Positions 1 to 64,000 of a DNA stretch of 64,000 bases are shown here, piece by piece. Positions within the stretch are counted from its first letter, which is position 1; every line of letters starts with the position of its first letter. Both the position numbers and the translations under genes were made by a program. The notes beneath the pieces were generated by a model that saw nothing but the letters and a program-made list of their open reading frames with translations, was not told the origin of the DNA and did not search any database. Source of the DNA: Patescibacteria group bacterium (lineage in GTDB: Bacteria > Patescibacteriota > Minisyncoccia > Moranbacterales > UBA2206); assembly GCA_022711335.1 (NCBI GenBank), contig JAKLFF010000001.1, forward strand, positions 40,260 to 104,259, written 5' to 3'.

Positions 1-755
1 AACCAGGCATTTGGTCGGCTTGCGTATCTTCGCAAATTGGCTGTCCGATGGGTTGCCAATTTTGCGCAACAGGCAAAGGCGGATTTGTGAGAAATTTAAC
101 TTCCGAAGAAATAATCGATCAGATTTTGTTTTGGAAGCAGCATCTCAAGAAAAATAAAATCAGCGGCATTTTTTCCAATATCGTTTTTATGGGAATGGGA
201 GAGCCATTTCTCAATTGGAAAGAGGTATCCAAAAGCATAAAAGATTTGACTGATCCGAAATTATTCGGTTTTGGATCAAGAAGCATATCTGTCTCAACGG
301 TTGGCATTCGGGAAGGAATTGAAAAAATAGCCAAGGAATTTCCCCAGGTGAATCTGGCCATTTCTTTGCATTTCGGAAATAACAAAAAAAGATCAGAATA
401 TATGCCAATTAACAAAGACTATGATTTAAATAACATTAAAAATTCCATTTCCTGTTATTTTCAAAAAACCAGGAGGAAGATTTTTTTGGAATATATCATG
501 CTTGCGGATATTAATGACAGTCAGAAAGACGCGGATGACTTGATTAAGTTTATAAGGTCCATAGATGATAATTATCTTTTGCATCTGAATCTTATTAAAT
601 ATAACGAAACTTCCGGAAAATTTGTTCCTTCAACCGGAACGAAAATGAATGAATTTAAAAATTATCTTGTTTCTAGAGAAATAAGCGTCACAATAAGAAA
701 AAGCCTTGGAGAAGATATCCAAGGCGCATGCGGGCAGCTGGCTGGCAAAAATTAA
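1..755 (+). CDS. rlmN: Radical-SAM rRNA/tRNA adenine-C2 methyltransferase RlmN, 5-prime truncated at window edge
   Basis: The frame stays open back to position 1. It reads PGIWSACVSSQIGCPMGCQFCATG, which is the RlmN CxxxCxxC cluster motif. The C-terminus ...DIQGACGQLAG matches the RlmN terminal motif. Confidence 0.8.
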   Translation, partial: PGIWSACVSSQIGCPMGCQFCATGKGGFVRNLTSEEIIDQILFWKQHLKKNKISGIFSNIVFMGMGEPFLNWKEVSKSIKDLTDPKLFGFGSRSISVSTVGIREGIEKIAKEFPQVNLAISLHFGNNKKRSEYMPINKDYDLNNIKNSISCYFQKTRRKIFLEYIMLADINDSQKDADDLIKFIRSIDDNYLLHLNLIKYNETSGKFVPSTGTKMNEFKNYLVSREISVTIRKSLGEDIQGACGQLAGKN

Positions 756-2422
756 ATATTTTTTACCATATAAGTATCTTCCAGTCTATATTCCAGCTTT
801 TTATAGTATCCCCGGACTCCAACACCTGAAATAACGGCGATTTTTTTTATTCCGAAATCTTGTTTGGCAATTCTTTCAGCTTCGGCAATAAGTTTCTTTC
901 CAAGTCCGATATGCTGGGGAGATTTATTGTCCTTTCTGCTTATCTCGGTCATTTTTCCATAAGTATGCACCTCGCGGATGATAGCGGAATTCCTTAATAT
1001 TGGCATATAATCATACAATTTGTCATTCCCGACTTGACCGGGAATCCAGTTTTTAATTTTTATTTGTTTGGCTAGATTCCCGCTTTCGCGAGAATGACAA
1101 ATAAAGGGAACTCTTAATCGCAACAATGCGAATAATTTTTTCTTGTCTTTTGACACGAATTGCAAAAATATTTCTTTTCCGCCTGATGCGTTATAATCAA
1201 TCCGATCGAGAATTATTTTTTCATTTATTTTATAATCCAGCTTTACTTCCCGGCATCGGATGCATTGGCAGTTTGATCTGGGAATAATCAGCTGGCGCAG
1301 ATTGGATAATTTCGGTCCAGCAATAATTGAAGTGGAGGGAACATCGCGGACCAGGCGGGAAATCCGGACGTAGGGCGGAATGATTTTGTTTTTTATTTCC
1401 AAAACCAGTTTTTCAAACTGCTTATCGCTCATCGGATTGTATTTTCCTTGTTTCCAAGCTTTGTATAAATCGCTGTTTTTCACAACAACAGTCGGATAAA
1501 TTTTGAGCATATCCGGACGAAAATCGGGATTGGAAAATAATTTTTGAAACATTTCCAAATCTCTCTTGGAATTTGATCCGGGAAGTCCGGGCATAATGTG
1601 ATAATTTATTTTGAATCCGGCGTCTTTAAGAAGTTTAGAGGCTTCTATAGTGGCTTCTACATTATGTCCGCGGCTATTAATTTTTAAAATATCATCAAAA
1701 ATATTTTGCACGCCCAGTTCAACTCTCGTGCAGCCCAAATTTCTAAAATTAATTATTTCTTTTTCCGAAATATAATCCGGCCGCGTTTCCAGTGTCAGCC
1801 CAATAATCCTATGCCTAGCCTTTTCATTTTTTCTTTGCTCGATTAGCAATAAATTTTTTGTTACATGTTTCGTGTTATATGTTTTATGTTTTGTGTATTC
1901 ATTGCAGGCGCGGAAACATTCAGTGATGAACCAGCGCTGATATTTTTTGGGAAGATAGGAAAAAGTTCCGCCCATGACGATCAATTCGATTTTGTCAGTT
2001 TTGTGCCCGTTAAGTTCGAGTGATCGAAGCCGGTTTTGCACTTGGGCGTATGGATTAAATTTTGAGAAAATGGCGCGCATAACGGCCGGTTCATTGGAAA
2101 GATAGCTTTTGGGCATTTTGGGTTCAGTCGGGCAATAAAGGCATTTTCCAGGGCAAGGAAATGGCTTTGTAAGGACGGCGACAACGGCTACCCCAGACTG
2201 AGTGCGGATGCTTCGGCTCATCATAACCTTTTCGAGATTGGCGCTTGGTTTGATTTCTTTTTTTTCTATCAGTTTGTTATAAATTTCCCGTAGATCTGCA
2301 TTAGTCGGCAGGGGAAGTCTCAACTTTTTGCAGAGGTCTTTTTTGATTTGCGAAAAATCTTCGGAATTTTTAACATTCCTTTTTATTGCTAATTTTATGA
2401 AGTTGTCATAAGCTGGATTCAT
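752..2422 (-). CDS. elp3: Elp3-like protein: N-terminal radical-SAM domain plus C-terminal GNAT acetyltransferase domain. Carries an in-frame repeat-element insertion.
   Basis: The radical-SAM motif is PFPCPGKCLYCP (CxxxxCxxC). The GNAT tail HIGLGKKLIAEAERIAKQDFGIKKIAVISGVGVRGYYKKLEY is typical of Elp3. The 556 aa ORF reads through repeat copy 1 at 1021..1099. Confidence 0.85.
   Translation of the reverse strand: MNPAYDNFIKLAIKRNVKNSEDFSQIKKDLCKKLRLPLPTNADLREIYNKLIEKKEIKPSANLEKVMMSRSIRTQSGVAVVAVLTKPFPCPGKCLYCPTEPKMPKSYLSNEPAVMRAIFSKFNPYAQVQNRLRSLELNGHKTDKIELIVMGGTFSYLPKKYQRWFITECFRACNEYTKHKTYNTKHVTKNLLLIEQRKNEKARHRIIGLTLETRPDYISEKEIINFRNLGCTRVELGVQNIFDDILKINSRGHNVEATIEASKLLKDAGFKINYHIMPGLPGSNSKRDLEMFQKLFSNPDFRPDMLKIYPTVVVKNSDLYKAWKQGKYNPMSDKQFEKLVLEIKNKIIPPYVRISRLVRDVPSTSIIAGPKLSNLRQLIIPRSNCQCIRCREVKLDYKINEKIILDRIDYNASGGKEIFLQFVSKDKKKLFALLRLRVPFICHSRESGNLAKQIKIKNWIPGQVGNDKLYDYMPILRNSAIIREVHTYGKMTEISRKDNKSPQHIGLGKKLIAEAERIAKQDFGIKKIAVISGVGVRGYYKKLEYRLEDTYMVKNI
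1021..1099. mobile_element. MITE-like double-hairpin element, copy 1, in-frame inside elp3
   Basis: The sequence is tgtcattcccgacttgaccgggaatccag, then a 28 bp AT spacer, then ctagattcccgctttcgcgagaatgaca. The ends are inverted repeats, and each arm contains its own mini-palindrome. Confidence 0.9.
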
Positions 2423-2434
2423 ATGGATTTATTT

Positions 2435-2512
2435 TGTCATTCCGGGCTTGACCCGGAATCTAGTCGATAAATTAGTTAATTTAACTGGATTCCCGCTTTC
2501 GCGGGAATGACA
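2435..2512. mobile_element. MITE-like double-hairpin element, copy 2, intergenic between elp3 start and the methyltransferase gene
   Basis: The sequence is tgtcattccgggcttgacccggaatctag, a spacer, then ctggattcccgctttcgcgggaatgaca. It has the same TIRs as copy 1. Confidence 0.9.
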
Positions 2513-2528
2513 ATAGAATTAGAGTTAT

Positions 2529-3182
2529 ATGGGCAAGAAGGAAACTGAAGAAATATTTAAGCAATTAGAATCTGGCTACGACGAGATGGCGGGGAAGTTT
2601 TCCGAAACCCGGAAGTTTTTTTGGCGCGATTTGGAATTTATCGCTGATTATATTAAAAATGACGATAAAATTTTGGATTATGGATGTGGAAATGGCAGAC
2701 TCCTGGAAATACTGAATGATAAGGAAATTAATTATACGGGTGTTGATATTTCGGGAGAATTGATAAAATTGGCTAAGCGAAAGTATAAAGGCAAAAATAT
2801 AAAATTCCAAAAAATATCCAGTCAGAGCAGTCTACCATTTCCTGATAATTATTTCAATGTCTTCATATCTATTGCAGTATTTCATCATTTTCCTCAGAAA
2901 TATGCGGAGGTTATGGCGGAAGAATTATTCCGCGTGATTAAGACCGGCGGAAAAGTCATAGTTACCGTTTGGAATCTGGAGCAAGAAAAATACAAAAAAT
3001 ATTTTTTAAAAAGCCAGGAAGGTTACATTCCATTCAAAGATAATTATGGAAATGTTTTTAATCGCTACCATTGCCTTTATACAAAAAAAGGCCTTGAAGA
3101 ACTATTTCTCAAGGCAGGATTTAAGATTGAAAAATCCGAAGTTATTAGGGGAAAAAATATAATACTGATCGGAAAAAAATAG
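2529..3182 (+). CDS. Class I SAM-dependent methyltransferase
   Basis: The glycine-rich SAM-binding motif LDYGCGNGRLLE is present. The layout is Methyltransf_11/25-like. Confidence 0.7.
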   Translation: MGKKETEEIFKQLESGYDEMAGKFSETRKFFWRDLEFIADYIKNDDKILDYGCGNGRLLEILNDKEINYTGVDISGELIKLAKRKYKGKNIKFQKISSQSSLPFPDNYFNVFISIAVFHHFPQKYAEVMAEELFRVIKTGGKVIVTVWNLEQEKYKKYFLKSQEGYIPFKDNYGNVFNRYHCLYTKKGLEELFLKAGFKIEKSEVIRGKNIILIGKK

Positions 3183-3187
3183 CTTTG

Positions 3188-3270
3188 TGCCGAAGGAGAG
3201 AGTCGAACTCTCATGGGATTTCTCCCGCACGATTTTGAGTCGTGTGCGTCTGCCATTCCGCCACTTCGGC
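3188..3270 (-). tRNA. tRNA-Leu (anticodon CAA), type II with long variable arm
   Basis: The reverse complement is GCCGAAGTGGCGGAATGGCAGACGCACACGACTCAAAATCGTGCGGGAGAAATCCCATGAGAGTTCGACTCTCTCCTTCGGCA. It has a 7-bp acceptor stem and an anticodon stem CACGA/TCGTG with loop CTCAAAA. The T-loop is TTCGA and the long variable arm is CGGGAGAAATCCC. CCA is not encoded. Confidence 0.85.
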
Positions 3271-3289
3271 TTGTTCAGTGTAAGTTATC

Positions 3290-3400
3290 TAAATATTTTC
3301 TTCCAATTATAACATAAACAAATATCATCTTTATGCGCGGTCGCCAGAGGCGACTAAATCTACCAATTCCGCTTTACCCGCCTCCGGCGGGCACTTCGGC
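3290..3400 (-). other. tRNA-Leu-like fragment (acceptor 5-prime half plus D-arm) interrupted by GC-rich hairpins; possible pseudo-tRNA or structured leader
   Basis: The minus strand reads GCCGAAGTG[CCCGCCGGAGGCGGG]TAAAGCGGAATTGGTAGA[TTTAGT]CGCCTCTGGCGAC. It shares GCCGAAGTG and the GCGGAATnGGnAGA D-arm with the intact tRNA-Leu 120 bp away. No anticodon or T arm follows. Confidence 0.3.
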
Positions 3401-3442
3401 TTTTTGTGCCTAGCCTGTTTTTATAGTACAATATACTTGATT

Positions 3443-4234
3443 ATGGCAAAAATAATATCTCTCGTCAACCAAAAAGGGGGAGTGGGAAAAACTACCTCGG
3501 CTATTAATTTAGCCACCTATCTCGCGGCGGCAGGAAGATTTGTGCTGCTTGTCGACCTTGATCCGCAGGGAAACGCTTCATCGGGATTGGGCATAAATCT
3601 TTCTAAATTGGAAAAAAATCTCTATCATTCTATGATAATTGGAGAGCATCCGTCCAAAATAATTCTTCGCACGGAAACTCTCGGCCATGACATAATTCCG
3701 GCTTCCCAGGATTTGGCCGGGGCGGGAATCGAACTTGTCCACATGGATAATCGCGAGTTTCGGCTGTATAATGTACTTAGAGAAATCAGGACCAATTACG
3801 ATTATATCATAATTGATTCACCGCCAAGCCTCGGACTTCTCACGATAAACGGACTGGTTGCCAGCGACGAGGTGATCATTCCGGTTCAAACTGAATATTT
3901 TGCTCTTGAAGGGCTTAGCCAGCTTTTAAATACTATCGATCTGGTCAAAGAAAATTTGCAGCCGGATCTGAAAATTATGGGCGCGCTTCTTACGATGTAT
4001 GACAAGAGAAATCGCCTGGCGCGGCAGGTGATAAAAGAAGTAAGGGATCATTTTCCGGGATTTGTTTTTGACTCTGTTGTTCCGAGATCGGTGCGCCTGG
4101 CGGAGGCACCAGGATTTGGAAAGTCAATTTTGGGATTTGACCAGTTTTCCAAAGGCGCTCGGGCGTACAAAAATCTAGCGAGAGAAATAATTGGGATGGA
4201 AAAGAAAAGCAGCAATAAAAGTTTTACAGTATAA
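3443..4234 (+). CDS. parA: Chromosome partitioning ATPase ParA/Soj
   Basis: MAKIISLVNQKGGVGKTT is the deviant Walker A motif. The start was moved to the ATG at 3443; the listed ORF starts at 3404. Confidence 0.9.
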   Translation: MAKIISLVNQKGGVGKTTSAINLATYLAAAGRFVLLVDLDPQGNASSGLGINLSKLEKNLYHSMIIGEHPSKIILRTETLGHDIIPASQDLAGAGIELVHMDNREFRLYNVLREIRTNYDYIIIDSPPSLGLLTINGLVASDEVIIPVQTEYFALEGLSQLLNTIDLVKENLQPDLKIMGALLTMYDKRNRLARQVIKEVRDHFPGFVFDSVVPRSVRLAEAPGFGKSILGFDQFSKGARAYKNLAREIIGMEKKSSNKSFTV

Positions 4235-4261
4235 AAAAATAAAAAATCCGAAGCACGAAAT

Positions 4262-4384
4262 CAGAAATTCGAAACAAATTCAAAATATTAAATTTGAAAT
4301 GGCTAAAACTGTTTTGAATTTTAAACATTTGAATTTGTATATTGTTTCGAATTTCGATATTCGAATTTCGAGTTTGATTAATTT
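4262..4384. repeat. AT-rich heptameric GAATTTN/TTCGAAA repeat array in the parA-parB spacer
   Basis: attcgaaacaaattcaaaatattaaatttgaaat...gtttcgaatttcgatattcgaatttcgag. The same motif family recurs at 6977..7105 and 21968..22105. Confidence 0.6.
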
Positions 4385-5398
4385 ATGGCTCAGAATTATG
4401 GATTAGGCCGGGGTCTTGCCTCGCTTATTCCCCAAAAACGCAAATCCGTCCCTTTTGGCGGATCGCAGCCGGGCGATGAAGCAGAAAAAAAAGTAGTCGA
4501 ACCAAAAGAAGATTTCAATTATTTCGGCGCTTCTGCGGCTCCTGGGAGCGTTGCTGCAGCCATTAAGGCCAATCCTGTTTCAACCGCGTCTCCTAAAAAT
4601 AGCGGCGCAGAGAAAGATAATGGCGCAGGAAATGAAATTCGGGAAGTGGAAATGATAAAAATAGTTCCCAATCCCCACCAGCCAAGGCTGAGTTTTAATG
4701 ATGAAAAACTCGAAGAACTTGCTGGCTCCATCAAAGAGCATGGGATTATCCAGCCGATAACTGTTACAAAAAATAATGGCAATTTTGAAATTGTAACCGG
4801 AGAACGGCGTTTTCAGGCGGCAAAAATGGCTGGTCTTAAGACTGTTCCGGTGATAGTTCGGGATGCGAACGAAAAACAAAAACTGGAGTTGGCTATCACT
4901 GAAAATGTTCAGCGCCATGATCTTGACGCAATTGAAGAAGCCAAAGCCTATAAAAAGCTGATAGAAGAATTTGAAATGAATCAGGAGGAAGTAGCTAAAA
5001 AAATCGGCATAAGCCGCAGTGCGGTAGCCAACAAGATCAGGCTTCTTGGCCTCCCGGTGGAAATTCAAAAAGCACTGATTGCCGGCGATATAACGGAAGG
5101 ACACTGCAAACTGCTTTTGGCAATATCTAATCCGGAAAGACAGAAGGCTTTTTATGAAATGATTTTGAAAAACAAGCTGACCGTCAAGCAAACTGAAACA
5201 AAAACCAAAGAATTTTCAGTCAAGACCCACAAAAGAACATTGCATATTGATCCGGAAATAAAACAAATAGAAGACGAGCTTTCCCAAAAACTGGGTACTA
5301 AGGTAAAACTGACTAAATCAGGCGGGGGAGGAAGAATCATAGTAGAATATTATTCGCAGGAGGAATTGAATAATATTTTGGATAAAATTGCAAAATAA
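4385..5398 (+). CDS. parB: Chromosome partitioning protein ParB/Spo0J
   Basis: The GLGRGLASL N-terminus and the ParB box VTGERRFQAAKMAGLKTVPVIVRD are present, as is the HTH stretch KKIGISRSAVANKIRLLGLP. There is an expanded GC-rich N-terminal linker. Confidence 0.9.
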   Translation: MAQNYGLGRGLASLIPQKRKSVPFGGSQPGDEAEKKVVEPKEDFNYFGASAAPGSVAAAIKANPVSTASPKNSGAEKDNGAGNEIREVEMIKIVPNPHQPRLSFNDEKLEELAGSIKEHGIIQPITVTKNNGNFEIVTGERRFQAAKMAGLKTVPVIVRDANEKQKLELAITENVQRHDLDAIEEAKAYKKLIEEFEMNQEEVAKKIGISRSAVANKIRLLGLPVEIQKALIAGDITEGHCKLLLAISNPERQKAFYEMILKNKLTVKQTETKTKEFSVKTHKRTLHIDPEIKQIEDELSQKLGTKVKLTKSGGGGRIIVEYYSQEELNNILDKIAK

Positions 5399-5472
5399 AA
5401 AACGACCCCTCGGCCATTAAGAAATTTGATATTTTATCTACCTTATTAGCAGGCGGGTTAGAAATTAAAAAT

Positions 5473-6966
5473 TTATAAAAGTATCCCTTCCTTCTTCATG
5501 AACCTCCGAATGTGGCTTTTAGCGTTAGAGGTTCGGACAAATTTTAACCAGTCGCGGCTGGGCTTTTTGGGGTCTCTTGACGTGATGATTTCAACAACTT
5601 CGCCGTTTTTTATCTTATAATCCAGAGGAACCATTTTTCCGTTGACTTTGGCGCCCATAGTGCGGTTTCCGATCTCGCTGTGCACCTGATAGGCAAAATC
5701 GACGGGGGTAGCGTCTTCCGGAAGATCAATGATATCGCCGAGCGGCGTAAAAGCAAAGATGTGGTTTTTAAAAAAATCAATTTTTAAAGTTTCGATGAAC
5801 TCACCGTCGTCTGTTCCAAATTCTTTCTGCCATTCCCGAAGCTGGCGCATCCAGGCCATTTCTTTTTCCGGAACTTTAGCCTTTTTTCTGAAAAGCAGAT
5901 CAGTGAAGCTTTTTTTATTTTCGCTATAAATCCAGTGCGAAGCGATACCGAATTCGGCTTCATCATGCATTTTTTTGGTGCGGATCTGGATTTCCAGGAA
6001 TTTTCCTTCCGGCCCGAAAATAGTAGTATGGATCGACTGGTAGTGGTTGGGCTTAGGAAGAGAAATATAATCCTTGATTCTTCCCACAAGCGGGCGATAT
6101 TTTTTGTGGACTATGCCAAGAGTCTCATAACAATTGGCCAGTTCCGGAACAATAATCCTGATTCCGGCCAGATCGTAAATTTTATTAATATCCATATCGT
6201 GGCGTTCGAGTTTTTGGTAGAGGCTGTATAGGTGCTTGGTACGTCCGGATACGGAAATAACTTTTATGCCTGATTTCAAAAGTTCCTTCTTCAGTTCAAA
6301 AACCACTTTGTCAACGTATTTTTTTCTTTGTTCAAACTCCTTGCGGGACAGTTTGGAAACATATTCATAATTTTTGGAATCAAGATGCCTAAAAGCCAGA
6401 TCTTCAAGGCGAGCTTTTATTTCTCCAATCCCCAGGCGATTGGCGAGAGGCGCAAAAATTTCCATAGTTTCAAGAGCGATGCGGTGCTGCTTTTCTTTGT
6501 CGACGCTTTCCAGCGTTTCCATATTGTGCAGCCGGTCGGCCAGTTTTATGATAACCACCCGCACGTCTTCTGCCATAGCTAAAAACATTTTTCGCAAGTT
6601 TTCCAGGTAAATTTCTTCTTTGGTTCCCTTGAGGCGCAGCTTTCCAAGCTTGGTAACTCCGTCAACCAAAGAAGCAATCTCATGGCCGAATTTATTTTCT
6701 ACTTCGGAAAGGGTGGTTTTTGTATCTTCTGGAACATCATGAAGAAGGCCGGCGGAAATGGTTTTTGATCCCATTCCGATCTTGGCCAAAGTTAGGGCGG
6801 TGTGAAGCGGATGCTGGATATAATCTTCCCCGGATTTCCTTTTTTGCCCTTTGTGGGCAAGGAGAGCTATTTCATAGGCGCTTCTAATCCGAGCTTCTCT
6901 TTTTGCGTCCCCGATAAATTTGGTGTTTTTAAGAATGTCTTCAATTGTGAGGGTTTGAAAAGGCAC
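5473..6966 (-). CDS. rel: Rel/SpoT-family bifunctional (p)ppGpp synthetase/hydrolase, short form without C-terminal ACT region
   Basis: The HD hydrolase motif is LLHDVPEDT. The synthetase domain shows GRTKHLYSLYQK...YQSIHTTI, and the TGS domain shows GDIIDLPEDATPVDFAYQVHSEIG. Confidence 0.85.
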   Translation of the reverse strand: MPFQTLTIEDILKNTKFIGDAKREARIRSAYEIALLAHKGQKRKSGEDYIQHPLHTALTLAKIGMGSKTISAGLLHDVPEDTKTTLSEVENKFGHEIASLVDGVTKLGKLRLKGTKEEIYLENLRKMFLAMAEDVRVVIIKLADRLHNMETLESVDKEKQHRIALETMEIFAPLANRLGIGEIKARLEDLAFRHLDSKNYEYVSKLSRKEFEQRKKYVDKVVFELKKELLKSGIKVISVSGRTKHLYSLYQKLERHDMDINKIYDLAGIRIIVPELANCYETLGIVHKKYRPLVGRIKDYISLPKPNHYQSIHTTIFGPEGKFLEIQIRTKKMHDEAEFGIASHWIYSENKKSFTDLLFRKKAKVPEKEMAWMRQLREWQKEFGTDDGEFIETLKIDFFKNHIFAFTPLGDIIDLPEDATPVDFAYQVHSEIGNRTMGAKVNGKMVPLDYKIKNGEVVEIITSRDPKKPSRDWLKFVRTSNAKSHIRRFMKKEGILL

Positions 6967-6976
6967 GAGTTTATTA

Positions 6977-7105
6977 TGAATTTAGAATTTAGAATTTCGA
7001 ATTTTGAATTGGAATCTGGAATATTGAATTTCGAGGTAATCTCGGCTGTTTTTTATTTTAAATTCTTAATTCCCATTCTAAATTCCAACTTCACAATTCA
7101 AAATT
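6977..7105. repeat. Inverted arrays of heptameric GAATTTN repeats flanking a ~60 bp core, intergenic between topA 3-prime end and rel 5-prime end
   Basis: The left arm is gaatttagaatttagaatttcgaattttgaattggaat. The right arm is ttctaaattccaacttcacaattcaaaattc, the reverse orientation. Confidence 0.6.
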
Positions 7106-9373
7106 CTATTTTATGTAGCTACATTCCTTGTTCGAACACCTGGCTTTTCCTTTAGCGGCAAACGTCATAAGGCTTTTGCACTTCGGGCATTTTTCTCCGG
7201 TCGGCTTATTCCAGAGGGCGAAATCGCAGTTTGGATAAGCATTACATCCGTAAAAAATTCTTCCCTTTTTGCTTTTTCGCTCGACTATTTCGCCTTTTTC
7301 ACATTTTGGACAGGTAATCCCGGTTTTATTTTCTATCTTCTTTATATTCTTACAATTGGGATAATTGGAACATCCCAGAAAGGCTCCAAACCGGCCTCGT
7401 TTTACGGCCATTTTAGCTCCGCAAAGTTCGCAAATTTCTCCGGCATGCTGTTCGTCTAATTTTTTTTCAGAATCTGTTTTTTCAGTATAGCGGCAGTTGG
7501 GATAATTTGAACAAGCGATGAATTTTCCAAAGCGGCCGAATTTCAAAACCAGGTCTCCGCCGCATTCAGGACAATTGCGGTCAAGTTTTTCCTGAAAAGA
7601 TTCCTTTTTGACTTCTTTGGTTTTGTTTTTCAGATGCTTGATGAAGGGATCATAAAAACTTTGGATGACTGGAACCCATTTTATTTTTCCTTCAGCTATT
7701 TCATCAAAATCTTCTTCTACCGTAGCGGTAAAGTTGATGTCGACAATTTCCGGGAAATGTTCGACGAGAAGATCATTGACGACGAGGCCGATTTCAAGGG
7801 GATAAAGCCTTTTCTCTTCGTTTTTTTCGATATATTTTCGGTCGAGTATAGTTGAAATAGTCGGAGCGTATGTAGATGGGCGGCCAATCCCATTTTCTTC
7901 AAGAACTTTGACCAAAGTCGCCTCAGAGTATCGGGGCGGCGGAACAGTTGTTTTTTCTTCAACATTTATGTCGGCTGTTTCCAGTTCGTCTCCGGTTTTG
8001 AGCGGAGGAAGGATATTTTCCCCGTTGGCTTTCCGGAAGGAGTTGACTTTCAAAAACCCGTCAAACTTTATGGTAGATCCGCTGGCGGAAAGAAGATAAT
8101 TATTTTTCGATTTTTTATTCTGGGCTGAAATAGAAACTTTGACCGAATCAAAAACCGCGGGTGCCATTTGCGAAGCAATCATTCTTTCCCAAATAAGCCT
8201 GTATAGCTTGTACTGTTCGTGTTCCAGATCCTTTTTTAGCTCATCCGGATGCTTATCGGGATAAGCTGGACGGATAGCCTCGTGCGCTTCCTGGGCGTTT
8301 TTTGATTTATTTTTAAAAAATCTGGGGTTTTCAAGCGCATACTCTTTTCCAAATTCTTTTTCTATCGTTTTTTTGGCAGAGAGAATGGATTCGAGCGAAA
8401 GATTGACGCTGTCGGTTCTCATATAGGTTATGAATCCCTGCTCATAAAGCTTCTGGGCGGTCATCATGGTTTTTTTAGCGGAGTAACCCAGATTATTTAT
8501 GGCGCTTTGCTGCAGAGTGGAAGTGGTGAAAGGAGGGCTGGGATGACGGAGTGTTTCTTTTTCGGAGATATCGATAATTTCAATTTTGGATTTCTCCAGG
8601 TCAGTGGCGGATTCTTTAGCGCTTTTCTCGTCAGAGAAAATAGTTCTTTTAGTTTTATAGTCTCCGGCGAAAAGCTTGATAGTTTTCGCTACTTCCGTCT
8701 TTTTTCCGTTCTTTTCTATGATTTCCGCTTTAAATTTTTCAAGATCGGATGCGCCGTTTTTTTTGAGTTCAACAGAAACGTTCCAATATTTTTCACTTTT
8801 GAATTTTTCAATTTCCCGCTCCCGTTCGCAAATGAAACGGAGGGCAACAGATTGCACTCGTCCGGCACTGAGACCGCGGCGGATTTTTTTCCAGAGAAAC
8901 GGAGAAAGCTTATATCCGACTAGCCGATCAAGAATCCTTCTGGCCTGCTGGGCGTCAACCAGGTCAATGTCAATCTTGCGCGGATTTTCAAGCGCCTTAG
9001 TTATGGCATTTTTGGTAATTTCATGGAAAACTATCCGTTCAAAATTCTTTTTTTTGGAAAGCCCTAAAGCTTCAACGAGGTGCCAGGAGATAGCTTCTCC
9101 TTCGCGGTCTTCATCGGTTGCAAGAATCACTTTTTCGGCTGAAGATGCCTGTTTTTTAAGCTCTTTTACTCGGTTTATAGCTTTCGGAGGAATTTCATAT
9201 TTCGGCTCAAAGTTGTTTTCAACATCAATCGCCAATTCTTTTTCCGGCAAATCACGAATGTGTCCGTAGGAAGATTTTACGGAAAAACCTTTTCCAAGAA
9301 ATTTGGAAATAGTTTTGGCTTTAGTTGGAGACTCAACAATGACTAACTTCATGAAGCATGGAACATATAGCAT
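7106..9373 (-). CDS. topA: DNA topoisomerase I with C-terminal zinc-ribbon repeats
   Basis: The Toprim start is MKLVIVESPTKAKTISKFLG, so the true start is probably the second Met near 9352. The active-site region YITYMRTDS is present. There are multiple C-terminal CxxC...CxxC zinc fingers. Confidence 0.9.
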   Translation of the reverse strand: MLYVPCFMKLVIVESPTKAKTISKFLGKGFSVKSSYGHIRDLPEKELAIDVENNFEPKYEIPPKAINRVKELKKQASSAEKVILATDEDREGEAISWHLVEALGLSKKKNFERIVFHEITKNAITKALENPRKIDIDLVDAQQARRILDRLVGYKLSPFLWKKIRRGLSAGRVQSVALRFICEREREIEKFKSEKYWNVSVELKKNGASDLEKFKAEIIEKNGKKTEVAKTIKLFAGDYKTKRTIFSDEKSAKESATDLEKSKIEIIDISEKETLRHPSPPFTTSTLQQSAINNLGYSAKKTMMTAQKLYEQGFITYMRTDSVNLSLESILSAKKTIEKEFGKEYALENPRFFKNKSKNAQEAHEAIRPAYPDKHPDELKKDLEHEQYKLYRLIWERMIASQMAPAVFDSVKVSISAQNKKSKNNYLLSASGSTIKFDGFLKVNSFRKANGENILPPLKTGDELETADINVEEKTTVPPPRYSEATLVKVLEENGIGRPSTYAPTISTILDRKYIEKNEEKRLYPLEIGLVVNDLLVEHFPEIVDINFTATVEEDFDEIAEGKIKWVPVIQSFYDPFIKHLKNKTKEVKKESFQEKLDRNCPECGGDLVLKFGRFGKFIACSNYPNCRYTEKTDSEKKLDEQHAGEICELCGAKMAVKRGRFGAFLGCSNYPNCKNIKKIENKTGITCPKCEKGEIVERKSKKGRIFYGCNAYPNCDFALWNKPTGEKCPKCKSLMTFAAKGKARCSNKECSYIK

Positions 9374-9412
9374 GTAACAAAAATAAAAATGTTATATGTT
9401 TTATGTTATGTG

Positions 9413-10528
9413 TTATATGATTATATAGTTCTGTCCTCCTATATTTTTCACCCAACCCTTGATTTCCATAATTGAAAGCGTTGAAGATACATCCGCTGTT
9501 CCCAGTCTAGAGAGTTTCGAAATATTGTCAATATGGATTGGATCGGAAGACAGAATGTCAAGAAGGATTTTTTCATTTTCTGAATCGGGATTTTTTTGAA
9601 TATTCTTTTTTGGTTTTTCACAAAGAGACAGATCAAATTCTTCCAAAACATCTTTAATTCCCAAAACCAACTTGGCGCCTCTTTTAATGAGATTATTGGT
9701 TCCGATAGATTGCGGAGAAAAGATTGGTCCCGGGACGGAAAAAACTTCTCGGTTTGAGTCCAGCGCCATCTGCGCTGTGATAAGCGCGCCGGATGTTTCT
9801 CCAGCTTCGACAACCAGCGTCCCTCGAGACAGGCCGGCGACAATGCGGTTTCGCGCTGGAAAAGTAAGCGGGCCGGCTTTGATTCCAACGGGATATTCAG
9901 AAAGAAGCAAGCCATTTTCTATAATTTCTCGAGACAAATTGAAATTATTTCTCGGATAAAGGCTCAAGTCATCCAATCCGTTTCCAAGGACGGCAATGGT
10001 TTTTCCGCCGGCTTCAAGCGCTCCGCGGTGAGCAAAAGTGTCAATTCCTATGGCCATGCCGCTTACGACTGTAAAGCCGGAATTAGCCAGTTCGCGGGAA
10101 AAGCTTTTGGCAATCTGCGATCCATAAGAAGTATATTTCCTGGATCCTACCACTGAAATAAGCGGGGCGGAATTAATAGCGTCTGTTTTTCCCTTTATAT
10201 ACAACAGGTAGGGGGGATTTGAGATTTCTTTGAGCAGGCTCGGATATTCAGGAAAATCAAAAGTTATCATGCTAATTTTCTCCTTTTCCATTTTTTCCCA
10301 TTCTTCATCGGGATTTATATTATTTCTTTCAAAAACAATTCTTTTTGCTAGTTTTTCTCCGATTTTAGCGAACAGCAGTTCACTAAAATCCGCCTTCCAA
10401 ACGGCTTCCGGATCAGAAAAATATCCCAGCATCATTTTCATCTTTTGCGTCCCGACGCCGGGGATGATATTCAAGGCATTAAGATATTTCATTTTTAAAA
10501 GATAACACAAGGAACGTCCTCTTGACAA
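9413..10528 (-). CDS. dprA: DNA processing protein DprA (Smf)
   Basis: The Rossmann-like DprA core reads SVVGSRKYTSYGSQIAKSFSRELANSGFTVVSGMAIGIDTFAHRGAL...LVVEAGETSGALITAQMAL. The likely start is an internal Met (MKYLNAL, near 10492). Confidence 0.85.
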   Translation of the reverse strand: MSRGRSLCYLLKMKYLNALNIIPGVGTQKMKMMLGYFSDPEAVWKADFSELLFAKIGEKLAKRIVFERNNINPDEEWEKMEKEKISMITFDFPEYPSLLKEISNPPYLLYIKGKTDAINSAPLISVVGSRKYTSYGSQIAKSFSRELANSGFTVVSGMAIGIDTFAHRGALEAGGKTIAVLGNGLDDLSLYPRNNFNLSREIIENGLLLSEYPVGIKAGPLTFPARNRIVAGLSRGTLVVEAGETSGALITAQMALDSNREVFSVPGPIFSPQSIGTNNLIKRGAKLVLGIKDVLEEFDLSLCEKPKKNIQKNPDSENEKILLDILSSDPIHIDNISKLSRLGTADVSSTLSIMEIKGWVKNIGGQNYIII

Positions 10529-10592
10529 ATTATCCCATTATGTGTTAGTATTTTGAATCACGAAACGCACAATAATAAAGGGAAATTTAAAT

Positions 10593-11660
10593 ATGGCTGA
10601 AAAAATCGAAAAAACCAGCGAAATTTTTGAAAAAAATGCTTCAGATAAGCTGAGTTTTTTGATCTTGGTTGATGAGTTAATTTCCAGTCTGCCAGTCCGT
10701 TCGCAGGAAATTTTGAAAGAAAGATTCGGGCTTTCTTCAAAAAAAGGGAAAACTCTGGAAAAAATAGGGAAGAAATATAGCATTACCAGGGAAAGAGTGC
10801 GCCAGATCATCACCGATGCCATAAAAAATATTTCAAAAAAAGCAGGGGAAGAAAATTTCTCCAGAGCGGAAAATAGGATCGTTTTTGCAATTAGGGAAAA
10901 TAATGGTATAATTAAAGAAGAAGATATTTTTTTGAACCTGGGCTCAGGCAGCTCGCAAGAGAAAAATGCCTTGGCTTTCTTTGTGCAATGTTCAAAAAAA
11001 ATATTGATTGTATTTGAAAAAGGAACGCTGGAAAAGTCCTGGGTCCTGTCAAAAGACGTCATAGCTTCAGTAAAAAAAGTTCATGAAAAAGCAAAAGATG
11101 TTTTCGGAAAGGAGCAAAAACCGCTCGGAGACGAAGAAGTTTTAGAAAAATTGTCAGAAGATTTTTCCGGTGCAGAAAAAGAGCAAATTCTGAACTTCCT
11201 TTCGATTTCGACCGAATTTGGAAAAAATGTGTTCGGAAAATGGGGAATAAAAAATTGGGATGAAATAAATCCCAAAGGAACGCGGGAGAAATTGCATCTG
11301 ATTTTGAAAGAAACCGGAAAGCCTTTGCACTTTACGGAGATTGCGTCGCTTATCGACAAGCATAAGTTGGGGAAAAAGAAAGCCCATCCGCAGACGGTCC
11401 ATAATGAGCTTATAAAAGATAGCCGATTTGTTCTTATCGGAAGAGGAATATACGCGCTTAGCGAGTGGGGATATGAAGAAGGGACCATAAAGGATGTCCT
11501 CAAGGATATTTTGGAAAAAAGCAAAAAACCCCTGCGGAAAGACGAAATTCTGGAGAAAGTCATGGAGGTGAGAAAGGTAAAGAAAACTACTGTGATGATA
11601 AATCTGAACAATAGCGAATTTTTTGAAAAGAAAGAGGATTTGTATTATATCAAAAAATAA
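10593..11660 (+). CDS. Sigma-70 region-4-like HTH domain protein fused to an unknown ~270 aa C-terminal domain
   Basis: The N-terminus EILKERFGLSSKKGKTLEKIGKKYSITRERVRQI matches the sigma70 region 4 signature. There are no region-2 motifs. It is the first gene of a same-strand cluster. Confidence 0.6.
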   Translation: MAEKIEKTSEIFEKNASDKLSFLILVDELISSLPVRSQEILKERFGLSSKKGKTLEKIGKKYSITRERVRQIITDAIKNISKKAGEENFSRAENRIVFAIRENNGIIKEEDIFLNLGSGSSQEKNALAFFVQCSKKILIVFEKGTLEKSWVLSKDVIASVKKVHEKAKDVFGKEQKPLGDEEVLEKLSEDFSGAEKEQILNFLSISTEFGKNVFGKWGIKNWDEINPKGTREKLHLILKETGKPLHFTEIASLIDKHKLGKKKAHPQTVHNELIKDSRFVLIGRGIYALSEWGYEEGTIKDVLKDILEKSKKPLRKDEILEKVMEVRKVKKTTVMINLNNSEFFEKKEDLYYIKK

Positions 11661-11763
11661 TTGCAAATCAGCCATATATTTTAAAAACAAAAAATAGTAC
11701 GCTTCGCCAAATAGTCCGCGGAAACGGACTGTCGCAACGCCGCTTTTTGGCGAGATTAAAAAG

Positions 11764-13029
11764 ATGAATTTAATCGATCAAAATTTTTTAGAAGCTGCAG
11801 GCAAGATGTTTTACCATACCTGGTGGATAGTTTTGCCTGCGGCTTTTTATTTTATCTTCAAGGAGCTTTGGAAGGATTTTGTGGCCTTTTTTTCCAAAAC
11901 CAGTTGGTATAACGTCAAAAAGTGGACGATGGTGGAAGTTATTCCTCCGCGCGAAATTGAAAAAGGCCCGAAAATGATGGAGTCTTTCTTTTCCGGAATC
12001 GCGGCGGTGCTTACAACTTACAATACTTTTGATGAATATTTGAAAGGCGCTTTCTGGCACGACCGTTTCGGATTGGAGCTGGTCGGAGAGGAGGGCAAAA
12101 TCCACTTTTATTTCAGATTTGAAACAAAACACCGGAATATGATAGAAGCGCAAATTTATGCGCAGTACCCGGATGCTGAGATTATTGAAGTCGAAGACTA
12201 TTACCAGCGCTTTCCGAAAGTTGTTCCAAACAAGAATTGGGATCTTTGGGGAACGGATATGGAATTTACGGCTCCTAATATTTATCCGATAAAAACTTAT
12301 GATAAATTCGAAGAGTCCGTGACGGGAGAAATGATTGATCCAATGGCGGCGATGTGTGAAGTTTTGGGAACTTTGGGGCCGGGGCAGCACATCTGGCTTC
12401 AATATATTCTTCAGCCGCTTCCCGAGCCTTGGAAAAAAGCGAAGTCTCAGCAGCAGATTCTTGATAAGCTGACCGGGCGGGAAAAAACTGATTCGGCCGG
12501 AGCACTGGGGCATCTGGGCGAAGTGTTTTCCAACATTTTTAGCGGGATGTTCGGGGCAGTCGAATTTAAAAAAACGGAAAAAAAAGAGCAGGCGCCTCTG
12601 GAATTCCGCCTTACTCCCGTTGAAAAGGATGTTTTAAAAGCGGTGGAAGAAAAACTGGGAAAGAATGTGTTTTTAAGCAAAGTAAGAATGATAGTTCTCG
12701 CAAAAAGAGAAAATTTTGAAAAATCTAAAATATCCGCTTTTATGGGGACAATAAAACAGTTCAGCGATATCAATATGAACCAGATCAAGCCGGAAGACAT
12801 TACCAAGACCTATGGAAAAATTTTTTTCATCAAAAGAATGGAAGCTTTTCGAAAAAGGAAAATATGGGCGAGATACAAAACTAGAAACATGGACGGTCCG
12901 AAAATTGTTTTATCAACGAAAGAATTAGCCTCTCTTTTCCATTTTCCGGATATGGGAGTGAAGTCTCCGGCTGTGCCGAGAACAGCTTCGAAGCTTGGCA
13001 GTGCGCCGTCGAATCTGCCGATTCAATAA
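11764..13029 (+). CDS. Hypothetical protein with one N-terminal TM helix
   Basis: The 421 aa ORF has a hydrophobic segment FYHTWWIVLPAAFYFIF. It lies directly upstream of the P-loop ATPase gene and I recognise no family signature. Confidence 0.55.
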   Translation: MNLIDQNFLEAAGKMFYHTWWIVLPAAFYFIFKELWKDFVAFFSKTSWYNVKKWTMVEVIPPREIEKGPKMMESFFSGIAAVLTTYNTFDEYLKGAFWHDRFGLELVGEEGKIHFYFRFETKHRNMIEAQIYAQYPDAEIIEVEDYYQRFPKVVPNKNWDLWGTDMEFTAPNIYPIKTYDKFEESVTGEMIDPMAAMCEVLGTLGPGQHIWLQYILQPLPEPWKKAKSQQQILDKLTGREKTDSAGALGHLGEVFSNIFSGMFGAVEFKKTEKKEQAPLEFRLTPVEKDVLKAVEEKLGKNVFLSKVRMIVLAKRENFEKSKISAFMGTIKQFSDINMNQIKPEDITKTYGKIFFIKRMEAFRKRKIWARYKTRNMDGPKIVLSTKELASLFHFPDMGVKSPAVPRTASKLGSAPSNLPIQ

Positions 13030-13136
13030 TTTGTAAATTATTTTTCATTCTGAACAAATTGAAGAATCCTGCGCATAATATGCATTATAACGGGATCCTT
13101 CTCCGTCAACTGGCGGATCAGGATGATTGACATTTT

Positions 13137-15143
13137 ATGTCAATCAATTTTTTTGCCAAAACCAATTTCAGAAACCAGGAAAGGATTTTCGGAATCAAAG
13201 AAGACGATCGCCGCCGCCATATGTATGTGATTGGAAAAACTGGAATGGGAAAATCCAATTTATTGGAAAATATGGCAATCCAGGATATACGGGCGGGAAA
13301 AGGCGTCTGCGTAGTTGATCCTCACGGGGAATTTGCGGAAAAAATGATGCGGGCGATTCCGGCAGATCGGATAAACGACGTTGTTTATTTTAATCCGGCT
13401 GATCGCGAATTTCCGGTGGCTTTCAATATTTTGGAAGCGGTGGACGAGGACAAAAAAAACCTGATTGCGAGCGGAATGATGGGAGTTTTCAAGAAAATCT
13501 GGCCGGATGTTTGGAGCCCTAGAATGGAATATATTCTCAACAACATGATTTTGGCGCTTCTTGATTATCCCGGATCAACGATGCTTGGAGTAAACCGGAT
13601 GATGTTCGATAAGGATTTCAGAAAACGTGTTTATCCGAAAATAAAAGATCCAGTCGTGAAATCTTTTTGGATCAATGAATTCGATCAGTGGGATGACAAA
13701 TTCCGAAAGGAAGCCGTAGCGGCTATTCAAAACAAAGTTGGGCAGTTCCTTTCTTCTTCCGTGATCCGCCACATTGTCGGCCAGCCGAAATCAACGATTG
13801 ACATGCGGGAAATTATGGACAATGAAAAAATTCTCATTGTTAATGTTTCAAAAGGCCGGATCGGGGAGGATGCCATGCGCCTTTTGGGAGGAATGATCGT
13901 GACAAAGATCCAACTGGCGGCGATGGGAAGAGTGGAAGTTCCGGAGGAGCAAAGGAAAGACTTCTATCTTTATGTCGATGAATTCCAAAATTTTGCCACG
14001 GAATCTTTTGCCAATATTTTGTCTGAAGCCAGAAAATACAAGCTTTGCCTTGTTTTAGCCCATCAATACATAAATCAGCTGATTTTTGACGGAAATTCCA
14101 CTGTTCGGGACGCGATATTTGGAAATGTCGGAACCATAGTGGCTTTTCGGGTTGGAGCGGAAGATGCGGAGCATCTGGAAAAGGAATTTGAGCCGGTTTT
14201 TATGATGAACGATTTGGTGAATCTCAATAAATATAATATTTATCTGAAGTTGATGATTGATGGAATTGCCGGGGATGCTTTTTCGGCTGCCTCCCTTCCT
14301 CCCATGGATATAGCTGATACGGCTGAAAATGAAGAGAAAGCCGTCCGGGTTTCGAGGGAAAGGTATGGAAAATCAAGGACGGAAATAGAGGAGAAAATTG
14401 CCCGCTGGAGCGGAATAATGGATATGGATGAGCCGAAAAAAAATAATGTTTTGCCCAGTAGCGGCCTAAATGGAGATAGGAGAAGCGATCAGTCTGCCAG
14501 ACGGGGAAATTTTAATAATTTTTCGCGCAGCCAAAATCAGAAGAGAATCTACGGCCGTGATGCTAACAAGCCCAAAAGTGTTTTTCAAATGCCGGTTTTG
14601 AAAAAAAAAGAAGAAATAAAAACAGTTAGGCTGTCTGAATCTGTTAATTTTCCTGAAAAAAGTATTTCCGAAAGCAAAAAAGGTGCAGGAAAAGTGGTTG
14701 AAAAAAACAAAAAAATACCGGAACAAAAAAATGATTTGCAAGAAAGTGTCGATATGTATGAGGCGGTCTGCAGTACGTGCGAAGAAAAAATTCAGGTTCC
14801 ATTCAAGCCTGATCCAAACCGGCCGACTTTTTGCAAAGAGTGTTTGAAGGATTATCAGAGATCGAGAGCCAGGGTGCAAAAGGAAAAAGAAGACGCAGTT
14901 TCATATAGAAGGAAAGAAGGAGGGGGCGATATTCGGAACGAAAAAAACCAACCGGAATTTCCAGAAAAAAAGCATTCACAGCCGGCTGCCTATGTCTCAA
15001 ATGAAAAGCCGATGAGTCTTTCCCAGATGTCCTATATTGCTCCAAAAAAATTCAAGCCGCAAAGAAAGCGGCCGGAAGTCAATTTGAATGAGGTGAGAAA
15101 GCTTATAAACAAAAGTTTAAACGGAAAAAATGCCAAAAATTAG
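13137..15143 (+). CDS. FtsK/HerA/TraD-superfamily P-loop ATPase (DUF87/AAA_10-like) with C-terminal zinc ribbon and basic tail
   Basis: Walker A is MYVIGKTGMGKSN followed by VVDPHGEF. Walker B is FYLYVDEFQNFA. The sensor is RKYKLCLVLAHQYINQL. The C-terminal zinc ribbon is CSTCEEKIQVPFKPDPNRPTFCKEC. Confidence 0.7.
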   Translation: MSINFFAKTNFRNQERIFGIKEDDRRRHMYVIGKTGMGKSNLLENMAIQDIRAGKGVCVVDPHGEFAEKMMRAIPADRINDVVYFNPADREFPVAFNILEAVDEDKKNLIASGMMGVFKKIWPDVWSPRMEYILNNMILALLDYPGSTMLGVNRMMFDKDFRKRVYPKIKDPVVKSFWINEFDQWDDKFRKEAVAAIQNKVGQFLSSSVIRHIVGQPKSTIDMREIMDNEKILIVNVSKGRIGEDAMRLLGGMIVTKIQLAAMGRVEVPEEQRKDFYLYVDEFQNFATESFANILSEARKYKLCLVLAHQYINQLIFDGNSTVRDAIFGNVGTIVAFRVGAEDAEHLEKEFEPVFMMNDLVNLNKYNIYLKLMIDGIAGDAFSAASLPPMDIADTAENEEKAVRVSRERYGKSRTEIEEKIARWSGIMDMDEPKKNNVLPSSGLNGDRRSDQSARRGNFNNFSRSQNQKRIYGRDANKPKSVFQMPVLKKKEEIKTVRLSESVNFPEKSISESKKGAGKVVEKNKKIPEQKNDLQESVDMYEAVCSTCEEKIQVPFKPDPNRPTFCKECLKDYQRSRARVQKEKEDAVSYRRKEGGGDIRNEKNQPEFPEKKHSQPAAYVSNEKPMSLSQMSYIAPKKFKPQRKRPEVNLNEVRKLINKSLNGKNAKN

Positions 15144-15354
15144 CACGGATTTGAATTTAGGCCAGAAAGTTTCTTCTCCGCTAGCTTTTATATTTTTGAT
15201 TATTTTAAGCTTTGTTGTGGCCTGGTATACGGTAAATGCAGGGGAGGGAATTTTGGATAACGCCAAAAAATCAAGCATAGTTAATATTGAAAAAAGGGGG
15301 AGCGAAAATGAAAAAACCAATCCTAAACCTAATCATTTAGAAAACGTAAAATAA
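15130..15354 (+). CDS. Small single-TM hypothetical protein
   Basis: 74 aa with the hydrophobic core LAFIFLIILSFVVAWY. It overlaps the ATPase stop by 14 nt. Confidence 0.35.
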   Translation: MPKISTDLNLGQKVSSPLAFIFLIILSFVVAWYTVNAGEGILDNAKKSSIVNIEKRGSENEKTNPKPNHLENVK

Positions 15355-15367
15355 TCAAACCAAAATT

Positions 15368-15649
15368 ATGTACACCAATGATGATTTAAAAAACCTGGAT
15401 TCAGAGGATAAAAAAAGAAAAAGAAATTCTTTGCAGATGGAAATTATTATGCTAGAATCAGAAATCAGCAAACTGGCAGCGGAAAAAAACAGTCTGGACG
15501 CCGAAATACGAAAAATGAAAATGGATGAAGAAAGATTTCGATTATCAGCGGACGAAAAGAAAAAAAGATTCGATTTTGTCGATCAAAGCATTTCAGAAAA
15601 GGAAGCGGAAGTGAAAAATGTCAGAAAGAAGCTTAATTTATTAATTTAA
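15368..15649 (+). CDS. Small coiled-coil hypothetical protein
   Basis: 93 aa, rich in K/E heptads. It lies in the same-strand cluster. Confidence 0.4.
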   Translation: MYTNDDLKNLDSEDKKRKRNSLQMEIIMLESEISKLAAEKNSLDAEIRKMKMDEERFRLSADEKKKRFDFVDQSISEKEAEVKNVRKKLNLLI

Positions 15650-15653
15650 AATA

Positions 15654-15911
15654 ATGGATATTAACATTCATTCTAATCTTCACAGATTTGTCGAAAAATT
15701 TCTAAAAGATAGGGGGGTTGCGATTGATCCCAAGAAAAAATCCGGGTTTGACAACAAAATAAAGTCCGTCGAAAGCGCTTTTGACAACCAGCTTTCCAAA
15801 GCTTTCGAAAATGCCGGAGAGAGCCTTAAAAATCTGAAAAAGGAAGACGGCTTTGAAATGGATTATGCGCACGCAAAAGATATTCTGAATGATGTTACTG
15901 TAAAAATGTAA
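15654..15911 (+). CDS. Small hypothetical protein
   Basis: 85 aa ORF spaced tightly before alaS. Confidence 0.4.
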   Translation: MDINIHSNLHRFVEKFLKDRGVAIDPKKKSGFDNKIKSVESAFDNQLSKAFENAGESLKNLKKEDGFEMDYAHAKDILNDVTVKM

Positions 15912-15929
15912 ATTATTGGAAAAAATATT

Positions 15930-17798
15930 ATGACTGCCAGGGAACTTAGACAGAAATATTTGGATTTTTTTAAGGAGAAGGGACACGCAATTATCCCTTC
16001 GGCTTCAGTTGTCCCAGAAAACGATCCAACGACGCTTTTTATCACCGCTGGAATGCATCCGCTGGTTCCGTATTTAATGGGCGAAAAGCATCCGGATGGA
16101 GATAAATTGGCGGACGTTCAAAAATGCATTCGTACTGTGGACATAGATGAAGTTGGCGACAATCGCCACTTGACTTTTTTTGAAATGCTAGGCAACTGGT
16201 CACTCGGAGATTATTTCAAAAAAGATGCGATTTCCTGGAGCTTTGAATTTTTGACGAACAAAAAATGGCTTGGGCTTGATCCAAAAAGGATTTATGTGAC
16301 TGTTTTTGCGGGAGACAAAAAAGCGGGAGCTGGAAAAGACGAGGAATCAGTCGGGTATTGGAAAGCTGAATTTAAAAAATTAGGAATAGACGCAGGAGTG
16401 TGTGAATTAAATCAGAAAGCTGAAAAAAAAAGCCGCATTTTTATGTTGGGAATGGAGGATAATTTCTGGGGTCCGGCGGGAGAAACCGGCCCTTGTGGCC
16501 CTTGCAGCGAAATGTTTTATGACACTCGACCGGAAGAGGGAGAGCTTCAGGGAACTCACGAGGAGTTGGTGAAATCATTCCGCCTTATGGAAATTTGGAA
16601 TGATGTTTTTATGGAGTTCAATAAGAAAAAAGATGGAACGTACGAAAAAATGGCACGGCAAAATGTAGATACCGGAATGGGCCTCGAAAGGACTGTAACA
16701 GTGCTTAGCGGAACTCCAACTGTTTTTGAAACTGATTTATTTTTGCCAATACTTCAAAAAATTGAAGAAATTTCCGGGAAAAAATATGATGAATCGGAAG
16801 AAACTAAGCGGGCGATGCGAATAATCGCTGATCATATCAAAGCTTCTGTTTTTATTATCGCTGACGGCATGGAACCTTCCAATGTGCAAAGAGGGTATGT
16901 TCTTCGAAGATTAATTCGCCGGGCGATTAGACAGGGACATATTTTGGGAATTAATAATAATTTTACAGCAGAAATTACGAAAATTGTTCAGGAAATGTAT
17001 GGAGATGTTTATCCAGAAGTTGATAATAATAAAATTTTAGAGGTTTTAAATGGAGAAGAAGAGAAATTTAGAAAGACTTTGGAAAATGGGCTAAAAGAAT
17101 TTGATAAATTACAAAACTTTATAGCACAAGAATATCAAAAAAATAGTGAATTAAATTATATAACTGGAGGCGAGTTAGCATTTAAGTTATATCAAACATA
17201 TGGCTTCCCGTTAGAGATGTTTTTTGAAGAATTGGATAGTCGTCAAATTATTTATATAAAAAATAAAGTTGAAGAAAGTTTTAATAAAGAACTGGAAAAA
17301 CACCAGGAGCTTTCTCGAACTGCTAGTGCCGGAATGTTTAAAGGAGGCCTCGCCGATACTTTGGAAAAAACAACTCAACTTCATACTACTGCGCACTTGA
17401 TGCTGGCAGGGCTTAGGAAAGTTTTAGGGTCGCATATCCATCAAAAAGGATCAAATATAAACGGGGAAAGGCTGAGATTTGATTTTTCCCATCCGGAAAA
17501 AATGACGGATGAGCAGAAAAAAGCGGTGGAAGATTTTGTGAATGGAGCGATAAAATCCAATGCGGATGTAATCTTGGAAGAAATGACAGTCGATGAAGCC
17601 AAGTCTTCGGGAGCAGAAGGGGAGTTTGAACATAAGTATGGCGACAAAGTGAAAGTATATACTATTGGCCAATATTCCAAGGAAATCTGCGGCGGTCCCC
17701 ATGTGAAAAATACTTCAGAGATAAAGGGTATCTTTAAGATAAAAAAGGAAGAAAGCTCCAGCGCGGGAGTGAGAAGAATAAAGGCCACAGTGAATTAA
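15930..17798 (+). CDS. alaS: Alanyl-tRNA synthetase, short form (catalytic, tRNA-binding and editing domains; no C-Ala domain)
   Basis: The N-terminus is MTARELRQKYLDFFKEKGHAIIPSASVVP. The class II motifs are present. The editing-domain His/Cys motifs are HTTAHLM...CGGPHV. Confidence 0.9.
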   Translation: MTARELRQKYLDFFKEKGHAIIPSASVVPENDPTTLFITAGMHPLVPYLMGEKHPDGDKLADVQKCIRTVDIDEVGDNRHLTFFEMLGNWSLGDYFKKDAISWSFEFLTNKKWLGLDPKRIYVTVFAGDKKAGAGKDEESVGYWKAEFKKLGIDAGVCELNQKAEKKSRIFMLGMEDNFWGPAGETGPCGPCSEMFYDTRPEEGELQGTHEELVKSFRLMEIWNDVFMEFNKKKDGTYEKMARQNVDTGMGLERTVTVLSGTPTVFETDLFLPILQKIEEISGKKYDESEETKRAMRIIADHIKASVFIIADGMEPSNVQRGYVLRRLIRRAIRQGHILGINNNFTAEITKIVQEMYGDVYPEVDNNKILEVLNGEEEKFRKTLENGLKEFDKLQNFIAQEYQKNSELNYITGGELAFKLYQTYGFPLEMFFEELDSRQIIYIKNKVEESFNKELEKHQELSRTASAGMFKGGLADTLEKTTQLHTTAHLMLAGLRKVLGSHIHQKGSNINGERLRFDFSHPEKMTDEQKKAVEDFVNGAIKSNADVILEEMTVDEAKSSGAEGEFEHKYGDKVKVYTIGQYSKEICGGPHVKNTSEIKGIFKIKKEESSSAGVRRIKATVN

Positions 17799-17831
17799 TA
17801 TACAGCATGTAGCGTATAAAATCGAGCGATA

Positions 17832-17876
17832 AACAGGGAGTGACGCAGAAATTATGCGTTTGCTTCCTGTTTTTTG
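17832..17876 (+). terminator. Rho-independent terminator downstream of alaS
   Basis: The nested hairpin aaacagggagtgacgcagaaattatgcgtttgcttcctg is followed by tttttt. Confidence 0.5.
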
Positions 17877-18008
17877 TCTGAAGCTGGTTTTTTGACAAAT
17901 TCAGTTAAACGTGCTAAAGATACAATACTGAAAAGTAAGGGAGTTTTGCAAAGGGCAGGACTTTCTTGTTTGAGCGAGGAGAAATTTTTTGAGAAAAGGA
18001 GGCAGAAA

Positions 18009-18626
18009 ATGGTGAGAAAGTTCTTTGCAGCGACGGTGTTTTTTTCATTTATGGTTTTGTTTGCAGGTGCGGGACCGGCGTTGGCGTTGCCAACTCTTTA
18101 TCTGGACACTTTGCCTTCACAAACGGCCGGGGGGTATTATGTAGGGTACTCCGGCGGGCATCTGGACGGGGGACCGCCAATGGGTTTCTTATGCAATGAC
18201 TTTGCACATACGTCGTATGTGCCGAGTCACTTTGAGGTCAACGTCAGCACAATCCCAAGCCTGACATTCGCCAGATTCGGAAACGATGCAGCGGCGATTT
18301 TAAAGTATCAGGAGGCGGCGTGGCTGATGCTGCAGATGGATACGCATCCGGATGATGTCGGGAGCATACAGTATGCCATTTGGAACGTGTTCGCTCCTTC
18401 GACGCCAGACTATGGGACGTCGAACGCATGGCTGGCGTCGGCCGCTGGCGCTAACATGTCATTGTATGATTTTTCGTCTGTTCGCATCTATACCGCGACA
18501 GGCGCAGAAGCCTGGAACCAGGAGTTCATGTCCGGACACGCTTCTGCCGTGCCGGAGCCCGCATCAATGTTGCTGCTTGGATCCGGGCTCCTCGGCCTGG
18601 TGGGGGTCAAGAGAAAGTTCCTTTAG
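18009..18626 (+). CDS. Secreted PEP-CTERM sorting-domain protein, compositionally foreign (GC-rich)
   Basis: The signal peptide is MVRKFFAATVFFSFMVLFAGAGPALA. The C-terminus VPEPASMLLLGSGLLGLVGVKRKFL is a PEP motif, a TM helix and a basic cluster. A strong SD aaggagg precedes the ATG at 18009. GC content is visibly much higher than in the flanking genes. Confidence 0.6.
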   Translation: MVRKFFAATVFFSFMVLFAGAGPALALPTLYLDTLPSQTAGGYYVGYSGGHLDGGPPMGFLCNDFAHTSYVPSHFEVNVSTIPSLTFARFGNDAAAILKYQEAAWLMLQMDTHPDDVGSIQYAIWNVFAPSTPDYGTSNAWLASAAGANMSLYDFSSVRIYTATGAEAWNQEFMSGHASAVPEPASMLLLGSGLLGLVGVKRKFL

Positions 18627-18760
18627 CAGCTAGTGCAGGATGGGGTGTGTGAGACTTAAACAGTCTTCGCGCACTCCGTCCTGTTTTTTTATTCCTGTCT
18701 ATTGCATTCATATTCCATAGATGCTAAATTTTACATAAGAATAAAGAGTAATTAAAACAT

Positions 18761-19987
18761 ATGCCAAAAGTTATAACTGACGAAAAATTAATAGATGAAC
18801 TTTTAAGCCGGAGTGTTGCTGAAATTTTACCGTCAAAAAAAGACCTTAAGGATCTATTGACGTCGGGGAAAAGAATACGAATTTATATTGGCACCGATCC
18901 TACCGGAACATCACTTCACATCGGGCATGCAACTAATTATATAATTCTTGAAAAATTCAGAAAACTTGGTCATGAAGTTATTTTCTTAATCGGTGATTTT
19001 ACTGCTCGCATCGGAGATCCTTCGGACAAAAATTCAGTTCGTAAACAATTAACAAGGAAAGATGTAAAGAAAAATGTTGAAACCTGGCTGAAACAGATAG
19101 AGCCTATAATAAGCATTAAAGATAAAAACAACCCCGTAATAATTAAATATAATCATGACTGGCTGTCCAAACTGACATTTGAGGACGTTGTTAATCTAGC
19201 TTCTAATTTTACGGTCCAGCAGATGCTGGAGAGGGACATGTTTGAGAAGAGAATGAAAGATGGCAAGCCGATATTTCTGCATGAATTTTTTTATCCGTTA
19301 ATGCAGGGATATGACAGCGTGGCTATGGATGTTGATATTGAAATGTGTGGGAATGACCAAAAATTCAACGCTTTGGCAGGAAGAACTCTCTTAAGGAAGC
19401 TTAAGAACAAGGAAAAATTCGTTTTTATTACAACCCTTCTTGAAAATCCTGTAACGGGAGAAAAGATGATGTCTAAAAGCTTAGGAACAGGCGTGTTTTT
19501 GGATGGGGACAGCAATAATATGTTTGGGAAAATTATGGCTCAGCCCGATGAAAATTTGCCACAGCTATTCGCTGATTGCACCTATATATCAATGAACGAA
19601 GTCAATAAAATTAAAAATTCGCTAAAGGATTCTGAAGTTAATCCTAGAGATGTTAAATTGCGGTTAGCTTTTGAAATCGTAAAAATTTACCACGGTGAAA
19701 AAAAAGCCCAGGAAGCCAAAGAATATTTTGAAAAAGTTTTTTCACGGAAAGAAACTCCGGATGAAATCCAGGAAATAAAAATCAAAGAAGGAGAAAACAT
19801 TGTTGATTTTATAGTCAGAGCAGGAATGGCGGAGAGCAAAAGCGACGCGCGGAGGAAAATTGAGCAGGGCGGAGTGAAAATTGGCGGCGAAACAGTGAAA
19901 GATTCCAGTCTTGTTATTGGTAGTAGCTTTGACGGGAAGATTTTGAAGGTTGGAAAAAGAGAGTTTCGAAAAATCACCCTTGCATAA
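18761..19987 (+). CDS. tyrS: Tyrosyl-tRNA synthetase with C-terminal S4 domain
   Basis: The HIGH motif is GTDPTGTSLHIGHA and the KMSKS-like motif is KMMSKSLG. The S4-like C-terminus is IVDFIVRAGMAESKSDARRKIEQGGVKIGG. Confidence 0.85.
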   Translation: MPKVITDEKLIDELLSRSVAEILPSKKDLKDLLTSGKRIRIYIGTDPTGTSLHIGHATNYIILEKFRKLGHEVIFLIGDFTARIGDPSDKNSVRKQLTRKDVKKNVETWLKQIEPIISIKDKNNPVIIKYNHDWLSKLTFEDVVNLASNFTVQQMLERDMFEKRMKDGKPIFLHEFFYPLMQGYDSVAMDVDIEMCGNDQKFNALAGRTLLRKLKNKEKFVFITTLLENPVTGEKMMSKSLGTGVFLDGDSNNMFGKIMAQPDENLPQLFADCTYISMNEVNKIKNSLKDSEVNPRDVKLRLAFEIVKIYHGEKKAQEAKEYFEKVFSRKETPDEIQEIKIKEGENIVDFIVRAGMAESKSDARRKIEQGGVKIGGETVKDSSLVIGSSFDGKILKVGKREFRKITLA

Positions 19988-20087
19988 TTTTTAGATTTGT
20001 TGTAGATTACTAATTGTCTAATTAAAATTAAATAGAAAAAATTGCGCAGACTCAAGACTAAAGCGCAATTTAGAAAAAAAGAAAGAG

Positions 20088-20516
20088 ATGCAGGAAGGAA
20101 ATAGAATTAATAGCGGAAAAACTATTAATTTTGGAGTCCACTTGACTCTTGACGGATACCGAGGCGATCCGGAAAAGCTCAACAGCAAAGAGCTGGTAAC
20201 AAAATGCCTCAGCGAACTTCCAGAAAAATTGGGGATGCGGAAAATATTCGGACCGGAAGTGGTTGAATGCGGGGAAATGAATTCCAAAGATTCCGGGGGT
20301 TTCAGCGGTTTTGTCGTGATTGCGGAAAGTCACATAAGCTGCCACACTTTTCCTTTTAGAAAGTTTGTAAGCATAGATGTTTACACCTGCCGGGAGGAAA
20401 TGGATAAAGACTTCGTTATAAAATATTTTAGGGAAGCTTTTGATCTCGAGGATGTTGAAACAAACTACATTGTTCGGGGTACTCGGTTTCCATCAGAAGA
20501 TTTAGCAAAGGTATAA
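20088..20516 (+). CDS. speH: S-adenosylmethionine decarboxylase proenzyme (pyruvoyl-dependent, class 1b)
   Basis: The self-cleavage motif VIAESHISCHTFP (ES|H) is present. The size is ~140 aa. Confidence 0.8.
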   Translation: MQEGNRINSGKTINFGVHLTLDGYRGDPEKLNSKELVTKCLSELPEKLGMRKIFGPEVVECGEMNSKDSGGFSGFVVIAESHISCHTFPFRKFVSIDVYTCREEMDKDFVIKYFREAFDLEDVETNYIVRGTRFPSEDLAKV

Positions 20517-20534
20517 TTTTTCGAACTATCAAGC

Positions 20535-20558
20535 AGAGCGCCAATTGGCGCTCTTTTG
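20535..20558 (+). terminator. Rho-independent terminator after speH
   Basis: agagcgccaattggcgctct followed by tttgcg. Confidence 0.6.
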
Positions 20559-20700
20559 CGTCCTTCATGTTCCGGGATATCTGTTTTTTAGAAAGCGGGC
20601 GGGGCGGCGCCATAATAAGTTGTCATATCTCGGTATTTATTTTATAATTAACCTACGAGCGGGAAATAAAACATAAATACAAAGCTAAGCCGGTTTTATT

Positions 20701-21969
20701 ATGGGAATTTTTTCAAAAATTTTAGGTTTCGGAAACATTTCACAGGATTTTTTGCTTTCTTTGGATATAGGGACGGAAGTGGTAAAAGCACTAGTTTTTA
20801 AAATCAATAAAGAAAGCGGATTAGGGATAGTAAAAGGAGTTGGAAGATCAAGGCAAGGGCTTAAAGATATGCATAGCGGAGCTGTTTCTGATATAAAGGG
20901 AGTTATTGATAATTCAAAAAAAGCGATTGAAATGGCCAAAAACATGGCCGGAGCCAGAAAGATAGAAAAAGCTGTCATTGGAATTGCCGGAGAGCTGGTA
21001 AAAGGAACAACTACTACTGTTCATTATGAAAGAATTCGCCCGGAAATTCGAATTGATCTTCCGGAACTCAAAAACATTATTCAAAAAGTCCAATGGAAAG
21101 CCTTTGACCGCATCAGGCAGCAGCTGGCCTGGGAAACGGGACACAGCGAAATTGAAGTGAAGCTGATAAACGCGGCGATTGTGGATGTTCGGATCGATGG
21201 ATACAAGGTGACCAACCCAATCGGTTTTCAGGGACGCGACGTATCTATCGCTGTTTTTAATGCATATGCCCCGATGATTCATTTAGGGGCGCTTCAGGCT
21301 ATTGCGGATGAATTGAAACTGGAGCTGCTAAATGTTGCGGCTGAACCTTACGCTGTGGCCAAATCTATGGGACTTGACGATATAACTGACTTTAATGCGA
21401 TTTTTATTGATATAGGAGGAGGAACGACCGACATCGCGGTAGTGAGAAACGGCGGACTGGAAGGAACAAAAATGTTTGCTTTAGGAGGCAGGGCTTTTAC
21501 AAAAAGACTAGCGCATGAACTGGGCGTGGGATTTGAAGAAGCGGAGGTTTTGAAAATAAGGTATTCTGAAGGAAAATTAGGGCGGGACGTCAGTATGAAA
21601 GTAGAAAGGATATTGGAAGACGATTGCAATGTTTGGCTTTCCGGCATTGAACTTTCTCTTTCTGAGTTTGCTTCAAGCGATCTTCTTCCTCATAGATTTT
21701 TCCTTTGCGGCGGAGGTTCTGGCCTTCCGGGAATAAAAAAGGCGCTTGTATCTTCTGGATGGACGGGAAATCTTCCCTTTGCCAGAATTCCGGAAGTTAG
21801 TTTTTTGCAGCCTAAAGACGTGGTTAATATAAAAGATGAAACAGGCGAGCTTCGCGATCCGCAAGATATAACGCCAATGGGATTGGCCAATCTGGCCTTA
21901 GATCTGGTTGGCGAAGAAAAAGTTATGGCCGGAATCTTAAGAAGAGCGGTAAAAATGATACAAAAATAG
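20701..21969 (+). CDS. Actin-fold ATPase of the FtsA/PilM family (FtsA-like)
   Basis: Phosphate-1 is LSLDIGTEVVKALVF. Phosphate-2/adenosine is IFIDIGGGTTDIAVV...FALGGRAF. The length of 422 aa fits FtsA, but no ftsZ lies downstream. Confidence 0.6.
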   Translation: MGIFSKILGFGNISQDFLLSLDIGTEVVKALVFKINKESGLGIVKGVGRSRQGLKDMHSGAVSDIKGVIDNSKKAIEMAKNMAGARKIEKAVIGIAGELVKGTTTTVHYERIRPEIRIDLPELKNIIQKVQWKAFDRIRQQLAWETGHSEIEVKLINAAIVDVRIDGYKVTNPIGFQGRDVSIAVFNAYAPMIHLGALQAIADELKLELLNVAAEPYAVAKSMGLDDITDFNAIFIDIGGGTTDIAVVRNGGLEGTKMFALGGRAFTKRLAHELGVGFEEAEVLKIRYSEGKLGRDVSMKVERILEDDCNVWLSGIELSLSEFASSDLLPHRFFLCGGGSGLPGIKKALVSSGWTGNLPFARIPEVSFLQPKDVVNIKDETGELRDPQDITPMGLANLALDLVGEEKVMAGILRRAVKMIQK

Positions 21970-22105
21970 AATTTTGAATTTGGAATTTTGAATTTGGAAT
22001 TAAAATGCAAAAAATAAAAAATACATAAATTATCATAGTGCCAATTTATTTTTTGGGCTTATATTTATTCTAAATTCTAAATACTAAATTCTAAATTTCA
22101 ATTTT
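21968..22105. repeat. Inverted arrays of heptameric GAATTT(N)/GGAATTT repeats in the intergenic region
   Basis: The left arm is gaattttgaatttggaattttgaatttggaatt. The right arm is ttctaaattctaaatactaaattctaaatttc. The architecture matches 6977..7105. Confidence 0.6.
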
Positions 22106-24115
22106 ATGCACCAGACATTCTATATCGATATAGATGAAGAAATCACTTCTATAGTCGAAAAATTGAGAAATTCAAAATCAGGAGAAGTTGTGCTCGTTGT
22201 TCCCAAGAGAGCGTTGCTTATCCAGAGCATCGTCAATCTTCGGCTTCTCAAAAAAGAAGCCGACTCGCTGAATGTTTCCTTGAGTATTGTTACTCAAGAC
22301 AATTTGGGGAAGGTTTTAGTTGAAAAAGCAGGCATATTTTACCAAGAAAGCCTGAAGGAAACAGAAAATGATGAGATAATAAGAAGTGAAAGCAGAATTG
22401 GCGAAAGCTATTTTGACAATCGCGACTATTCGAAAATAGGGGACAATCTTCATTCAGAGGAAGAAAAAATGGGAAAAATAGGTTCCGACAGTTATTTTGA
22501 CAGGAGCAGCAATCTTTCTTCTGAAATGGACAAGGATAAAAAAGCTGTTTTTAGAAACGTTTCTCCGGAACAGCCTTCCTCTTCCAGCCAGCCAAGTAGT
22601 GAGAAAATTTTAAATAAAGAATTGGTTTTGGGATTTGGAAATAATGCCAATTTAAAAAAAGGAGCTGTCAGCATAGACTCCTCGCTGTCTTCTTATCAAA
22701 TGCATCCAAGTCAAGCAGGTTTGCCGCAAGCGCCTGTGCAGGCGGCCAGAAATAATCCCCCGTCTGTTTCTAGGCCTTCCGAATTATTTCCTCGACCAAT
22801 AGAAGGCGTACGGGGAAATGCTTATGCTGGCCGGTCGGGAGACAGAAAAATAGATAATTTTTTCCAACATGGAAATTATTCTGTTCCGGCAGAAGAAAGC
22901 AAAAACGGTTTCAAGAACGCCAGCCTTTCTAAGAAAACATTTAAAGTTTTTTGGATTTTCGGGCTGATTCTTATTTTGCTTGTTTTGGCAGCGGCTGCTT
23001 ATTTCATAGTGCCCAAAGCAGATGTTGTCATTACTGCGAAGGGGACTCAAAAGGCTCAGGAAGCAGAAGTGAAAGCTGACGCTAAAATTGAAACAGTGAA
23101 TTATGAGGAAAAAGTTATTCCAGCAGAGGCAGTTTCAACTGTTGTAACGGCTTCGAAAAGCGTAATTCCCAGTGGAAACAAAGGGGCATCGAGTGGAAAA
23201 AAGGCCAGAGGGACGATCACTATATATAATGAGTTTAGTTCAGCCAGCCAGTCTCTTGTAGCGACGACGCGCTTTCAATCGGAAGATGGAAAAATATTCA
23301 GGCTGGAAAAGGGGGTTACTGTTCCTGGAACGTCAAAAGAAGGCGGGGAAACTAAAGCCGGAACAATCGAAGTGGAAGTAGCGGCAGATGAATCCGGAGA
23401 ATCCTATAATATCAGCCCTTCAAAATTTACTATTCCTGGATTTAAAGATAGCGGAAACGGAAAATACGAAAAGATTTACGCCAAATCAGAAAAAGCGATG
23501 TCTGGCGGAGGAAGCGAAAATAGCTCTTCGGAGGGAGGAAATAAAAAAATAACGGAAGCGGATATAGCCGGAGCAAAAAGCAAAATTTTATCGGATCTTC
23601 AAACCCAGGTAAGGAATAAAATCGAAGAATCGGCTGGAGAGGGAATGGTCGTTTTGGATGATGCCATCAATAGCGAGGAAGCGGTTTATACTCTTTCAAA
23701 TTCAGCTGGAGAAGCAGTCGAAAAATTCGAAATCAAAGCGCAAATGAAAGTAAACGCGCTGGTTTTCAAAAAATCTGACTTGGAAAATGTCGTAGGAAAA
23801 ATTGCCGCTAATTCAGGAAACGGAAAAACTAGCCTGGAAGGAAGTTCAATGGATATTTCTTATGGCAAGGCAGATGTTGATTTTAAGGCCGAAACTGTTC
23901 TAATTAAAGCAATCGGAACGATTAAAAACGGCTCAGACATTGATTTGGAAAATATCAAGAAGGAAATTTTAGGAAAAACAAATGAAGAATTGGAAACATA
24001 TTTGGGTGCTTATCCGAACATAGAAAAAGTGGATGTAACCTATTGGCCGCCGTTTCTAAATGGAAAAATTCCCCTTTATGAGAAACGGGTCAATGTGGCG
24101 GTAGAAGTCGAATAA
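22106..24115 (+). CDS. Hypothetical bitopic membrane protein (cytoplasmic N-domain, Ser/Pro-rich linker, single TM, large extracytoplasmic domain)
   Basis: 669 aa with the TM segment FWIFGLILILLVLAAAAYFIV near residue 290. I recognise no family motif. Confidence 0.55.
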   Translation: MHQTFYIDIDEEITSIVEKLRNSKSGEVVLVVPKRALLIQSIVNLRLLKKEADSLNVSLSIVTQDNLGKVLVEKAGIFYQESLKETENDEIIRSESRIGESYFDNRDYSKIGDNLHSEEEKMGKIGSDSYFDRSSNLSSEMDKDKKAVFRNVSPEQPSSSSQPSSEKILNKELVLGFGNNANLKKGAVSIDSSLSSYQMHPSQAGLPQAPVQAARNNPPSVSRPSELFPRPIEGVRGNAYAGRSGDRKIDNFFQHGNYSVPAEESKNGFKNASLSKKTFKVFWIFGLILILLVLAAAAYFIVPKADVVITAKGTQKAQEAEVKADAKIETVNYEEKVIPAEAVSTVVTASKSVIPSGNKGASSGKKARGTITIYNEFSSASQSLVATTRFQSEDGKIFRLEKGVTVPGTSKEGGETKAGTIEVEVAADESGESYNISPSKFTIPGFKDSGNGKYEKIYAKSEKAMSGGGSENSSSEGGNKKITEADIAGAKSKILSDLQTQVRNKIEESAGEGMVVLDDAINSEEAVYTLSNSAGEAVEKFEIKAQMKVNALVFKKSDLENVVGKIAANSGNGKTSLEGSSMDISYGKADVDFKAETVLIKAIGTIKNGSDIDLENIKKEILGKTNEELETYLGAYPNIEKVDVTYWPPFLNGKIPLYEKRVNVAVEVE

Positions 24116-24276
24116 TTAGTGCTATTGACAAACAAATCCGAACCGTATACTATTAACCAAGACGCTCAAAACAAAATAGAATCGTTAATAGAGGGAAAAA
24201 TGAATTTCAGGAATTAGGATTGATTTCTGTCCCCATTTTTTGTTTTGGCGAATAAAAGCGGTTTTTATAAAAAACA

Positions 24277-24498
24277 ATGTCAAAAGACAAGGAGCTGGTC
24301 AAATTAGAGGGCGTGGTTGAAGAAACCTTGCCAAGCACAACCTTCAAGGTCAAGCTTGACAATGGACACGAAATATTGGCTCATATATCGGGAAGAATGA
24401 GGGTAAATTACATCCGCCTTATCCCGGGAGACCGGGTTTTGGTTGAAATGAGCCCGTATGATTTGACAAAAGGCAGGATAACTCAAAGGTTAAAATAG
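24277..24498 (+). CDS. infA: Translation initiation factor IF-1
   Basis: [42 protein letters not shown] is the S1-like IF-1 sequence. Confidence 0.9.
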
Positions 24499-24661
24499 GT
24501 TTTTATCCCGCACCAATTCCGAACAGAAATAGTTGCTAAACAAGAATTATCACTCGGAAGCGCCTGCGGCTTAATTTTTAAGAATTATTTGTATTGTCTT
24601 GTGAGTTGGTGCGGGATGCTCAATTTTGTGGCTGCTCGCTCCGCTCGCAGACAAAATTGGC

Positions 24662-24775
24662 ATGAAAGTCAGAGCTTCAGTAAAAAAAATTTGTGATAAA
24701 TGCAAGACAATAAAGCGCAAAGGAAAACTTTACGTTATTTGTCCCAACCCAAAACATAAGCAGCGCCAAGGCTAA
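24662..24775 (+). CDS. rpmJ: 50S ribosomal protein L36 (37 aa; not in the supplied ORF track)
   Basis: The sequence translates to [37 protein letters not shown]. It has the zinc ribbon C-x2-C...C-x4-H and the canonical position between infA and rpsM. Confidence 0.85.
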
Positions 24776-24808
24776 CTGCGTTGCTGTTTTTCATAATCTA
24801 AAAAAAGT

Positions 24809-25195
24809 ATGTTGCGAATTGTAGGGATAAATATTCCCGATGACAAAAGAATAGCCGTATCTCTAACCTATATTTATGGGATAGGCGCGAGCACCGCTTC
24901 CAAGATTTTGGGCGAGCTGGAAATTTCCGAATCAAAAAGGACAAAGGAACTTAGCGAAGAAGAGCAGAATAAAATCAGGAACTATATTGAAAAAAGGGTG
25001 AAAGTAGAAGGGGAGCTGAAGCATGAAATCCGCGGAAATATCAAAAGACTCAAAGAAGTCGGCGTTTATCGGGGAATAAGGCATCAGCGGGGACTGCCGG
25101 TCAGGGGGCAGAGGACAAAGACTAATACGAGAACAGTTCGGGGAAACATAAGAAGAACTATGGGAAGCGGAAGAGTGAAAACAGAAAAAACTTAA
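24809..25195 (+). CDS. rpsM: 30S ribosomal protein S13
   Basis: MLRIVGINIPDDKRIAVSLTYIYGIG...GVYRGIRHQRGLPVRGQRTKTN. Confidence 0.9.
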   Translation: MLRIVGINIPDDKRIAVSLTYIYGIGASTASKILGELEISESKRTKELSEEEQNKIRNYIEKRVKVEGELKHEIRGNIKRLKEVGVYRGIRHQRGLPVRGQRTKTNTRTVRGNIRRTMGSGRVKTEKT

Positions 25196-25228
25196 AATAA
25201 TATAACATATAACATTTGAACATATAAC

Positions 25229-25711
25229 ATGGCAGAAAAAAAGAATGAAAAAAATGAAGAAGCAGAGAGTCAGAAAACTGAAAAATCTGAAGTTTTGAAA
25301 GTGGAAAAGAATGAAAAGGAAGAAATTTCCGAAAAGAAGAAAAAGGTGAAAAAAATTAAAAAACAGATTCAAAGAGGCCGAGCTAGCATAAAATGCACCT
25401 ATAATAACACTATGGTTAGCATCTCGGATGCTTCCGGGAGCGTTCTTGGCTGGTCAACTTCGGGGCTATTGGGCTTTAAGGGAGCGAAAAAAGCTACTCC
25501 TTACGCCGCCACCCAAGTTGTCGGATCAGTGAGCGAAAAAGTGAAAAAATACGGAATTCGCGAATTGGAAGTTTATGTCAAAGGAGTCGGTTCAGGGAGA
25601 GAAGCATCAATCCGGGCACTTTCCAACAATGGTTTTGATCTAATTTTAATAAAAGATATAACTCCTATTCCTCATAATGGATGCCGGCCTAAAAAGCCGA
25701 GAAGGGTATAA
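25229..25711 (+). CDS. rpsK: 30S ribosomal protein S11 with Lys/Glu-rich N-terminal extension
   Basis: ASIKCTYNNTMVSISDASGSVLGWSTSGLLGFKGAKKATPYAA. Confidence 0.9.
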   Translation: MAEKKNEKNEEAESQKTEKSEVLKVEKNEKEEISEKKKKVKKIKKQIQRGRASIKCTYNNTMVSISDASGSVLGWSTSGLLGFKGAKKATPYAATQVVGSVSEKVKKYGIRELEVYVKGVGSGREASIRALSNNGFDLILIKDITPIPHNGCRPKKPRRV

Positions 25712-25735
25712 TATTTAATTTGAACGCAAGCGAAT

Positions 25736-26368
25736 ATGGCAAGGGATATAGATTCAAAATGTCGAAAATGCAGAAGAGCCGGAGAAAAACTCTTTCTTAA
25801 AGGGGATCGTTGCAGCACTCCTAAATGTGCTTTTATCAGGCGTTCTTATGCTCCGGGAGCTCATGGCAGCAAAATATCCAGGAACTCGAGCGAATATGGA
25901 ATGCAGCTTTCCGTGAAGCAAAAAATAAAAAGAACCTACGGAATATTGGAAAAACAATTCAGAGGACATTTTGAGGAAATAAAAGGAAAAAAAGGAATAG
26001 TGGGAGATCTTCTTCTGGAAAGGCTGGAAACGCGGCTGGATAATGTTGTTTATCGGATGGGGCTGGGAAATTCCCGGTCGCAAGCCAGGCAGCTGGTCAA
26101 CCACGGATGGATAAAAGTTAACGGCAGAAAAACAGATATCCCGTCCTATAAAGTTAAGACCGGAGACAGCATTTCCATAAATCCGAATAAAAAAAGCAAA
26201 ACTTATTTGAAAAGCATCGATCTTGTTTTAAAAAATAAAAAAGATTTTCCAGGCTGGATAAGCTTTAATGCAGCCGACTATTCCGGAAAGATAAGCAGAA
26301 TGCCCGAAAGAGAAGAAGCGGGAATCAATGCGGATGCCCAAATAGTAGTGGAATATTATTCCAGATAA
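25736..26368 (+). CDS. rpsD: 30S ribosomal protein S4
   Basis: MARDIDSKCRKCRRAGEKLFLKGDRC is the zinc-finger N-terminus. An S4 domain follows. Confidence 0.9.
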   Translation: MARDIDSKCRKCRRAGEKLFLKGDRCSTPKCAFIRRSYAPGAHGSKISRNSSEYGMQLSVKQKIKRTYGILEKQFRGHFEEIKGKKGIVGDLLLERLETRLDNVVYRMGLGNSRSQARQLVNHGWIKVNGRKTDIPSYKVKTGDSISINPNKKSKTYLKSIDLVLKNKKDFPGWISFNAADYSGKISRMPEREEAGINADAQIVVEYYSR

Positions 26369-26429
26369 ATTTAATCAATAAAAAGTTCCGATCAGGCTGA
26401 AAAAACCTGAAAGCGGAACAAACAAAAAA

Positions 26430-27404
26430 ATGCAATCAATTACTATTCCCCAGTCTCCTAAATATACCAAAATTGATGAAAAAAGCGGGAAGTTTGAAAT
26501 TGAAGGATGCTATCCCGGCTATGGAACGACTTTGGGAAATGCCCTAAGGAGAGTTCTTCTTTCTTCGCTTTCCGGAGCGGCGATAACTTCCGTCAAAATA
26601 AAAGGAGTAAAGCACGAGTTTTCAACAATTCCCAATGTGATGGAGGATATTATCCAGATTATTTTAAATTTGAAACAAGTGAGATTTAAGCTTTTCAAGG
26701 ATGAATCTGTGAAAGTAAGCCTTAAGGCAAGGGGAGAAAAAAAAGTCACTGCCGGAATGATTGAATGTTCTTCCGAAATTGAGGTGGTTGACAAAGATAT
26801 TCATATTGCCACAATTACTAGCGCAAAAGGCGAGATGGAGATGGAAATGGAAGTGGGAAAAGGAATTGGTTATGTTCCGGTAGAACAGCAGGAAAGGGAC
26901 AAGAAGGAAGTAGGCGTTATAGCTGTTGATGCCATCTATACTCCCATAAAAAGAGTGAATTATACAATTGACAATATGAGAGTAGGGAAGAGAACAGATT
27001 TCGAAAGAATAACTCTAGAAATCTCAACTGATGGATCTATTACTCCCCAGGAAGCCTTTCTAAAAGCGGTAAAAATTCTGGTTGACCAGTTTTCCGAACT
27101 TTCGAAAATAGAAAAAAGCGTGAAGAAAGCTGAAAAAGAAAAAAAAGAAGAAAAAATCGAAGTTGTGAGAAAAATAGAAACGGAAGAGAAAGAAGATCCT
27201 AAAAAAATTGAAATTGCCGATCTCAAGAATCTTTCTACGAGGACTTTGAATGTTTTGGAAAAGAATAAGATTGCCAAAGCCGGAGATATTTTAAAAATGA
27301 CTGAGGACCAGATGAGAAATTTGGAGGGAATGGGAGACAAAGGCATAAAGGAAATAAAGAAGGCTATTGGCGACTACGGGTTTAATTTGAAAAAATCGGA
27401 ATAA
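26430..27404 (+). CDS. rpoA: DNA-directed RNA polymerase alpha subunit
   Basis: GYGTTLGNALRRVLLSSLSGAAITSVKIKGVKHEFSTIPNVMEDI. The C-terminal alpha-CTD is LSTRTLNVLEKNKIAKAGDIL. Confidence 0.9.
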   Translation: MQSITIPQSPKYTKIDEKSGKFEIEGCYPGYGTTLGNALRRVLLSSLSGAAITSVKIKGVKHEFSTIPNVMEDIIQIILNLKQVRFKLFKDESVKVSLKARGEKKVTAGMIECSSEIEVVDKDIHIATITSAKGEMEMEMEVGKGIGYVPVEQQERDKKEVGVIAVDAIYTPIKRVNYTIDNMRVGKRTDFERITLEISTDGSITPQEAFLKAVKILVDQFSELSKIEKSVKKAEKEKKEEKIEVVRKIETEEKEDPKKIEIADLKNLSTRTLNVLEKNKIAKAGDILKMTEDQMRNLEGMGDKGIKEIKKAIGDYGFNLKKSE

Positions 27405-27481
27405 CGGGTAATTTGCAATTTACGGGTTCTATTCGATTTCCGCTGGATTGCGATTTGCTCATAATTTAGAGCGATCATTAT

Positions 27482-27844
27482 ATGAGACATCAGAAACACG
27501 GGCGAAAATTTGGCAGGGTTAAGAATCAAAGGCGGGCACTTTTCAGAACTATGCTCGGAAGCTTTATTATGCGCGAAAAGATAACTACTACGGAAGCAAA
27601 AGCCAAGGAATTGAAATCAAGGATAGACAAAATAATAAATAAGGCGAAAAAAGCAGAGGCTAAGAGCGATAAAGTGGCAATTAGAAGAGATCTTGGGAAG
27701 CTTATTCCTGAAATGGCAGTAAAAAAAATAACGGGAGAATTTTTGAAGGCATTTAGCTCAAGAAACAGCGGATACGCGAGAGTGATAAAAATTGAAAGAA
27801 GAAAAAATGATGGGGCCAAGATGGCTGTAGTTGAGTTTGTATAG
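27482..27844 (+). CDS. rplQ: 50S ribosomal protein L17
   Basis: MRHQKHGRKFGRVKNQRRALFRTM. Confidence 0.9.
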   Translation: MRHQKHGRKFGRVKNQRRALFRTMLGSFIMREKITTTEAKAKELKSRIDKIINKAKKAEAKSDKVAIRRDLGKLIPEMAVKKITGEFLKAFSSRNSGYARVIKIERRKNDGAKMAVVEFV

Positions 27845-27863
27845 CCTCTGAGAATTTAAATTT

Positions 27864-28262
27864 ATGAAAAAGAGCAAGAATATCATCAACAGAAAATACA
27901 ACTTGTTTAACGCCGAGGATGAAGTTTTAGGGCGCATGTCTACCAGGATAGCGACGGTCCTTCGCGGAAAGAACAAGATTAGTTTTATGCCCAATATAGA
28001 CGGAGGAGATTTCGCTGTGGTTATAAATTCAGATAAAATAAAGACGACTGGCAAAAAAACCGATGACAAAATATACCATAGGTTCAGCGGTTATCCGGGA
28101 GGGCTTACTTCTGTGCCGCTTGGAAAGCAAATGGAAAAAGACTCGAGGGAAGTTATTAAAAAAGCAGTTTACCGGATGTTGCCGAAGAACAAGCTGAGGG
28201 ATCGGATGATAACCAGGCTTTTGGTTTATAAAGACGACAAGCATGATCACAAAATAGGCTAA
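27864..28262 (+). CDS. rplM: 50S ribosomal protein L13
   Basis: GRMSTRIATVLRGKNKISFMPNIDGGDFAVVINSDKI. Confidence 0.9.
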   Translation: MKKSKNIINRKYNLFNAEDEVLGRMSTRIATVLRGKNKISFMPNIDGGDFAVVINSDKIKTTGKKTDDKIYHRFSGYPGGLTSVPLGKQMEKDSREVIKKAVYRMLPKNKLRDRMITRLLVYKDDKHDHKIG

Positions 28263-28292
28263 TTTCTAAGAAATATTTGCGGAGAAATCATT

Positions 28293-28745
28293 ATGGCTAC
28301 AAAGAAAATTAAAAAGGAAGAAAATGTGGAAGAAAAAAAAGTGGAAATCCTCCCTTATTTTTACGCAGTCGGAAAAAGAAAGACTTCAATTGCCCAGGTG
28401 AAAATTTTTGAAACTAAAAACAGCCAAAATCAGATAACAGTAAATGATAAAAAACTAGACGAATATTTCACTATATTGAGGCTGAAAGAACAGGTCGCGG
28501 CTCCTTTGGCTGCAACAGGGCAAGACAGCAAATTTGATATTTTTGCCAAGGTTTATGGAGGCGGAATAAGCGCGCAGTCTGAAGCTGTCCGGCTCGGCAT
28601 TTCAAGGGCGCTGGTAAAATTCAATGTGGAACTCAAAAAATCTCTCCGTGATCGAGGATTTTTGACTCGTGATTCTCGGAAAGTGGAACGCAAAAAACCG
28701 GGACTTCGAAAAGCTAGGAGAAGTCCGCAGTGGGCGAAGAGGTAG
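28293..28745 (+). CDS. rpsI: 30S ribosomal protein S9
   Basis: YFYAVGKRKTSIAQVKIFE...GGGISAQSEAVRLGISRAL...KPGLRKARRSPQWAKR. Confidence 0.9.
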   Translation: MATKKIKKEENVEEKKVEILPYFYAVGKRKTSIAQVKIFETKNSQNQITVNDKKLDEYFTILRLKEQVAAPLAATGQDSKFDIFAKVYGGGISAQSEAVRLGISRALVKFNVELKKSLRDRGFLTRDSRKVERKKPGLRKARRSPQWAKR

Positions 28746-28771
28746 TTTCGCATGATGCGCAGGAAATGAAT

Positions 28772-28799
28772 AAAAATCCCCTTCAGGGGGATTTTTCTT
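28772..28799 (+). terminator. Rho-independent terminator closing the ribosomal-protein/rpoA operon
   Basis: aaaaatcccc ttca ggggattttt is a perfect 6-bp G/C stem flanked by A- and T-runs. Confidence 0.7.
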
Positions 28800-28963
28800 T
28801 ACCCCGCACCCAGAATGCTCCGAGTGTAAACTCAGAGATGAATGGTTTCAAGCGCGAAGCGAATTGCCCCAATGCTCGTGGCGGTCGCTCGTGGGTGCAG
28901 GGTTTACTTTTCTTAGGATTGATAGTATGCTTTAGTTAGTAAAAAGGCTAAATAACAAAAAAG

Positions 28964-29566
28964 ATGACTGAAATATTGGAACACCTGCTAGGATCGAAGG
29001 AAAGGGCCCGTATCCTCCGCTTTTTTCTTCAAAATCCGGATCAGCAGTATGAATTTTCCGAGATTGTAAGGAAAAACATGATAAAAAGCTCCCCAGCGAG
29101 ACATGAACTTGCTAACCTTGCCAACATAAAATTTATCATAAAAAGAACCAAAAAAGGCAGGAACCACTATGAGCTTAACCAGGATTTTAACTTTTATCCG
29201 GAACTCAAAAATCTTATCTCCAAATCTAACGTTTATCCGCAGTGTAAAAGTCTCGGGAAAATTGCAAAACTAGGGAATATCAAGCTCGCAGTCATTAGCG
29301 GGGTTTTTATAAGCTATCATAAAAGCAAGGCGGATATGATTTTAGTAGGAGATGGAGTTAGCAAGAACAAATTAAGAAATCTCATGAATACTTTGGAAGC
29401 GGAGATAGGAAAGGAGATTAATTTTGTCCTTATGACTATGGATGAATTCAAATATCGGCTTAATATGCTTGACAAGTTCGTTTTGGAATTTCTGGAAGGT
29501 CCGCACGAAGAAATTATAAACAAAATTACCGGCCTTAAACAGTTTATCGCAAAAAGAAAATCATAA
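28964..29566 (+). CDS. Hypothetical winged-helix (ArsR-like) regulator with C-terminal nucleotidyltransferase-like region
   Basis: The wHTH is RARILRFFLQNPDQQYEFSEIVRK. The C-terminus LAVISGVFISYHKSKADMILVGD resembles a minimal NTase GS...D.D motif. Confidence 0.4.
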   Translation: MTEILEHLLGSKERARILRFFLQNPDQQYEFSEIVRKNMIKSSPARHELANLANIKFIIKRTKKGRNHYELNQDFNFYPELKNLISKSNVYPQCKSLGKIAKLGNIKLAVISGVFISYHKSKADMILVGDGVSKNKLRNLMNTLEAEIGKEINFVLMTMDEFKYRLNMLDKFVLEFLEGPHEEIINKITGLKQFIAKRKS

Positions 29567-29582
29567 TTTATAGGGAATCTAC

Positions 29583-30674
29583 ATGCTTTATATACTAATC
29601 GGAGTGTTAATATTCGTCAGCGCCTCTTTGGCTTGGCTTGTTTTTGATATGAAAAGAAAAATGGATGGCGGGGAAAAGGGAGAGAAAATAGTTGCAGTTT
29701 TTGAACAGCTGAAAATGTTGACAAACCAGAATGACAATTTGCGGCGCGACATCGATAGTAAGCTTTCTGAAACTCACAGGGCGACTAATGAACAGATCAG
29801 CCGGACCATTCAAACTGTTCAGGGAATTACCGGCCAGTCAGCCAAGCAGATTGCTGATGTGGTTTCCGGACTTACGAAACTCGAAGAAACGAATAAGCAG
29901 GTAATTAATTTCTCGGCGCAGCTTCAAAATCTGCAGGATATCTTGAAAAATCCCAAGCAAAGAGGCGTTCTGGGGGAATATTATCTCAAGGAAATTTTGG
30001 AAAATGTGCTTCCGCCGAACGCGTTTCAGATGCAATACGGGTTTGGAAACGGCGATATTGTCGATGCTGTCGTTTTTGTCAAGAAAAAAATCATTCCTAT
30101 CGATTCGAAATTTTCATTGGAAAATTATGAAAGAATAATAAATTGCAAAGGCAAGGAGGAAAGAGATAAATATGAAAAAGCTTTTAAGCAGGATCTTAAG
30201 AATCGGATAGACGAAACTTCCAAATACATAAAGCCGGAGGAGGGAACAATGGACTTTGCTTTTATGTTTATTCCGTCGGAAGCCATATATTACGACCTTC
30301 TTATCAACAAAGTTGGAGCAGTACAGGTAAATACTACCGATCTGATAAAATATGCGACAAGGGATAAGAAGGTGATAATTGTTTCACCGACCTCTTTTCA
30401 CGCCTATCTGCAGACAGTGCTTCAAGGGCTCCGCGCGCTTCAAATCGAGGAAAGCGCCAAGCAAATTAGAAATAACGTCGAAAAATTAGGGAAGCATATC
30501 GTGAGCTACGAGGAATATATGAAAAAATTGGGAAATAGCATGGGAACAAGCATCGGCCATTTTAATGCCGCATACAAGGAGCTGGGGAAAATCGACAAAG
30601 ATGTGATAAAAGTTACTGAAGGGAAAAAAAGCATTGAACCGATTGCTTTGGAAAAGCCGAATTTTGACATATAA
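29583..30674 (+). CDS. rmuC: DNA recombination protein RmuC
   Basis: It has an N-terminal TM and a coiled coil. The conserved RmuC core is KQRGVLGEYYLKEILENVLP...IVDAVVFVKKKIIPIDSKF. Confidence 0.75.
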   Translation: MLYILIGVLIFVSASLAWLVFDMKRKMDGGEKGEKIVAVFEQLKMLTNQNDNLRRDIDSKLSETHRATNEQISRTIQTVQGITGQSAKQIADVVSGLTKLEETNKQVINFSAQLQNLQDILKNPKQRGVLGEYYLKEILENVLPPNAFQMQYGFGNGDIVDAVVFVKKKIIPIDSKFSLENYERIINCKGKEERDKYEKAFKQDLKNRIDETSKYIKPEEGTMDFAFMFIPSEAIYYDLLINKVGAVQVNTTDLIKYATRDKKVIIVSPTSFHAYLQTVLQGLRALQIEESAKQIRNNVEKLGKHIVSYEEYMKKLGNSMGTSIGHFNAAYKELGKIDKDVIKVTEGKKSIEPIALEKPNFDI

Positions 30675-30698
30675 TATAAAGTTACAAATGGCAAAATT

Positions 30699-31112
30699 AT
30701 GCTCGGTTTTGAGAAAAAAAATGAAAAAGACGTCAAAAGCTTGGCCGATCGATTCAAGCTTTTTTTCAACTGCGAATTTTTCAAAAATCGGATAGTGATT
30801 TGGGCAATCAGCCTTAGCTTGTTTTTTAATCTGGCTAACTGGTTTTCTATTTGGTATTTCGTCGAGCCAGTTGACTTCCCCATAATTCTCCATTACAATG
30901 TGTATTTTGGAGTAGACATGACGGGAGACTGGAAAAAAATATTTTTTCTCCCCGGATTGGGGCTTTTGCTGTTTTTTATAAATTTCTTTCTGGCCTTTTA
31001 CTTTTTCAAAAAATCAGAAAAAATTGCCGGCCACATTCTTCTTATGGCCGGACTGATGGTTCAAATAAGCCTGATTATCGCCAGTTTTAGCACGATTCTT
31101 ATAAATTACTAA
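30699..31112 (+). CDS. Hypothetical polytopic membrane protein
   Basis: 137 aa with about 4 predicted TM helices. Confidence 0.45.
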   Translation: MLGFEKKNEKDVKSLADRFKLFFNCEFFKNRIVIWAISLSLFFNLANWFSIWYFVEPVDFPIILHYNVYFGVDMTGDWKKIFFLPGLGLLLFFINFFLAFYFFKKSEKIAGHILLMAGLMVQISLIIASFSTILINY

Positions 31113-31123
31113 ATTAAATTTGC

Positions 31124-32815
31124 ATGTTTGATTTCCCTGACCCAAAAACTAAAGATCCTAAAGAGCGCAGAATCCAAAGAATTTTGGAAATAATTCCAGG
31201 CGCTCTGACCTGGGCGACTCTTTTGGGAATGATTGTTTTTTCCTTTTTTCTTCCGCTCTGGGTAGCGGTTTTTGTCATTTTGTTTGATATTTACTGGATA
31301 TTAAGAACAATTTTTATCGCTTCTTATTCTGTTCAAGGGTATAGGAAACTCCAGAGAGGAAAAAAAATAGACTGGTGGGAGCGCTGCCAAAACATATCTG
31401 ATCCTGAAAAATATATTATTTTTCTCAGGGAAAAAATATCAGAAATGAAAAAAATTCTTGGAGAAGAAAATAGTATGAGTTTCGGGGAGAAAAGAAAACT
31501 TAGGCATGAAATAAAAATTCGGAAAGAATATTTGAAAAGCGTGAGCAAGCTTTCCGTAATAAAAGACCAGATAATGGACTGGAGAGATATCATTCACGTG
31601 GTAATGCTTCCTACGGCCAATGAACCGGCCGAGGTAATCGAACCGTCTATCCAAGCCATTTATAATGCTAATTTTCCAAACAAACAGTTTATTATACTTT
31701 TAGCCACGGAAGAGCGAGAGCCCGAAGAACAAAGAATGGCAAAAGTAAATTATCTAAAAAACAAATTTGAAGGGGTGTTCCGTGATTTTATCGTTACGAC
31801 ACATATAGTAAAAGGCAATGAAATGAAAGCTAAGGGATCTAATGCTACTTTTGCCGCAAAATATTTAGCCGGATATCTCAAAGAAAAAAATATTGATTTT
31901 AAGAAAGTAATTTTTTCTAATTTTGACTGCGACAGCGTTGCTCATCCAGAATATTTTGCGGCCTTGACCTATGAATATATAACTGATCCGAAAAGACTCC
32001 AGAGAAGCTACCAGCCTCTTCCTATGTATCATAACAATCTTTGGGACACCAATGCGTTTGTGAGGGTGATTGTTACCGGTTCAAGCTTCTGGCATATTTT
32101 TCAAAGCACCAGAACGGAAGGCATGGTTACATTTTCATCGCACAGCGAACCGTTTGACACTCTATACAAGGTTGGTTTTTGGCCGATAAATATGATAAGT
32201 GAAGATTCGATAATTTATTGGAAATGTTTTTCATATTATAACGGAGATTACAAGGTAAAGCCCATATATCTTCCCATATCCTTGGATGCGGTTTTGGCGG
32301 AAACTTATTGGAAAACTATAAAAAACCAATATAAGCAAAAACGCCGCTGGGCTTATGGAATTGAAAATTTTCCCGTTATAATGAGAGCGCTTGTTCCAAG
32401 CAAAAAAATAAGTTTTATAAAAAAAATCAAGGTAGCTTTTGAGATGCTGGAAGGGCACCATAGCTGGGCAAATGCGTCAATAATATTGGCGATTCTCGGA
32501 TGGCTCCCTTTGTTTTTAGGAGGAGAGTCTTTTAATCAGAGCGTAATGGCGCATAATCTTCCCTTTATTACCCGTTATCTTATGACTTTGGCTATGTTCG
32601 GGCTGATTATTTCTATGTCGCTTAGCTTTCTTCTTATGCCGCCGCGGCCCAAGAAATATTCTCGCTGGAAATATATATATATGTTTCTGCAATGGGTGCT
32701 TGTTCCTATTATTTCGCCTTTTTTGGGATCTTTTCCAGCAATTGATTCCCAAACAAGGATGATGTTAGGAAAATACTTTGGGGAATTCTGGGTTACTGAA
32801 AAAATGAGAAAATAA
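31124..32815 (+). CDS. Processive family-2 glycosyltransferase (cellulose/chitin-synthase-like) with flanking TM helices
   Basis: The D,D motifs are ILLATEERE and FDCDSV. The Q-x-x-R-W motif is QKRRWAYG. There are N- and C-terminal TM segments. Confidence 0.7.
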   Translation: MFDFPDPKTKDPKERRIQRILEIIPGALTWATLLGMIVFSFFLPLWVAVFVILFDIYWILRTIFIASYSVQGYRKLQRGKKIDWWERCQNISDPEKYIIFLREKISEMKKILGEENSMSFGEKRKLRHEIKIRKEYLKSVSKLSVIKDQIMDWRDIIHVVMLPTANEPAEVIEPSIQAIYNANFPNKQFIILLATEEREPEEQRMAKVNYLKNKFEGVFRDFIVTTHIVKGNEMKAKGSNATFAAKYLAGYLKEKNIDFKKVIFSNFDCDSVAHPEYFAALTYEYITDPKRLQRSYQPLPMYHNNLWDTNAFVRVIVTGSSFWHIFQSTRTEGMVTFSSHSEPFDTLYKVGFWPINMISEDSIIYWKCFSYYNGDYKVKPIYLPISLDAVLAETYWKTIKNQYKQKRRWAYGIENFPVIMRALVPSKKISFIKKIKVAFEMLEGHHSWANASIILAILGWLPLFLGGESFNQSVMAHNLPFITRYLMTLAMFGLIISMSLSFLLMPPRPKKYSRWKYIYMFLQWVLVPIISPFLGSFPAIDSQTRMMLGKYFGEFWVTEKMRK

Positions 32816-32826
32816 TCTAACGGAGT

Positions 32827-33858
32827 ATGCCAAAATATCTATTTCCATTTCTGTTTTCCTTTTTGCTCTCAGTAGTTTTCATGGCGCTAGCAGTTTATTT
32901 TTCCAACAAGTTTAATTGGCAGGAGAGAAGAGAAAAAAGGCACATCCATAAAAAAGGCATTTCAAGAGTGGGCGGATTGATCATGGTGCTGGTTTTTAAT
33001 CTGATGATTATATTAAATAGGGACTTGTTTATTTCTTCTGAAATTTATGGAATGATGGCTGCCTCGCTGATACTTCTGGCTGTCGGGCTTTGGGACGATA
33101 TCAAAGAAATATATTGGAAGATACAGCTTTTTTTTCAGGTTGCCATTTCCGTTCTTGTTTTTATAACAGGCATAAGGATCTATTATGTTACGAATCCTTT
33201 TACCGGGGGCATGTTTGAATTCAATTCCAGCCTATTAATATTATTATCTATAGGGATAGTTGTATTTTGGATAGTGCTTATTATTAACGCTATCAACTGG
33301 CTGGATGGAGTTGACGGCCTTTCCGGCGGCGTGACTCTTATTTCTATCGCGACTATTTTTTTCTTAAGCCTCAAAAACGAGGTAAATCAGCCTCCAATTG
33401 CCATAATTTGCGCAATTTTATCCGGAGTGATTCTCGGTTTTCTTATTTTTAATTTTTATCCAGCAAAGATTATGGCGGGTACTTCCGGATCGATGTTTAT
33501 GGGATTTATTTTAGCTGTTTTGGCCATTATTGCCGGAACAAAAATTGCAACCGCGATTCTCGTTATGACTATTCCCATAGTTGATTTTTTATGGGTTATC
33601 GGAGAAAGGATAAGGAGTGGCCAGTCAATCTTTAATCCGGACAGCTGCCATTTGCATTATAAGCTTTTGAAAATGGGGTGGACGGAGAAAAAAATAGCTT
33701 TGTGCTATTGGTCGGTTACAGCCGCAACCGCGGCGGTGGCGCTTAATACCAAGGCTATCGGCAAGGGGATTACTCTTCTGGTTTCAGTGCTAATAATGCT
33801 TTTAACTTTAATTTATATAAGCAAAAAAACTTCAAAAAACAATAATCATGAAGCATAA
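32827..33858 (+). CDS. MraY/WecA-family polyprenol-phosphate N-acetylhexosamine-1-phosphate transferase
   Basis: HKKGISRVGGL is present. So is NAINWLDGVDGL, the conserved NxxNxxDGxDGL motif. The protein is a multi-TM protein. Confidence 0.8.
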   Translation: MPKYLFPFLFSFLLSVVFMALAVYFSNKFNWQERREKRHIHKKGISRVGGLIMVLVFNLMIILNRDLFISSEIYGMMAASLILLAVGLWDDIKEIYWKIQLFFQVAISVLVFITGIRIYYVTNPFTGGMFEFNSSLLILLSIGIVVFWIVLIINAINWLDGVDGLSGGVTLISIATIFFLSLKNEVNQPPIAIICAILSGVILGFLIFNFYPAKIMAGTSGSMFMGFILAVLAIIAGTKIATAILVMTIPIVDFLWVIGERIRSGQSIFNPDSCHLHYKLLKMGWTEKKIALCYWSVTAATAAVALNTKAIGKGITLLVSVLIMLLTLIYISKKTSKNNNHEA

Positions 33859-34285
33859 AGTAATCCCGGTATTCTTATGTGTGTCTGTTTTGTTTGTTGT
33901 TTTAGCGTGCTGGTTTCTGATTTGGGGGAATAATAAATTAAAAGAAGTTAAAATAGGAAAAATCAGCTTTAAAGCCGAAGAAGTTTCTTCGCCTGATGAA
34001 ATAAGAAAAGGCTTGGGCGGCAGGAACGGGATATGCGAAAAATGCGCGATGCTTTTCGTTTTTCCCAAGGAGGAGCGCTGGGAATTTTGGATGGAAGATA
34101 TGCGCTTTGATTTGGATGTAATCTGGATAAAAAACGGAAAAATAGCCGATATTTATAAAAATGTATCCAGAGAGTCAAAAGATATAATGAGGCCGCTCTC
34201 AGCATGCGACAAAGCTTTGGAAATTAATTCCGGACTGGCCGAAAAATACGGCTTTAAAATCGGAGATGACGTTGCAGTCCGGTGA
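33848..34285 (+). CDS. DUF192-family protein (COG1430-like) with N-terminal signal/TM
   Basis: AMLFVFP...FWMEDMRFDLDVIWIKNGKIADI fits the DUF192 pattern. Confidence 0.5.
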   Translation: MKHKVIPVFLCVSVLFVVLACWFLIWGNNKLKEVKIGKISFKAEEVSSPDEIRKGLGGRNGICEKCAMLFVFPKEERWEFWMEDMRFDLDVIWIKNGKIADIYKNVSRESKDIMRPLSACDKALEINSGLAEKYGFKIGDDVAVR

Positions 34286-34298
34286 AAATCCGATATGC

Positions 34299-34334
34299 AA
34301 AACCCCCTTAACTTTGTATTAAGGGGGTTTTGCT
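34299..34334 (+). terminator. Terminator hairpin in convergent intergenic region
   Basis: caaaaccccc ttaactttgtattaa gggggttttg. Confidence 0.6.
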
Positions 34335-34363
34335 ATTAGAAAGAAGTAGAGATCTACTTTTAC

Positions 34364-34409
34364 CCCCGCGCTAATTCCAACTAATATTAGTTGGAATTAG
34401 CGCGGGGGC
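34364..34409. repeat. 46-bp perfect palindrome (23-bp arms, no loop), preceded by a 16-bp perfect palindrome at 34344..34359
   Basis: The 46-bp palindrome is cccccgcgctaattccaactaat|attagttggaattagcgcggggg. The 16-bp one is aagtagagatctactt. Confidence 0.8.
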
Positions 34410-34458
34410 ATTAAAGAGCAGCAGAATTTTTCTTTGTGTTTTTATTCGAAAACAGGCA

Positions 34459-35112
34459 TCAAGATAATGAGGGCACTCTAACCGCGTATTGATGCAGATT
34501 ATTGAGCTGTTTCTGATTTAGGTTTTTTGAACTGGAAATTGCCTGCTGGATTAGGTCTTTGGAAAATTCTACTGACTGTCCGATAGATACTTTTCCTTTG
34601 GGGGAAACATTTTTTCTCATGTAATCTTCTATGTAGATCTTATGTTCGGCAGTTAGAGATGCATCCGGATTCTTTTCTAGGTAGTTTGCCAAAGCGCGCC
34701 TGGCCAATTTTGTCGTTCCATCTCCCCGGACGGCAGTTTCAACAAAAGACTTCTCCGTTTCCTGGCTGGTTGAAATAGAGGAGGCCTGGTTCTGTTCTTT
34801 TTTGGCGGTGTTTTTTTCTGTCTCAGCTTGCTTTGTGGTTTTGTCATCCGCTTTTTCTTCTTTGCTGACATTTTCATCTCCGGCTATGCTTCCAAAAAGA
34901 TCTTCTTCCTGGCTGATTTTTTCAGCAGTTTGCGGAGCGATAGTCCTGTTGGAGTAAGAATAAATCCCAGCAGCAATAACGACTACGATCAGGACGCTTA
35001 TGATAATTCTTAAGTTGTCCTGAAGCCACTGCTTTATCCCGCTTTCTTCCTGTTCCTCATTTTCCATTTCATTTGTTTCTTCTGTGTTTTCATTGTATTC
35101 CATATTTTTCAC
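34459..35112 (-). CDS. Hypothetical membrane-anchored, low-complexity (Glu/Lys/Thr-rich) protein
   Basis: 217 aa with an acidic N-terminus and one TM (IIISVLIVVVIAAGIYSY). Confidence 0.5.
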   Translation of the reverse strand: MKNMEYNENTEETNEMENEEQEESGIKQWLQDNLRIIISVLIVVVIAAGIYSYSNRTIAPQTAEKISQEEDLFGSIAGDENVSKEEKADDKTTKQAETEKNTAKKEQNQASSISTSQETEKSFVETAVRGDGTTKLARRALANYLEKNPDASLTAEHKIYIEDYMRKNVSPKGKVSIGQSVEFSKDLIQQAISSSKNLNQKQLNNLHQYAVRVPSLS

Positions 35113-35285
35113 CTTCCTTTCTATATTTTTAAAGATTATTTTCCGAAAAAAACACTGGATTTTTTTCGAAACTGATTTGCTTGCGTTGAAGCTATTAAGC
35201 CTTCAAAAAGGCGTCTTATATTGAATTTTACCAAAGTTAAGGGGGGCGTCAACTAGACAAGAGACTATTTTTAGGGCATAATTCG

Positions 35286-36164
35286 TTAAATTGAAAAAAT
35301 AGCAATTCTCCATCTGGAAGCCAGATCTCTTTGAAAACTCGGTTTGCACTTCGGGAAGGACGTTTTTATCAGTTTGGATATTTTTGTTTTTTGTTCGGGA
35401 CTTATCTCCATATAACATGAAACATGGAACATGGAACAATTTTCTTTCAAGGTTTTTATTTGCTGTAATAATTTTTTATAGTGATCAAGTCCGTCGATTC
35501 CGGAAAGTAAAGCGGACTGCGGTTCATAATTTTTAACATCCGGTGCTGTTGAATTATAAATTTTTTCAGAAAGATAGGGAAGATTGGCGACAATAATTAA
35601 ATGGTTAAATTGTTTAATGGCTGGATTGTTTAAAAAGTGGCTTAACAGATTTGATCTGATAAATTTTATTCCGCCAGCTGGCGGATTATCCAGTTTATAT
35701 TTTTTGGCGTTTATTTTTGCGATTTTTAGAGCTTTTTCTGAAATGTCAATTCCGTAAAAGGACATCAAATGTCCATAATGGACATTTGATGTCCGAAGAT
35801 TTTTTGCAATAGAAATAATAATATTTCCAGAACCCGTACCAACGTCAATAATTGCAATTTTGTTATTTTTACTAGTTGCTAGTTGCAAATTACCGGTCAC
35901 TAATTCAACCAGATGCTCTGTTTCCGGCCGTGGAATGAGCGTGTGGCGGTTTACTTTGAAATCCAGGCCGTAGAACCCCTTCTGGCCTAAAATATACGCC
36001 AGAGGCTCGTTTTTTCGCCTTCTGGCGGTCATGGCTTGAAGTTTTTTTTCTTCAAGCTTGGTTAATTTCAATTCGGGGCGCGTCGAAACATATTCTCTTG
36101 ACTTTTTGAGAATATGTGCTAGAATCAATTCTTGTTCGTAGGGGGAAATAATGTTTTTTTTCAT
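35286..36164 (-). CDS. prmC: Release-factor glutamine N5-methyltransferase PrmC (HemK)
   Basis: NEPLAYILGQKGFYGLDFKVNRHTLIPRPETE is present. The SAM motif is IIDVGTGSGNI. NPPY-like IVANLPYL is present. It is adjacent to prfA on the same strand. Confidence 0.8.
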   Translation of the reverse strand: MKKNIISPYEQELILAHILKKSREYVSTRPELKLTKLEEKKLQAMTARRRKNEPLAYILGQKGFYGLDFKVNRHTLIPRPETEHLVELVTGNLQLATSKNNKIAIIDVGTGSGNIIISIAKNLRTSNVHYGHLMSFYGIDISEKALKIAKINAKKYKLDNPPAGGIKFIRSNLLSHFLNNPAIKQFNHLIIVANLPYLSEKIYNSTAPDVKNYEPQSALLSGIDGLDHYKKLLQQIKTLKENCSMFHVSCYMEISPEQKTKISKLIKTSFPKCKPSFQRDLASRWRIAIFSI

Positions 36165-36178
36165 AAAGAGGAGGTTTT

Positions 36179-36562
36179 ATGGAAGAAAGAGGAGTTCCTT
36201 TGAGATTCGAATATTTTACCAATGAAACTGTCCAATTTTTGAAGGAATCGGGGCAATTTCTGGATGTCAGAATTACTTATACGAGCGAAAGTAATTCCGG
36301 CGGATATGACTTTGTCATATCAATGGAAGTTGCCAAATCCGAAGAACGTTTTTTAGGGATAAAAGTAAGCCGGATATTTTCGGCTAAGGGATCCTACAGG
36401 GAACAGCTTGCCAAAATTTTTTCTTCAGCCGGATTTAGTTTCAAAGAAAGCGGTGAAGAAGGTTGGGTGTTTGCCAATAGTGCGAACATCAAAATCCACG
36501 TCAAGCCGGCACTTTCCTTGGCTAAGTATGGATTTGTAAGATGTTTTTTTATTATTGAATGA
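36179..36562 (+). CDS. Hypothetical protein
   Basis: This is the only long ORF in the prmC-prfA gap. It has no recognisable motifs, so its coding status is uncertain. Confidence 0.35.
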   Translation: MEERGVPLRFEYFTNETVQFLKESGQFLDVRITYTSESNSGGYDFVISMEVAKSEERFLGIKVSRIFSAKGSYREQLAKIFSSAGFSFKESGEEGWVFANSANIKIHVKPALSLAKYGFVRCFFIIE

Positions 36563-36599
36563 AAGAAAGTCCCTGGTGCTGGATTTCCGCACCGGGGAT

Positions 36600-37664
36600 T
36601 TATTTTGCAAGTTTTATTTTTGTATCTTCCTCCTTTAGCGTATTGATGATCTCATCTAAATTTCCACTCAAAATTCCCGGAATATTGCTCCAGCTTTGTT
36701 TGATTCTATGATCAGTGATTCTGTCTTGCGGATAATTGTAGGTTCTGATTTTTTCGCTTCTGTCTCCTGTGCCAATCTGCGATTTTCGAGTGTCTCCAAG
36801 CTCTTTGGCGCGTTTTTCTTCTTCCAGCTGCAAAAGCCTTGAGCGGAGCACTTTCATGGCTTTGTCTTTGTTTTTGAGCTGGGATTTTTCATCCTGGCAG
36901 GAAACGATGAGATTAGTCGGAATATGGGTTATTCTCACTGCGCTTTTTGTAGTATTTACCGATTGTCCGCCAGGGCCGGAAGAACAAAAAGTATCGATGC
37001 GAAGATCTTTTTCTTCGATTTTCAATTCCACTTCTTCCGCTTCAGGGAGAACAGCTACAGTTGAGGTTGAAGTGTGGACCCGGCCGTTTTTTTCGGTTTC
37101 CGGAACTCTCTGTACTCGATGCACACCGGATTCATATTTCATCTTTCCGTAAGCTCCGCGACCGTTTATTTCAAAAATAACTTCTTTAAATCCTCCAATG
37201 CCAATTTGGTTGGAGTTCAAAACTGCCGTATGCCAGCCGTTTTTTTCCGCGTATTTGGAATACATGCGGAAAAGTTCGGCGGAAAACAAAGCGGATTCGT
37301 CTCCGCCGGCGCCGGCTCGGATTTCCATGATGATATTTTTATCGTCATTCGGATCTTTCGGGAGCAGCTCTTTTTCAAGCTCTTTTTCCAGCCTTTCTTT
37401 TTCGGAGGATAATTTTATATTTTCATCCATGGCCATTTGCTTGAATTCGCCTTCCTCCTCTTTGGAATTTATTATTTTGGCGTTTTCGGCCATGTTTTTT
37501 TCAACTTTTTCCAGTCCAACTATTTTTTCATGAATTTCAGAAATTTCTGCTTGCCTTTTGCCGAGTCGGGCCATTTTTTGGGCGTCAGAAAACGTCTCAG
37601 GGTTGTTGAGCTGGGTGGAAATCTCTTCATATTCCTTTTTTATGGCTTTGAGCTGGTCTTGCAT
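36600..37664 (-). CDS. prfA: Peptide chain release factor 1
   Basis: The GGQ motif is SGPGGQSVNTT. The RF1-type tripeptide region is RVQRVPETEKNGRVHTS (P-x-T). Confidence 0.9.
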   Translation of the reverse strand: MQDQLKAIKKEYEEISTQLNNPETFSDAQKMARLGKRQAEISEIHEKIVGLEKVEKNMAENAKIINSKEEEGEFKQMAMDENIKLSSEKERLEKELEKELLPKDPNDDKNIIMEIRAGAGGDESALFSAELFRMYSKYAEKNGWHTAVLNSNQIGIGGFKEVIFEINGRGAYGKMKYESGVHRVQRVPETEKNGRVHTSTSTVAVLPEAEEVELKIEEKDLRIDTFCSSGPGGQSVNTTKSAVRITHIPTNLIVSCQDEKSQLKNKDKAMKVLRSRLLQLEEEKRAKELGDTRKSQIGTGDRSEKIRTYNYPQDRITDHRIKQSWSNIPGILSGNLDEIINTLKEEDTKIKLAK

Positions 37665-37727
37665 GGATTTAGTATAAATATACTACTTATTGTATAATTA
37701 AATCAAAGAATAATCAATTTTCTTAAT

Positions 37728-38009
37728 ATGGGCGGATTTTCTGAGAAAGTAATAAATGCAGTCAAAAAAATTCCCGAAGGGAAGACTTTGGCATATAAAA
37801 AAGTGGCCAAAAAAGCTGGAAATCCGAAAGCTTATCGGGCAGTCGGGAATATTCTAAATTCATACTACAGGTTGTGTATTAAAAATGGTTCAAAAACTAT
37901 TCCTTGCCATAGAGTAGTCAGGAGCGATGGAAAGCCAGGCGGGTATGTTTTAGGAAAAAGAAAAAAAGCCATTCTTCTAAAAAAAGAAGTCCGAGCGAAC
38001 TCGGACTAG
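37728..38009 (+). CDS. MGMT-family protein (O6-alkylguanine-DNA alkyltransferase DNA-binding domain only)
   Basis: The active-site motif IPCHRVV is present. The length is 93 aa. Confidence 0.7.
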   Translation: MGGFSEKVINAVKKIPEGKTLAYKKVAKKAGNPKAYRAVGNILNSYYRLCIKNGSKTIPCHRVVRSDGKPGGYVLGKRKKAILLKKEVRANSD

Positions 38010-38041
38010 GGGGGATCAATGCTAACACGCAGCATTGCACG

Positions 38042-38218
38042 ATTTTACAAAAGCATTGATTGTCTCTCCAGATGGAGAGGGTTTATAAAGCTCGCATTTT
38101 CCTTCTTTCGACAAAGGAGGTTCGTGTTTTTCTTTGAGATAGAAACAAACTCCAATCCTGGCGTATATGCAAGTATTACATTCTTCTGTTGCCATCATTT
38201 CTCCTTATTTGTGTGAAA
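38042..38218 (-). CDS. Small Cys-rich protein (58 aa; not in the ORF track)
   Basis: It translates to MMATEECNTCIYARIGVCFYLKEKHEPPLSKEGKCELYKPSPSGETINAFVKSCNAAC. An SD aaggag sits 6 nt upstream of the ATG (seen as ttctcctt on the plus strand). Confidence 0.4.
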
Positions 38219-38357
38219 ATAATAGACAACCACTTACTGTGCCCCTGCTATGATTTTATAAGAAAAATGCGTATGATGCAAATATTGGCTGGGAATAAAG
38301 TTAAAAAATGACCGCCTTTGCATATGCATTGGCGGTTTTTTTTGCGAAGAGAAGACT

Positions 38358-38501
38358 TCATATAGCTTTTCTGTCTCCGCATTTGGGGCAGATAAGTTCA
38401 CAATTCGACTCTCCAGGTTGCATTTCATTTTTGCAAGATTCGCATGCGGGCCAGCGCCCTTCTTTGGCAAAAATTTCCTCCAGCTTATTCCAGCAATCCA
38501 T
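38358..38501 (-). CDS. Small zinc-ribbon protein (47 aa; not in the ORF track)
   Basis: It translates to MDCWNKLEEIFAKEGRWPACESCKNEMQPGESNCELICPKCGDRKAI (CxxC...CxxC). An SD aaggag lies upstream. It conflicts in frame with the listed 78 aa ORF 38234..38470. Confidence 0.4.
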   Translation of the reverse strand: MDCWNKLEEIFAKEGRWPACESCKNEMQPGESNCELICPKCGDRKAI

Positions 38502-38667
38502 GGGACACTCCTTGGCTGAAAAGTTAATAAGCTAAAAAGTGCAGGTTGAACACATTATATATTTAAACTTGAATTTGTCAAAATGGCTTAATTTGGATGA
38601 AAGTAGCAATTTGAATTTTTTTGTTCTTTGAAGTATGCTTAATTCATCAAGAGATAAAAAAATAATT

Positions 38668-39714
38668 ATGCGAAAAATACTTATTGTAGGCGCAAAAGGG
38701 ATGTTGGGGCAAGAATTGGTCAAAACGTTTAGGAAAGACAGTGATTACAAAGTAATTGCCTGGGACAAAGAAGATATAGATATCACGCGGGAAAAAGAGG
38801 TAGACAAAAAAATCGGCATAATTAAGCCGAGTATTATTATCAATGCGGCGGCATATAATGCGGTGGATAAGTGCGAGGAAAATAAAAAAGAATTTGGATT
38901 GGCCAAAGAAATAAACGGTCTGGCGCCAGGATATTTGGCGAAAGCGGCAAAGAAAATAAAAGCGGTTTTAATCCACTATTCAACCGATTACGTTTTTGAT
39001 GGTGATTTAGAGAAGTTATTGTTTTCCGAGCCATCTGGCCCGCTTCGACTCGATGAGACATCTCGTCGAATCGAGGCGAGCTGCTCTCATGTTTGCGCGA
39101 CTTGTTTGCTTCATGAAAACGGGGAAATAGGTTATGGCGAAGATCATGAACCCAATCCAATCAGCAATTACGGAAAAAGCAAGCTGATGGGCGAGCAGGA
39201 AATTCAGAAAAATTATAAAAATCATTATATTATCCGCCTTTCCAAATTGTTTGGCAAGCCAGCCCAAGCTGAAGGAGCCAAAAAAAGTTTTTTTGATGTG
39301 ATGTTGGAGTTAGGCAAAAATCCGCCAGCTGGCGGAAAAGAAATTCACCCTGTTGAATACGCCGCAAAGCGGCGTCCGCCAGAGGCGGAATTCAATAGGG
39401 TAAAAGCTGTTGACGAAGAAACCAGCTGTTTCACTTATGCTCCAGATTTGGCCAAGAAGACCAAGGAAATAATTAATAGCAAAAAGCCGTTTGGCATTTA
39501 TCATGTAACTAACAGTAGATCTTGCACCTGGTACGAAGCTTGCGTGGAGCTCTATAAACTGGCTAAGATTAAAACAAAAGTGATTCCAGTTCCAGCATCT
39601 GAATTTCCACGTCCGGCCAAAAGGCCGATGTATTCGGTTTTATTAAATACAAAATTAAATCCACTCCGGGATTGGAAAGAAGCTTTAAGGGAGTATTTAA
39701 AAAATAATAAATAA
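38668..39714 (+). CDS. rmlD: dTDP-4-dehydrorhamnose reductase (RmlD/RfbD) with two GC-rich palindromic in-frame insertions
   Basis: MRKILIVGAKGMLGQ is the Rossmann N-terminus. HYSTDYVFDG and YGKSKLMGE are catalytic-region motifs. The start was moved to 38668. The protein is ~50 aa longer than canonical. Confidence 0.8.
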   Translation: MRKILIVGAKGMLGQELVKTFRKDSDYKVIAWDKEDIDITREKEVDKKIGIIKPSIIINAAAYNAVDKCEENKKEFGLAKEINGLAPGYLAKAAKKIKAVLIHYSTDYVFDGDLEKLLFSEPSGPLRLDETSRRIEASCSHVCATCLLHENGEIGYGEDHEPNPISNYGKSKLMGEQEIQKNYKNHYIIRLSKLFGKPAQAEGAKKSFFDVMLELGKNPPAGGKEIHPVEYAAKRRPPEAEFNRVKAVDEETSCFTYAPDLAKKTKEIINSKKPFGIYHVTNSRSCTWYEACVELYKLAKIKTKVIPVPASEFPRPAKRPMYSVLLNTKLNPLRDWKEALREYLKNNK

Positions 39715-39717
39715 GTC

Positions 39718-40959
39718 ATGAAAAATCTTAAAAAACAAGATCCACAAATTCACAAAGCAATAATAGGGGAATTAAAAAGACAGCAGGAGGGAATGGAGCT
39801 TATCGCATCGGAAAATTATGTTTCAGAAGCTGTTCTCGAAGCGTTGGGCAGTGTTTTTACGAACAAATATAGTGAAGGATATCCGGGGCAAAGATATTAT
39901 GGCGGACAGGAATATACCGATGTTGTTGAAAAAATAGCGATTGACCGGGCGAAGAAAATATTTGGAGCCCAGCATGTCAATGTTCAGCCTCACTCAGGCG
40001 CGCCAGCCAATATCATTTGCTATTTTGCACTTCTGAAACCAGGCGATACCGTTCTTGGCATGGATCTCTCGCATGGCGGACATTTGACGCATGGCCACCC
40101 GGTGACGCTTCCAGCCAAAATTTACAACTTTGTTCGCTACAAAACCAAGGCTGATGGGAAAATTGATTATAAGGAATTAGAAGAAATAGCCGTGAAACAT
40201 AAACCGAAACTAATCTTGGCTGGATTTTCAGCCTATACTAGGCAATTGGATTATAAAAAATTCAGAGCTATCGGGAAAAAAGTGGGAGCGATTACAATGT
40301 TTGACATTGCCCACATTGCCGGACTCATCGCAGGAAAAGCTCTTCCAAACCCAGTTCCATATTTTGATGTTGTGACAACGACAACTCATAAAACTCTCCG
40401 CGGTCCGCGAGGTGGAATGATAATGTGCAAAAAGAAGTATGCCCAGGCAATCGACAAAGCCACTTTTCCAGGGTTTCAGGGCGGACCGCACGAGAATAAT
40501 GTGGCTGCCAAAGCGGTGGCGTTTGGCGAAGCGTTGAAGCCGTCTTTCCGGTTATACGCAAAGCAAATCATCAAAAATGCCAAAGTTTTAGAAAAAGAGC
40601 TGACAAAACACGGATTCAAGCTGATGTTTGGCGGGACGGATAACCATATGGTTCTGGTAGATGTGTTTGGATCAAAGGGCGTAACTGGAAAAGAAGCGGA
40701 AGTGGCGCTCGACAAAGTAGGCATAACGCTTAATAAGAACATGATTCCGGACGATTCGAGAAATCCCATGGATCCAAGCGGAATCCGCATCGGCGTTCCG
40801 GCGGTGACCACTCGCGGGATGAAGGAAAAAGAAATTGTGAAAATCGCCAAATGGATAAAAGATACGATTGAGAATCACAGAAATAACAAAAAACTGAAAG
40901 AAATTAAAAAAGAAGTGATTGCGCTGTGCAAAAGATTTCCAATATATAAAAATTTATAA
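39718..40959 (+). CDS. glyA: Serine hydroxymethyltransferase
   Basis: LIASENYVSEAVLEALGSVFTNKYSEGYPGQRYYGG is present. The PLP-Lys region is TTTTHKTLRGPRGG. Confidence 0.9.
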   Translation: MKNLKKQDPQIHKAIIGELKRQQEGMELIASENYVSEAVLEALGSVFTNKYSEGYPGQRYYGGQEYTDVVEKIAIDRAKKIFGAQHVNVQPHSGAPANIICYFALLKPGDTVLGMDLSHGGHLTHGHPVTLPAKIYNFVRYKTKADGKIDYKELEEIAVKHKPKLILAGFSAYTRQLDYKKFRAIGKKVGAITMFDIAHIAGLIAGKALPNPVPYFDVVTTTTHKTLRGPRGGMIMCKKKYAQAIDKATFPGFQGGPHENNVAAKAVAFGEALKPSFRLYAKQIIKNAKVLEKELTKHGFKLMFGGTDNHMVLVDVFGSKGVTGKEAEVALDKVGITLNKNMIPDDSRNPMDPSGIRIGVPAVTTRGMKEKEIVKIAKWIKDTIENHRNNKKLKEIKKEVIALCKRFPIYKNL

Positions 40960-40966
40960 TAACTAT

Positions 40967-41764
40967 ATGAAGGGAATTATATTGTCCGGCGGGACGGCTA
41001 CGCGCCTTTTTCCGTTGACAGCCACAACTTCAAAACAATTGCTTCCGGTTTACGACCGGCAGATGGTTTTCTATCCGTTAAACACACTTATAAAAGCCGG
41101 AATAAAAGATATTTTGGTGATAGTTTCTCCGGAACACAGCGGACAATATCTGAATTTGCTTGGATCAATTTTTAAAAATCATGGCGTTCATCTGTATTTT
41201 GAAGTGCAGAAAGTTCCGCGCGGTCTTGCGGAAGCTTTTATTTTAGGAGAAAGTTTTATTGATGATGACAACGTGACTATGATTTTGGGAGACAATATTT
41301 TCGAACCGGATTTTTCCAAGGAGATAAATAACTTTGAATCCGGTGGGCTTGTTTTTGCCAAGAAAGTGCCTGATCCGGAACGGTACGGGGTGGTGAAATT
41401 TGACAAAAGCAATAAGGCGGTGGAAATTGTCGAAAAGCCCAAAAAATGGATAAGCGATTATGCCATTCCGGGACTGTATATTTATGACAACCGAGTTATT
41501 GAAGCAGCCAAAAAAGCCCAGCCTTCCGAGCGGGGAGAAATAGAAATAACATCACTTCATAATTATTATCTTAATCTCGGAGAGCTGAAAGTGAGCACTT
41601 TTTCCGGCGAATGGCTAGACGCGGGGACTTTTGATTCGCTTCTGGAAGCCGGCCGGATTGTGAAAGAAAAGAAAATTTATAAAAAGTTCGATCCGATGAT
41701 CGATGAAGCCATAGCGGAATTCAATGAAGATCTCAAAGCTTTGGCGAAGAAAAGATTGTTGTAA
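40967..41764 (+). CDS. rmlA: Glucose-1-phosphate thymidylyltransferase (RmlA-like, short form)
   Basis: MKGIILSGGTATRLFPLTATTSKQLLPVYDRQMVFYPL. The start was moved to 40967. Confidence 0.8.
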   Translation: MKGIILSGGTATRLFPLTATTSKQLLPVYDRQMVFYPLNTLIKAGIKDILVIVSPEHSGQYLNLLGSIFKNHGVHLYFEVQKVPRGLAEAFILGESFIDDDNVTMILGDNIFEPDFSKEINNFESGGLVFAKKVPDPERYGVVKFDKSNKAVEIVEKPKKWISDYAIPGLYIYDNRVIEAAKKAQPSERGEIEITSLHNYYLNLGELKVSTFSGEWLDAGTFDSLLEAGRIVKEKKIYKKFDPMIDEAIAEFNEDLKALAKKRLL

Positions 41765-41782
41765 TAATTAAAATTTACAAGC

Positions 41783-42655
41783 ATGACTAAAATTAAAAAA
41801 GCTATTCTTCCAGTTGCGGGTTTTGGAACCCGGTTCTTGCCGGCGACTAAAGCCCAGCCGAAAGAAATGCTTCCGGTCGTTGACAAGCCAGCTATTCAAT
41901 ATTTGGTCGAAGAAGCAGCGGCAGCTGGAATTGAAGAAATTGTTTTTGTAACCGGTCGCGGAAAAAGAGCTATTGAAGATCATTTTGACTATTCATACGA
42001 GCTTGATCATACGCTAGTTGAAAAAAATAAGCACGATTTGGTCAAAAAAGTGAGGGAAGTTGAAGATTTGGCAAAATTTTCATATGTTCGACAACCCGTT
42101 CCTCTGGGAGACGGCCATGCTGTTCTTTGCGCTCGGCATATTGTTGGAGATGAGCCTGTGCTTGTGATGTTCGGCGATAGTTTATATGACAGCGAAGTTC
42201 CCGCTGCAAAACAACTTATTGATGTATATGAAAAATATAATGATGTCGTGGTTGGTTTGTCCGAAGTAAAACCAGACGAGGTTGAAAGATTTGGCGTTAT
42301 AGACGGAATTGATATCGGAAATGGAATCTATGAGATTAAAAAATTTGTCGAGAAGCCCAAAAAAGAAGAAGCGCCAAGCAATTTAGTGGCGGTTGGAAAA
42401 TATATAATAACTCCCGAAATTTTTGAGCTGTTGTCGACAATGAAAGGCGGAAAATCGGGAGAAATAAGGCTGGCTGACGCTTTTGATCTGATGTTGCAGA
42501 AAAACAGGCCGATTTACGGAAAAAAACTGGATGGCGAATGGCTGGATACGGGCGAAAAGCTTACTTTTATCACAACAACCATAAAGCTTGGTATAAAGCA
42601 TCCTGAAATAGGAGAAAAACTAAAAAGATTTATTAAAGAACTTGATATAAAATGA
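41783..42655 (+). CDS. galU: UTP--glucose-1-phosphate uridylyltransferase
   Basis: KAILPVAGFGTRFLPATKAQPKEMLPVVDKPAIQYLVEEA. Confidence 0.85.
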   Translation: MTKIKKAILPVAGFGTRFLPATKAQPKEMLPVVDKPAIQYLVEEAAAAGIEEIVFVTGRGKRAIEDHFDYSYELDHTLVEKNKHDLVKKVREVEDLAKFSYVRQPVPLGDGHAVLCARHIVGDEPVLVMFGDSLYDSEVPAAKQLIDVYEKYNDVVVGLSEVKPDEVERFGVIDGIDIGNGIYEIKKFVEKPKKEEAPSNLVAVGKYIITPEIFELLSTMKGGKSGEIRLADAFDLMLQKNRPIYGKKLDGEWLDTGEKLTFITTTIKLGIKHPEIGEKLKRFIKELDIK

Positions 42656-43923
42656 AAATTGCCATTCAAGCGGCGGATTTGGACAGCCAGCGGATTGATG
42701 GAACGCGGGTTTATATTTTGAATGTTCTAAAATACTTTGGAAAGCTCGATGAATCCAGTGATTTTTTGGTTTATCATAAAAAGAATTTCAATTCGGAACT
42801 CGAGCCGCCGGAATTTCCAAACTACAAAATAATTCAAAAAAATTCAGCTTGTATCTGGACGCAGACCAGATTTGCCTGGGAAATTTGGAAAGACAAGCCG
42901 GATGTCCTCTGGATGCCGATGCAGGCGCTTCCAATTATACGAAGGAAAAATCTTAAAACCGTGATAACTGTCCACGATCTGGCTTTCAAAATTTTTCCGA
43001 ATCAATTTACAAGAAATGATTTAAGGCGACTAAATTTTTATGCCGATTACGCTATAAAAAATTCTTCAAAAATAATCGCTGTTTCGGAGTCGACAAAAAA
43101 AGATATTTTAAAGTTTTATCCTGAAATAAAAGAAGATAAAATCAAAGTTATTTATCATGGGTTCGATGAAGGAGTTTTTGGTAAAAGATATGATAATAGT
43201 GAGATACTGGATATTTTGGAGAAATATAATATTATCAATAAAGTTCAAAGTTCAAAGTTCAAAGTTCAAAGCTACAGTTCAAAACTAAAAGTTACTTTTA
43301 AATACCTGCTATATGTCGGAGCTTTACAGCCAAGGAAAAATTTGATTTTATTGGTTAAGGCATTCGAAAGACTAAAAGAAAAATATTGTCATTCCGGCCA
43401 ACGAGCCGGAATCCAGTCTGGAAACAAAGATAATGCACTAGATTCCCGCTTTCGCGGGAATGACAAAAACGCCGGTGATTTTAGCAATTTGAAATTAGTT
43501 TTGGTTGGGAAACCAGCCTGGATGGCGGAAGAAATTTTAGAAAGAATAAAAAAATCAGAATTTGCAAACGATATAATTTTAGCCGGCCAAGTTGGCTTTG
43601 GTGATCTTGGTAAAATTTATCAAGGCGCCAGCGCTTTTGTGTTTCCCTCGCTTTATGAAGGCTTCGGGATTCCGATTTTGGAAGCTTTTGCGTCGGGAGT
43701 GTCGGTGATTTGCGCCAACAATTCTTCTCTTCCGGAAGTAGCCGGAGAAGCGGCGCTTTATTTCAAAAATAATAATCCTCAAGATTTAGCCATACAAATT
43801 GAAAAAATATTATTAAGCGAAGAATTTAAAAAAGACCTTGTTTCAAAAGGCCTCTTGCAGCTTCGAAAATTTTCTTGGGAAAAATGCGCCCGGGAAACTT
43901 TAAGTTATCTCAAATCAGGCTAA
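42652..43923 (+). CDS. Family-4 (GT-B) glycosyltransferase carrying a 7-bp tandem repeat and an in-frame MITE-like insertion in the interdomain region
   Basis: The C-terminal GT4 core is LLYVGALQPRKNL...FVFPSLYEGFGIPILEAFASGVSVICAN. Confidence 0.75.
   Translation: MKIAIQAADLDSQRIDGTRVYILNVLKYFGKLDESSDFLVYHKKNFNSELEPPEFPNYKIIQKNSACIWTQTRFAWEIWKDKPDVLWMPMQALPIIRRKNLKTVITVHDLAFKIFPNQFTRNDLRRLNFYADYAIKNSSKIIAVSESTKKDILKFYPEIKEDKIKVIYHGFDEGVFGKRYDNSEILDILEKYNIINKVQSSKFKVQSYSSKLKVTFKYLLYVGALQPRKNLILLVKAFERLKEKYCHSGQRAGIQSGNKDNALDSRFRGNDKNAGDFSNLKLVLVGKPAWMAEEILERIKKSEFANDIILAGQVGFGDLGKIYQGASAFVFPSLYEGFGIPILEAFASGVSVICANNSSLPEVAGEAALYFKNNNPQDLAIQIEKILLSEEFKKDLVSKGLLQLRKFSWEKCARETLSYLKSG
43241..43271 (+). 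repeat. Heptanucleotide tandem repeat (AAGTTCA)x4.4 inside the GT4 coding sequence
   Basis: aagttca aagttca aagttca aagttca aag. It translates as KVQSSKFKVQS. Confidence 0.85.
43387..43465. mobile_element. MITE-like double-hairpin element, copy 3, in-frame inside the GT4 gene
   Basis: tgtcattccggccaacgagccggaatccag, a spacer, then ctagattcccgctttcgcgggaatgaca. The encoded peptide is CHSGQRAGIQSGNKDNALDSRFRGNDK. Confidence 0.9.
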
Positions 43924-44321
43924 TTTTCTCCAAGCAGCAGTTTATAAATAAAATACCCGGTGGCTATTGCCAGAAAAGTTATAAAAATATTTAAAATCAG
44001 ATTTATTTTAATAAGGCTGACAAAAAGCAGCGCTATAAGAATAAAAATCAGCAAAATAGCTGTTTTTTTGTTTATTTTATTTTCAGCCAGTTTGATGCCC
44101 GCTTCGTTTCCAATATAAAAAACAGCCAGAATTGTGATTCCAACTGCGATTAGGATTTTTGAAAATCCGACATGGGATGTCACAGTTCCGGGCAATAATC
44201 CTTCGCCAATAAGCGCCAGCAAGAAGAAAATAATCTCAATAAACAGAAGATCATTGAGGAGTTTATATGAGATTATTAAATTGTTTTTGTTTATCTTGCT
44301 AAGCAGTTTGCTCGATTCCAT
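43920..44321 (-). CDS. Hypothetical small polytopic membrane protein
   Basis: 133 aa with about 4 TM helices. Confidence 0.45.
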   Translation of the reverse strand: MESSKLLSKINKNNLIISYKLLNDLLFIEIIFFLLALIGEGLLPGTVTSHVGFSKILIAVGITILAVFYIGNEAGIKLAENKINKKTAILLIFILIALLFVSLIKINLILNIFITFLAIATGYFIYKLLLGEN

Positions 44322-45456
44322 AATTAGCCATTATTTTATTAATCAAATCGCGGATAGTTGCTTTGAAATTATCCCAGCTTATTTGTTTTTTAAATGTTAC
44401 ATTAATCTTATCGATTTTTATTTCTTTGTTGGAATTTAATTGGAATTCATAATCTTTTCCGATCAAACCGGAAAACTTTTCAAGCGGAATTTCGCAGGAA
44501 TAAGTTCGGAGGCTCAAGATTTCTTTTTTAAGTCTGCAAGCCTCAATTGTTTCAAGGCTTTTTGCAGAAACGTCGACTGGGCCGGTTTTGCCTAAAGAAT
44601 TTAAAACTTCGCTGCTAGGAATAGAATTCTTCTTTCCATTTTCGACCAGATAGCTTTTTTTTGTGTCACTGGCGGTAAAAATCGTTCCATTGGGATGGGG
44701 ACTGCTGATTGTGAATAGCTTGTCTTTTTCATAAAAACTGATTTCATCGGCAGATGCGGGTATTACATTTTTCCAATTGTAGCCCATGGCGGAAAAAGTA
44801 ACCGTATTGTTTATCGGCAATATTTTTCCAGAGCTGACGACATAGGCGGAAATGCCGTAACTTAGAAGCGTTCCGTCGGCGTAGCCGATCATGTTTTCAT
44901 CAAGCGGATATTGGTTTAGGATTTTTGAATCTGCGATGGATGCTGCGCTTTCGTCATATCTGGAAGAGTAGGCGTTCTGGCTTATGAATTTTTGAAGCCT
45001 TCCATCGGTCAGCTTATAATAATCATCGTTTATCTTATAAATAACGGCATTTTCAACTTTAATCGGATCTCCTTCCGGATAGAAGAAAGACTGAAAAGAT
45101 TTTCTAGCCCTGATTTCCGAATCTTCAGGATTTTCAGAGGCTTTATCCATGGCCAACTCGATTTTTGCCTGTCCGTAATTTCCTGCAAGAGCTGCATCAA
45201 AGACAAGCTTATCGGCGGCGTCTATTTGCCCATGCTCCAAATAATTTCCTTCCGAATCTCTCGGGCTGATAACCGTATTTTTGAGCGAATTGGGAGTTGA
45301 AAAATTGTATGCAAAATAAGCGCTGGGAAATAGAATCAAGTAAGCGAAATAAATTGCTGATAGAAATGCAAGCAAATATAAAAACGCTTGTAGCTTCTTA
45401 TATGAGCCGTATTTTTTCTGGTCCATAAGAATCTGTCGAGTAAAATCTGGAAGCAT
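44299..45456 (-). CDS. Hypothetical protein with N-terminal TM anchor and large extracytoplasmic domain
   Basis: 385 aa with the TM AFLYLLAFLSAIYFAYLILF. No family motif was recognised. Confidence 0.5.
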   Translation of the reverse strand: MLPDFTRQILMDQKKYGSYKKLQAFLYLLAFLSAIYFAYLILFPSAYFAYNFSTPNSLKNTVISPRDSEGNYLEHGQIDAADKLVFDAALAGNYGQAKIELAMDKASENPEDSEIRARKSFQSFFYPEGDPIKVENAVIYKINDDYYKLTDGRLQKFISQNAYSSRYDESAASIADSKILNQYPLDENMIGYADGTLLSYGISAYVVSSGKILPINNTVTFSAMGYNWKNVIPASADEISFYEKDKLFTISSPHPNGTIFTASDTKKSYLVENGKKNSIPSSEVLNSLGKTGPVDVSAKSLETIEACRLKKEILSLRTYSCEIPLEKFSGLIGKDYEFQLNSNKEIKIDKINVTFKKQISWDNFKATIRDLINKIMANYGIEQTA

Positions 45457-45525
45457 GGAATTTCTATTTCTTGAACATTAAAAATTAGAATTTATTTAAA
45501 AATTACAAAATTAAAAATTATAAAA

Positions 45526-47352
45526 TTATCTCAGTTTGTATATTTTTCCGCTAACGGCTGCATCTTTTTCTATCGGCAGTTCAACTGGCGAAGAAATTAA
45601 CCCGCCATTTTTTTTAGCTTGAATATCCAGCCTTATAGTGCTGATTGAATAATCTTTGATTGGCGCGAGCTTTTCCATTAAACCAGATTTTTTGTACAAG
45701 CTCAAATTATTATTCGGGACAATGAAATAAATATGCTCGAATTTTTCCAAGCTTATCCTGCTGATATCATCCGGGTTGATAAAATAAACCGCTTGTTTTC
45801 CATATAAAAAACTCAACGGTCCGGTCATCATCGAAAATCCGTCTCCGGTGGCTTTTTGATCAACGAGAACCAGGTCTTTCTCGGAAAAATTTTTGCTTAT
45901 GGATCCAATTTTCTCAAGCATTCCGTTATTTTCCGAAGTTTTGATATGGAGCATGAACAAAGGCAAATTGGAAAGCAAAAGCAGGAAGGTTAGGAGATAG
46001 AAAGAACATTTTCTTTTTTTAAAAGATCTGTCTAAAAACATCACGGAATACAGAACGCATATGGGAAACACTGAAAAAACAAACCGGCGAAGCATCCAGG
46101 GATGGTCATCTGATATGCTGGGCTGGAACAAATAGAAAAAAGTCGGCAGCAGGACAAAAAAAGGGGCAATCTTCTTATATTCTTTTTTGCTTAAGAAATA
46201 AGCAAAACCGCAAATTCCCAAAAAAATGAAGCCAAGAAGATTATATAAGGCAAGTATTTTTGTGGTGTACCAAAATTCAAAAAATAGATTTGACGAACTG
46301 GCTATTCGGGCTCCCTGCCCCGAAACGGCATGAAAAAAAGCCTTTCCAATCGTTTTGTAATAATCTCCTCCTGAAAAAAATATATTCCACAGATAAAAGA
46401 ATAAAATAACCAAAAAAATCGCTGTAACCTTCTTGTTTTTTAGAAAGGAAAAACTAACTTTTTCATTTTTTCTGGACATTAGATATATGGCAATGGCCAG
46501 CACAGCCAGGAATCCGAGAGCTTCAGTTTTGACAAAAAGCAAGACCGAAAAAGATAGAAAAGCGGAAAACAAGGCGGTCTTTTCCCAGTTTTCAAGATAA
46601 AGAGCAAGCTGATAAAGGCCGAAAAATATAATTGGCAGAGCCAGATTTTCCGAAAGAGTAAATTTAAAAAACCAGGAAAATATGAAAGAAACAAAAAGCA
46701 GAAAGCAAGAGATGAGGGCGGGCATCTTGTTCAGATAAACTCGCGCCAAAAGATAGAAAAAGATTGAAAAAATAAAAAAAGCAGCGGCATTTGCAACAAT
46801 CAAGCCAGCAAGTCCGAAAAAAGAATAAAAAACAGCCAGCCAGGAAATGTATCCGACGGGAAAGCTGGTGACGAGGCTGCCTTTTTTTGTATAATTAAAT
46901 CCTGGAAAATCGAGCGCTTTTCCTGGTCCGTAAATTTTGAAAAATTCTTCCGATACTGGAGTGGAAAATTCCAGCTTATGATTTTGGGAAAGGCGAATGG
47001 CGGCTTCGCTATAAGAACCCTGATCGCGCCCGGAAAAAATTGTAGGAGTGGAAAAGGCGGAAAACAGCAGGATAAAACCGAAAGACGCGAGCGAAATAAC
47101 CCAAAAATGCCTTTCAATTTTTGAAAATAGTTTGTTTTTCAGGAAAAGGCGCGCCAGAAATACAATTCCAATCGTAATATACAAGAAGATTATTTCAACA
47201 TAAAATATGCCAAGTATTGCCAGGATAGACGAAACTAAAACCAGCCCCAGAAAAAAAAGTCCGGTAAAGTGAAAAAAAGCGCGGTTTTCAGAATTGGTGT
47301 CTGAATATTCCATAGTTAAATTATATCGTTTAATTCGTTCTTTGCCAAACAA
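45526..47352 (-). CDS. Polytopic membrane protein, probable GT-C-fold (ArnT/PMT-like) glycosyltransferase
   Basis: About 12 or more TM helices. The first-loop motif is SGRDQGSYSEAAIRL (D-x-x-x-Y-x-E-like). There is a C-terminal soluble domain. Confidence 0.5.
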   Translation of the reverse strand: MFGKERIKRYNLTMEYSDTNSENRAFFHFTGLFFLGLVLVSSILAILGIFYVEIIFLYITIGIVFLARLFLKNKLFSKIERHFWVISLASFGFILLFSAFSTPTIFSGRDQGSYSEAAIRLSQNHKLEFSTPVSEEFFKIYGPGKALDFPGFNYTKKGSLVTSFPVGYISWLAVFYSFFGLAGLIVANAAAFFIFSIFFYLLARVYLNKMPALISCFLLFVSFIFSWFFKFTLSENLALPIIFFGLYQLALYLENWEKTALFSAFLSFSVLLFVKTEALGFLAVLAIAIYLMSRKNEKVSFSFLKNKKVTAIFLVILFFYLWNIFFSGGDYYKTIGKAFFHAVSGQGARIASSSNLFFEFWYTTKILALYNLLGFIFLGICGFAYFLSKKEYKKIAPFFVLLPTFFYLFQPSISDDHPWMLRRFVFSVFPICVLYSVMFLDRSFKKRKCSFYLLTFLLLLSNLPLFMLHIKTSENNGMLEKIGSISKNFSEKDLVLVDQKATGDGFSMMTGPLSFLYGKQAVYFINPDDISRISLEKFEHIYFIVPNNNLSLYKKSGLMEKLAPIKDYSISTIRLDIQAKKNGGLISSPVELPIEKDAAVSGKIYKLR

Positions 47353-47376
47353 TGATTTATAAATTACAATTAAGCC

Positions 47377-48564
47377 ATGCGTATTTTAGTTGTGGCGCCA
47401 ACGCCTTTTTTTTCTGATCGGGGAACTCATATCAGAATTTTGGAAGAAGCGCTGGCGCTCGAAAAATTAGGCCACGATATCACTATCGCGACTTATCATA
47501 TTGGAAAAGATATCCGGCGGGAGCTTGATACTAAAATCGATGTAAGGCGAATTTTGAAGCTGCTTTTTTGGTATAAAAAAACAGAGGCCGGTCCGGACTG
47601 GCAGAAGATTATTCTTGATATGATGCTCATCCGAAAAACTTTTTTTCTTGCCCGGACAAAAAGACCTGATATAATTCACGGCCATCTCCATGAAGGCATA
47701 TTGATTGGATGGATTGTGCAGAAATTATTATTTTGGAGAAAAATAAAGCTGGTAGCTGATTTTCATGGAAGCCTTACAAAAGAAATGCTTTCCCACGGCT
47801 ATCTTAAGCGCGGGCTCAAGGGCGTATTTGGAATAGTAGAAAAAATTATCAACAAGCTAGGCGATTTCGCCATAACAAGTTCGTGGGAAATGAGCGAAGA
47901 AATCAAAAAATCGAGGCATGACGGAAAAATTGAAACAATTCTGGATGGGACAAATTTGGACAGTTTTAATCTTAAAAAAACCAAAGAAGAAGCCAGGGAA
48001 GAATATGAAATTCCGGCCCATAAATTTGTTGTCGGCTATACTGGAAGTTTGGTCAGCAACAAAGGGATAAATTATTTTTTGGAAAGCATCCCGGCGGTTT
48101 TAAAAGAAAACAGGAATGTCTTTTTTGTGATTGGCGGATTTCCGGCGGAACACGCGGAAAAATTTATAAAAGAAAATAATTTGTCAAAAAACGATGTCAG
48201 ATTGATAAGCCCGCTTGATTATTTTAAGCTTCCCGAGCTTTTGGCTTGTTGCGACGCGGTAGTGGATCCTAAAGATTCCAGTGTTGCCCAAGCCAGCGGA
48301 AAAATATTGAACTATATGGCGGCTGGACTTCCTATTGTATGTTTTGATAAAATAAACAACAGGAAGTATCTTGGCGAGGGAGGATACTATTGCAAAGAAG
48401 TCGGTTCCGAAGCGATTGCTCAAGGAATTTTTTATTTTTTTGAGAATGAAAACGAAAGGACAAAAAAGGGAGAACTGAATAAAAAAAATGCCAAAAATTT
48501 CAGCTGGGATATTCCAGCTCATAAAATAAATTTAATTTATAATAAAATCCGCCCTGTTAAATAA
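47377..48564 (+). CDS. Family-4 glycosyltransferase (GT-B)
   Basis: The N-terminus is MRILVVAPTPFFSDRGTHIRILEEALAL. The C-terminal region is ...GLPIVCFD... Confidence 0.75.
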   Translation: MRILVVAPTPFFSDRGTHIRILEEALALEKLGHDITIATYHIGKDIRRELDTKIDVRRILKLLFWYKKTEAGPDWQKIILDMMLIRKTFFLARTKRPDIIHGHLHEGILIGWIVQKLLFWRKIKLVADFHGSLTKEMLSHGYLKRGLKGVFGIVEKIINKLGDFAITSSWEMSEEIKKSRHDGKIETILDGTNLDSFNLKKTKEEAREEYEIPAHKFVVGYTGSLVSNKGINYFLESIPAVLKENRNVFFVIGGFPAEHAEKFIKENNLSKNDVRLISPLDYFKLPELLACCDAVVDPKDSSVAQASGKILNYMAAGLPIVCFDKINNRKYLGEGGYYCKEVGSEAIAQGIFYFFENENERTKKGELNKKNAKNFSWDIPAHKINLIYNKIRPVK

Positions 48565-48626
48565 TTTTTCTGAAGGAAAAATGATTTTGTTCCGCAAAGT
48601 TTATTTAACAAGGGCAAATCTAAAAA

Positions 48627-50042
48627 ATGATTTTTGAAAAAATAAAGCCCTATATAAACAAGAGAAATGCGATTATTACCCTGTGTTTAATCATCCTTAT
48701 CGGACTGATTTTTTTAGTTCCGCGATTTCTTAAAAACAATAAAACTACCTTGGGCATAAAGTCTCTTTCTCTGGCCAGCAAAGCTTCGAAACTGCTGCCA
48801 ATTTCTGATGATGAGAAAAAAGAATTGGAAGTTATGAATACATTGGTCCAAAAATTCACGCAGAAAGACGACAAGGAAAGGACTTTTATGATTTTTCTTC
48901 AAAACAACATGGAGCTTCGTCCGGGAGGAGGATTTCTCGGGCAGTATGCCATAATAAAAATCAAAAATGGCGAAGTCACCTCCAGTTTTTTTGAAGATGC
49001 CAATCTTCTTGATCAAAGAATCCACGCTGATGTGGCGCCACCCTATCCTTTCAAGAGGATGATGCAAATTAAAAAGTGGAAATTCCGCGATTCCAATTTT
49101 TCTCCTGATTTCCCGACTAATGTGGCAAAAGCCAAATATTTTTATAAACTGGCTGGAAAAAATGCGGATAATTTTGACGGTTTTATTGCAGTTAATGCCC
49201 AGGTATTCAATGACGTTTTGGCGCTTACCGGACCGGTTTCAGTTCCTGGATATTCCCATGAATTTAATAGCACTGATGGGGCGCTGAAGCTTGAAGAAGT
49301 TGTGGAAAAGCAATATATCATGAATCCGGAATTGGATACGCAAAACCGAAAAATGATTATGAAAAAAATGACGCCGATTGTCATTGAGAATCTTTTCAGT
49401 TTGGGAAATGTGACTAAAATAGCGGAATTGGTCCATAATGAATTCAAAAACAAAAATATCATGGTCAACTTTACGGATCCAGAGTTGGAATCTCTGGCGG
49501 ACAGTGTCTATTGGACAGGCAAAGTGGCGGTGGATTGGGGCGGAGACTATCTGATGATTTCAGATGCCAATATGGGATCTCTGAAAACAGACTATTATAT
49601 AAAAAGGGAAATAAATTATGAAGTGGACTTTACCGGGGAAAAACCGGTGGCTACGCTCAACATCAATGTGAAAAACACGGCGACTTATGGCGATTGGAGA
49701 ACCAGCGATTACCATGAGTATATGCGGGTTTATGTTCCGAAAGGCTCTAATTTTTTGGATCGCAAGATGGTCGGATATCCCAACATTGGAGAAGAATTCA
49801 AAAAAACCTATTTTGGGGTAATCCTTCATTCAGTTATGAAAACAGAAACTGATGGAATGATAAAGTATGAGCTTCCCGACAATATTAAGGCGGAAGATTA
49901 TCGCCTGCTTATTCAAAAGCAGTCCGGTGCCGGAGATATTCCGGTTCATGTCACGATAAAAACTAAAGATGGAGAATTTACCCAGGATCAGACACTTAAG
50001 GATGATTTAAAATTTGAGTTTATCAAGACATCGAATCAATAG
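48627..50042 (+). CDS. DUF4012-like domain protein with N-terminal TM anchor
   Basis: FLQNNMELRPGGGFLGQYAI resembles the DUF4012 signature LQNNAElRptGGFiGsY. Confidence 0.5.
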   Translation: MIFEKIKPYINKRNAIITLCLIILIGLIFLVPRFLKNNKTTLGIKSLSLASKASKLLPISDDEKKELEVMNTLVQKFTQKDDKERTFMIFLQNNMELRPGGGFLGQYAIIKIKNGEVTSSFFEDANLLDQRIHADVAPPYPFKRMMQIKKWKFRDSNFSPDFPTNVAKAKYFYKLAGKNADNFDGFIAVNAQVFNDVLALTGPVSVPGYSHEFNSTDGALKLEEVVEKQYIMNPELDTQNRKMIMKKMTPIVIENLFSLGNVTKIAELVHNEFKNKNIMVNFTDPELESLADSVYWTGKVAVDWGGDYLMISDANMGSLKTDYYIKREINYEVDFTGEKPVATLNINVKNTATYGDWRTSDYHEYMRVYVPKGSNFLDRKMVGYPNIGEEFKKTYFGVILHSVMKTETDGMIKYELPDNIKAEDYRLLIQKQSGAGDIPVHVTIKTKDGEFTQDQTLKDDLKFEFIKTSNQ

Positions 50043-50057
50043 AATCGCATAGTTGCC

Positions 50058-51323
50058 TTGTATTTAGCGATAATTAATAATGCTCTTGCTAAAATTTTGC
50101 GAAAAATTTTTTGGCGCATGGTTTCAAGAAGCAATAAAATGAAGCTGATACTTATCAAAATCGGCAAAGCATTCGCGACCATAAAGAGAGATGGTATTTT
50201 AGCAGGCGGAAGGCGGGTTATAGATTATCTGAAATTATTTTTGTATACTTTGGTTGGAGTTAAATCTGGCGATGTTTTAATCGTCACAGGAGGTGTTGGA
50301 GACAGCGCCTTTTATCGCGCCTACAATCAAGCTGAAGAACTCAATATCCATGGCATAAAAACTGCGGTTATGATTCAAGACAATCCTTTTTTGGCTGGTT
50401 ATGCCGATAAGTTTAGAATTTTTATTTTCCACAGAACTATTTGCACCCCGGCAGTTTCAAGGCTTGTGAAAAAAATAAAGAAGCAAAAGAAGGAAATTAT
50501 TTTTGAAACCGATGACTTGGTTTTTGATGCCAAATATATCCAGGCGACTGATCTTTATAAAAATAAGATGACTGTTTTCGAAAAAATGCAGTATAAAAGC
50601 GGGGTAGGCGAAGAAATTTTGAAAGACGATTATGTGAAAGTTTGCACGACTTCAACGACATATCTGGCCAAAATTCTGGAGAATTATGGAAAGAGGGCAT
50701 TTATTTCAAAAAACAAGCTTTCTAACCACGAGCTTGAAGTTTGTGAAAATATTTTGAAAAATATCCCGAAAGCCAGAGATGAATTCGTGAGGATAGGGTA
50801 TTTCAGCGGAACGCACAGCCATAATAAAGATTTTGCGACAATAGCGGATGCTTTGGTGGAAATTCTGGAAAAATATCCAAATGTTAAATTATATCTGGCG
50901 GGACCTTTGGATGTTGATAGCAAATTAAGTAAATATCAAAGCCGGATTATTACGATGCCTCTGGTTTCTCGCGATAAATATTATGAAAATATCCATAAAG
51001 TTGATATTAATCTTTATCCTCTGGTTCTTGGTGATAAATTCTGCGAGTCAAAGTCGGAAATCAGGTTTATTGAAACGGGAATTATAAAAGTGCCGACGGT
51101 AGCCGTAAAAAACAGGACTTATAGCGAAGCTATTTCCGACGGTGCAGATGGATTGTTGGCTGGAAATGAAGACGAGTGGGTGGAAAAAATTGGCAGACTT
51201 ATTGAAGATGAAAATTTAAGGCGCAAAATGGGGGAAAAAGCGCGGGAAAAAGTTCTTCGCGATTATACCAATCGCAATAGCCATAACGAAGAATACTATA
51301 AATATTTAAGAAGCAAATTATGA
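50058..51323 (+). CDS. Glycosyltransferase-like protein (GT-B C-terminal domain)
   Basis: RIGYFSGTHSHNKDF...LYLAGPLD...ETGIIKVPTVAV...LRRKMGEKAREKV follows the GT4-type C-terminal pattern. Confidence 0.5.
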   Translation: MYLAIINNALAKILRKIFWRMVSRSNKMKLILIKIGKAFATIKRDGILAGGRRVIDYLKLFLYTLVGVKSGDVLIVTGGVGDSAFYRAYNQAEELNIHGIKTAVMIQDNPFLAGYADKFRIFIFHRTICTPAVSRLVKKIKKQKKEIIFETDDLVFDAKYIQATDLYKNKMTVFEKMQYKSGVGEEILKDDYVKVCTTSTTYLAKILENYGKRAFISKNKLSNHELEVCENILKNIPKARDEFVRIGYFSGTHSHNKDFATIADALVEILEKYPNVKLYLAGPLDVDSKLSKYQSRIITMPLVSRDKYYENIHKVDINLYPLVLGDKFCESKSEIRFIETGIIKVPTVAVKNRTYSEAISDGADGLLAGNEDEWVEKIGRLIEDENLRRKMGEKAREKVLRDYTNRNSHNEEYYKYLRSKL

Positions 51324-52270
51324 AGATATTGATTACCGGCGGAGCGGGATTTATCGGTTCGGCAACTGCCAAAAAACTGATGGATCGGGGCGATAAAGTT
51401 ATCCTAGTAGATAACTTTAATGATTATTATGACCCGAAACTGAAATATGACCGGATTAAAAAGTTTTTGAAAGGTTATAAATTCACGCTGTATAAGGTCG
51501 ATATCCGCGATGAAAAGAAAATGGAAGCGATTTTCAAGCGTGAGCGTCCAGACAAAGTGATCCATTTGGCGGCGATGGCGGGAGTGCGGTATTCGCTCGA
51601 AAATCCAAAGCTATACGCGGATGTGAACATTATGGGAAGCCTGAATCTTCTGGAGCTGGCCCGAAAATATAAAATCAAGAATTTTGTATTCGCGTCCTCT
51701 TCGTCAGTTTATGGAAACAATAAAAAAACGCCTTTTTCAGAAAGCGATTCCGTAGATACTCCGATTTCTCCTTATGCCGCTTCCAAAAAAGCGGATGAGC
51801 TTCTGGCGCATGTCTGGAGCCATATTTATGGCCTCAAAATCACGGCTCTTCGCTTTTTTACGGTTTATGGTCCCTGGGGCCGGCCGGATATGGCACTGTT
51901 CCTTTTTACTGATGCGATTACGAAAGGAAAACCGATTAATGTTTTTAACCGCGGGAAAATGAGTCGAAACTTTACTTATATCGACGATATAGTTTCTGGA
52001 ATTATTACTGTTCTTGACGCTAATCTTCCTTATGGCATCATGAACATCGGCGGAGACAGGGAAGAAACGCTCATGCGCTATATTGAAGTTTTAGAGAAAA
52101 ATCTTGGAAAAATCGCTAAAAAAAATCTGTTGCCGATGCAGCTGGGAGATGTTCCGACAACTGTAGCTGACATTCGAAAGCTCAAAAAACTCGGCTGGAA
52201 ACCAACGACCAGAATTGACGAAGGAATAGGCAAATTTGTGGAGTGGTATAAAGAATATTATAAAAAATGA
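51320..52270 (+). CDS. NAD-dependent nucleotide-sugar epimerase (UDP-glucuronate/UDP-glucose 4-epimerase family)
   Basis: The Rossmann motif is MKILITGGAGFIGS. The catalytic YAASK is present, as is SSSSVYG. Confidence 0.85.
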   Translation: MKILITGGAGFIGSATAKKLMDRGDKVILVDNFNDYYDPKLKYDRIKKFLKGYKFTLYKVDIRDEKKMEAIFKRERPDKVIHLAAMAGVRYSLENPKLYADVNIMGSLNLLELARKYKIKNFVFASSSSVYGNNKKTPFSESDSVDTPISPYAASKKADELLAHVWSHIYGLKITALRFFTVYGPWGRPDMALFLFTDAITKGKPINVFNRGKMSRNFTYIDDIVSGIITVLDANLPYGIMNIGGDREETLMRYIEVLEKNLGKIAKKNLLPMQLGDVPTTVADIRKLKKLGWKPTTRIDEGIGKFVEWYKEYYKK

Positions 52271-53532
52271 TAAATAAAATACAAAATAACGCTTTTGCCA
52301 AAAATAGCATAATTCTTTTTATCGGCACGATGGTGGCCAGCGCGCTTAATTATATATTTCATCTTGCCGTGGGCAGGATGGTCAGTGTCACGGTTTACGG
52401 AGAAGTAGAATCTTTGATTTCTCTTGTATCTATAATTTCCGTGCCGGCTGGCAGCCTCGCGATGCTGATCACAAAATTCAGCGCAGGCAATAAGGCGGAC
52501 AATGACAGGGCCGGCAGCCACAGGCTTTTAAACTATTATAACAAAAAAATTGCTGTTTATGGGCTGCCTATTCTATTGGTGGCGATCATTTTATCGCCAT
52601 TTCTAAAAGACTTTCTTAAAATTGAAAGTGTTGTTCCGTTATTTATCGTCTGGTTTATGATGCTTTTGTCTTTTTTTGGGGCAGTGACCGGAGGAGTGCT
52701 CAGTGGGTGGCAGAAATTTACCCAGAGCAGTTGGGGCGGCGTTTGGGGGGCTTTTTTTAAATTGGTCTCATTTCTAATCTTTATTAGAATTGGTTTTGGC
52801 TTAAATGGCGCCTTGGGCAGTTTTGCTGTAGGGTCATTGGCTTCATATATTATTTCTTTGTATTTTCTCAAATTTATCTGGGAAAGAAAAAGTGGAAAGA
52901 AGGGATGCAAAAATAAAACAGACCCGGTATTTTTGAAAAAATTTATATGGCCGGTTCTTCTAGGTAATCTGGCCATTGCGATTTTGAGCAATGTTGACAT
53001 GATTTTGGCCAAACATAATCTCGATCCCGATCTGGCCGGGCAATATGGCGCTCTCACCATAATTTCCAAAATAATCTTTTTTGTTACTGGCGTTATGGCA
53101 ACCGTGCTTTTTTCTATGTCTTCCGAAGACAGCCATAAAAAAAACAGCTCTCGAGCAACCCTGAAGCAAGCTTTTCTTTTGACATTCCTGGCTTCGGCGG
53201 CAGCTTTGATTTTTTATTATCTTTTTCCCGAATTTATCATGAGCTTGTTATTTGGCAATAAATATGTGAACGTTGCCCCTTATCTTATTTGGTTTGCCAC
53301 TTCAGTAGTCCTTTTTTCTTTTGTAAATCTTATTTTCCAATATCTCATTTCTATTCATGAGACAAAAATTGCTTATGGAATTCTGACAGTTTCAATAGCC
53401 GCCTCCTTTTTGATATCATTTGTGGGGTATGGTATATTTGCTATAATAACGATAATGATAGCGGCTCAGACTCTAGCGTTGCTTTTGGGAGTGTATTTTC
53501 TTTTTAAAAAGACTTTAAAAATAACAAAATGA
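52267..53532 (+). CDS. Oligosaccharide flippase (Wzx/MOP superfamily)
   Basis: 421 aa, about 12 TM helices, polysaccharide-biosynthesis-protein-like. Confidence 0.7.
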   Translation: MINKIQNNAFAKNSIILFIGTMVASALNYIFHLAVGRMVSVTVYGEVESLISLVSIISVPAGSLAMLITKFSAGNKADNDRAGSHRLLNYYNKKIAVYGLPILLVAIILSPFLKDFLKIESVVPLFIVWFMMLLSFFGAVTGGVLSGWQKFTQSSWGGVWGAFFKLVSFLIFIRIGFGLNGALGSFAVGSLASYIISLYFLKFIWERKSGKKGCKNKTDPVFLKKFIWPVLLGNLAIAILSNVDMILAKHNLDPDLAGQYGALTIISKIIFFVTGVMATVLFSMSSEDSHKKNSSRATLKQAFLLTFLASAAALIFYYLFPEFIMSLLFGNKYVNVAPYLIWFATSVVLFSFVNLIFQYLISIHETKIAYGILTVSIAASFLISFVGYGIFAIITIMIAAQTLALLLGVYFLFKKTLKITK

Positions 53533-54473
53533 CAGAAAAAAAACTGATTTCCCTTATCGTCCCTATTTATAATGAGGAAAAAAATATTCCTGTTTTGTAT
53601 GAAAATGTAAAAAAAGTGATTGACAGTACGCCACATTTGTGGGAGATGATTTTTGTCAATGATGGAAGCAGGGATGGGAGCGTTGATGAACTGAAAAAGA
53701 TAAAAGAAATTGATAATCGAGTGAAGATATTTGATTTTTCCAGAAATTTTGGAAAAGAAATTGCTACCACGGCTGGCATCAATAATTGCCGAGGGGCGGC
53801 CTGTATTATGATTGACGCCGATCTTCAACATCCAGTGGAGCTTATCCCTGAATTTATAAAAAAATGGGAAAATGGCGCGGAAGTGGTGGTGGGAGTAAGA
53901 AAAAGGAATAAGGGCGAGGGACTAGTGAAAAAAATGGGATCTTATGTTTTTTATAAAATAATTAATCGTATTTCTGATACGGAGATTGTTTCCCAAGCTA
54001 CCGATTTCAGGCTTCTTGACAGGGAGGTTATCGATCAGTTTAACGTTATGACCGAGAGAAACAGAATGACGAGGGCTCTTATCGACTGGATGGGATATAA
54101 AAGGCAATATATAAATTTTGAAGCCAATGAAAGATTGCATGGAAAAGCCTCCTATAGTTTTTGGAAACTTTTGCAGTTGGCGTTTAACAGCATGATTTCT
54201 TTTAGTCTTTTCCCGCTGCGCATTGCCGGATATTTGGGAATCACTATTACTGTTCTTTCCGGACTGTTGGGGTTATTTATTTTTATTACTAAATATATTT
54301 CAGGCATTTTTTATTTTTCTGGTCCGGCTATTCTGGCTGTCGTGATACTGTTTCTTATTGGGATTGTATTGATTTGTCTCGGACTTATTGCGCTTTATAT
54401 CGCCAATATTCACAATGAAGTAAGCAACCGGCCTCTTTATATCATAAGAAAATCAACCTCTAATATCGAATGA
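53529..54473 (+). CDS. Polyprenol-phosphate glycosyltransferase (GT2, DPM1/GtrB/ArnC-like) with two C-terminal TM helices
   Basis: LISLIVPIYNEEKNIP...FVNDGSRDGS...IMIDADLQHP. Confidence 0.8.
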   Translation: MTEKKLISLIVPIYNEEKNIPVLYENVKKVIDSTPHLWEMIFVNDGSRDGSVDELKKIKEIDNRVKIFDFSRNFGKEIATTAGINNCRGAACIMIDADLQHPVELIPEFIKKWENGAEVVVGVRKRNKGEGLVKKMGSYVFYKIINRISDTEIVSQATDFRLLDREVIDQFNVMTERNRMTRALIDWMGYKRQYINFEANERLHGKASYSFWKLLQLAFNSMISFSLFPLRIAGYLGITITVLSGLLGLFIFITKYISGIFYFSGPAILAVVILFLIGIVLICLGLIALYIANIHNEVSNRPLYIIRKSTSNIE

Positions 54474-55471
54474 CCAATCATATTAAATACAGCTTTATTA
54501 TTCCAATAAAGGAGATAAATAATTACATCCGGGAATCGATTCCAAAAATTCTGGAAATAGGGCGCGATGACTTTGAAATAATTATTTATCCGGATAGCGA
54601 CGGTGCTACGGATGAAGTCTGGCCAAAAACCAGGCAGATTGAAAGCGACAGAAGACCGTCAGTGAAGAGAAGCCTTTCAATGAGAGATGCCAAGGGGGAT
54701 TTTTTGATTTTTATAGATGATGATGCTTATCCTAAAAAGAACATTTTAGATTTGCTGGATAAAGATTTCCAGGATGAAAAAATTGCGGCGGTTGGCGGAC
54801 CAGCTGTAACTCCCAAATCCGACAGTTTTCTTCAAAAGGTTTCCGGGGCGGTGTACCTTAGCTCTTTCGGCGGTAATTTTCCGGAAAGATATTATCCTAT
54901 CGGCAAAAAAAGGCTGGTTTCCGACTGGCCAAGCGTCAATCTTTCAGTTAGAAAAAATATTTTTCAGAAAATCGGAGGATTTGACTGTGATTTCTGGCCG
55001 GGAGAAGATACGAAATTGTGTCTTGACATCATAGATAAGCTTAAGGAAAAAAACAAAATTCTCTATGACCCGGAAGTTATTGTCTGGCATCACAGGCGGG
55101 AAGGGCTTTCCCGCCATCTCAAACAAGTTGCCGGATACGGGCTTCATCGCGGGTTTTTTGCCAGAAGATTTCCCAAAACCTCTTTCCGGTTTTGCTATTT
55201 TGTTCCCAGCATTTTCTTTTTGTTCGTCTTTTTTGGCTGGATAATCCTTTTTCTGAATTCAAATCCATGGCTTGCCAAATTGTATTTGCTGGGATGGATT
55301 TTGTATGCTTTGGCTCTTGTCAGAGTTTTTTTCGATGTAGCTTTTCGGCAAAAAGAAATAGCAGTAGCCTTTTATTCTCTGGTTTATGTTTTTCTTACCC
55401 ACTTGATTTATGGGGCCAGGTTTATCTGGGGATTTGTTTTTATAAAAAATCTAAGAAGCAAGTTAAGATAA
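54470..55471 (+). CDS. Family-2 glycosyltransferase with C-terminal TM helices
   Basis: YSFIIPIKE...DFLIFIDDDAYP is the DXD region. There is a hydrophobic C-terminus. Confidence 0.7.
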   Translation: MTNHIKYSFIIPIKEINNYIRESIPKILEIGRDDFEIIIYPDSDGATDEVWPKTRQIESDRRPSVKRSLSMRDAKGDFLIFIDDDAYPKKNILDLLDKDFQDEKIAAVGGPAVTPKSDSFLQKVSGAVYLSSFGGNFPERYYPIGKKRLVSDWPSVNLSVRKNIFQKIGGFDCDFWPGEDTKLCLDIIDKLKEKNKILYDPEVIVWHHRREGLSRHLKQVAGYGLHRGFFARRFPKTSFRFCYFVPSIFFLFVFFGWIILFLNSNPWLAKLYLLGWILYALALVRVFFDVAFRQKEIAVAFYSLVYVFLTHLIYGARFIWGFVFIKNLRSKLR

Positions 55472-55472
55472 C

Positions 55473-57071
55473 ATGAATTTTTCTAATAATATGCCCGCCA
55501 AAGGCGAGTCCGCCTTTGGCGGAAAAATCTCTATATCATATCCGCCGTTAGAATCAAAAAAAGGCATTGCTTGCCTGGCGCAAAACCGCCAGTTCCAGTG
55601 GTTCAGCCATCCGACTTACATCTATCCGGTTATTCCGGCTTATGCAGCCTCGTTTCTCAAGGCCAATGGATATGATGTTTTGTGGGATGATGCGATCGCG
55701 GAAGAATTGAATTATGAACAGTGGAAAGAAAGAATAGTCCGGGAAAAACCGGATATTATTGCGATTGAAACAAAGACACCGGTAGTGAAAATGCATTGGA
55801 AAATTATTGATGAAATAAAAAGAGAATTGCCTGATTCCAAGGTGGTATTGATGGGAGATCATGTGACGGCGCTGCCCAAAGAATCTTTGGAAAATTCCAA
55901 AGTTGATTATGTGATCGCCAGCGGGGATTATGATTTTGCGCTTTTAAATCTAGCCAATCATCTGTCAAAAGGCGAAGCGCTGGAGGGGGGCTTTTGGTAT
56001 CGGAAAAATTGTCATTCTCGCGAAAGCGGGAATCTAGAGGCAGGCAGTAAAGACTGGATCTCCGCTTTCGCGGGGATGACAGAAAAAGAATATAAAGAAT
56101 CAGAAATAACCACCACTGGGCCGGCAGATATTTCAAAAAATAATTTAGATACTCTGCCGCTTATCGACAGAAAGCTCACGAAGTGGAAAATGTATGGATA
56201 TAAAAATGGAAATTTCAAATATACGCCTGGCGCTTACATGATGAGCGGGCGCGATTGCTGGTGGGGAAAATGCACTTTCTGTTCCTGGACAACTATGTTT
56301 CCGGGAGAGAAATTTCGAACGATGTCGGCTGAAAAAGCGCTCAGCGAAGTGGAAAATCTGATTAAACTGGGTGTTAGAGAAATTATGGAAGATAGCGGTT
56401 CGCTTCCGGTTGGGCAGTGGCTCAAAGATTTTTGCCGTGGAATGATAGAACGGGGATATAACAAAAAAATAACGATGAGCTGCAATATGAGGATTACCGG
56501 CATAAAAGATCTTGAAACATGGGAGCTTATGAAAAAAGCCGGCTTCCGGTTTATTCTTTTCGGACTGGAATCAGCCAATCAGGAAACGCTTGACCGAGTT
56601 TGCAAAAATCTCGAGGTTTCAGAAATTGAACCAGGTCTCAAACTGTGTAAAGAAGGCGGGCTCGAACCTCATATCACTGCTATGATCGGCTACCCGTGGG
56701 AAACAAAGGAAATGGCTCAAAAAACGATAAGCTTGGCGAAAAAATTGTTCAAATGCGGATATGTAGACACGCTTCAGGGAACAATCGTGATTCCTTATCC
56801 GGGAACGCCTTTATATAAATACTGCGCTGAAAACAATTTGCTTCTAACCAAAAATTACGAAGATTATGATCAGCGCCAGATGGTTATGAAATCGCCACTG
56901 GCTTCCGAAGATGCCAAAGGACTGGTGCAGGGACTGTATAAGTCTTTTATGAGCCCCCAGTTTATCTGGCGAAAAATAAAATCCATAAGAAATATGGATG
57001 ATATAAAATTCTTTTTTATGGCTGGCTGGAAATGGATGGGGAAGATGATGGATTTTGGAAACAAAAAATAG
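55473..57071 (+). CDS. B12-binding-domain radical-SAM protein with in-frame MITE-like insertion
   Basis: It has an N-terminal B12-binding-like domain. The radical-SAM cluster motif is RDCWWGKCTFCSW. The ORF reads through repeat copy 4. Confidence 0.8.
   Translation: MNFSNNMPAKGESAFGGKISISYPPLESKKGIACLAQNRQFQWFSHPTYIYPVIPAYAASFLKANGYDVLWDDAIAEELNYEQWKERIVREKPDIIAIETKTPVVKMHWKIIDEIKRELPDSKVVLMGDHVTALPKESLENSKVDYVIASGDYDFALLNLANHLSKGEALEGGFWYRKNCHSRESGNLEAGSKDWISAFAGMTEKEYKESEITTTGPADISKNNLDTLPLIDRKLTKWKMYGYKNGNFKYTPGAYMMSGRDCWWGKCTFCSWTTMFPGEKFRTMSAEKALSEVENLIKLGVREIMEDSGSLPVGQWLKDFCRGMIERGYNKKITMSCNMRITGIKDLETWELMKKAGFRFILFGLESANQETLDRVCKNLEVSEIEPGLKLCKEGGLEPHITAMIGYPWETKEMAQKTISLAKKLFKCGYVDTLQGTIVIPYPGTPLYKYCAENNLLLTKNYEDYDQRQMVMKSPLASEDAKGLVQGLYKSFMSPQFIWRKIKSIRNMDDIKFFFMAGWKWMGKMMDFGNKK
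56010..56081. mobile_element. MITE-like double-hairpin element, copy 4, in-frame inside the radical-SAM gene
   Basis: tgtcattctcgcgaaagcgggaatctag, a spacer, then ctggatctccgctttcgcggggatgaca. The encoded peptide is CHSRESGNLEAGSKDWISAFAGMT. Confidence 0.9.
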
Positions 57072-57080
57072 GCCTAAATC

Positions 57081-58829
57081 TTATTTAACAGAATTTACCC
57101 TTTCTTCGATTATAGCTAAATTTTTCTTTAAGTTTTCGTCAGTCGGGTTGATTTCTATGGCTTTTTTCATGCTTTCGTAGGCTTTTTGATAATTTCCCTG
57201 GTTAAAATATATTCCGGCCAAGTTTTGATGGGATTGCCAGATGTTAGGGTTTATGGAAAGCGCTTTTTGATAATTTTCAATAGCTAAATCAGCTTTTCCC
57301 AGGGAATTATAAGTATTGGCCAGATTATGGTAAGCATCGCCATAATTAGGGTTAATCTCTATGGATTTTTTGAATTCTTCAGCGGCTTTTTCAAAATCTC
57401 CATTTCTGGCATAAACATCACCCATATTGTTATGGATATTAGGACCGGACGAAGCGACTTTGGCTGTAGCGATCCAGAGGTTATCTTCATTTTTCCAGTC
57501 AATATTGCGGACAATGGTTCTTGTTGAGAGTGCGGCTATTATTATTGCAAAGGTGAAATAGACGGCCATTTTATATTTTTCATCTTCTTCTTCCAGCTTT
57601 CTGGCGGCCCAGTCAAAAAACATGGCGACAACAACAAAAATTCCGATTGATCCGAGATAAACATAACGTTCCGCCACAATCCAAGCGATCTTGAACGGAG
57701 TAAGAACGGGCAGGAGAGAAATGAAAAAAAATGAGAGCCAGAAAAAAAGACGCTTATTTTTCTTCCATCCATAGAAGACAAGTCCTAAAAATATCAGAAA
57801 AACGATTGCCATAAGGGTGAACTGGGCGGGAGAGAAATTCATTTCTGTCTGATAAAGACTTAATTTTTGCGGCCAGAAAATAAGCTTGAAATAATTGGCT
57901 ATGGCGGTTGGAACCTGGACGAGAGGATTATACATTCCGCTAGAATCCTGATAGCTGACCGCACTGATTTCGCTGACTCTTTTTCCTATTTCTGATACGG
58001 AGAACATTACAAAAAACAAGTCTATAAAGAAGAAAGGAGCGATCTTCAGCCAGTTTTTTCTGAGGTTGCTTCGGGACATCTCAAAAGCAAAGATTATTCC
58101 GGGAAAAATAATTGCTTTTGCAGAGCTCATAACCGCCAGAAAAAAGGACAATAATGAAAGATATTTTAAACTTTTTCTTTCCTTTGAATTTATATAAAAT
58201 AAAAAAGACAAAAGCAGAAAAAAAGAATACAAAGCGTAAGGCATTCCCGCAATCCATGCTACTGATTCCACTAGAATTGGATGGACGGCAAAAATAGCCG
58301 CTCCAAAAACAGCAATTCTCTTATTTGCGAGAATATTGAGAATGGAGAAGAGTAAGATAGTTGATCCAAAATGCAAAGATATGTTTATAATTCGAAAGGC
58401 CCACGGAGATCCTCCTCCCAAATGGAAGGCGACATAATATAGGGACATCTGGATAGAATTCAATAAATTGGAAAAAACCAGAGAAAGCTTCCCCACCTCG
58501 GGATTGTTTTTTATCGTTGCCACATCGTCTGAAACAAACTGATTTCCGATAGAATTCGAGTAGCATATTAATATTAATATAAAGAGAAAAGCAAAAATAT
58601 TGATGTTATCGGCAAAAAATTTTTTAAAGCCTGGACTATTGATTTTTTCTGGAATTTTTTGAGATGCTTCTTTTCTGAAAAATTTTTCATATTTTTCCGT
58701 TCCCCACTGTTTTTTCAAATATTTTCGTATTTCTTTTTCCGGCAAGCCAAGATCAACGGTTATTTTTTCAATAGGCAATTTCCCGATATTTTTTTTGATA
58801 TAATGTTTTTGACTCGAGGTTAGCGGCAT
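57081..58829 (-). CDS. TMTC/PMT_2-like GT-C-fold membrane glycosyltransferase with C-terminal TPR repeats
   Basis: The N-terminal polytopic domain has the first-loop motif NQFVSDDVATI (F-x-x-DD). The C-terminus has four or more TPR units (AYHNLANTYNSLGKADLAIENYQKALSINP...). Confidence 0.6.
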   Translation of the reverse strand: MPLTSSQKHYIKKNIGKLPIEKITVDLGLPEKEIRKYLKKQWGTEKYEKFFRKEASQKIPEKINSPGFKKFFADNINIFAFLFILILICYSNSIGNQFVSDDVATIKNNPEVGKLSLVFSNLLNSIQMSLYYVAFHLGGGSPWAFRIINISLHFGSTILLFSILNILANKRIAVFGAAIFAVHPILVESVAWIAGMPYALYSFFLLLSFLFYINSKERKSLKYLSLLSFFLAVMSSAKAIIFPGIIFAFEMSRSNLRKNWLKIAPFFFIDLFFVMFSVSEIGKRVSEISAVSYQDSSGMYNPLVQVPTAIANYFKLIFWPQKLSLYQTEMNFSPAQFTLMAIVFLIFLGLVFYGWKKNKRLFFWLSFFFISLLPVLTPFKIAWIVAERYVYLGSIGIFVVVAMFFDWAARKLEEEDEKYKMAVYFTFAIIIAALSTRTIVRNIDWKNEDNLWIATAKVASSGPNIHNNMGDVYARNGDFEKAAEEFKKSIEINPNYGDAYHNLANTYNSLGKADLAIENYQKALSINPNIWQSHQNLAGIYFNQGNYQKAYESMKKAIEINPTDENLKKNLAIIEERVNSVK

Positions 58830-58891
58830 AAGTTTTAAATTTAATTGTCATTACAATGATAATATAGTATTCTTCATAAGTAAATAAAGAT

Positions 58892-59389
58892 ATGGGAATA
58901 CCTCTTCCAATTCACATTTCAATACATGTCATTCTTAGCCTGATTGCGGGAATGATCGTTTGGCGGATCTGGAAAAAGCCGGCCGCTGCTTTTTTGAACG
59001 CGCTGATTTCCGGCGTGGCGGTGGATTTCGACCATTTCATCGATTATTTCATGGCTTTTGGATGGAGTTTCAATTTCTATTATTTTACCAAAGGATATGA
59101 ATTTCTGAAAACCAACAAGATGTATACGCTTTTTCACGGCTGGGAATATGCGGCAATTCTTTTCCTTGCGGTATTTTTATTAAAAAATAAAACGGCTAAA
59201 ACAGCACTCCTGGCTTTGGCGCTTGGACTTTTTTTCCATCTTGGAGCTGATGTCGTGATTGACAAGATTCCGGTTAAATCATATTCGATCATAAACAAGA
59301 TAGGAAAAAATTTTGAAATGCAAAAATTAGTCACCCCGGAGCACTGGCAGAAGCACGAGAAAAAAAGAGAGCGGTTGAAATTCGAATAA
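58892..59389 (+). CDS. Hypothetical polytopic membrane protein
   Basis: 165 aa with about 4 TM helices and a conserved-looking DFDHFIDY motif. Confidence 0.45.
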   Translation: MGIPLPIHISIHVILSLIAGMIVWRIWKKPAAAFLNALISGVAVDFDHFIDYFMAFGWSFNFYYFTKGYEFLKTNKMYTLFHGWEYAAILFLAVFLLKNKTAKTALLALALGLFFHLGADVVIDKIPVKSYSIINKIGKNFEMQKLVTPEHWQKHEKKRERLKFE

Positions 59390-59409
59390 TTTTTCATATA
59401 TATAGCATA

Positions 59410-60222
59410 ATGAAAAAACTTGTTTCAATTATAATTACGACAAAAAACGAGGAGAAGAACGCAGAAAATTGCTTGAAATCGATAAAAAGACAGAGCTACC
59501 CGCAGGAACTTATGGAAGTTATTGTTGTAGATAACGATTCTTCCGATAAAACAAAGGAAATCGCTCTGAAATATACGAATAATTTTTTCAATAAGGGTCC
59601 GGAACGATCGGCGCAAAGAAATTTTGGAGTGGAAAAATCAAAAGGAGAATATTTTATTTTTCTGGACGCCGATATGATTTTAAGCGAAAAAGTGATTGAG
59701 AGATGCGTTAAAAAAGTTGAAAATAATCCCAAAATTATCGCTCTCTATATTTCTGAAATAGTAACAGGCAAAAAGTTTTTTTCCAAAGTGCGCCGCTTTG
59801 AGCGCAGTTTTTATGACGGTACGGTGATTGATGGAGTGCGTTTTATCAGAAAGGACAAGTTTCTGGAAGTTGGAGGCTTTGATGAAAAGCTAACCGGTCC
59901 GGAAGACTGGGATTTAGACAAAAAACTTAGATTGATCGGAAGAATAGATTCAATTAAAACTCCGATTTATCACAACGAAGCAGAATTCGATTTAAAAAAA
60001 TATTTATCCAAAAAAGGATATTATGCCAAAAAATTCGATGAATATATTTCAAAATGGGGAAAAAATGACCCTGATCTCAAAAAACAATTCGGGGTTTATT
60101 ATAGGTTTTTAGGCGTTTTTATAGAAAATGGAAAATGGAAAAAAATTATTGCGCATCCTATTCTGACAGCCGGAATGTATTTTTTGAGATTTTTGGTAGG
60201 AATTAAATTTTTATTAAGATGA
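59410..60222 (+). CDS. Family-2 glycosyltransferase
   Basis: VSIIITTKNEEKN...VVDNDSSDKT...FIFLDADMIL. Confidence 0.8.
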   Translation: MKKLVSIIITTKNEEKNAENCLKSIKRQSYPQELMEVIVVDNDSSDKTKEIALKYTNNFFNKGPERSAQRNFGVEKSKGEYFIFLDADMILSEKVIERCVKKVENNPKIIALYISEIVTGKKFFSKVRRFERSFYDGTVIDGVRFIRKDKFLEVGGFDEKLTGPEDWDLDKKLRLIGRIDSIKTPIYHNEAEFDLKKYLSKKGYYAKKFDEYISKWGKNDPDLKKQFGVYYRFLGVFIENGKWKKIIAHPILTAGMYFLRFLVGIKFLLR

Positions 60223-61232
60223 AAAAAAATAATTTAATTTCCTTACCGCTGATAAATGCCCATACTCACGCCGCTATGGTGGCTTTTCGGGGCCAAGCTG
60301 AAGATTTGCCATTGCAAGTGTGGCTTAAAAAGCATATCTGGCCGGCCGAAGCTAAACATGTCAATCCAAAATTTATCTATAAACATGCCAAAAAAGCCAT
60401 AAAAGAAATGAAAAAAAACGGAATTGCGGCTTTTTGTGATATGTATTTTTTTGAGGACGAAGTGGCGCGGGCGGCTCGAGAGTTGAAAATGAAAGTTGTA
60501 ATCGGGGAAGTAATTTTAGATTTTCCGACGGCTAGCTATAAAAATACGGAAGAAGCTTTTGCCATTGTCGAAAGGCAATTAAAAAAATACAAAAACGACA
60601 AATATGTTAAAGTAGCGGTGGCTCCGCATTCTATTTATGCGGTTTCAAAAGAAAATCTGGTAAAAGCCAAAAAACTGGCGAAAAAATATAATGCGCCTAT
60701 TCATATTCATCTGGCGGAAACGAAATTTGAATTTAATGAGTGCAAGAAAAAAAATAAATGCACACCAGTAGAATATTTGGACAAACTGGGAATTTTGAAT
60801 AATAAGGCAATTTTGGCTCATTGCGTCTGGCTGACTGACAAAGATATAAAAATATTAGCTGAAAGAAAATCTAATATTGTCCATTGTCCCTTGAGTAATC
60901 TGAAATTGGGTTCGGGAATTGCGCCGACGGCCAAGATGATAGAAAAAGGAGTGAATGTATGTCTTGGCACTGATGGCGCGGCCAGTTCCAACCGGCTTGA
61001 TATTTGGGAAGCGGGTAAATTCGCGGCGCTTCTGCAAAAAGGGGCAAATAATAATCCAACGCATATTCCAGCTAAAAAAGCGATGGAAATGATGACGATA
61101 AATGGACTGCGCGCTTTGGGCATAAAAAAAATAGGAGGGAAGTTGCCAAAAGATATTAAAAAGAATATAAATAATACAAGGGACTTTAGTTCTATTTACC
61201 ACTTAAACGTCAATAATATTAATTTTAAATAA
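60219..61232 (+). CDS. Amidohydrolase-superfamily deaminase (MTA/SAH-deaminase MtaD-like)
   Basis: LINAHTHAAMVAFRGQAEDLPLQVWLKKHIWPAEAK is present. IHLAETKFE and HC..L follow. Confidence 0.7.
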   Translation: MKKNNLISLPLINAHTHAAMVAFRGQAEDLPLQVWLKKHIWPAEAKHVNPKFIYKHAKKAIKEMKKNGIAAFCDMYFFEDEVARAARELKMKVVIGEVILDFPTASYKNTEEAFAIVERQLKKYKNDKYVKVAVAPHSIYAVSKENLVKAKKLAKKYNAPIHIHLAETKFEFNECKKKNKCTPVEYLDKLGILNNKAILAHCVWLTDKDIKILAERKSNIVHCPLSNLKLGSGIAPTAKMIEKGVNVCLGTDGAASSNRLDIWEAGKFAALLQKGANNNPTHIPAKKAMEMMTINGLRALGIKKIGGKLPKDIKKNINNTRDFSSIYHLNVNNINFK

Positions 61233-61233
61233 C

Positions 61234-62031
61234 ATGAAAGTAGTTATCCTGGCCGGAGGCTTGGGGACACGCCTTAGTGAAGAAACGTCCATCCGGCCTA
61301 AGCCGATGGTGGAAATCGGCGATAAGCCGATTCTTTGGCACATAATGAAAATTTATTCCCATTATGGGTTTAATGATTTTATCGTCTGCCTCGGTTATAA
61401 GGGATTTTATATCAAGGAGTGGTTTAATAATTATTATCTTCATAATAGCGACGTTACTTTCGATCTATCTAAAAACAAAGTAAGCTATCCCAAGAATCAT
61501 TGTGAAAAATGGAAAGTTACTCTTGTTGACACGGGTGACGAAACAATGACCGGTGGCCGGATAAAACGCATTCGGGAATATGTGGGGAATAAAACATTTA
61601 TGATGACTTATGGGGATGGGGTAGGGGATGTAGATATCAAAGAATTGGTAAAGTGCCATAAGAAAAATAAAAAGATTGCCACTGTCACGGCGGTTACTCC
61701 CGAAGGAAGGTTTGGTACGCTGAAAATCAACAAAGAACGTCGCGTTACATGTTTTAGTGAGAAAACTGATAATCAGAAGAGAATCAACGCTGGATTTTTT
61801 GTTCTAGAACCGAAAATATTTGATTATCTTAAAGGGGACGACGTGTTTTTTGAGAAGGAACCGCTGGAAAGGCTGGCGCATAACGGCCAGCTCCAGGCTT
61901 TTTTTCATGACGGATTTTGGAAGCCAATGGATAATTTGAATGATAAGAATAAGTTGAACGATATGTGGAAAAACAGGCAGGCGCCGTGGCAAATATGGAA
62001 AGGAAAAGGAGCTTGCGTGAATATATCTTAA
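61234..62031 (+). CDS. rfbF: Glucose-1-phosphate cytidylyltransferase
   Basis: MKVVILAGGLGTRLSEETSIRPKPMVEIGDKPILWHIMKIYSHYGFNDFIVCLGYKG. Confidence 0.85.
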   Translation: MKVVILAGGLGTRLSEETSIRPKPMVEIGDKPILWHIMKIYSHYGFNDFIVCLGYKGFYIKEWFNNYYLHNSDVTFDLSKNKVSYPKNHCEKWKVTLVDTGDETMTGGRIKRIREYVGNKTFMMTYGDGVGDVDIKELVKCHKKNKKIATVTAVTPEGRFGTLKINKERRVTCFSEKTDNQKRINAGFFVLEPKIFDYLKGDDVFFEKEPLERLAHNGQLQAFFHDGFWKPMDNLNDKNKLNDMWKNRQAPWQIWKGKGACVNIS

Positions 62032-62043
62032 ATATGGAAACAT

Positions 62044-63110
62044 TTTTCAAAGATAAAAAAATACTCATCACCGGGCATACGGGATTTAAGGGCAGCTGGC
62101 TCACCCAGATACTTTTGAATTGGGGCGCTAAAGTATCCGGAGTTTCACTGTTGCCGGAAACGGCTCCTAATCTTTTTGATATTCTAAAAATAAAAGGGCG
62201 GGCGAATAGTTATTTTTATGATATTAGGAGCTATTATGCAGTAGTAGAGGCTATAAAAGCGGAAAAGCCGGAGATAGTTTTTCATCTGGCGGCTCAGCCG
62301 ATTGTTAGGGTCAGCTATGACGATCCGCTGAAAACTTTTTCTACTAACGTGATGGGAACATCGCATATCCTTCAGGCCATGAAAGAAGCAGGCGGAGTAA
62401 AATCGGCGGTCATCATCACTACCGACAAGGTTTATGAAAACAAGGAATGGATTTATCCATACCGGGAAAACGACGCCTTGGGCGGATATGATCCGTATTC
62501 CGCATCAAAAGCGGCAGCGGATATCATTGCCAATTCTTATGTCCAATCTTTTTTTAATGTTGCTGATTTTCAAAAAAAGCATGATACGCTTGTGGCGATA
62601 GCAAGGGCTGGCAATGTCATCGGCGGGGGAGACTGGGCGCCATATCGCCTGGTGCCGGATATCGTTCGTTCAATATACGAAAAAGATGAATCAGTAGAAA
62701 TTAGAAGTCCGCATGCTATTCGTCCCTGGGAGCATGTTTTGGAGCCGCTTTCCGGATATCTGATGCTGGCTCAAGGTTTATTCGAAGGAAAAAAAGAACT
62801 TTCCGGCGCCTGGAATTTCGGTCCGGACAGCGAAAGCTTTATGACTGTTAAAGAGCTGGTCGCGGGAGCTATTAAATTTTTGGAAAAAGGTTCAGTCGAC
62901 ATCCGGTTGGATCCTGACTCTCAAAAACACGAAGCCGGCCTTCTTACGCTGGATACCAGTAAATCCAAAACTTATTTGGGCTGGAAGCCGAGGCTAAAGT
63001 TTCATGAAAATCTGGAATTTACTTTCAGCTGGTATAAAAATTATTATGAAAAAGCAACTAATCCAATAGAATTTACCAATAGGCAGATAGAGGAATTTTT
63101 TATTAAATAA
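62044..63110 (+). CDS. rfbG: CDP-glucose 4,6-dehydratase
   Basis: KKILITGHTGFKGSWLTQILLNWGAKV is present, with YSASKAA. The start was moved to the ATG at 62044. Confidence 0.85.
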
Positions 63111-63250
63111 ATATCCTTTTTTTGTTGAGGCGGCTCCAGGAGTCGCTTTTTTGTTTGACAGACTATCGCTACGTGATATGATACGTTTTCAGTCTCGACC
63201 GTACTTGTCAAAATTGGCAGTTCTTACATAAACTTGAGAGGAGAGTCGCA

Positions 63251-63793
63251 ATGCTTAAAAAAATCATAGAGCTTCTAGAATCCATGGATTATGAGAATCG
63301 GAAAAGGGCAGCGGTCATTGCCAATTCTTTTATTGATCCATTTAAACCGTATGGGTCGGATTTACATAGTCAATATATCCGGCTAAATCCTAGTGTTTCA
63401 ATAGAAACCGTGGCTATTTGTCGGGGCGTAGGGAGTGGTCGATTGGAAGTGTTTCTTGTTTGGAGAGGCGAAGATGCCCCCGCTTATAAAAACGCCTGGA
63501 ATTGCCCTGGAACTTTTATGAGGCCGGGAGAATCGGAAGAAGTTGGCTTGGATCGACTTTCAGTTCTGGAATACGGATGTCCGATCAGAGCATTGGAAAA
63601 AGTAGGCTGGGATAACAATCCGAATGAGGAACGGGGTCACTGCATTCACCATATCTTTCTGGTTGAATTGCTTGGTAAAGGAACAAAGGGAAAATGGTTC
63701 CCAATCGATTCTTTGCCGCCAGAACTTGTAGAACATCATCGGCAGGTGGTAATTCCCATGGCTGTTAAAACGTTTGAAGAATTGGGAAAATAA
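63251..63793 (+). CDS. Hypothetical protein. It is moderately GC-enriched and could have a Nudix-like fold.
   Basis: 180 aa. PGESEEVGLDRLSVLEYG only loosely resembles a Nudix box, so no firm family call. Confidence 0.4.
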   Translation: MLKKIIELLESMDYENRKRAAVIANSFIDPFKPYGSDLHSQYIRLNPSVSIETVAICRGVGSGRLEVFLVWRGEDAPAYKNAWNCPGTFMRPGESEEVGLDRLSVLEYGCPIRALEKVGWDNNPNEERGHCIHHIFLVELLGKGTKGKWFPIDSLPPELVEHHRQVVIPMAVKTFEELGK

Positions 63794-63808
63794 AAGATTC
63801 ATTTAAGG

Positions 63809-63841
63809 CTCCGCCACCCGAAATCGGGAGGCGGAGTTTTT
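63809..63841 (+). terminator. Rho-independent terminator
   Basis: ctccgcc acccgaaatcggg aggcggag followed by ttttt. Confidence 0.65.
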
Positions 63842-63910
63842 GTATTCCTGTCGGTATTTTGCCAAAATAAATCTTATTGCTATAATAAACCAGAAGCCGA
63901 TTAAGCTTTT

Positions 63911-64000
63911 TTAATTTTTTATGAATATCCTAGTTTCCGGATCAATTGCCTACGATTCTATCATGGATTTTCCGGATCATTTTAAAAATCATATCCTGCC
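63911..64000 (+). CDS. N-terminal fragment of a PfkB-family sugar kinase-like protein, truncated at the window edge
   Basis: MNILVSGSIAYDSIMDFPDHFKNHILP. The GSIAYD start is typical of PfkB/ribokinase-fold kinases. Only 30 codons are available. Confidence 0.3.

Follow-up and report, generated by a model that had tools for sequence, protein, structure and literature searches.

The 64-kb stretch of DNA analysed here (the window) comes from a candidate-phyla (CPR) bacterium and carries four short palindromic elements of 72-79 bp; a fifth copy lies ~8 kb upstream of the window start. We consider it probable (roughly 0.8) that these elements are tags-outward ('HH') dimers of TGTC-tagged REP hairpins, that they belong to the CGTC-REP superfamily, and that they are gene-less, non-autonomous derivatives of a unit in which an ssn gene is placed between two such hairpins (arm-ssn-arm). 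Neisseria dRS3/NTS, Rickettsia RPE-6 and the 'Ssn-related motif' (SRM) share this superfamily's motif. The family is known and pan-bacterial, not new; its context here is three in-frame copies inside genes of a candidate-phyla bacterium.

Hairpin dimers in the window

The first-pass annotation had described four copies of a double-hairpin, MITE-like element, and all four were found in place (Table 1). A relaxed arm search of the window returned exactly 8 arms, which form 4 dimers, and the right-arm consensus, with three mismatches allowed at most, matched five times in the window compared with 0 matches in 100 shuffles. All 8 arms have the same anatomy, with a TGTC tag at the start, an 8-bp stem starting with AT, a loop of 4-6 nt and a CCA or CTA tail (four arms each). 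The stems among them are ATTCCCGC, ATTCCGGG, ATTCCGGC, ATTCTCGC and ATCCCCGC. The loop is GAAA in five arms, CTTGA in two and CAACGA in one; the last, with 6 nt, is atypical for CGTC-1/-2. The tags are located outside in 4/4 elements, and the spacers measure 16-22 bp, a narrower range than the 12-28 bp first given. What had been read as a 10-bp terminal inverted repeat (TIR) is simply the tag plus the half-stem of each hairpin.

The double-hairpin architecture is borne out by folding. The elements fold as RNA with energies of -28 to -43 kcal/mol (z -5 to -7.9 versus shuffles) and also fold as ssDNA (z -4.3 to -7.7 versus shuffles). Isolated arms fold as ssDNA into an 8-bp stem with a 4-5 nt loop, and both the tag and the 3' tail are unpaired. 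Copy 4 is a homodimer and folds into a single long hairpin. In an Rfam search of the whole window at gathering thresholds the only match was a tRNA, and the elements were unmatched. The four heterodimers observed all point the same way, in DNA whose GC skew is positive throughout. The four spacers are mutually unrelated. There is no sign of recent amplification in the window, and the copies could be relics.

Table 1. Elements, arms, spacers and host loci in window coordinates
Feature	Position	Strand	Description	Remarks
Copy 1	1021..1099		arm A + spacer + arm B	inside Elp3 gene
Copy 1 arm A	1021..1049	+	TGTC tag, stem ATTCCCG(A)/(C)CGGGAAT, CTTGA-type loop, CCAG tail	SRM regex match
Copy 1 spacer	1050..1071	.	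22 bp, A/T-rich	unlike other window spacers
Copy 1 arm B	1072..1099	-	minus-strand read TGTCATTCTCGCGAAAGCGGGAATCTAG, GAAA tetraloop, CGTC-1 type	SRM regex match; 1 mismatch to arm consensus
Copy 1 host gene	752..2422	-	Elp3-type radical SAM/GNAT tRNA-modification enzyme, 556 aa	element = aa 442-468 (CHSRESGNLAKQIKIKNWIPGQVGNDK)
Copy 2	2435..2512		arm A + spacer + arm B	intergenic
Copy 2 arm A	2435..2463	+	TGTCATTCCGGGCTTGACCCGGAATCTAG, 8-bp stem, CTTGA loop, CGTC-2-like	ssDNA fold -8.5 kcal/mol, z -4.9
Copy 2 spacer	2464..2484	.	21 bp	
Copy 2 arm B	2485..2512	-	minus-strand read TGTCATTCCCGCGAAAGCGGGAATCCAG; 27/28 vs NTS consensus	SRM regex match; ssDNA fold -9.0 kcal/mol, z -5.8
Copy 2 locus	2423..2528	.	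divergent intergenic region, 106 bp	Elp3 leftward, methyltransferase rightward
Copy 3	43387..43465		arm A + spacer + arm B	inside GT4 glycosyltransferase gene
Copy 3 arm A	43387..43416	+	TGTCATTCCGGCCAACGAGCCGGAATCCAG, stem ATTCCGGC, 6-nt loop	
Copy 3 spacer	43417..43437	.	21 bp	
Copy 3 arm B	43438..43465	-	minus-strand read TGTCATTCCCGCGAAAGCGGGAATCTAG	SRM regex match
Copy 3 host gene	42652..43923	+	GT4-family glycosyltransferase, 423 aa	element = aa 246-272 (CHSGQRAGIQSGNKDNALDSRFRGNDK)
Copy 4	56010..56081		arm A + spacer + arm B	inside B12-binding radical SAM gene
Copy 4 arm A	56010..56037	+	TGTCATTCTCGCGAAAGCGGGAATCTAG	SRM regex match
Copy 4 spacer	56038..56053	.	16 bp	
Copy 4 arm B	56054..56081	-	minus-strand read TGTCATCCCCGCGAAAGCGGAGATCCAG, ATCC stem variant	SRM regex match
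Copy 4 host gene	55473..57071	+	B12-binding radical SAM enzyme, 532 aa	element = aa 180-203 (CHSRESGNLEAGSKDWISAFAGMT)

Relation to known repeats

CGTC-tagged REPs have an unpaired terminal CGTC tag (a TGTC variant is accepted) and an 8-9 bp stem with A-T at its first two positions (Di Nocera, De Gregorio and Rocco, 2013, BMC Genomics 14:522; PMC3733652). The loop is 4 nt in CGTC-1 and 5 nt in CGTC-2 to -4, and the unpaired 3' tail fits CCA. Most of these repeats are HH dimers with the tags outside, and the partners are usually 20-100 bp apart. The window arms and dimers have each feature that defines CGTC-1 and CGTC-2, namely the tag, the AT-initial 8-bp stem, the 4/5-nt loops, the CCA tail and the HH arrangement. 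Both also include heterodimers of unlike arms, and in both, dimers located inside genes encode 20-30 amino acids. The window elements differ in the 6-nt loop of one arm and in their spacers, which lie near the lower limit of the published range. The published survey covered five phyla, without Patescibacteria, and found no associated enzyme (Di Nocera et al., 2013).

In Neisseria, the NTS hairpin has a 5' tag and is bound by Ssn, a GIY-YIG nuclease of ~95 amino acids that cuts ssDNA directly 5' of the tag (Chenal et al., 2025, Nat Commun 16:2388; PMC11893778). The window arms are near-identical to NTS. The GAAA-loop arms agree with the NTS consensus CGTCATTCCCGCGMAVGCGGGAATCYRG at 27/28 positions, the first base being different, and in the arms at 2485-2512 and 43438-43465 base 1 is the sole difference. 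The published SRM regex matches six of the eight arms; the two it misses belong to copies 2 and 3 and have CCGG stems. In 8/8 arms the palindrome is preceded by GTC and followed by C, the bases on which Ssn cleavage and binding critically depend. The window arms, ssDNA hairpins tagged with TGTC at the 5' end and ending in a CYAG tail, are predicted substrates for Ssn binding and cleavage. Unlike Neisseria NTS, three of the four window copies are in frame in housekeeping or biosynthetic genes, and no ssn gene is found in the window or in ~20 kb of its flanks. Patescibacteria are not mentioned by Chenal et al. (2025). The repeats had initially been taken for an undescribed family, a view superseded by these matches to CGTC/TGTC-tagged REPs and to NTS/SRM.

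Di Nocera et al. (2013) equate CGTC REPs with Neisseria dRS3 and Rickettsia RPE-6, RPE-6 being CGTC-1 and RPE-4 being CGTC-4. Like RPE-6 and RPE-4, three of the four window elements are short palindromic repeats located in frame in functional genes and predicted to be translated as extra loops, and these inserts are missing from orthologs or homologs. A Rickettsia endosymbiont locus (L093) carries the same dimer in frame (MSFPQKRESS..LDSRFRGND). The RPE host is an obligate intracellular alphaproteobacterium whereas the host here is a CPR bacterium, and the equivalence of RPE-6 with CGTC-1 is that stated by Di Nocera et al. (2013).

Two other systems are similar in organisation. REP/BIME-RAYT systems, with IS200/IS605-like Y1 transposases, likewise act on ssDNA and have tagged hairpins and inverted dimers, and their small enzyme gene has its own hairpins on both sides. 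They serve as a working analogy for how an Ssn system may propagate. However, the tag here is TGTC/CGTC and not GTAG, and the partner in relatives is a GIY-YIG nuclease and not an HUH/Y1 transposase, placing the elements outside that class. Neisseria NIMEs are short repeat units bounded by dRS3 inverted repeats; they form intergenic arrays and have family-specific internal RS units. NIMEs and the window elements both consist of a short segment bracketed by inverted dRS3-type hairpins, but the window spacers are unique.

Insertion sites

One copy is intergenic and three are in ORFs, as first proposed, and the three (copies 1, 3 and 4) are in frame in real genes, those for Elp3, the GT4 glycosyltransferase and the B12-binding radical SAM enzyme, with Pfam domains on either side of each insert. 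In Elp3, alignment to the PDB structure breaks at query residues 443-479 versus chain residues 397-405, and orthologous inserts are present in diverged lineages. Between the window Elp3 gene and its ortholog in L142, the arms are identical at 53/57 nucleotides (93%), the spacer at 10/22 (45%), the whole gene at 72.4% and third codon positions at 52%. The arms also differ by a compensatory stem change from C-G to T-A. By this comparison the Elp3 copy is old, and its arms are shown to be conserved far above the gene background. Across CPR lineages, this one Elp3 loop carries dimers of different stem families.

Sites empty of the element were found in relatives for copies 2, 3 and 4. At the copy 2 site, four relatives (L142, L143, L144 and L145) have no element, and the two start codons are back-to-back or overlapping. 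The copy 3 insert is missing from the closest homologs (P0002-P0010). In an AF2 model, residues 248-273 of the glycosyltransferase form a coil with pLDDT <50 between a helix (230-245) and a strand (281-285), suggesting a tolerated site. A AAATAAAAATAA-like match in the alignment with an insert-free homolog raised the idea that the copy 3 spacer is captured host DNA; it was judged unprovable in low-complexity A-rich DNA. Copy 4 separates the B12-binding domain (56-152) from the radical SAM domain (260-421), being placed in the linker that joins them, and its insert is missing from 10/10 aligned homologs. The comparisons at these three sites support the reading of the elements as inserted DNA. 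We propose that the three ORF insertions are tolerated in a gene-dense genome because they keep the frame, have no stop in the frame used and occupy loop or linker positions.

Occurrence in other genomes

The dimer is present on at least 120 contigs of GTDB species-representative genomes from many phyla, so it is neither absent elsewhere nor specific to CPR bacteria. The taxa include Patescibacteria classes, Alpha-, Beta-, Gamma- and Deltaproteobacteria, Nitrospirae, Planctomycetota, Verrucomicrobia, Dehalococcoidia, Omnitrophota and a Rickettsia endosymbiont. Because the scan pattern demanded tags-outward geometry, its count of tags-outward against tags-inward dimers (131:1) is biased. Multi-copy dimer families with spacers conserved in both orientations were found in 'Ca. 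Hatepunaea', a Competibacteraceae MAG and a Dehalococcoidia MAG; in these genomes the dimer probably moves as a unit. Flanks of the dimers are complementary at 3.69 of 12 positions overall, compared with 3.45 in the control, giving no sign of longer palindromes around them; only the 'Ca. Hatepunaea' families sit inside longer palindromes. In viral contigs, the composite dimer pattern had 0 matches and single arms are common.

Stem covariation was scored in left arms, which were unconstrained by the search pattern. Among 53 unique left-arm variants, 38 pair perfectly at three free stem positions, with at least 12 stem variants. This covariation indicates that the hairpin is the conserved feature of the arms.

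The ssn gene and its flanking arms

In four Patescibacteria lineages, an Ssn-like GIY-YIG gene of ~95 codons (282-291 bp) is located between two tags-outward arms with the same geometry as the window dimers, forming a unit of ~350 bp. Tags-outward arms are found on both sides, 3-15 bp away, in three of the four genes examined (P0177, P0191 and P0193); in P0138 the 3' arm is 3 bp away and the 5' arm ~45 bp upstream. The four genes are in four different genomic contexts. An ssn gene (single-domain GIY-YIG, cd10448-like) typically has the motif on its flanks, and the NTS-ssn-NTS architecture of Neisseria also exists in Patescibacteria. The encoded protein is a GIY-YIG nuclease (PF01541, 3e-16) and not a transposase. 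P0191 has Y6, Y17 and E64, the positions at which N. meningitidis SsnA has been mutated, and identity among Ssn-like proteins from different phyla is 65-77%. A search of NCBIfam revealed no model specific to them and gave only sub-threshold matches to group I intron endonucleases; the PDB contains only distant UPF0213 GIY-YIG relatives.

The window dimers share ends and geometry with the arm-ssn-arm units and are therefore read as gene-less, MITE-like derivatives. A motif scan and the gene map revealed no GIY-YIG ORF in the 64-kb window or ~20 kb of its flanks, so that an Ssn partner and Ssn-driven mobility in this genome are what we infer. In this reading, a cognate Ssn would cut at the two outer borders of the dimer, one per strand, and repair or recombination after cleavage would spread and homogenise the arms. 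Among 120 dimer loci, only one has ssn within ~4 kb.

Discussion

Our analysis ties the window repeats to a motif whose enzyme partner is known and removes a false call of a new family. It also explains odd peptides in CPR and metagenome proteins (CHSRESGN, VIPAKAGIQ, SFPRKRES, LDSRFRGND, WIPAFAGMT) as translated hairpin repeats, which helps annotation and alignment trimming.

A possible though tentative extension is that the arm-ssn-arm unit and the gene-less dimers constitute a single family of mobile elements, pan-bacterial and extremely small, that a GIY-YIG ssDNA nuclease drives. The nuclease would cut at the elements' own hairpins, and copy-templated repair would spread the dimers and homogenise old copies, even in coding sequence. 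Such a family would explain the ~93% arm identity in Elp3 despite decay of the spacer and synonymous sites, the different stem families in one Elp3 loop across CPR lineages, and the near-identical arms and similar Ssn proteins across phyla and on viral contigs. To our knowledge, transposition or homing by Ssn has not been demonstrated, and we know of no transposition chemistry for Ssn and of no covalent intermediates formed by GIY-YIG enzymes. The evidence of Chenal et al. (2025) is limited to cleavage and an effect on transformation. That NTS-ssn-NTS is a mobile element has been proposed in print but is unproven, and our data support the idea in a concrete and testable way: in Patescibacteria the units with ssn and the dimers without a gene have common ends, relatives have element-free sites at three of the four copies, and the arms in a coding loop are conserved with a compensatory change. 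If the idea is true, Ssn elements would be among the smallest autonomous mobile units known.

The arms could instead be under host-level selection, as domesticated sites at which hairpins mark Ssn cuts in incoming ssDNA and tune recombination during transformation as in Neisseria, where NTS/SsnA lowers the integration of NTS-bearing DNA ~5-fold (Chenal et al., 2025). The conservation of the arms far above background in the old Elp3 copy is consistent with this, and the genome encodes DprA (L126 1913-3010), which makes ssDNA uptake plausible. We nevertheless consider it unlikely. Interruption of coding sequence by three of the four copies looks more like tolerated insertion than placement, and of the NTS of N. 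meningitidis 2% lie in genes; most are intergenic, and they cluster near surface-protein genes (Chenal et al., 2025). The five copies in ~84 kb do not cluster near particular genes, and the window and its ~20-kb flanks lack ssn. Host domestication overlaps with our main reading, the difference being who benefits.

The hairpins are very unlikely to work at the RNA level, whether by terminating transcription, stabilising mRNA or modulating translation, roles that have been proposed for REPs generally. The RNA folds are strong, copy 2 is in the leader region of two divergent genes, and many REPs have been argued to be transcribed and located 3' of genes (Di Nocera et al., 2013). However, the elements have no Rfam match, three copies are in ORFs, where a terminator would be harmful, and copy 2 lies between divergent starts rather than at a 3' end. 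For a role as RNA hairpins, the bases of tag and tail that Ssn needs on ssDNA would not have to be invariant, as they are.

The first-pass annotation suggested TA-targeting insertion, which would make the elements classical MITEs, deletion derivatives of a DDE-transposase IS with 10-bp TIRs that insert at TA and duplicate it. We find this barely credible, although the elements are short with inverted ends and the reported T and A flanks are largely there: T precedes 4/4 copies and A follows three, copy 4 being flanked by T and G, and among 129 dimers T is at -1 in 57% and A at +1 in 50%. Target-site duplications of 1-6 bp in the 129 dimers are at chance level (2 bp, 6/129; 3 bp, 3/129), so the TA-targeting reading fails. 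CCATAT is present on both sides of the inserted block of copy 2, but 13 and 7 bp away from the arms and not adjoining them. The inner stem of the hairpin, beyond the supposed TIR, covaries, the 64-kb window has no transposase, and the gene in the unit that shares these ends is of the GIY-YIG type. The label MITE-like stands for a gene-less form of that unit, with multi-copy dimer families elsewhere, and not for a DDE or TA-targeting element.

We give no credence to an assembly or sequencing error, adapter or chimeric junction, which has in its favour only the GC-rich composition in an AT-rich genome, since two independent assemblies, from JGI and ENA, have the identical copy 4, diverged lineages carry orthologous inserts, and the exact insert-bearing Elp3 protein was found on at least 23 contigs, the six displayed coming from six different samples.

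Identity and structure of the elements

All four double-hairpin elements of the first-pass annotation were found at the positions it had assigned to them. Five arms matched the right-arm consensus in the window with up to 3 mismatches, compared with none in 100 shuffles, and a relaxed hairpin search of the window returned exactly eight arms, which make up the four dimers. Compared with shuffled sequences, the elements form much more stable folds, with z of -5.1 to -7.9 as RNA and -4.3 to -7.7 as ssDNA. The annotation had considered an assembly artefact, which is ruled out: JGI and ENA contigs agree with the window at 100% identity over the overlap, copy 4 included. The exact 556-residue, insert-bearing Elp3 protein is present on at least 23 contigs, six of which represent six samples. 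As annotated, one copy is intergenic and three are intragenic. All three coding copies are in frame, in genes of secure identity.

Elements, host genes and nearby features in the window
Feature	Position	Strand	Remark
Copy 1	1021-1099		in Elp3 gene
Copy 2	2435-2512		intergenic
Copy 3	43387-43465		in GT4 gene
Copy 4	56010-56081		in B12-binding radical SAM gene
Elp3-type radical SAM/GNAT enzyme	752-2422	-	hosts copy 1; secure identity
GT4 glycosyltransferase	42652-43923		hosts copy 3; secure identity
B12-binding radical SAM enzyme	55473-57071		hosts copy 4; secure identity
Space between divergent methyltransferase and Elp3 starts	2423-2528		106 bp; copy 2 plus flanks
tRNA gene	3188-3270	-	sole Rfam match in window
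A/T-rich repeat family	4244-4368, 6973-7112, 21963-22107		intergenic
(GTTCAAA)n run	43243-43280		in GT4 gene

Each element consists of two inverted hairpins with their TGTC tags outside, consistent with the annotated double-hairpin architecture, in the order 5'-TGTC, 8-bp stem, loop, stem, CYAG, spacer, CTRG, stem, loop, stem, GACA-3'. The reported 10-bp terminal inverted repeat is instead the tag plus the half-stem of each hairpin. Folded as ssDNA, a single arm pairs over 8 bp around a loop of 4 or 5 nt, and its tag and tail stay unpaired. Five of the eight arms have a GAAA loop on the stem ATTCCCGC or a 1-nt variant of it; the other three combine a CCGG-type stem with a CTTGA or CAACGA loop. 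Copy 4 is the only homodimer, the other three copies being heterodimers. No two of the four spacers (16-22 bp) are related.

A fifth TGTC-tagged dimer is located on the same contig about 8 kb upstream of the window start (L126, about 19583-19682), between LeuRS and DUF4349 genes. Its left arm is degenerate, and the loop of that arm contains a nested hairpin, CCTGCCggtgaGGCAGG. The four heterodimers (copies 1, 2 and 3 and this fifth dimer) have identical orientation, with the CTTGA-type arm first on the + strand. Their host genes lie on differing strands, and GC skew is positive over the whole window. Strand-specific insertion at the replication fork could account for the shared orientation, although with n=4 this is only suggestive.

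The elements have no match in Rfam. A full-text search with the arm sequence led to a study of the Neisseria Transformation Sequence (NTS), defined as CGTCATTCCCGCGMAVGCGGGAATCYRG, which contains the classical dRS3 repeat (Chenal et al., 2025; PMC11893778). The NTS consensus differs from the GAAA arms of the window at the first base only. SsnA, a 94-residue GIY-YIG protein, binds the NTS hairpin in ssDNA and cuts just upstream; cleavage 5' of the tag is confined to one strand, and SsnA homologs across bacteria are bordered by Ssn-related motifs, SRM (PMC11893778). Of the eight window arms, six fit the published SRM pattern. The GTC preceding and the C following the palindrome, reported to be critical for Ssn cleavage and binding (PMC11893778), are kept in all eight.

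CGTC-tagged REPs had been described earlier (Di Nocera et al., 2013; PMC3733652). Their arms carry a CGTC, often TGTC, tag, stems of 8-9 bp starting with AT, a CCA tail, and loops of 4 nt in CGTC-1 and 5 nt in CGTC-2 to -4. They occur mostly as 'HH' homo- and heterodimers, with tags outside and 20-100 bp apart, and intragenic dimers encode 20-30 residues. CGTC-1 was equated with Neisseria dRS3 and Rickettsia RPE-6 (Di Nocera et al., 2013). The window elements agree with this description in every structural respect. Therefore, the family is already known, and the suggestion that it was undescribed has to be withdrawn. Our analysis extends the CGTC-REP/SRM family to a Moranbacteria-like CPR genome, the taxon being assigned on the basis of homologs.

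A gene-less counterpart of an arm-ssn-arm unit

Among 120 dimer loci, one, in a Patescibacteria MAG (L043), has a 98-residue GIY-YIG protein encoded 70 bp from a dimer. Close homologs of the protein number more than 7,000; they are ~95 residues long and share 65-77% identity across Patescibacteria, Kiritimatiellae, Omnitrophota and Latescibacterota. We read the gene surroundings of four Patescibacteria homologs (P0138, P0177, P0191 and P0193) from the DNA; the four genomic contexts are unrelated. The P0177, P0191 and P0193 genes (282-291 bp) have arms 3-15 bp away on both sides (left TGTCATTCCCGCG..GGAATCCAG, right CTGGATTCC..GGGAATGACA), in exactly the tags-outward geometry of the window elements. 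For P0138, the 3' arm is 3 bp from the stop codon and the 5' arm ~45 bp upstream. P0191 (93 residues) retains Y6, Y17 and E64, and mutation of the matching residues inactivated N. meningitidis SsnA (PMC11893778). The common ends and geometry indicate that the window dimers are the gene-less counterpart of a ~350 bp 'arm-ssn-arm' unit, which makes the pairing of autonomous and gene-less forms explicit in Patescibacteria. 'MITE-like' is appropriate in that limited sense. No ssn gene was found within the 64-kb window or ~20 kb of flank.

Two inverted dimers in L043 (3679-3771 and 5180-5271) enclose ~1.4 kb beside ssn and have a common 22-bp outer flank, aaaaaataataaaccgttcaat; they may form a larger composite unit. 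One Patescibacteria arm-ssn-arm unit (L138-L141) lies inside a type IV secretion-like cluster with TraC-like, PrgI and T4SS pilin genes. This cluster may be a conjugative element able to carry the unit between hosts.

Distribution across bacteria

The dimer occurs well beyond this genome. In GTDB species-representative genomes, the whole-dimer pattern was found on at least 120 contigs. The matches listed include about 29 Patescibacteria loci, from Moraniibacteriota, Paceibacterota, Saccharibacteria, Magasanikiibacteriota, Sungiibacteriota, Portnoybacteria, Nomurabacteria and Vogelbacteria. The same search found dimers in Alpha-, Beta-, Gamma- and Deltaproteobacteria, Nitrospirae, Nitrospinota, Planctomycetota, Verrucomicrobiota, Dehalococcoidia, Omnitrophota, Ignavibacteriae, Armatimonadota and a Rickettsia endosymbiont. 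Of 53 unique variants of the left arm, whose inner stem was left free in the search pattern, 38, representing at least 12 stem variants, pair perfectly at all three free stem positions, against a chance expectation of 1.6%. Therefore, the hairpin itself is the conserved feature. Where a genome has many copies, spacer sequence is conserved among copies of either orientation, which shows that the dimer propagates there as a unit. In 'Ca. Hatepunaea' it lies within a longer palindrome, which is not general in other genomes. Long ORFs contain 18 of 131 dimers, encoding SFPRKRES, VIPAKAGIQ or CHSRESGN followed by LDSRFRGND or WIPxxAGMT.

More than 120 IMG/VR viral contigs carry single arms, in two cases beside an Ssn-like ORF. 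On L162 (11721-12039) and L164 (358-682), IMG/VR contigs on which the site lies beside a 495-residue gene, tags-outward arms bracket a small non-GIY-YIG ORF (78-105 residues); arms can therefore flank other cargo.

Insertion sites

Relatives have element-free sites for copies 2, 3 and 4. At the copy 2 site, the methyltransferase and Elp3 start codons of L142, L144, L145 and L143 (start corrected) directly abut (CAT|ATG) or overlap. In the window, the 106 bp found there comprise the element with 15 and 11 bp of flank, and CCATAT occurs on both sides of the inserted block. Since no more than 12 and 16 nt separate copy 2 from the start codons, each of the two leaders must either cross the hairpin element or begin inside it. 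Among GT homologs, the nearest ones (P0002-P0010, with up to 84% identity over aligned columns) lack copy 3, and two distant orthologs (P0012, P0050) have similar dimers a few residues away from its site. Its peptide (residues 248-273) is modelled by AlphaFold as coil with pLDDT <50, between a helix and a strand. Copy 4, in the linker between the B12-binding and radical SAM domains, is missing from all 10 aligned homologs. Persistence of the three coding copies is probably explained by their length of 24 or 27 codons, the lack of a stop codon in the reading frame used and their loop or linker positions.

Across 129 dimers there is no target-site duplication, and the flanking bases show just a weak bias, towards T on the 5' side of the element and A or G on its 3' side, which argues against TA-targeting DDE transposition. 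Of the first-pass interpretation, an inserted, non-autonomous, hairpin-ended element stands; novelty and TA targeting do not.

Copy 1 is set apart from the other copies because it is an old insertion. Many CPR Elp3 orthologs have a TGTC-tagged dimer at the identical point, LRLR(V/I)P..|dimer|KLY... Among the orthologs compared (L142-L145, P0243-P0329), some have other stem families there, such as L144 with ATCCTGAA and ATGCTGAA stems, and in others the loop is deleted entirely. The pattern points either to a fixed site that is re-invaded or converted, or to an ancient insertion whose arms have turned over. The L144 loop peptide is CHPEFISG..MLKQVQHD. Compared with the L142 ortholog (72% amino acid identity), the copy 1 arms are identical at 53 of 57 nt (93%) and the spacer at 10 of 22 nt (45%); nucleotide identity is 72.4% over the whole gene and 52% at third codon positions. 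Among the substitutions in the arms is a compensatory one, which turns a C-G stem pair into T-A. Therefore, the arms are maintained at the DNA level, by selection or gene conversion, and the spacer drifts, which is evidence of long-term arm maintenance within a coding loop.

Proposed mechanism

The arms have the features recognized by Ssn, the dimers share their geometry with arm-ssn-arm, three sites are element-free in relatives, and the arms are conserved. In a tags-outward dimer, each strand would carry one forward Ssn site at its own 5' border. This arrangement would expose both outer borders to nicking by Ssn at times when the DNA is single-stranded, and repair templated by another copy would spread dimers and homogenise arms. 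Alternatively, or in addition to this copying of dimers, the hairpins may serve the host, as in Neisseria, by limiting the recombination of incoming ssDNA. For the ORF-internal copies, a role of the hairpins as RNA is unlikely.

Other repeats

A second, A/T-rich repeat family of AATTCTAAA / TTCGAATTT-type units occupies three intergenic regions, partly inverted relative to each other. The (GTTCAAA)n run encodes KVQSSKFKVQS, which most homologs lack and which has pLDDT <50. Other short repeat-like loop inserts (SAQGGPASGWQTT, NPPAGEAGNQ, SLPSLILPSGRGGGL and MSFPPLDKGRARVGSS) are found in CPR orthologs, namely the GT homologs P0003, P0025, P0026 and P0050 and the Elp3 homolog P0329, and hint at further coding repeat families.

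Follow-up and report, generated by a model that had tools for sequence, protein, structure and literature searches.

An inverted doublet of NTS/SRM-type hairpins lies in frame within a loop of Elp3 in a Patescibacteria group bacterium

The window, the whole stretch of 64,000 nucleotides analysed here from a Patescibacteria group bacterium, carries an intact minus-strand open reading frame for Elp3, the tRNA U34 cm5-modification enzyme that couples a radical-SAM domain to a KAT/GNAT domain. This frame runs through a palindromic repeat, four copies of which are present in the window against a chance expectation of 0. The features on which the analysis turns are as follows.

752-2422, minus strand: elp3, intact ORF of 556 aa that bears the insert
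1021-1099, no strand assigned: copy 1 of the repeat, 79 nt, two SRM/NTS-type hairpins inverted about a 22-nt spacer, encoding C442-K468
1072-1099, minus strand: hairpin 1 of copy 1, read before hairpin 2, TGTCATTCTCGCGAAAGCGGGAATCTAG; codes for CHSRESGNL
1050-1071, no strand assigned: variable spacer between the hairpins, encoding AKQIKIKN, different in each copy
1021-1049, plus strand: hairpin 2 of copy 1, TGTCATTCCCGACTTGACCGGGAATCCAG, whose reverse complement encodes WIPGQVGND; fits the SRM pattern
1855-1896, minus strand: a second loop of Elp3 that varies, about aa 176-189 (KHKTYNTKHV...), similar to an arm of the hairpin between genes at 9350-9413
2435-2512, no strand assigned: copy 2, 78 nt, intergenic, between the divergent starts of elp3 (2422) and a methyltransferase gene (2529)
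43387-43465, plus strand: copy 3, 79 nt, in frame in a glycosyltransferase ORF (42652-43923), CHSGQRAGIQSGNKDNALDSRFRGND
56010-56081, plus strand: copy 4, 72 nt, in frame in a B12-binding radical-SAM ORF (55473-57071), CHSRESGNLEAGSKDWISAFAGMT

The 556-aa ORF matched the Elp3 family model TIGR01211 with E = 3e-166 and 554 bits (cutoff 350) and the M. infernus Elp3 structures with E = 1e-122. The cluster cysteines, the catalytic Glu/His and the QHxGxG acetyl-CoA motif are all present in its radical-SAM and KAT domains, and every residue invariant among 119 orthologues is kept, including C90/C94/C97, E484, H486 and Q503-H504-x-G506-x-G508. The AlphaFold model had a mean pLDDT of 87 and a TM-score of about 0.9 to solved Elp3 structures (5L7J, 6IA8, 8PTX). 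At least 23 contigs, drawn from ENA, JGI and NCBI samples, encode exactly this protein, and their genes differ by 0-1 nt; the insert-bearing elp3 is a real, fixed allele, not an assembly error. Repeats are commonly misassembled, so an assembly chimera at the repeat, or decay of elp3 to a pseudogene, might be proposed. We regard this as exceedingly unlikely, because the gene is identical in independent assemblies made from different samples by different assemblers, the ORF is intact with its family-invariant residues, and analogous inserts occur in orthologues from other genomes.

Copy 1 runs in the order TGTCATTCCCGACTTGACCGGGAATCCAG, 22-nt spacer, CTAGATTCCCGCTTTCGCGAGAATGACA; base pairing reaches 1018-1102, and the folding z-scores are -7.6 as RNA and -6.1 as DNA. 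It extends from the codon for C442 through the first base of that for K468, and the translation of the elp3 ORF across it reads ...LRVPFICHSRESGNLAKQIKIKNWIPGQVGNDKLYDYMP... The insert is made up of complete codons, adds about 27 residues and makes no break in the frame, so the claim of a sequence-only reading of this DNA, that a palindromic repeat sits in frame in an unbroken elp3, holds. Just one of the six frames of copy 1 is open, namely the one in use. The three coding copies (1, 3 and 4) are all open in the frame used, and dozens of Elp3 orthologue inserts are likewise open.

The same reading had placed the insert between the radical-SAM and GNAT domains. It actually lies inside the KAT/GNAT domain, with strands at residues 403-439 before it and the strand at 479-487 after it. 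The loop that bears it is that of a β-hairpin joining strand 430-439 to the catalytic strand 479-487 (E484/H486), and ends 16 residues ahead of the catalytic E484. Alignment with the Dehalococcoides enzyme, proposed earlier as a check, bore out the expectation of a loop indel, the loop being 38 aa long versus 13 in D. mccartyi. The corresponding lengths were 35 versus 7 aa for M. infernus, 42 versus 15 for human and 38 versus 13 for yeast, so that the window protein exceeds every solved Elp3 by 25-28 residues. Structure modelling, the other check proposed, agreed: pLDDT fell below 50 only at residues 444-464, with confident strands on either side. The model thus predicts that the insert peptide, which is hydrophilic, forms a disordered loop and that the fold is retained. 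The insert is not the acetyl-CoA blocking loop, since that loop of DmcElp3 (390-406) follows E386/H388 and maps to residues 488-504 of the query, downstream of the insert. The second variable loop had a pLDDT of 57 at residues 181-190, and SRM doublets are found there in some orthologues (L008, 10556-10631; L010, 3910-3982).

A transcript hairpin as stable as this one (-36 kcal/mol) could in principle be a processing site, and the element might be removed before the protein is made or mature, as an intron or intein would be, leaving the enzyme unchanged. This seems very improbable. Rfam has no family that matches the element (its sole match in the window is a tRNA), the 27 aa contain no intein motifs, and a sequence that is stop-free in the used frame only would be needless if it were excised. 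Moreover, according to the summary in PMC2229807 of Abergel 2006, the Rickettsia gmk gene with a palindromic element (RPE) is translated together with its insert.

Three of the four window copies are in frame within genes, those for Elp3, the glycosyltransferase and the B12 radical-SAM enzyme. The elp3 insert is not an isolated case: two further genes of the window hold the element, and across relatives such elements come and go in this Elp3 loop. Copy 3 is missing from a 77%-identical homologue (P0126) and from nearly all of the 44 homologues displayed. Copy 4 is missing from P0246, P0248, P0249 and other homologues at 80-82% identity, and related elements occupy its site in P0247 and P0250. 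Copy 2 lies between start codons that abut, with a gap of 0-1 nt, in three orthologous loci (L005-L007). No target-site duplication, of TA or otherwise, was evident at the four window copies, whose flanks are simply A/T-rich. SRM doublets were also found in frame in other CPR genomes (L074 and L080).

NTS, one kind of SRM, are cut as single-stranded DNA by Ssn, which lowers transformation by NTS-flanked DNA; Ssn is a single-domain GIY-YIG protein (cd10448) of about 95 aa and is typically flanked by SRMs (PMC11893778). SRMs include Neisseria dRS3 and have a wide phylogenetic spread, SRM-rich genomes including those of Rickettsia and Wolbachia (Nat Commun 2025, PMC11893778). We compared the window hairpins with the NTS consensus CGTCATTCCCGCGMAVGCGGGAATCYRG and with the degenerate SRM motif HGTCWYN(0-2)YYVSBRHN(0-5)WNVSBRGN(0-2)RNCYNB. 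Six of the eight hairpins matched the SRM motif, where 0.08 matches were expected. Hairpin 1 of copy 1 fits the published SRM pattern and agrees with the NTS consensus at 26 of 28 positions; the hairpin of copies 2 and 3 agrees with the Neisseria consensus at 27 of 28. Hairpin 1 is also identical to a copy-4 hairpin (56009-56037) at 29 of 29 positions. The make-up is that of an SRM hairpin, with a 5' (T)GTCAT tail, a ATTCCCGC/GCGGGAAT stem and AATCYAG. When folded as ssDNA, each hairpin gave a stem of 8 bp closed by a loop of 4 nt, with TTGTC left single-stranded at the 5' end (ΔG -5.6 to -9.0 kcal/mol, z -2.1 to -6.5). The exact hairpin 25-mer was found in at least 119 species of many phyla, and the doublet recurs in a Rickettsia endosymbiont, where its hairpins do not differ from those of the window. 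Judged by its sequence, then, the element pairs two inverted hairpins of the NTS/SRM class, the ssDNA targets of the GIY-YIG nuclease Ssn. An intragenic position is not a general property of the 25-mer in CPR bacteria; it falls within long ORFs in 2 of 17 CPR hits, and in 14 of 130 other hits.

With an HMM derived from four Ssn-like ORFs that SRMs flank (L029, L030, L057, L123), we found no Ssn gene (GIY-YIG, cd10448-like) in the window and its 19 kb of flanks (L132/L133), about 83 kb in total. A candidate obtained with approximate seeds was one antisense hit and was rejected as spurious. Neither was there a match to Y1 transposase, RAYT or IS200 TnpA in these 83 kb, though this was a weak test.

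Elp3 is free of the insert in the closest relatives (P0002 and P0005-P0009, at 80-84% identity). In 32 of 120 Elp3 orthologues the KAT loop does carry SRM-type inserts, which belong to several subfamilies. Orthologues that have the same peptide but no palindrome would point away from a repeat origin, as the sequence-only reading recognized; none was seen, for the loop is short in orthologues that lack the palindrome, and every orthologue insert examined at the DNA level is palindromic. The presence of the insert is barely structured by phylogeny, and at least 22 gains or losses are needed on a neighbor-joining tree of the 120 orthologues. Within each of two genomes (L008 and L010) both Elp3 inserts are of one subfamily, and the orthologous sites elsewhere hold other subfamilies. 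This, like the full identity of hairpin 1 with a copy-4 hairpin, speaks for activity of the family inside individual genomes. P0010 and P0011 have an insert that matches that of the window in type and length, and in P0010 (72% identity) the orientation agrees as well. The 3' junction, GAC AAA YTN YAT, and the reading frame were identical in six of six orthologue inserts examined. Taken with the P0010 insert, this shared junction and frame would fit one old insertion as well as recurrent ones. The spacer of copy 1 shares 10 of 22 positions with that of P0010, which is the level of neutral saturation. In the empty-site DNA of L130 and L131, GATGATAAA and AAAGAAAAATTATAT are suggestive at most of a terminal remnant, ATGACAAA, as an excision mark.

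The extra 27 residues might themselves be an adaptive, lineage-specific KAT loop, involved for example in tRNA contact or regulation, with the palindrome incidental or merely its origin. Fixation of the insert in all sampled contigs, the corresponding insert of P0010 and P0011, and the nearness of the loop to E484 are in keeping with such a role. We nevertheless think it improbable. The insert has the low pLDDT noted above, relatives at 80-84% identity do without it, and the same element occurs in two unrelated enzymes. Furthermore, it is the hairpins that dictate the peptide: between subfamilies the peptide differs completely and the hairpin pairing is kept, and one of the changes that set L005 apart from the window is a compensatory C:G to T:A replacement in a stem.

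The hairpins of the window share 89-97% identity with those of L005 (28 of 29 positions for hairpin 2 of copy 1 and its L005 match), and four-fold sites are saturated at 40%. Because the hairpins are conserved beyond saturated four-fold sites, something must constrain them, be it the requirements of mobility, gene conversion or function in place; they are more than drifting junk. One form of function in place would be that the hairpins are kept in and beside elp3 as DNA signals, serving as Ssn sites on ssDNA that limit recombination of incoming DNA, like the Neisseria 'NTS-gene-NTS' effect, and that in a compact CPR genome with next to no intergenic space such signals are confined to permissive coding loops. 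This account overlaps the selfish-element reading and differs from it in claiming a function at the level of the host. The first 1.3 kb of elp3, at its 5' end, lies between copies 2 and 1, the hairpins are far better conserved than synonymous sites, the 25-mer is conserved exactly across phyla, and Ssn has the effects on NTS ssDNA and on transformation cited above. Against this, there is no ssn gene in the 83 kb, the nearest relatives manage well with no insert, insert presence barely follows phylogeny, and just 2% of NTS are genic in N. meningitidis (PMC11893778). On balance we consider a host-level signal rather unlikely, if less so than an adaptive loop.

Copy 1 is, in our judgment, probably an RPE-like selfish hairpin element that is tolerated in a permissive loop of Elp3. 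It is a non-autonomous, multi-copy palindrome in which a variable spacer of about 20 nt separates two inverted NTS/SRM hairpins of 28-29 nt each, in function akin to a REPIN/BIME doublet. Such an element would have inserted into, or have been maintained in, the DNA for the β-hairpin loop of the KAT domain. Since it consists of whole codons in a stop-free frame and encodes a hydrophilic peptide predicted to be disordered, the ribosome would read through it, and the fold and catalytic residues would be kept. We infer that the insert is translated and nearly neutral, and that it would thus behave as tolerated selfish DNA, as described for Rickettsia RPEs. If selection filters insertions to permissive loops, the two Elp3 loops would collect elements in many lineages. 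By analogy with NTS-ssnA-NTS units elsewhere, its spread might rely on a nuclease of Ssn type that acts on the hairpins as ssDNA. Weighing against this reading are the lack of an Ssn or Y1 transposase gene in the 83 kb, the shared junction and frame, which suit a single old insertion equally well, and the constraint on the hairpins. The likeness to RPEs had been proposed from the sequence alone. It stands insofar as the element is multi-copy, in frame, fixed and absent from close orthologues, but the element is not lineage-specific, having a known cross-phylum NTS/SRM identity.

In-frame selfish palindromes have hitherto been regarded as peculiar to Rickettsia and Wolbachia, and their spread is unexplained; here the phenomenon is seen in a CPR bacterium, with a hairpin of a kind recently shown to be an Ssn target, which joins two literatures. 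More speculatively, SRM/NTS doublets could be a general cross-phylum class that includes the Rickettsia and Wolbachia RPEs, with loops of CPR core enzymes recurrently colonised, the two Elp3 loops acting as sinks and the hairpins under Ssn-linked selection at the DNA level. We rate this wider proposal as less likely than not. If it is true, the RPE phenomenon, unexplained since 2000, gains a candidate enzyme and a testable mechanism, and repeat insertion becomes a routine origin of loop length variation in CPR proteins. For annotation, many CPR length differences and 'low-complexity' loops may be repeat insertions, in which case peptides such as CHSRESGN, RFRGNDK and AFAGMT would be footprints of DNA hairpins, not protein features. 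Elp3 also offers a natural series with and without insert for gauging the cost of insertion.

A literature search of limited coverage found no in-frame palindromes in CPR/Patescibacteria, and comparison was made with systems known elsewhere. Intragenic MITEs (ERIC, the 107-bp Correia element, QMITE1) are likewise small repeats, bearing TIRs, with open frames and in-frame fusions to host ORFs, but the window copies have no evident TA target duplication or IS-derived TIR, and their hairpin is an Ssn-type motif. The REP doublets mobilised by the Y1 transposase RAYT (REPIN/BIME) share with the window element the architecture of two short imperfect hairpins, inverted, with a variable linker, foldable into one long hairpin, as well as a non-autonomous, dispersed nature. 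They differ in that the window tag is TGTC(A/T), not GTAG or CGTC, that no RAYT-like gene was detected near the element (a weak test), and that REPINs are extragenic by definition whereas the window copies are mostly intragenic.

The NTS/SRM repeats are alike in their 5' GTCAT tail, ATTCCC...GGGAAT stem and AATCYRG, and in their multi-copy, cross-phylum distribution. In contrast to them, the window hairpins come as inverted pairs about a spacer, and genes hold three of the four copies in frame, versus 2% of NTS in N. meningitidis. Moreover, the 83 kb yielded no ssn gene, and the host belongs to the CPR bacteria, a group absent from the main text of PMC11893778. The Rickettsia RPEs (Ogata et al. 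2000, 2002) and the Wolbachia protein-coding palindromes (Ogata 2005) are multi-copy palindromes that lie in frame within genes for conserved enzymes and leave the ORF unbroken; orthologues have no insert, and the insert is apparently tolerated. The window element, too, is in frame in conserved genes whose ORFs are preserved, and the existence of orthologues without it indicates an insertion, not an ancestral segment. The likeness noted here is one of arrangement. RPEs are 105-146 bp long, compared with 72-79 nt for the window element, and have been described as Rickettsia-specific, whereas the window hairpin spans phyla.

The minus-strand ORF that carries the first repeat is identified by homology as elp3: its product scored 554 bits against NCBIfam TIGR01211 (cutoff 350), contains Pfam Radical_SAM and Radical_SAM_C, and matched the Elp3 proteins of M. 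infernus and D. mccartyi in phmmer searches (E ~1e-122 and 1e-115, respectively). The peptide quoted in the sequence-only reading was found within this product, in which the element spans codons C442 to K468, taking in just the first base of the latter. The features concerned, with the sole Rfam match in the window, are these:

752..2422 (-): elp3 ORF, 556 aa, called from TIGR01211, Pfam Radical_SAM and Radical_SAM_C, and phmmer
1021-1099: copy 1, TGTCATTCCCGACTTGACCGGGAATCCAG + 22 nt + CTAGATTCCCGCTTTCGCGAGAATGACA
2435-2512: copy 2, intergenic, filling most of the 106 nt that separate elp3 from a methyltransferase gene at their divergent start codons
43387-43465: copy 3, in frame in a GT4-type glycosyltransferase gene (42652-43923), peptide KYCHSGQRAGIQSGNKDNALDSRFRGNDKNAG
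56010-56081: copy 4, in frame in the gene for a B12-binding radical-SAM protein (55473-57071), peptide KNCHSRESGNLEAGSKDWISAFAGMTEKEY
3188-3270 (-): tRNA gene

An artefact or pseudogene is scarcely credible here. The exact 556-aa protein occurs on at least 23 contigs (ENA, JGI and NCBI assemblies) and the four elp3 gene copies compared differ from the window by 0-1 nt, so that the insert-bearing gene is neither an assembly error nor degraded. Between two conserved blocks the query exceeds solved Elp3 proteins by 25-28 residues, which is the element's size (38 residues vs 13 in D. mccartyi Elp3, 35 vs 7 in M. infernus Elp3, 42 vs 15 in human ELP3, and 38 vs 13 in yeast Elp3). The closest of 120 homologues (BLASTP identity 64-78%), P0002 and P0005-P0009, read RLRIS-NNS-AIIREVHTYG at this point and have no insert (80-84% identity over aligned columns).

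An AlphaFold model of Elp3, built on 119 sequences, had a mean pLDDT of 87, fell below 50 only at residues 70-73 and 444-464, and superposed on solved Elp3 structures with a TM of ~0.9. Strands 430-439 and 479-487 lie on either side of the insert. The first strands of the KAT/GNAT domain are 403-439, which places the insert within that domain and not, as read earlier, between it and the radical-SAM domain. Nor does the insert correspond to the acetyl-CoA blocking loop, which in DmcElp3 is residues 390-406, directly after catalytic E386/H388 (PMC6367351); these align with query E484/H486, and the blocking loop is therefore query 488-504. Sixteen residues separate the insert's end from E484; the site is the hairpin loop that precedes the catalytic strand. 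Standard GNAT topology would put this end of the sheet opposite the acetyl-CoA pyrophosphate site.

The four repeats (79, 78, 79 and 72 nt, vs zero expected by chance) share one architecture. Each half is a 28-29-nt hairpin, which folds as ssDNA into an 8-bp stem (ATTCCCGC/GCGGGAAT) with a 4-nt loop and leaves its 5' TTGTC tail unpaired; the halves are inverted about a spacer unique to each copy. Copy 1 folds on either strand into a single long hairpin, at -36.2 kcal/mol as RNA (z = -7.6) and -19.4 kcal/mol as DNA (z = -6.1), and no shuffled sequence folds equally well. Copies 2 and 3 share the hairpin TGTCATTCCCGCGAAAGCGGGAATCYAG, which matches the Neisseria Transformation Sequence (NTS) CGTCATTCCCGCGMAVGCGGGAATCYRG, which includes the classical dRS3 repeat ATTCCC-N8-GGGAAT (PMC11893778), at 27 of 28 positions. 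The degenerate Ssn-related motif (SRM) of the same study fits six of the eight window hairpins, vs 0.08 predicted by a first-order Markov model of the window. Other palindromes in the window include AT-rich GAATTT/AAATTC inverted arrays beside several genes (4244-4368, 6973-7112, 21963-22107), a perfect 23+23-nt palindrome at 34363-34408 (CCCCCGCGCTAATTCCAACTAAT and its complement) and two copies of GC-rich ATTCCGCCAGCTGGCGGA (35661-35687, 39319-39345); the last two types are possibly terminators or another repeat family.

The three coding copies are all read as TGT CAT TC.., and the sole stop-free frame of the six in copy 1 is the one in use. Their peptides are hydrophilic (GRAVY -1.0, -1.5 and -0.45). 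The inserts of copies 3 and 4 are absent from homologues at 77-82% identity, and four radical-SAM homologues (P0247, P0250, P0262, P0276) have related elements or half-elements at the copy-4 site. The start codons that copy 2 separates abut in three related loci (L005-L007). Copies 1 and 2 flank the first 1.3 kb of elp3, a layout like 'NTS-gene-NTS'. No further copies were found in 9 kb and 10 kb of added flanks from the same organism. The glycosyltransferase ORF also has a second insert, KVQSSKFKVQSYSSKLKV (43243-43280), encoded by GTTCAAAG repeats and missing from most homologues; the same organism's LeuRS (in L132; 980 aa vs 808-831 aa in two relatives) has a similar peptide, KFKVQNSKFKATVKNSK, and similar units occur in the Elp3 loop of P0007 and P0058.

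At the protein level, 32 of the 120 Elp3 orthologues have a C-H-[SPA]...[ND]-D-K type insert at the copy-1 loop, in subfamilies that include CHSRESGN...GNDK, CHPEFISGS...KQVQHDK, CHPERS...CARNDK and CHSGLDPES...RFHGNDK, and ~20 more have peptides typical of other hairpin repeats (e.g., VETHCNASLQ, PLEKGGLRRDL, GSTxxxVEP). Each of the six orthologue inserts read as DNA is a TGTCAT...ATGACA palindrome (58 to 103 nt); stem sequences vary among them while pairing is preserved. Insert presence is barely structured by phylogeny, because a neighbor-joining tree with both variable loops masked requires at least 22 changes, vs a mean of 28.5 and a minimum of 24 for shuffled labels. Two genomes (L008, 10556-10631; L010, 3910-3982) have a full SRM doublet at a second Elp3 loop, of the same subfamily as their copy-1-loop insert. 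In the window this hypervariable loop (aa ~176-190, 1855-1896; pLDDT 57 at 181-190) encodes KHKTYNTKHV, and its CATG/ACAT-rich unit is also an intergenic hairpin at 9350-9413; orthologues have KVHKVSKVHKV, RRDAxxRVST, PLLxKERVGV, KPxTQNLxPST and many other repeat-like peptides there. A third site, between KAT strands at query aa ~425-428, is occupied in some orthologues by repeat-like insertions (PPLLGKGRAGVR, PARGRGTRPG, SFPPLDKGRARVGSS).

Most probably, a non-autonomous hairpin doublet inserts into coding DNA, where selection would purge all insertions except frame-preserving, stop-free ones in loops able to accommodate additional disordered residues; the ribosome would then translate through the doublet and the enzyme would still work. 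That the insert is instead removed at the RNA or protein level is very improbable.

An old insertion is favored by the constant frame and 3' junction (GAC AAA YTN YAT) of the Elp3 inserts, and by P0010 (72% identity), whose insert is equal in type, length and orientation. Insert-free sisters are in addition missing the ancestral ...YxxxPxLKN segment, pointing to a deletion that took out both. Recent activity is favored by the identity of hairpin 1 of copy 1 (1072-1099, minus strand) to copy 4 at 29 of 29 positions, including a distinctive T variant, by the presence in P0003 of another subfamily at this site, between nearly identical host residues, and by the sharing of a subfamily among copies within one genome. 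In the comparison of the window with L005, identity is down to saturation at four-fold sites (40%) and similarly low in the spacer (10/22), while the hairpins keep 25/28 and 28/29 positions, one stem change being compensatory; the hairpins are therefore constrained or renewed, and the spacer and peptide neither. An adaptive role for the peptide is improbable. A DNA-level host function for in-gene hairpins, which overlaps the doublet reading, is unlikely but less so. The history may be one of recurrent insertion or of gene conversion renewing an old insertion, since either fits, and under both the family is active, now or recently, in these genomes.

The nearest lead for how the doublet might move is Ssn, a single-domain GIY-YIG nuclease family that binds and cleaves SRMs in ssDNA; ssn genes usually have the motif on both flanks in an IS-like arrangement, which the authors likened to IS200/IS605 and RAYT-REP systems (PMC11893778). 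No Ssn-like gene was found by profile search in ~83 kb of this genome (window plus flanks). The profile, built from Ssn-like ORFs of four non-CPR loci that the 25-mer scan had picked up, is validated by their SRM flanks: the motif brackets the ORF in L029 and L057, and L030 and L123 combine such an ORF and the motif in one locus. That scan, with one genome per species, found exact TGTCATTCYCGCGAAAGCGGGAATC in at least 119 stretches, hence at least 119 species of many phyla. Hosts among the matches listed include Bacteroidota, Alpha-, Beta-, Gamma- and Deltaproteobacteria, Planctomycetota, Chloroflexota, Acidobacteriota, Omnitrophota and Ignavibacteria, and, within CPR, Moranbacteria, Falkowbacteria, Magasanikbacteria, Saccharibacteria and Gracilibacteria. 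Intragenic copies were a minority (16 of 147, all hosts, among the matches listed), and NTS/SRM are seldom within genes in the published data (2% in N. meningitidis; PMC11893778). SRM doublets were also in frame in a FemAB-like protein of a Moranbacteria MAG (L074, 3320-4588; a different frame, ...VILAKAGIQ...KAGMT) and in an O-antigen-ligase-like membrane protein of a Magasanikbacteria MAG (L080, 4765-6105; ...ILICHSRESGNLTEKTDPRFHGDDIL...).

In the literature searched, no description was found of palindromic or SRM elements lying in frame in CPR proteins, nor of an Elp3 loop that collects them. The sequence-only observation is correct, and the case has gained in strength and breadth since first proposed, now covering three genes of the window and dozens of Elp3 orthologues. 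REPIN/BIME elements, REP doublets mobilized by RAYT, have a similar architecture, but the element here has no GTAG tag, and no RAYT-like gene was found in the ~83 kb. The analogy drawn earlier with Rickettsia palindromic elements (RPEs) is apt in behavior (in frame, ORF kept, orthologues empty); the element's length is outside the RPE range. Rickettsia and Wolbachia are among the SRM-rich genomes (PMC11893778), and a Rickettsia endosymbiont of Polydrusus tereticollis has an intergenic inverted doublet (L039, 5735-5853) whose hairpins are identical to those of copies 2 and 3 and enclose an AT-rich spacer of 63 nt, so that one may ask if SRM doublets make up some of the RPE families. By motif and ssDNA fold, the window hairpins are members of the SRM/NTS class, and the element belongs to a widespread, already named hairpin class rather than being a private repeat.

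Follow-up and report, generated by a model that had tools for sequence, protein, structure and literature searches.

A candidate membrane-docked nucleic-acid translocase of Patescibacteria, encoded here as a split VirB4-/VirD4-like ATPase beside a sigma4-HARE protein

This study addressed the question of what is encoded by six closely spaced ORFs in a core chromosome region of Candidatus Moranbacteria, within a window (the whole stretch of DNA analysed) of 64,000 nucleotides. The six ORFs follow one another at spacings of 103, 107, -14, 13 and 4 nt, with 18 nt more to alaS. The flanks are housekeeping genes, the composition is uniform, and parAB, relA, topA, alaS, tyrS, ribosomal proteins and rpoA are among the chromosomal neighbours. 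A previous interpretation of the letters and translations only (hereafter the sequence-only reading) had located the six same-strand ORFs correctly, and had taken them as one lineage-specific operon that might serve DNA translocation or secretion, a function that we would likewise infer. Our analysis points to a smaller and far more widespread unit, in which genes 2 and 3 encode the halves of one Patescibacteria-wide ATPase, acting, with a probability of roughly 0.55, as a membrane-docked nucleic-acid translocase apart from the canonical T4SS clusters. The features are collected in Table 1.

Table 1. Coordinates of the genes, motifs and candidate signals at the locus (positions in the window).
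Feature	Position (nt)	Strand	Evidence or remark
Sigma-70-type promoter-like site, TTGACA-18-TAGTAT with TG, 5' of gene 1	10522..10551	+	consensus match only
Gene 1, 355 aa; sigma-70 region 4 HTH, then HARE-HTH and other winged helices	10593..11660	+	Pfam
Gene 2, 421 aa; DUF8128 (PF26449), N-terminal TM helix and cytoplasmic alpha/beta region	11764..13029	+	
Sole hydrophobic helix of gene 2, residues 16-32	11809..11859	+	
10-bp hairpin, 3' arm starting with the ATPase start codon	13124..13146	+	MFE -19.3 kcal/mol, z -3.2
Gene 3, 668 aa; VirD4/TrwB-type nucleotide-binding domain (residues 1 to ~430), then basic low-complexity tail	13137..15143	+	
Walker A of gene 3, GKTGMGKS, residues 33-40	13233..13256	+	
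DPHGE motif of gene 3, residues 61-65		+	
Walker B of gene 3, YVDEFQNF, residues 279-286	13971..13994	+	
LVLAHQ motif of gene 3, residues 305-310	14049..14066	+	
Treble-clef zinc ribbon of gene 3, CxxC-x17-CxxC, residues 545-569	14769..14843	+	PF23477 2.4e-10, TIGR04272 9.3e-12
74 aa single-TM ORF, 14 nt overlap with the 3' end of the ATPase gene	15130..15354	+	lineage-restricted
93 aa coiled-coil ORF	15368..15649	+	weak coiled-coil matches, all below cut-off
85 aa ORF	15654..15911	+	singleton in clustering

Concerning the regulatory signals, the site upstream of gene 1 is a possible operon promoter judging by its match to the consensus, promoter-like sites occurring at about twice the shuffle expectation across the AT-rich region around it. 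The hairpin at the ATPase start codon, comparable to hairpins in only two close relatives (L009 and L010), is a possible element of translational control. Since alaS lies 18 nt downstream and no terminator-like site was found in this gap, transcription may run on.

The comparison of 80 related loci, all from other species, with the near-identical contigs L001-L003 treated separately, demonstrated that only genes 1-3 are conserved together, being present in 71, 80 and 68 loci, respectively. The gene 1 > gene 2 > gene 3 order is kept in about 70 of the 80 loci, across Patescibacteria classes, with gene 1 directly upstream of DUF8128 in 71. Thus, the gene order holds in relatives for these three genes and not for six, and the module is not lineage-specific, as one scan recovered DUF8128 relatives from at least 585 species genomes, almost all of them carrying a Patescibacteria label. 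The module is near-universal in Patescibacteria and slowly evolving, and its ATPase core keeps 51-68% identity in most of the loci whose DUF8128 identity is 30-37%.

The remaining genes follow a different distribution. Homologues of the 74 aa ORF, which is possibly a local accessory membrane subunit, occur in three of the 80 loci, in close Moranbacteria only, and those of the 93 aa ORF in five, all of them close Moranbacteria, several with mnmA (tRNA 2-thiouridylase) between this ORF and the ATPase. No homologue of the 85 aa ORF was found among the 80 loci, no family matched the 74 aa or 85 aa ORF above its cut-off, and all three small ORFs are contained in the three near-identical contigs. 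The adjacency of dprA, to which the sequence-only reading drew attention, is real at this locus but incidental, since dprA is divergent from the genes and adjacent only in three close relatives; in most other classes, secD-secF stand upstream of the trio in its place. The small ORFs, dprA and topA are Moranbacteria-specific neighbours outside the module.

These data bear directly on the idea of a six-gene, lineage-specific DNA-uptake apparatus, with small subunits like those of the Ced system and a tie to DprA. The tight spacing, the TM ORF running over the ATPase stop codon, the neighbouring dprA and a weak match of the ATPase to CedD, the archaeal DNA-import ATPase, would agree with it. However, the small ORFs recur in 0-5 of the 80 loci, mnmA is inserted among them in sister Moranbacteria, the CedD match reaches 32.3 bits against a 600-bit cut-off and covers the P-loop region only, and the module has no part in what has been described of ComEC-dependent transformation in Saccharibacteria. 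The crenarchaeal Ced import system was accordingly rejected as a model, and an uptake apparatus of this kind, largely refuted by the neighbourhood comparison, is highly improbable.

The ATPase motifs and basic tail that the sequence-only reading had reported in gene 3 are present (the 239 aa tail holds 54 K+R and 32 D+E), and its assignment to the FtsK/HerA/TraD superfamily was borne out, while the spacing of the zinc ribbon had to be corrected from x19 to x17. In Pfam, gene 3 matches TrwB_AAD_bind (PF10412; 6.5e-15, 55 bits against a 20.5-bit cut-off), DUF87, TraG-D_C and T4SS-DNA_transf; TrwB_AAD_bind matches 25 of 25 diverse gene-3 homologues, and the catalytic residues are invariant among them. 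By hhalign, gene 3 aligns with R388 TrwB at a probability of 96.9% (E 1.6e-10, 269 columns) and with TrwK only in the P-loop (24 columns, probability 4.5%). A profile search of the PDB returned TrwB (5.5e-8) and DotL (8.7e-7), whereas AAA_10 (16.7 bits against 27.5) and TIGR00929 (17.9 against 643) stayed below their cut-offs on this protein.

No TM segment was found in gene 3, nor any hydrophobic stretch ahead of Walker A. The profile alignment spans TrwB residues 117-392, and the AlphaFold model places helices at residues 104-214; as the overall pLDDT of 50.7 makes the model unusable, the helical insert and the hexamer are taken from the profile alignment only. Gene 3 is presumably hexameric and presumably acts on nucleic acid. 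About 34 of 60 full-length gene-3 homologues have the zinc ribbon and about 40% lack it, and some fused homologues (see below) also carry an S1 domain (PF00575).

Gene 2 has the single N-terminal TM helix that had been noticed from its sequence, modelled as a helix spanning residues 6-43, and conserved C-terminal motifs, EELAxLxHFP and a terminal NLPI. A single TM helix per subunit offers no obvious DNA channel, and no channel partner for the module was found in this analysis. The local Pfam copy gave no match, whereas precomputed Pfam assigns PF26449 to the identical protein and to all 120 homologues among the matches listed. With the structure model of gene 2, the top Foldseek matches were 13 TrwK chains (E 1e-5 to 4e-4), and since no P-loop folds were among these top matches, the match is to the TrwK/VirB4 N-terminal domain. 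In BFVD, the VirB4-like protein gp155 of phage G also matches the DUF8128 fold. No similarity between DUF8128 and VirB4 was found at the sequence level, and the link depends on one medium-confidence model (pLDDT 73.5). As modelled, DUF8128 is folded like the N-terminal domain of VirB4. It resembles neither VirB6 nor TraL, the two identities that the sequence-only reading had suggested testing for the TM protein.

The relationship between genes 2 and 3 becomes apparent in the many lineages where both form one protein of 800-1200 aa. In a concatenated-profile search, about 90 of the best 120 protein clusters combined PF26449 and PF10412 in one protein of 788-1208 aa. One fused protein, P0392, was aligned and matches the products of genes 2 and 3 end to end, with a junction of 5 residues. 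Of three loci with a fusion that were examined, two likewise have a sigma4-HARE gene ahead of the fused one. Therefore, the window carries the split form of one ATPase, which combines a VirB4-like architecture with a VirD4-like motor, and gene 2 is its detached N-terminal half.

The nearest relatives outside Patescibacteria, grouped in PHROG 5156, are gp156 of Bacillus phage G and gp27.4 of SPO1, which have the same fused architecture, and the PHROG profile covers both the gene 2 and gene 3 products. The DUF8128 profile aligns with the N-terminus of gp156 at 98% probability (E 3e-13), the aligned part beginning past the TM helix, and the motor of gp156 is 29% identical to gene 3 (E 3e-41). The VirB4/TraG-like ATPase gp155 is a neighbour in phage G, and a Replic_Relax nickase adjoins gp27.4 in SPO1; no sigma4-HARE gene is among the annotated neighbours in either phage.

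The phage homologues could suggest a mobile-element or anti-phage defence set, such as the remains of a conjugative element or a system resembling MADS or Mza, as could the PADLOC matches of the ATPase to mad8 (1.1e-17) and of gene 1 region 4 to MzaA (6e-9). However, both matches are at domain level only (MzaA 56 bits against an 800-bit cut-off), the full sets (mad1-8; MzaA-E) are absent, and MADS and Mza were rejected as identities. Neither further components of these systems nor an integrase, a relaxase or repeats accompany the module, and the other four proteins have no relevant matches. The housekeeping flanks and uniform composition, the near-universal and slowly evolving occurrence in the phylum, and the lack of any module relative in 2.9 million viral contigs (IMG/VR) also argue against this explanation, to which we give almost no credence; they are the reverse of the patchy distribution among strains, or the placement in variable islands, that would be typical of such a set. 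The sequence-only reading was right that the genes match no standard layout, be it of a T4SS, a competence pilus, HerA-NurA or a defence system.

The HARE-HTH domain is present in RNA polymerase delta. In gene 1, residues ~26-81 (to 84) match Sigma70_r4 (3.4e-12), with the region 4 of SigA/RpoD as the nearest solved sequences, and the following part, which had been described as some 270 aa of unknown domain, matches PF05066 (1.2e-13, 51.7 bits) and contains HARE-HTH winged helices. As previously read, sigma region 2 is lacking: in Pfam and profile searches region 4 alone matches, and full-length sigma models all fall far below cut-off (e.g., RpoD 50 bits against 555). Without sigma regions 1-3, gene 1 cannot be a sigma factor. 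It joins an HTH module of sigma-70, the SigA/RpoD-like region 4, to the HARE-HTH of delta. Delta has a single N-terminal HARE-HTH and a long acidic C-terminal tail, whereas gene 1 has extra winged helices and no acidic tail, its last 60 aa holding 16 K+R and 11 D+E; an identity as delta (RpoE) was rejected, TIGR04567 scoring 33.8 bits, below the 42-bit cut-off. Within the module, the product of gene 1 is likely the partner that binds DNA and/or RNA polymerase.

Two published data sets very likely concern the same gene family. Among 3,035 Patescibacteria genomes, 2,918 were reported to contain T4CP homologues, with only 148 of 5,713 homologues near virB4 (Quinonero-Coronel et al. 2025, PMC12102498), and in the Saccharibacterium S. 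epibionticum the neighbouring genes SEML1_0293 and SEML1_0294 were both flagged as core and Patescibacteria-enriched (Wang et al. 2023, PMC10633639). SEML1_0293 encodes 921 aa with a T4CP domain from residue 402, and SEML1_0294 encodes Sigma70_r4 and HARE-HTH; from its length, domain positions and neighbour, SEML1_0293 appears orthologous to the fused family. In the parts consulted, neither article mentions an N-terminal domain or its VirB4-like fold, the occurrence of split and fused forms, or the linkage to sigma4-HARE. According to the published Tn-seq results (PMC10633639), SEML1_0294 is essential and the adjoining T4CP-like long gene SEML1_0293 is non-essential, so that gene 1 must do more than serve the ATPase.

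This essentiality would also fit a transcription or nucleoid module, in which gene 1 would be an essential delta- or sigma-4-like RNA polymerase factor and the ATPase, anchored in the membrane, would remodel or tether RNA polymerase or DNA there, for instance coupling transcription to Sec-dependent insertion. Both HTH modules of gene 1 are RNA-polymerase-associated, and fusions of this kind are predicted in the Pfam description of PF05066 to inhibit promoter binding. In 32 of 55 loci the genes immediately upstream are secD-secF, and secA lies still further upstream in eight. Nevertheless, the ATPase is dispensable in the organism where gene 1 is essential, the phage homologue lies beside a nickase and not beside transcription genes, and Moranbacteria lost the secDF linkage while keeping the trio. 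To our knowledge, no P-loop ATPase of the VirB4/VirD4 clade acts on RNA polymerase, and we regard such a module as quite unlikely.

Another explanation is that the ATPase is the missing T4CP of the Patescibacteria T4SS, encoded away from the virB4 cluster and feeding substrates into it. The motor is of the VirD4/TrwB type, the T4SS cluster of S. epibionticum has no recognisable coupling protein (PMC10633639), and T4CP genes often lie apart from virB4 (PMC12102498). On the other hand, the T4SS genes of S. epibionticum are reported as essential while SEML1_0293 is not, few homologues lie near virB4 (see the counts above), and no T4SS, relaxase or mating-pair-formation gene was found in the annotated window stretches or among those recurrent ORF clusters that were identified in the 80 loci. 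In place of the two TM helices with which T4CPs begin, the protein has its own VirB4-like N-terminal domain, and its constant partner is the sigma4-HARE protein and not a relaxase. Based on this evidence, a role as the missing T4CP is unlikely.

We therefore return to the translocase proposed at the outset, which would operate as follows. The TM helix would set the VirB4-like domain at the inner membrane face, with the N-terminus outside by the positive-inside rule, and this domain would dock the ATPase; in P0392, the one fusion that was aligned, the terminal NLPI directly adjoins the N-terminus of the ATPase half. The motor may oligomerise like TrwB as a hexamer and spend ATP on moving or remodelling nucleic acid. 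The helical insert and the zinc-ribbon or S1 tail would hold this nucleic acid, and the gene-1 protein might recruit or target it, the module acting independently of canonical T4SS gene clusters. The zinc ribbon and S1 tails, the HTH domains of gene 1 and the Replic_Relax nickase abutting SPO1 gp27.4 support a probable link with nucleic acid, as far as sequence features can indicate. Conserved synteny in these genomes, however, does not always reflect a joint function, as the constant neighbours secDF, mnmA and alaS show. A Sec-linked ATPase for protein export or membrane-protein handling, analogous to VirB4- or EssC-type secretion ATPases, is a further alternative, but the nucleic-acid-binding tails and the HTH partner are unfit for a protein substrate, no conserved candidate secreted substrates lie alongside in the 80 loci, and the similarity to EccE is weak; we consider it very unlikely.

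Among the known systems, the VirD4/TrwB T4CPs (PF10412, PF02534) share with gene 3 a homologous nucleotide-binding domain through Walker A, the helical-insert-aligned region, Walker B and the sensor. Unlike T4CPs, gene 3 has no N-terminal two-helix TM domain, as its anchor comes from a different kind of domain, DUF8128; this N-terminal partner, separate or fused, is VirB4-like, and gene 3 bears a zinc-ribbon or S1 tail; moreover, the module is chromosomal and near-universal, with no relaxase or mating-pair genes nearby. VirB4/TrwK, which is often fused to or bound by VirB3, appears to share its N-terminal domain fold with DUF8128, judging by the model. However, the motor of the module is not VirB4-type, as its alignment to TrwK and the AAA_10 score attest, and the window form is split into two polypeptides; no VirB3, VirB6 or VirB8 genes were found at the locus or in relatives. 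HerA(-NurA) was rejected, with a generic DUF87 core only (NF040819 14.9 bits against 970) and no NurA-like gene among the annotated neighbours. Membership in FtsK/SpoIIIE was also rejected, PF01580 matching one of 25 homologues at 2e-3 and not the window protein, and S. epibionticum has, in addition, a canonical, essential FtsK. Even so, the logic of the module is analogous to that of FtsK/SpoIIIE, namely a membrane anchor, a P-loop motor that belongs to the same superfamily and is presumably hexameric, and winged-helix modules for DNA recognition, which are here placed on a separate protein, the product of gene 1.

This analysis identified the ATPase of the locus as a split VirB4/VirD4 hybrid belonging to a three-gene, phylum-wide module, which consists of a sigma4-HARE protein, a DUF8128 protein and the ATPase (genes 1 to 3). 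The sequence-only reading had proposed a candidate operon of six genes specific to this lineage. All six plus-strand ORFs are real and were present at the coordinates it had listed, with successive gaps of 103, 107, -14, 13 and 4 nt and alaS 18 nt further on, whereas the scope of the proposal did not hold, and the six-gene system was rejected in favor of the three-gene module. Clustering of ORFs over 80 related loci from other species ruled out the three small ORFs as conserved subunits: the 74 aa ORF recurred in three and the 93 aa ORF in five close relatives, and none of the 80 loci held a counterpart of the 85 aa ORF. A link between dprA and the module was likewise ruled out, since no more than 3 of the 80 loci have dprA next to it, and dprA together with topA neighbors the module only in three close relatives. 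Proteins identical to the DUF8128 protein and the ATPase are recorded in Candidatus Moranbacteria metagenome bins.

Coordinates of the features discussed (window positions unless a fetched locus, L, is named)
Feature	Position	Content
Gene 1, sigma4-HARE	10593-11660 (+)	355 aa
Gene 2, DUF8128	11764-13029 (+)	421 aa
Gene 3, ATPase	13137-15143 (+)	668 aa
Hairpin	13124-13146 (+)	10 bp; MFE -19.3 kcal/mol; z -3.2
TM ORF	15130-15354 (+)	74 aa
Coiled-coil ORF	15368-15649 (+)	93 aa
Third small ORF	15654-15911 (+)	85 aa
Putative PEP-CTERM protein	17874-18626 (+)	250 aa
Protein after ftsA-like gene	22106-24115 (+)	669 aa
Upstream flank		radical-SAM enzyme, methyltransferase, parA, parB, relA/spoT, topA, dprA
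Downstream flank		alaS, tyrS, speD, ftsA-like gene, ribosomal proteins, rpoA, rmuC, prfA, glyA
secD/secF in related loci	1.1-3.5 kb upstream of DUF8128	L013-L060 and others
Two fused DUF8128+T4CP paralogues	L085 (GCA_004196255.1) 2692-5175 and 7001-9766	827 and 921 aa
Fused homologue with S1 domain	L086 4194-6995	Gracilibacteria
Bacillus phage G locus	L088 2220-6362	
Bacillus phage SPO1 locus	L089 3747-7284	

The flanking genes on both sides are housekeeping genes, the base composition is uniform across the window, and a tRNA-Leu was the sole Rfam match. A defence island or mobile element was ruled out by the genomic context and conservation. Two other proteins of the downstream region were observed. 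The 250 aa protein ends in a textbook PEP-CTERM sorting signal (…VPEPASMLLLGSGLLGLVGVKRKFL), and the called gene has a weak match to Pfam PF07589; exosortase-type sorting would be unexpected for a monoderm CPR bacterium. The 669 aa protein has no family assignment, and gave only weak matches to the GlxA beta-barrel (1.3e-4) and, over residues 364-446, to a phage baseplate-wedge PHROG (5e-7).

Concerning the ATPase, the motifs quoted in the sequence-only reading were correct, and its catalytic residues are invariant among homologues. The protein matches PF10412 (6.5e-15), and its profile retrieved TrwB (5.5e-8) and DotL (8.7e-7) from the PDB. In hhalign it aligned with R388 TrwB at 96.9% probability over 269 columns, and with TrwK, the VirB4 of R388, only at the P-loop; judged by these profiles, the motor is of the VirD4/TrwB type. 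No TM segment was found in it. The basic tail bears a zinc ribbon matching PF23477 and TIGR04272, with the spacing CxxC-x17-CxxC instead of the x19 first read. An AlphaFold2 model built with 30 close homologues reached a pLDDT of 50.7 and was left out of the fold search. A hairpin was also observed at the start of this gene, whose start codon opens its 3' arm; start-codon hairpins of other sequence were seen in the close relatives L009 and L010 and are absent from other lineages, and the structure may serve to control translation of the ATPase half in this lineage specifically.

The gene 2 protein is assigned to DUF8128 (PF26449) in precomputed Pfam, a family of 1,716 clusters at 50% identity (E up to 0.001) that is conserved over its whole length, including a C-terminal EELAxLxHFP and a terminal NLPI. 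Its AlphaFold model (pLDDT 73.5, pTM 0.70) shows one long N-terminal helix followed by alpha/beta domains. In Foldseek, 13 TrwK chains ranked first, the best being a partial chain of 457 residues, and a BFVD search also matched the N-terminal part of phage G gp155, a VirB4/TraG-type ATPase. No P-loop folds were among the top matches, and therefore the protein resembles the N-terminal domain of VirB4, the fold that its cytoplasmic part has as modeled. The similarity lies at the fold level only: a profile search of the PDB found no sequence link between DUF8128 and VirB4, and hhalign against R388 TrwK gave a probability of 0.2%.

The relation between the two proteins was revealed by a concatenated DUF8128 and ATPase-core profile searched against a 5.8-billion-protein collection. 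Among the best 120 clusters examined, about 90 were single proteins of 788-1208 aa carrying PF26449 and PF10412 together, under names that include Jacksonbacteria, Gracilibacteria and Patescibacteria. In one such homologue (P0392, 941 aa), residues 3-426 align with gene 2 and residues 432-848 with gene 3, and the junction is five residues immediately past NLPI. Therefore, the window holds a split version of one protein, and the fused form very probably runs from a TM anchor through a VirB4-like N-terminal domain to a VirD4-like motor. The fused gene lies downstream of a sigma4-HARE gene in two of the three fused loci examined. One locus (L085) carries two fused paralogues, one on either side of the sigma4-HARE gene, consistent with the published mean of about two T4CP-like (type IV coupling protein, VirD4/TrwB) genes per Patescibacteria genome. 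Some fused homologues (L086 and the proteins P0464, P0467 and P0472) carry an RNA-binding S1 domain (PF00575), which suggests that the S1 domain and the zinc ribbon may be interchangeable C-terminal nucleic-acid-binding modules.

When a single genome of each species was scanned with patterns from an 8-sequence alignment, at least 585 genomes proved to contain DUF8128 relatives, so that the module is phylum-wide and not lineage-specific. The 80 loci are labeled Moraniibacteriota, many Parcubacteria groups, Kerfeld-, Uhr- and Magasanikbacteria and 'Saccharibacteria'. Several loci with Patescibacteria-typical synteny (L018, L061, L068, L071, L074 among them) come from MAGs labeled Bathyarchaeia, Binatia, Acutalibacteraceae, Gammaproteobacteria or Bdellovibrionales; such odd labels, 'Saccharibacteria' included, probably reflect mis-binning of contigs or automatic mislabeling and not occurrence beyond the phylum. 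About 70 of the 80 loci preserve the gene order sigma4-HARE, DUF8128, ATPase, the exceptions being mostly at contig ends. In most of the loci where DUF8128 is 30-37% and alaS 38-64% identical, the ATPase core is 51-68% identical.

In 51 of the 80 loci, covering most non-Moranbacteria classes, the sigma4-HARE gene is immediately preceded on its own strand by secD and secF, which end less than 500 nt from it in 32 of the 55 loci whose upstream sequence is long enough; in eight loci secA is found still further upstream. Other recurrent neighbors in other classes are mnmA, efp and alaS. In the window, a divergent dprA-topA pair occupies the secD-secF place. In sister Moranbacteria (L004, L005, L008, L012, L030), a gene for the tRNA 2-thiouridylase MnmA (345-374 aa) lies downstream of the ATPase, in L004 and L005 between the ATPase and the 93 aa ORF; in the window the 74 aa TM ORF stands alone at this place, from which mnmA has been lost or moved.

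Gene 1 has sigma-70 region 4 (residues ~26-81, closest to that of SigA/RpoD) as its only sigma region, which confirmed the lack of region 2. The remainder, first described as an unknown domain, comprises a HARE-HTH (PF05066, 1.2e-13) and other winged helices; full-length sigma and delta models all scored far under the cut-off. Nothing relevant was found in the literature on this combination, and no paper mentioning DUF8128 or PF26449 was found. In S. epibionticum, SEML1_0294 (Sigma70_r4 and HARE-HTH, 349 aa) was essential at every time point (Wang et al. 2023, PMC10633639, Tables S1 and S2). The adjoining SEML1_0293 (921 aa, its T4CP domain beginning at residue 402) was called non-essential, with normalized Tn-seq reads falling about four-fold over passages (5817, 2940, 1372), and both genes were flagged as core and Patescibacteria-enriched (PMC10633639). 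From its length, domain position and neighbor, we infer membership of SEML1_0293 in the fused family. As the gene 1 homologue is essential while the ATPase homologue is not, gene 1 must have an additional role, which keeps alive the reading that the module is related to transcription.

The same difference in essentiality weakens the proposal that the ATPase is the coupling protein of a T4SS, as do the absence of linkage to T4SS genes and the VirB4-like domain that the ATPase brings with it. A previous survey of 3,035 Patescibacteria genomes detected VirD4-type homologues in 2,918 of them, 5,713 in total and no more than 148 near virB4, and stated that their exaptation 'cannot be ruled out' (Quinonero-Coronel et al. 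2025, PMC12102498). The components were thus partly noted already as 'orphan T4CPs'; no description of the architecture, of the partner or of the phage relatives seems to have been published. A replacement of FtsK was ruled out, as the FtsK of S. epibionticum is canonical and essential; the ComEC of this organism is non-essential (PMC10633639).

Concerning the mechanism, the helix of gene 2 would hold the VirB4-like domain to the membrane on its cytoplasmic side, with the N-terminus predicted outside by the positive-inside rule from the Lys-rich stretch after the helix. This domain would dock the motor, which may form a TrwB-like ring working on nucleic acid bound by the tail (zinc ribbon or S1) and by a helical insert, and the gene 1 protein would provide targeting through DNA or RNA polymerase. 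That the module functions as a nucleic-acid translocase is plausible at somewhat under even odds. We tentatively propose, with a probability of about 0.3, that it is a third, unrecognised branch of the VirB4/VirD4 superfamily, namely a DNA (or RNA) translocase that works on its own, docked at the membrane and served by a sigma-4/HARE-HTH adaptor for nucleic acid, and that is fixed in the core genome of nearly all Patescibacteria. If so, it would be a hallmark CPR machine to handle or exchange nucleic acid at the cell envelope.

A large part of bacterial diversity belongs to the Patescibacteria, and functional hypotheses exist for few of the genes that are both phylum-wide and phylum-enriched in them. 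Here, an abundant 'orphan T4CP' and a DUF become one defined machine with a TM anchor, a VirB4-like domain, a VirD4-like motor, a nucleic-acid-binding tail and a constant sigma-4/HARE-HTH partner. T4CP matches in these genomes call for caution before being taken as evidence of conjugation. The module is testable in the genetically tractable S. epibionticum, in which the likely fused gene is dispensable and the partner essential.

The hybrid architecture is also relevant to the divergence of VirB4 and VirD4, whose evolution the proposed branch, if real, could link, and its relatives would then have been taken up by large Bacillus phages. IMG/VR yielded no DUF8128 relative, and tblastn of DUF8128 against a phage collection returned nothing, whereas profile and fold methods did recover phage relatives. 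PHROG 5156, a profile of 824 positions with no assigned function, spans both proteins: its positions 78-357 correspond to gene 2 and 407-819 to gene 3 (E 2.5e-60 for the latter). Bacillus phage G gp156 (825 aa), which comes after gp155, matches the DUF8128 profile at 98% probability and the motor at E 3e-41. SPO1 gp27.4 (906 aa), a fused homologue but a weaker relative, overlaps gp27.3, a Replic_Relax-family protein annotated 'replication initiation by nicking', with a partition protein nearby. The two phage loci appear to represent an as yet uncharacterised module of large Bacillus phages, a T4SS-derived ATPase pair or a nickase unit.
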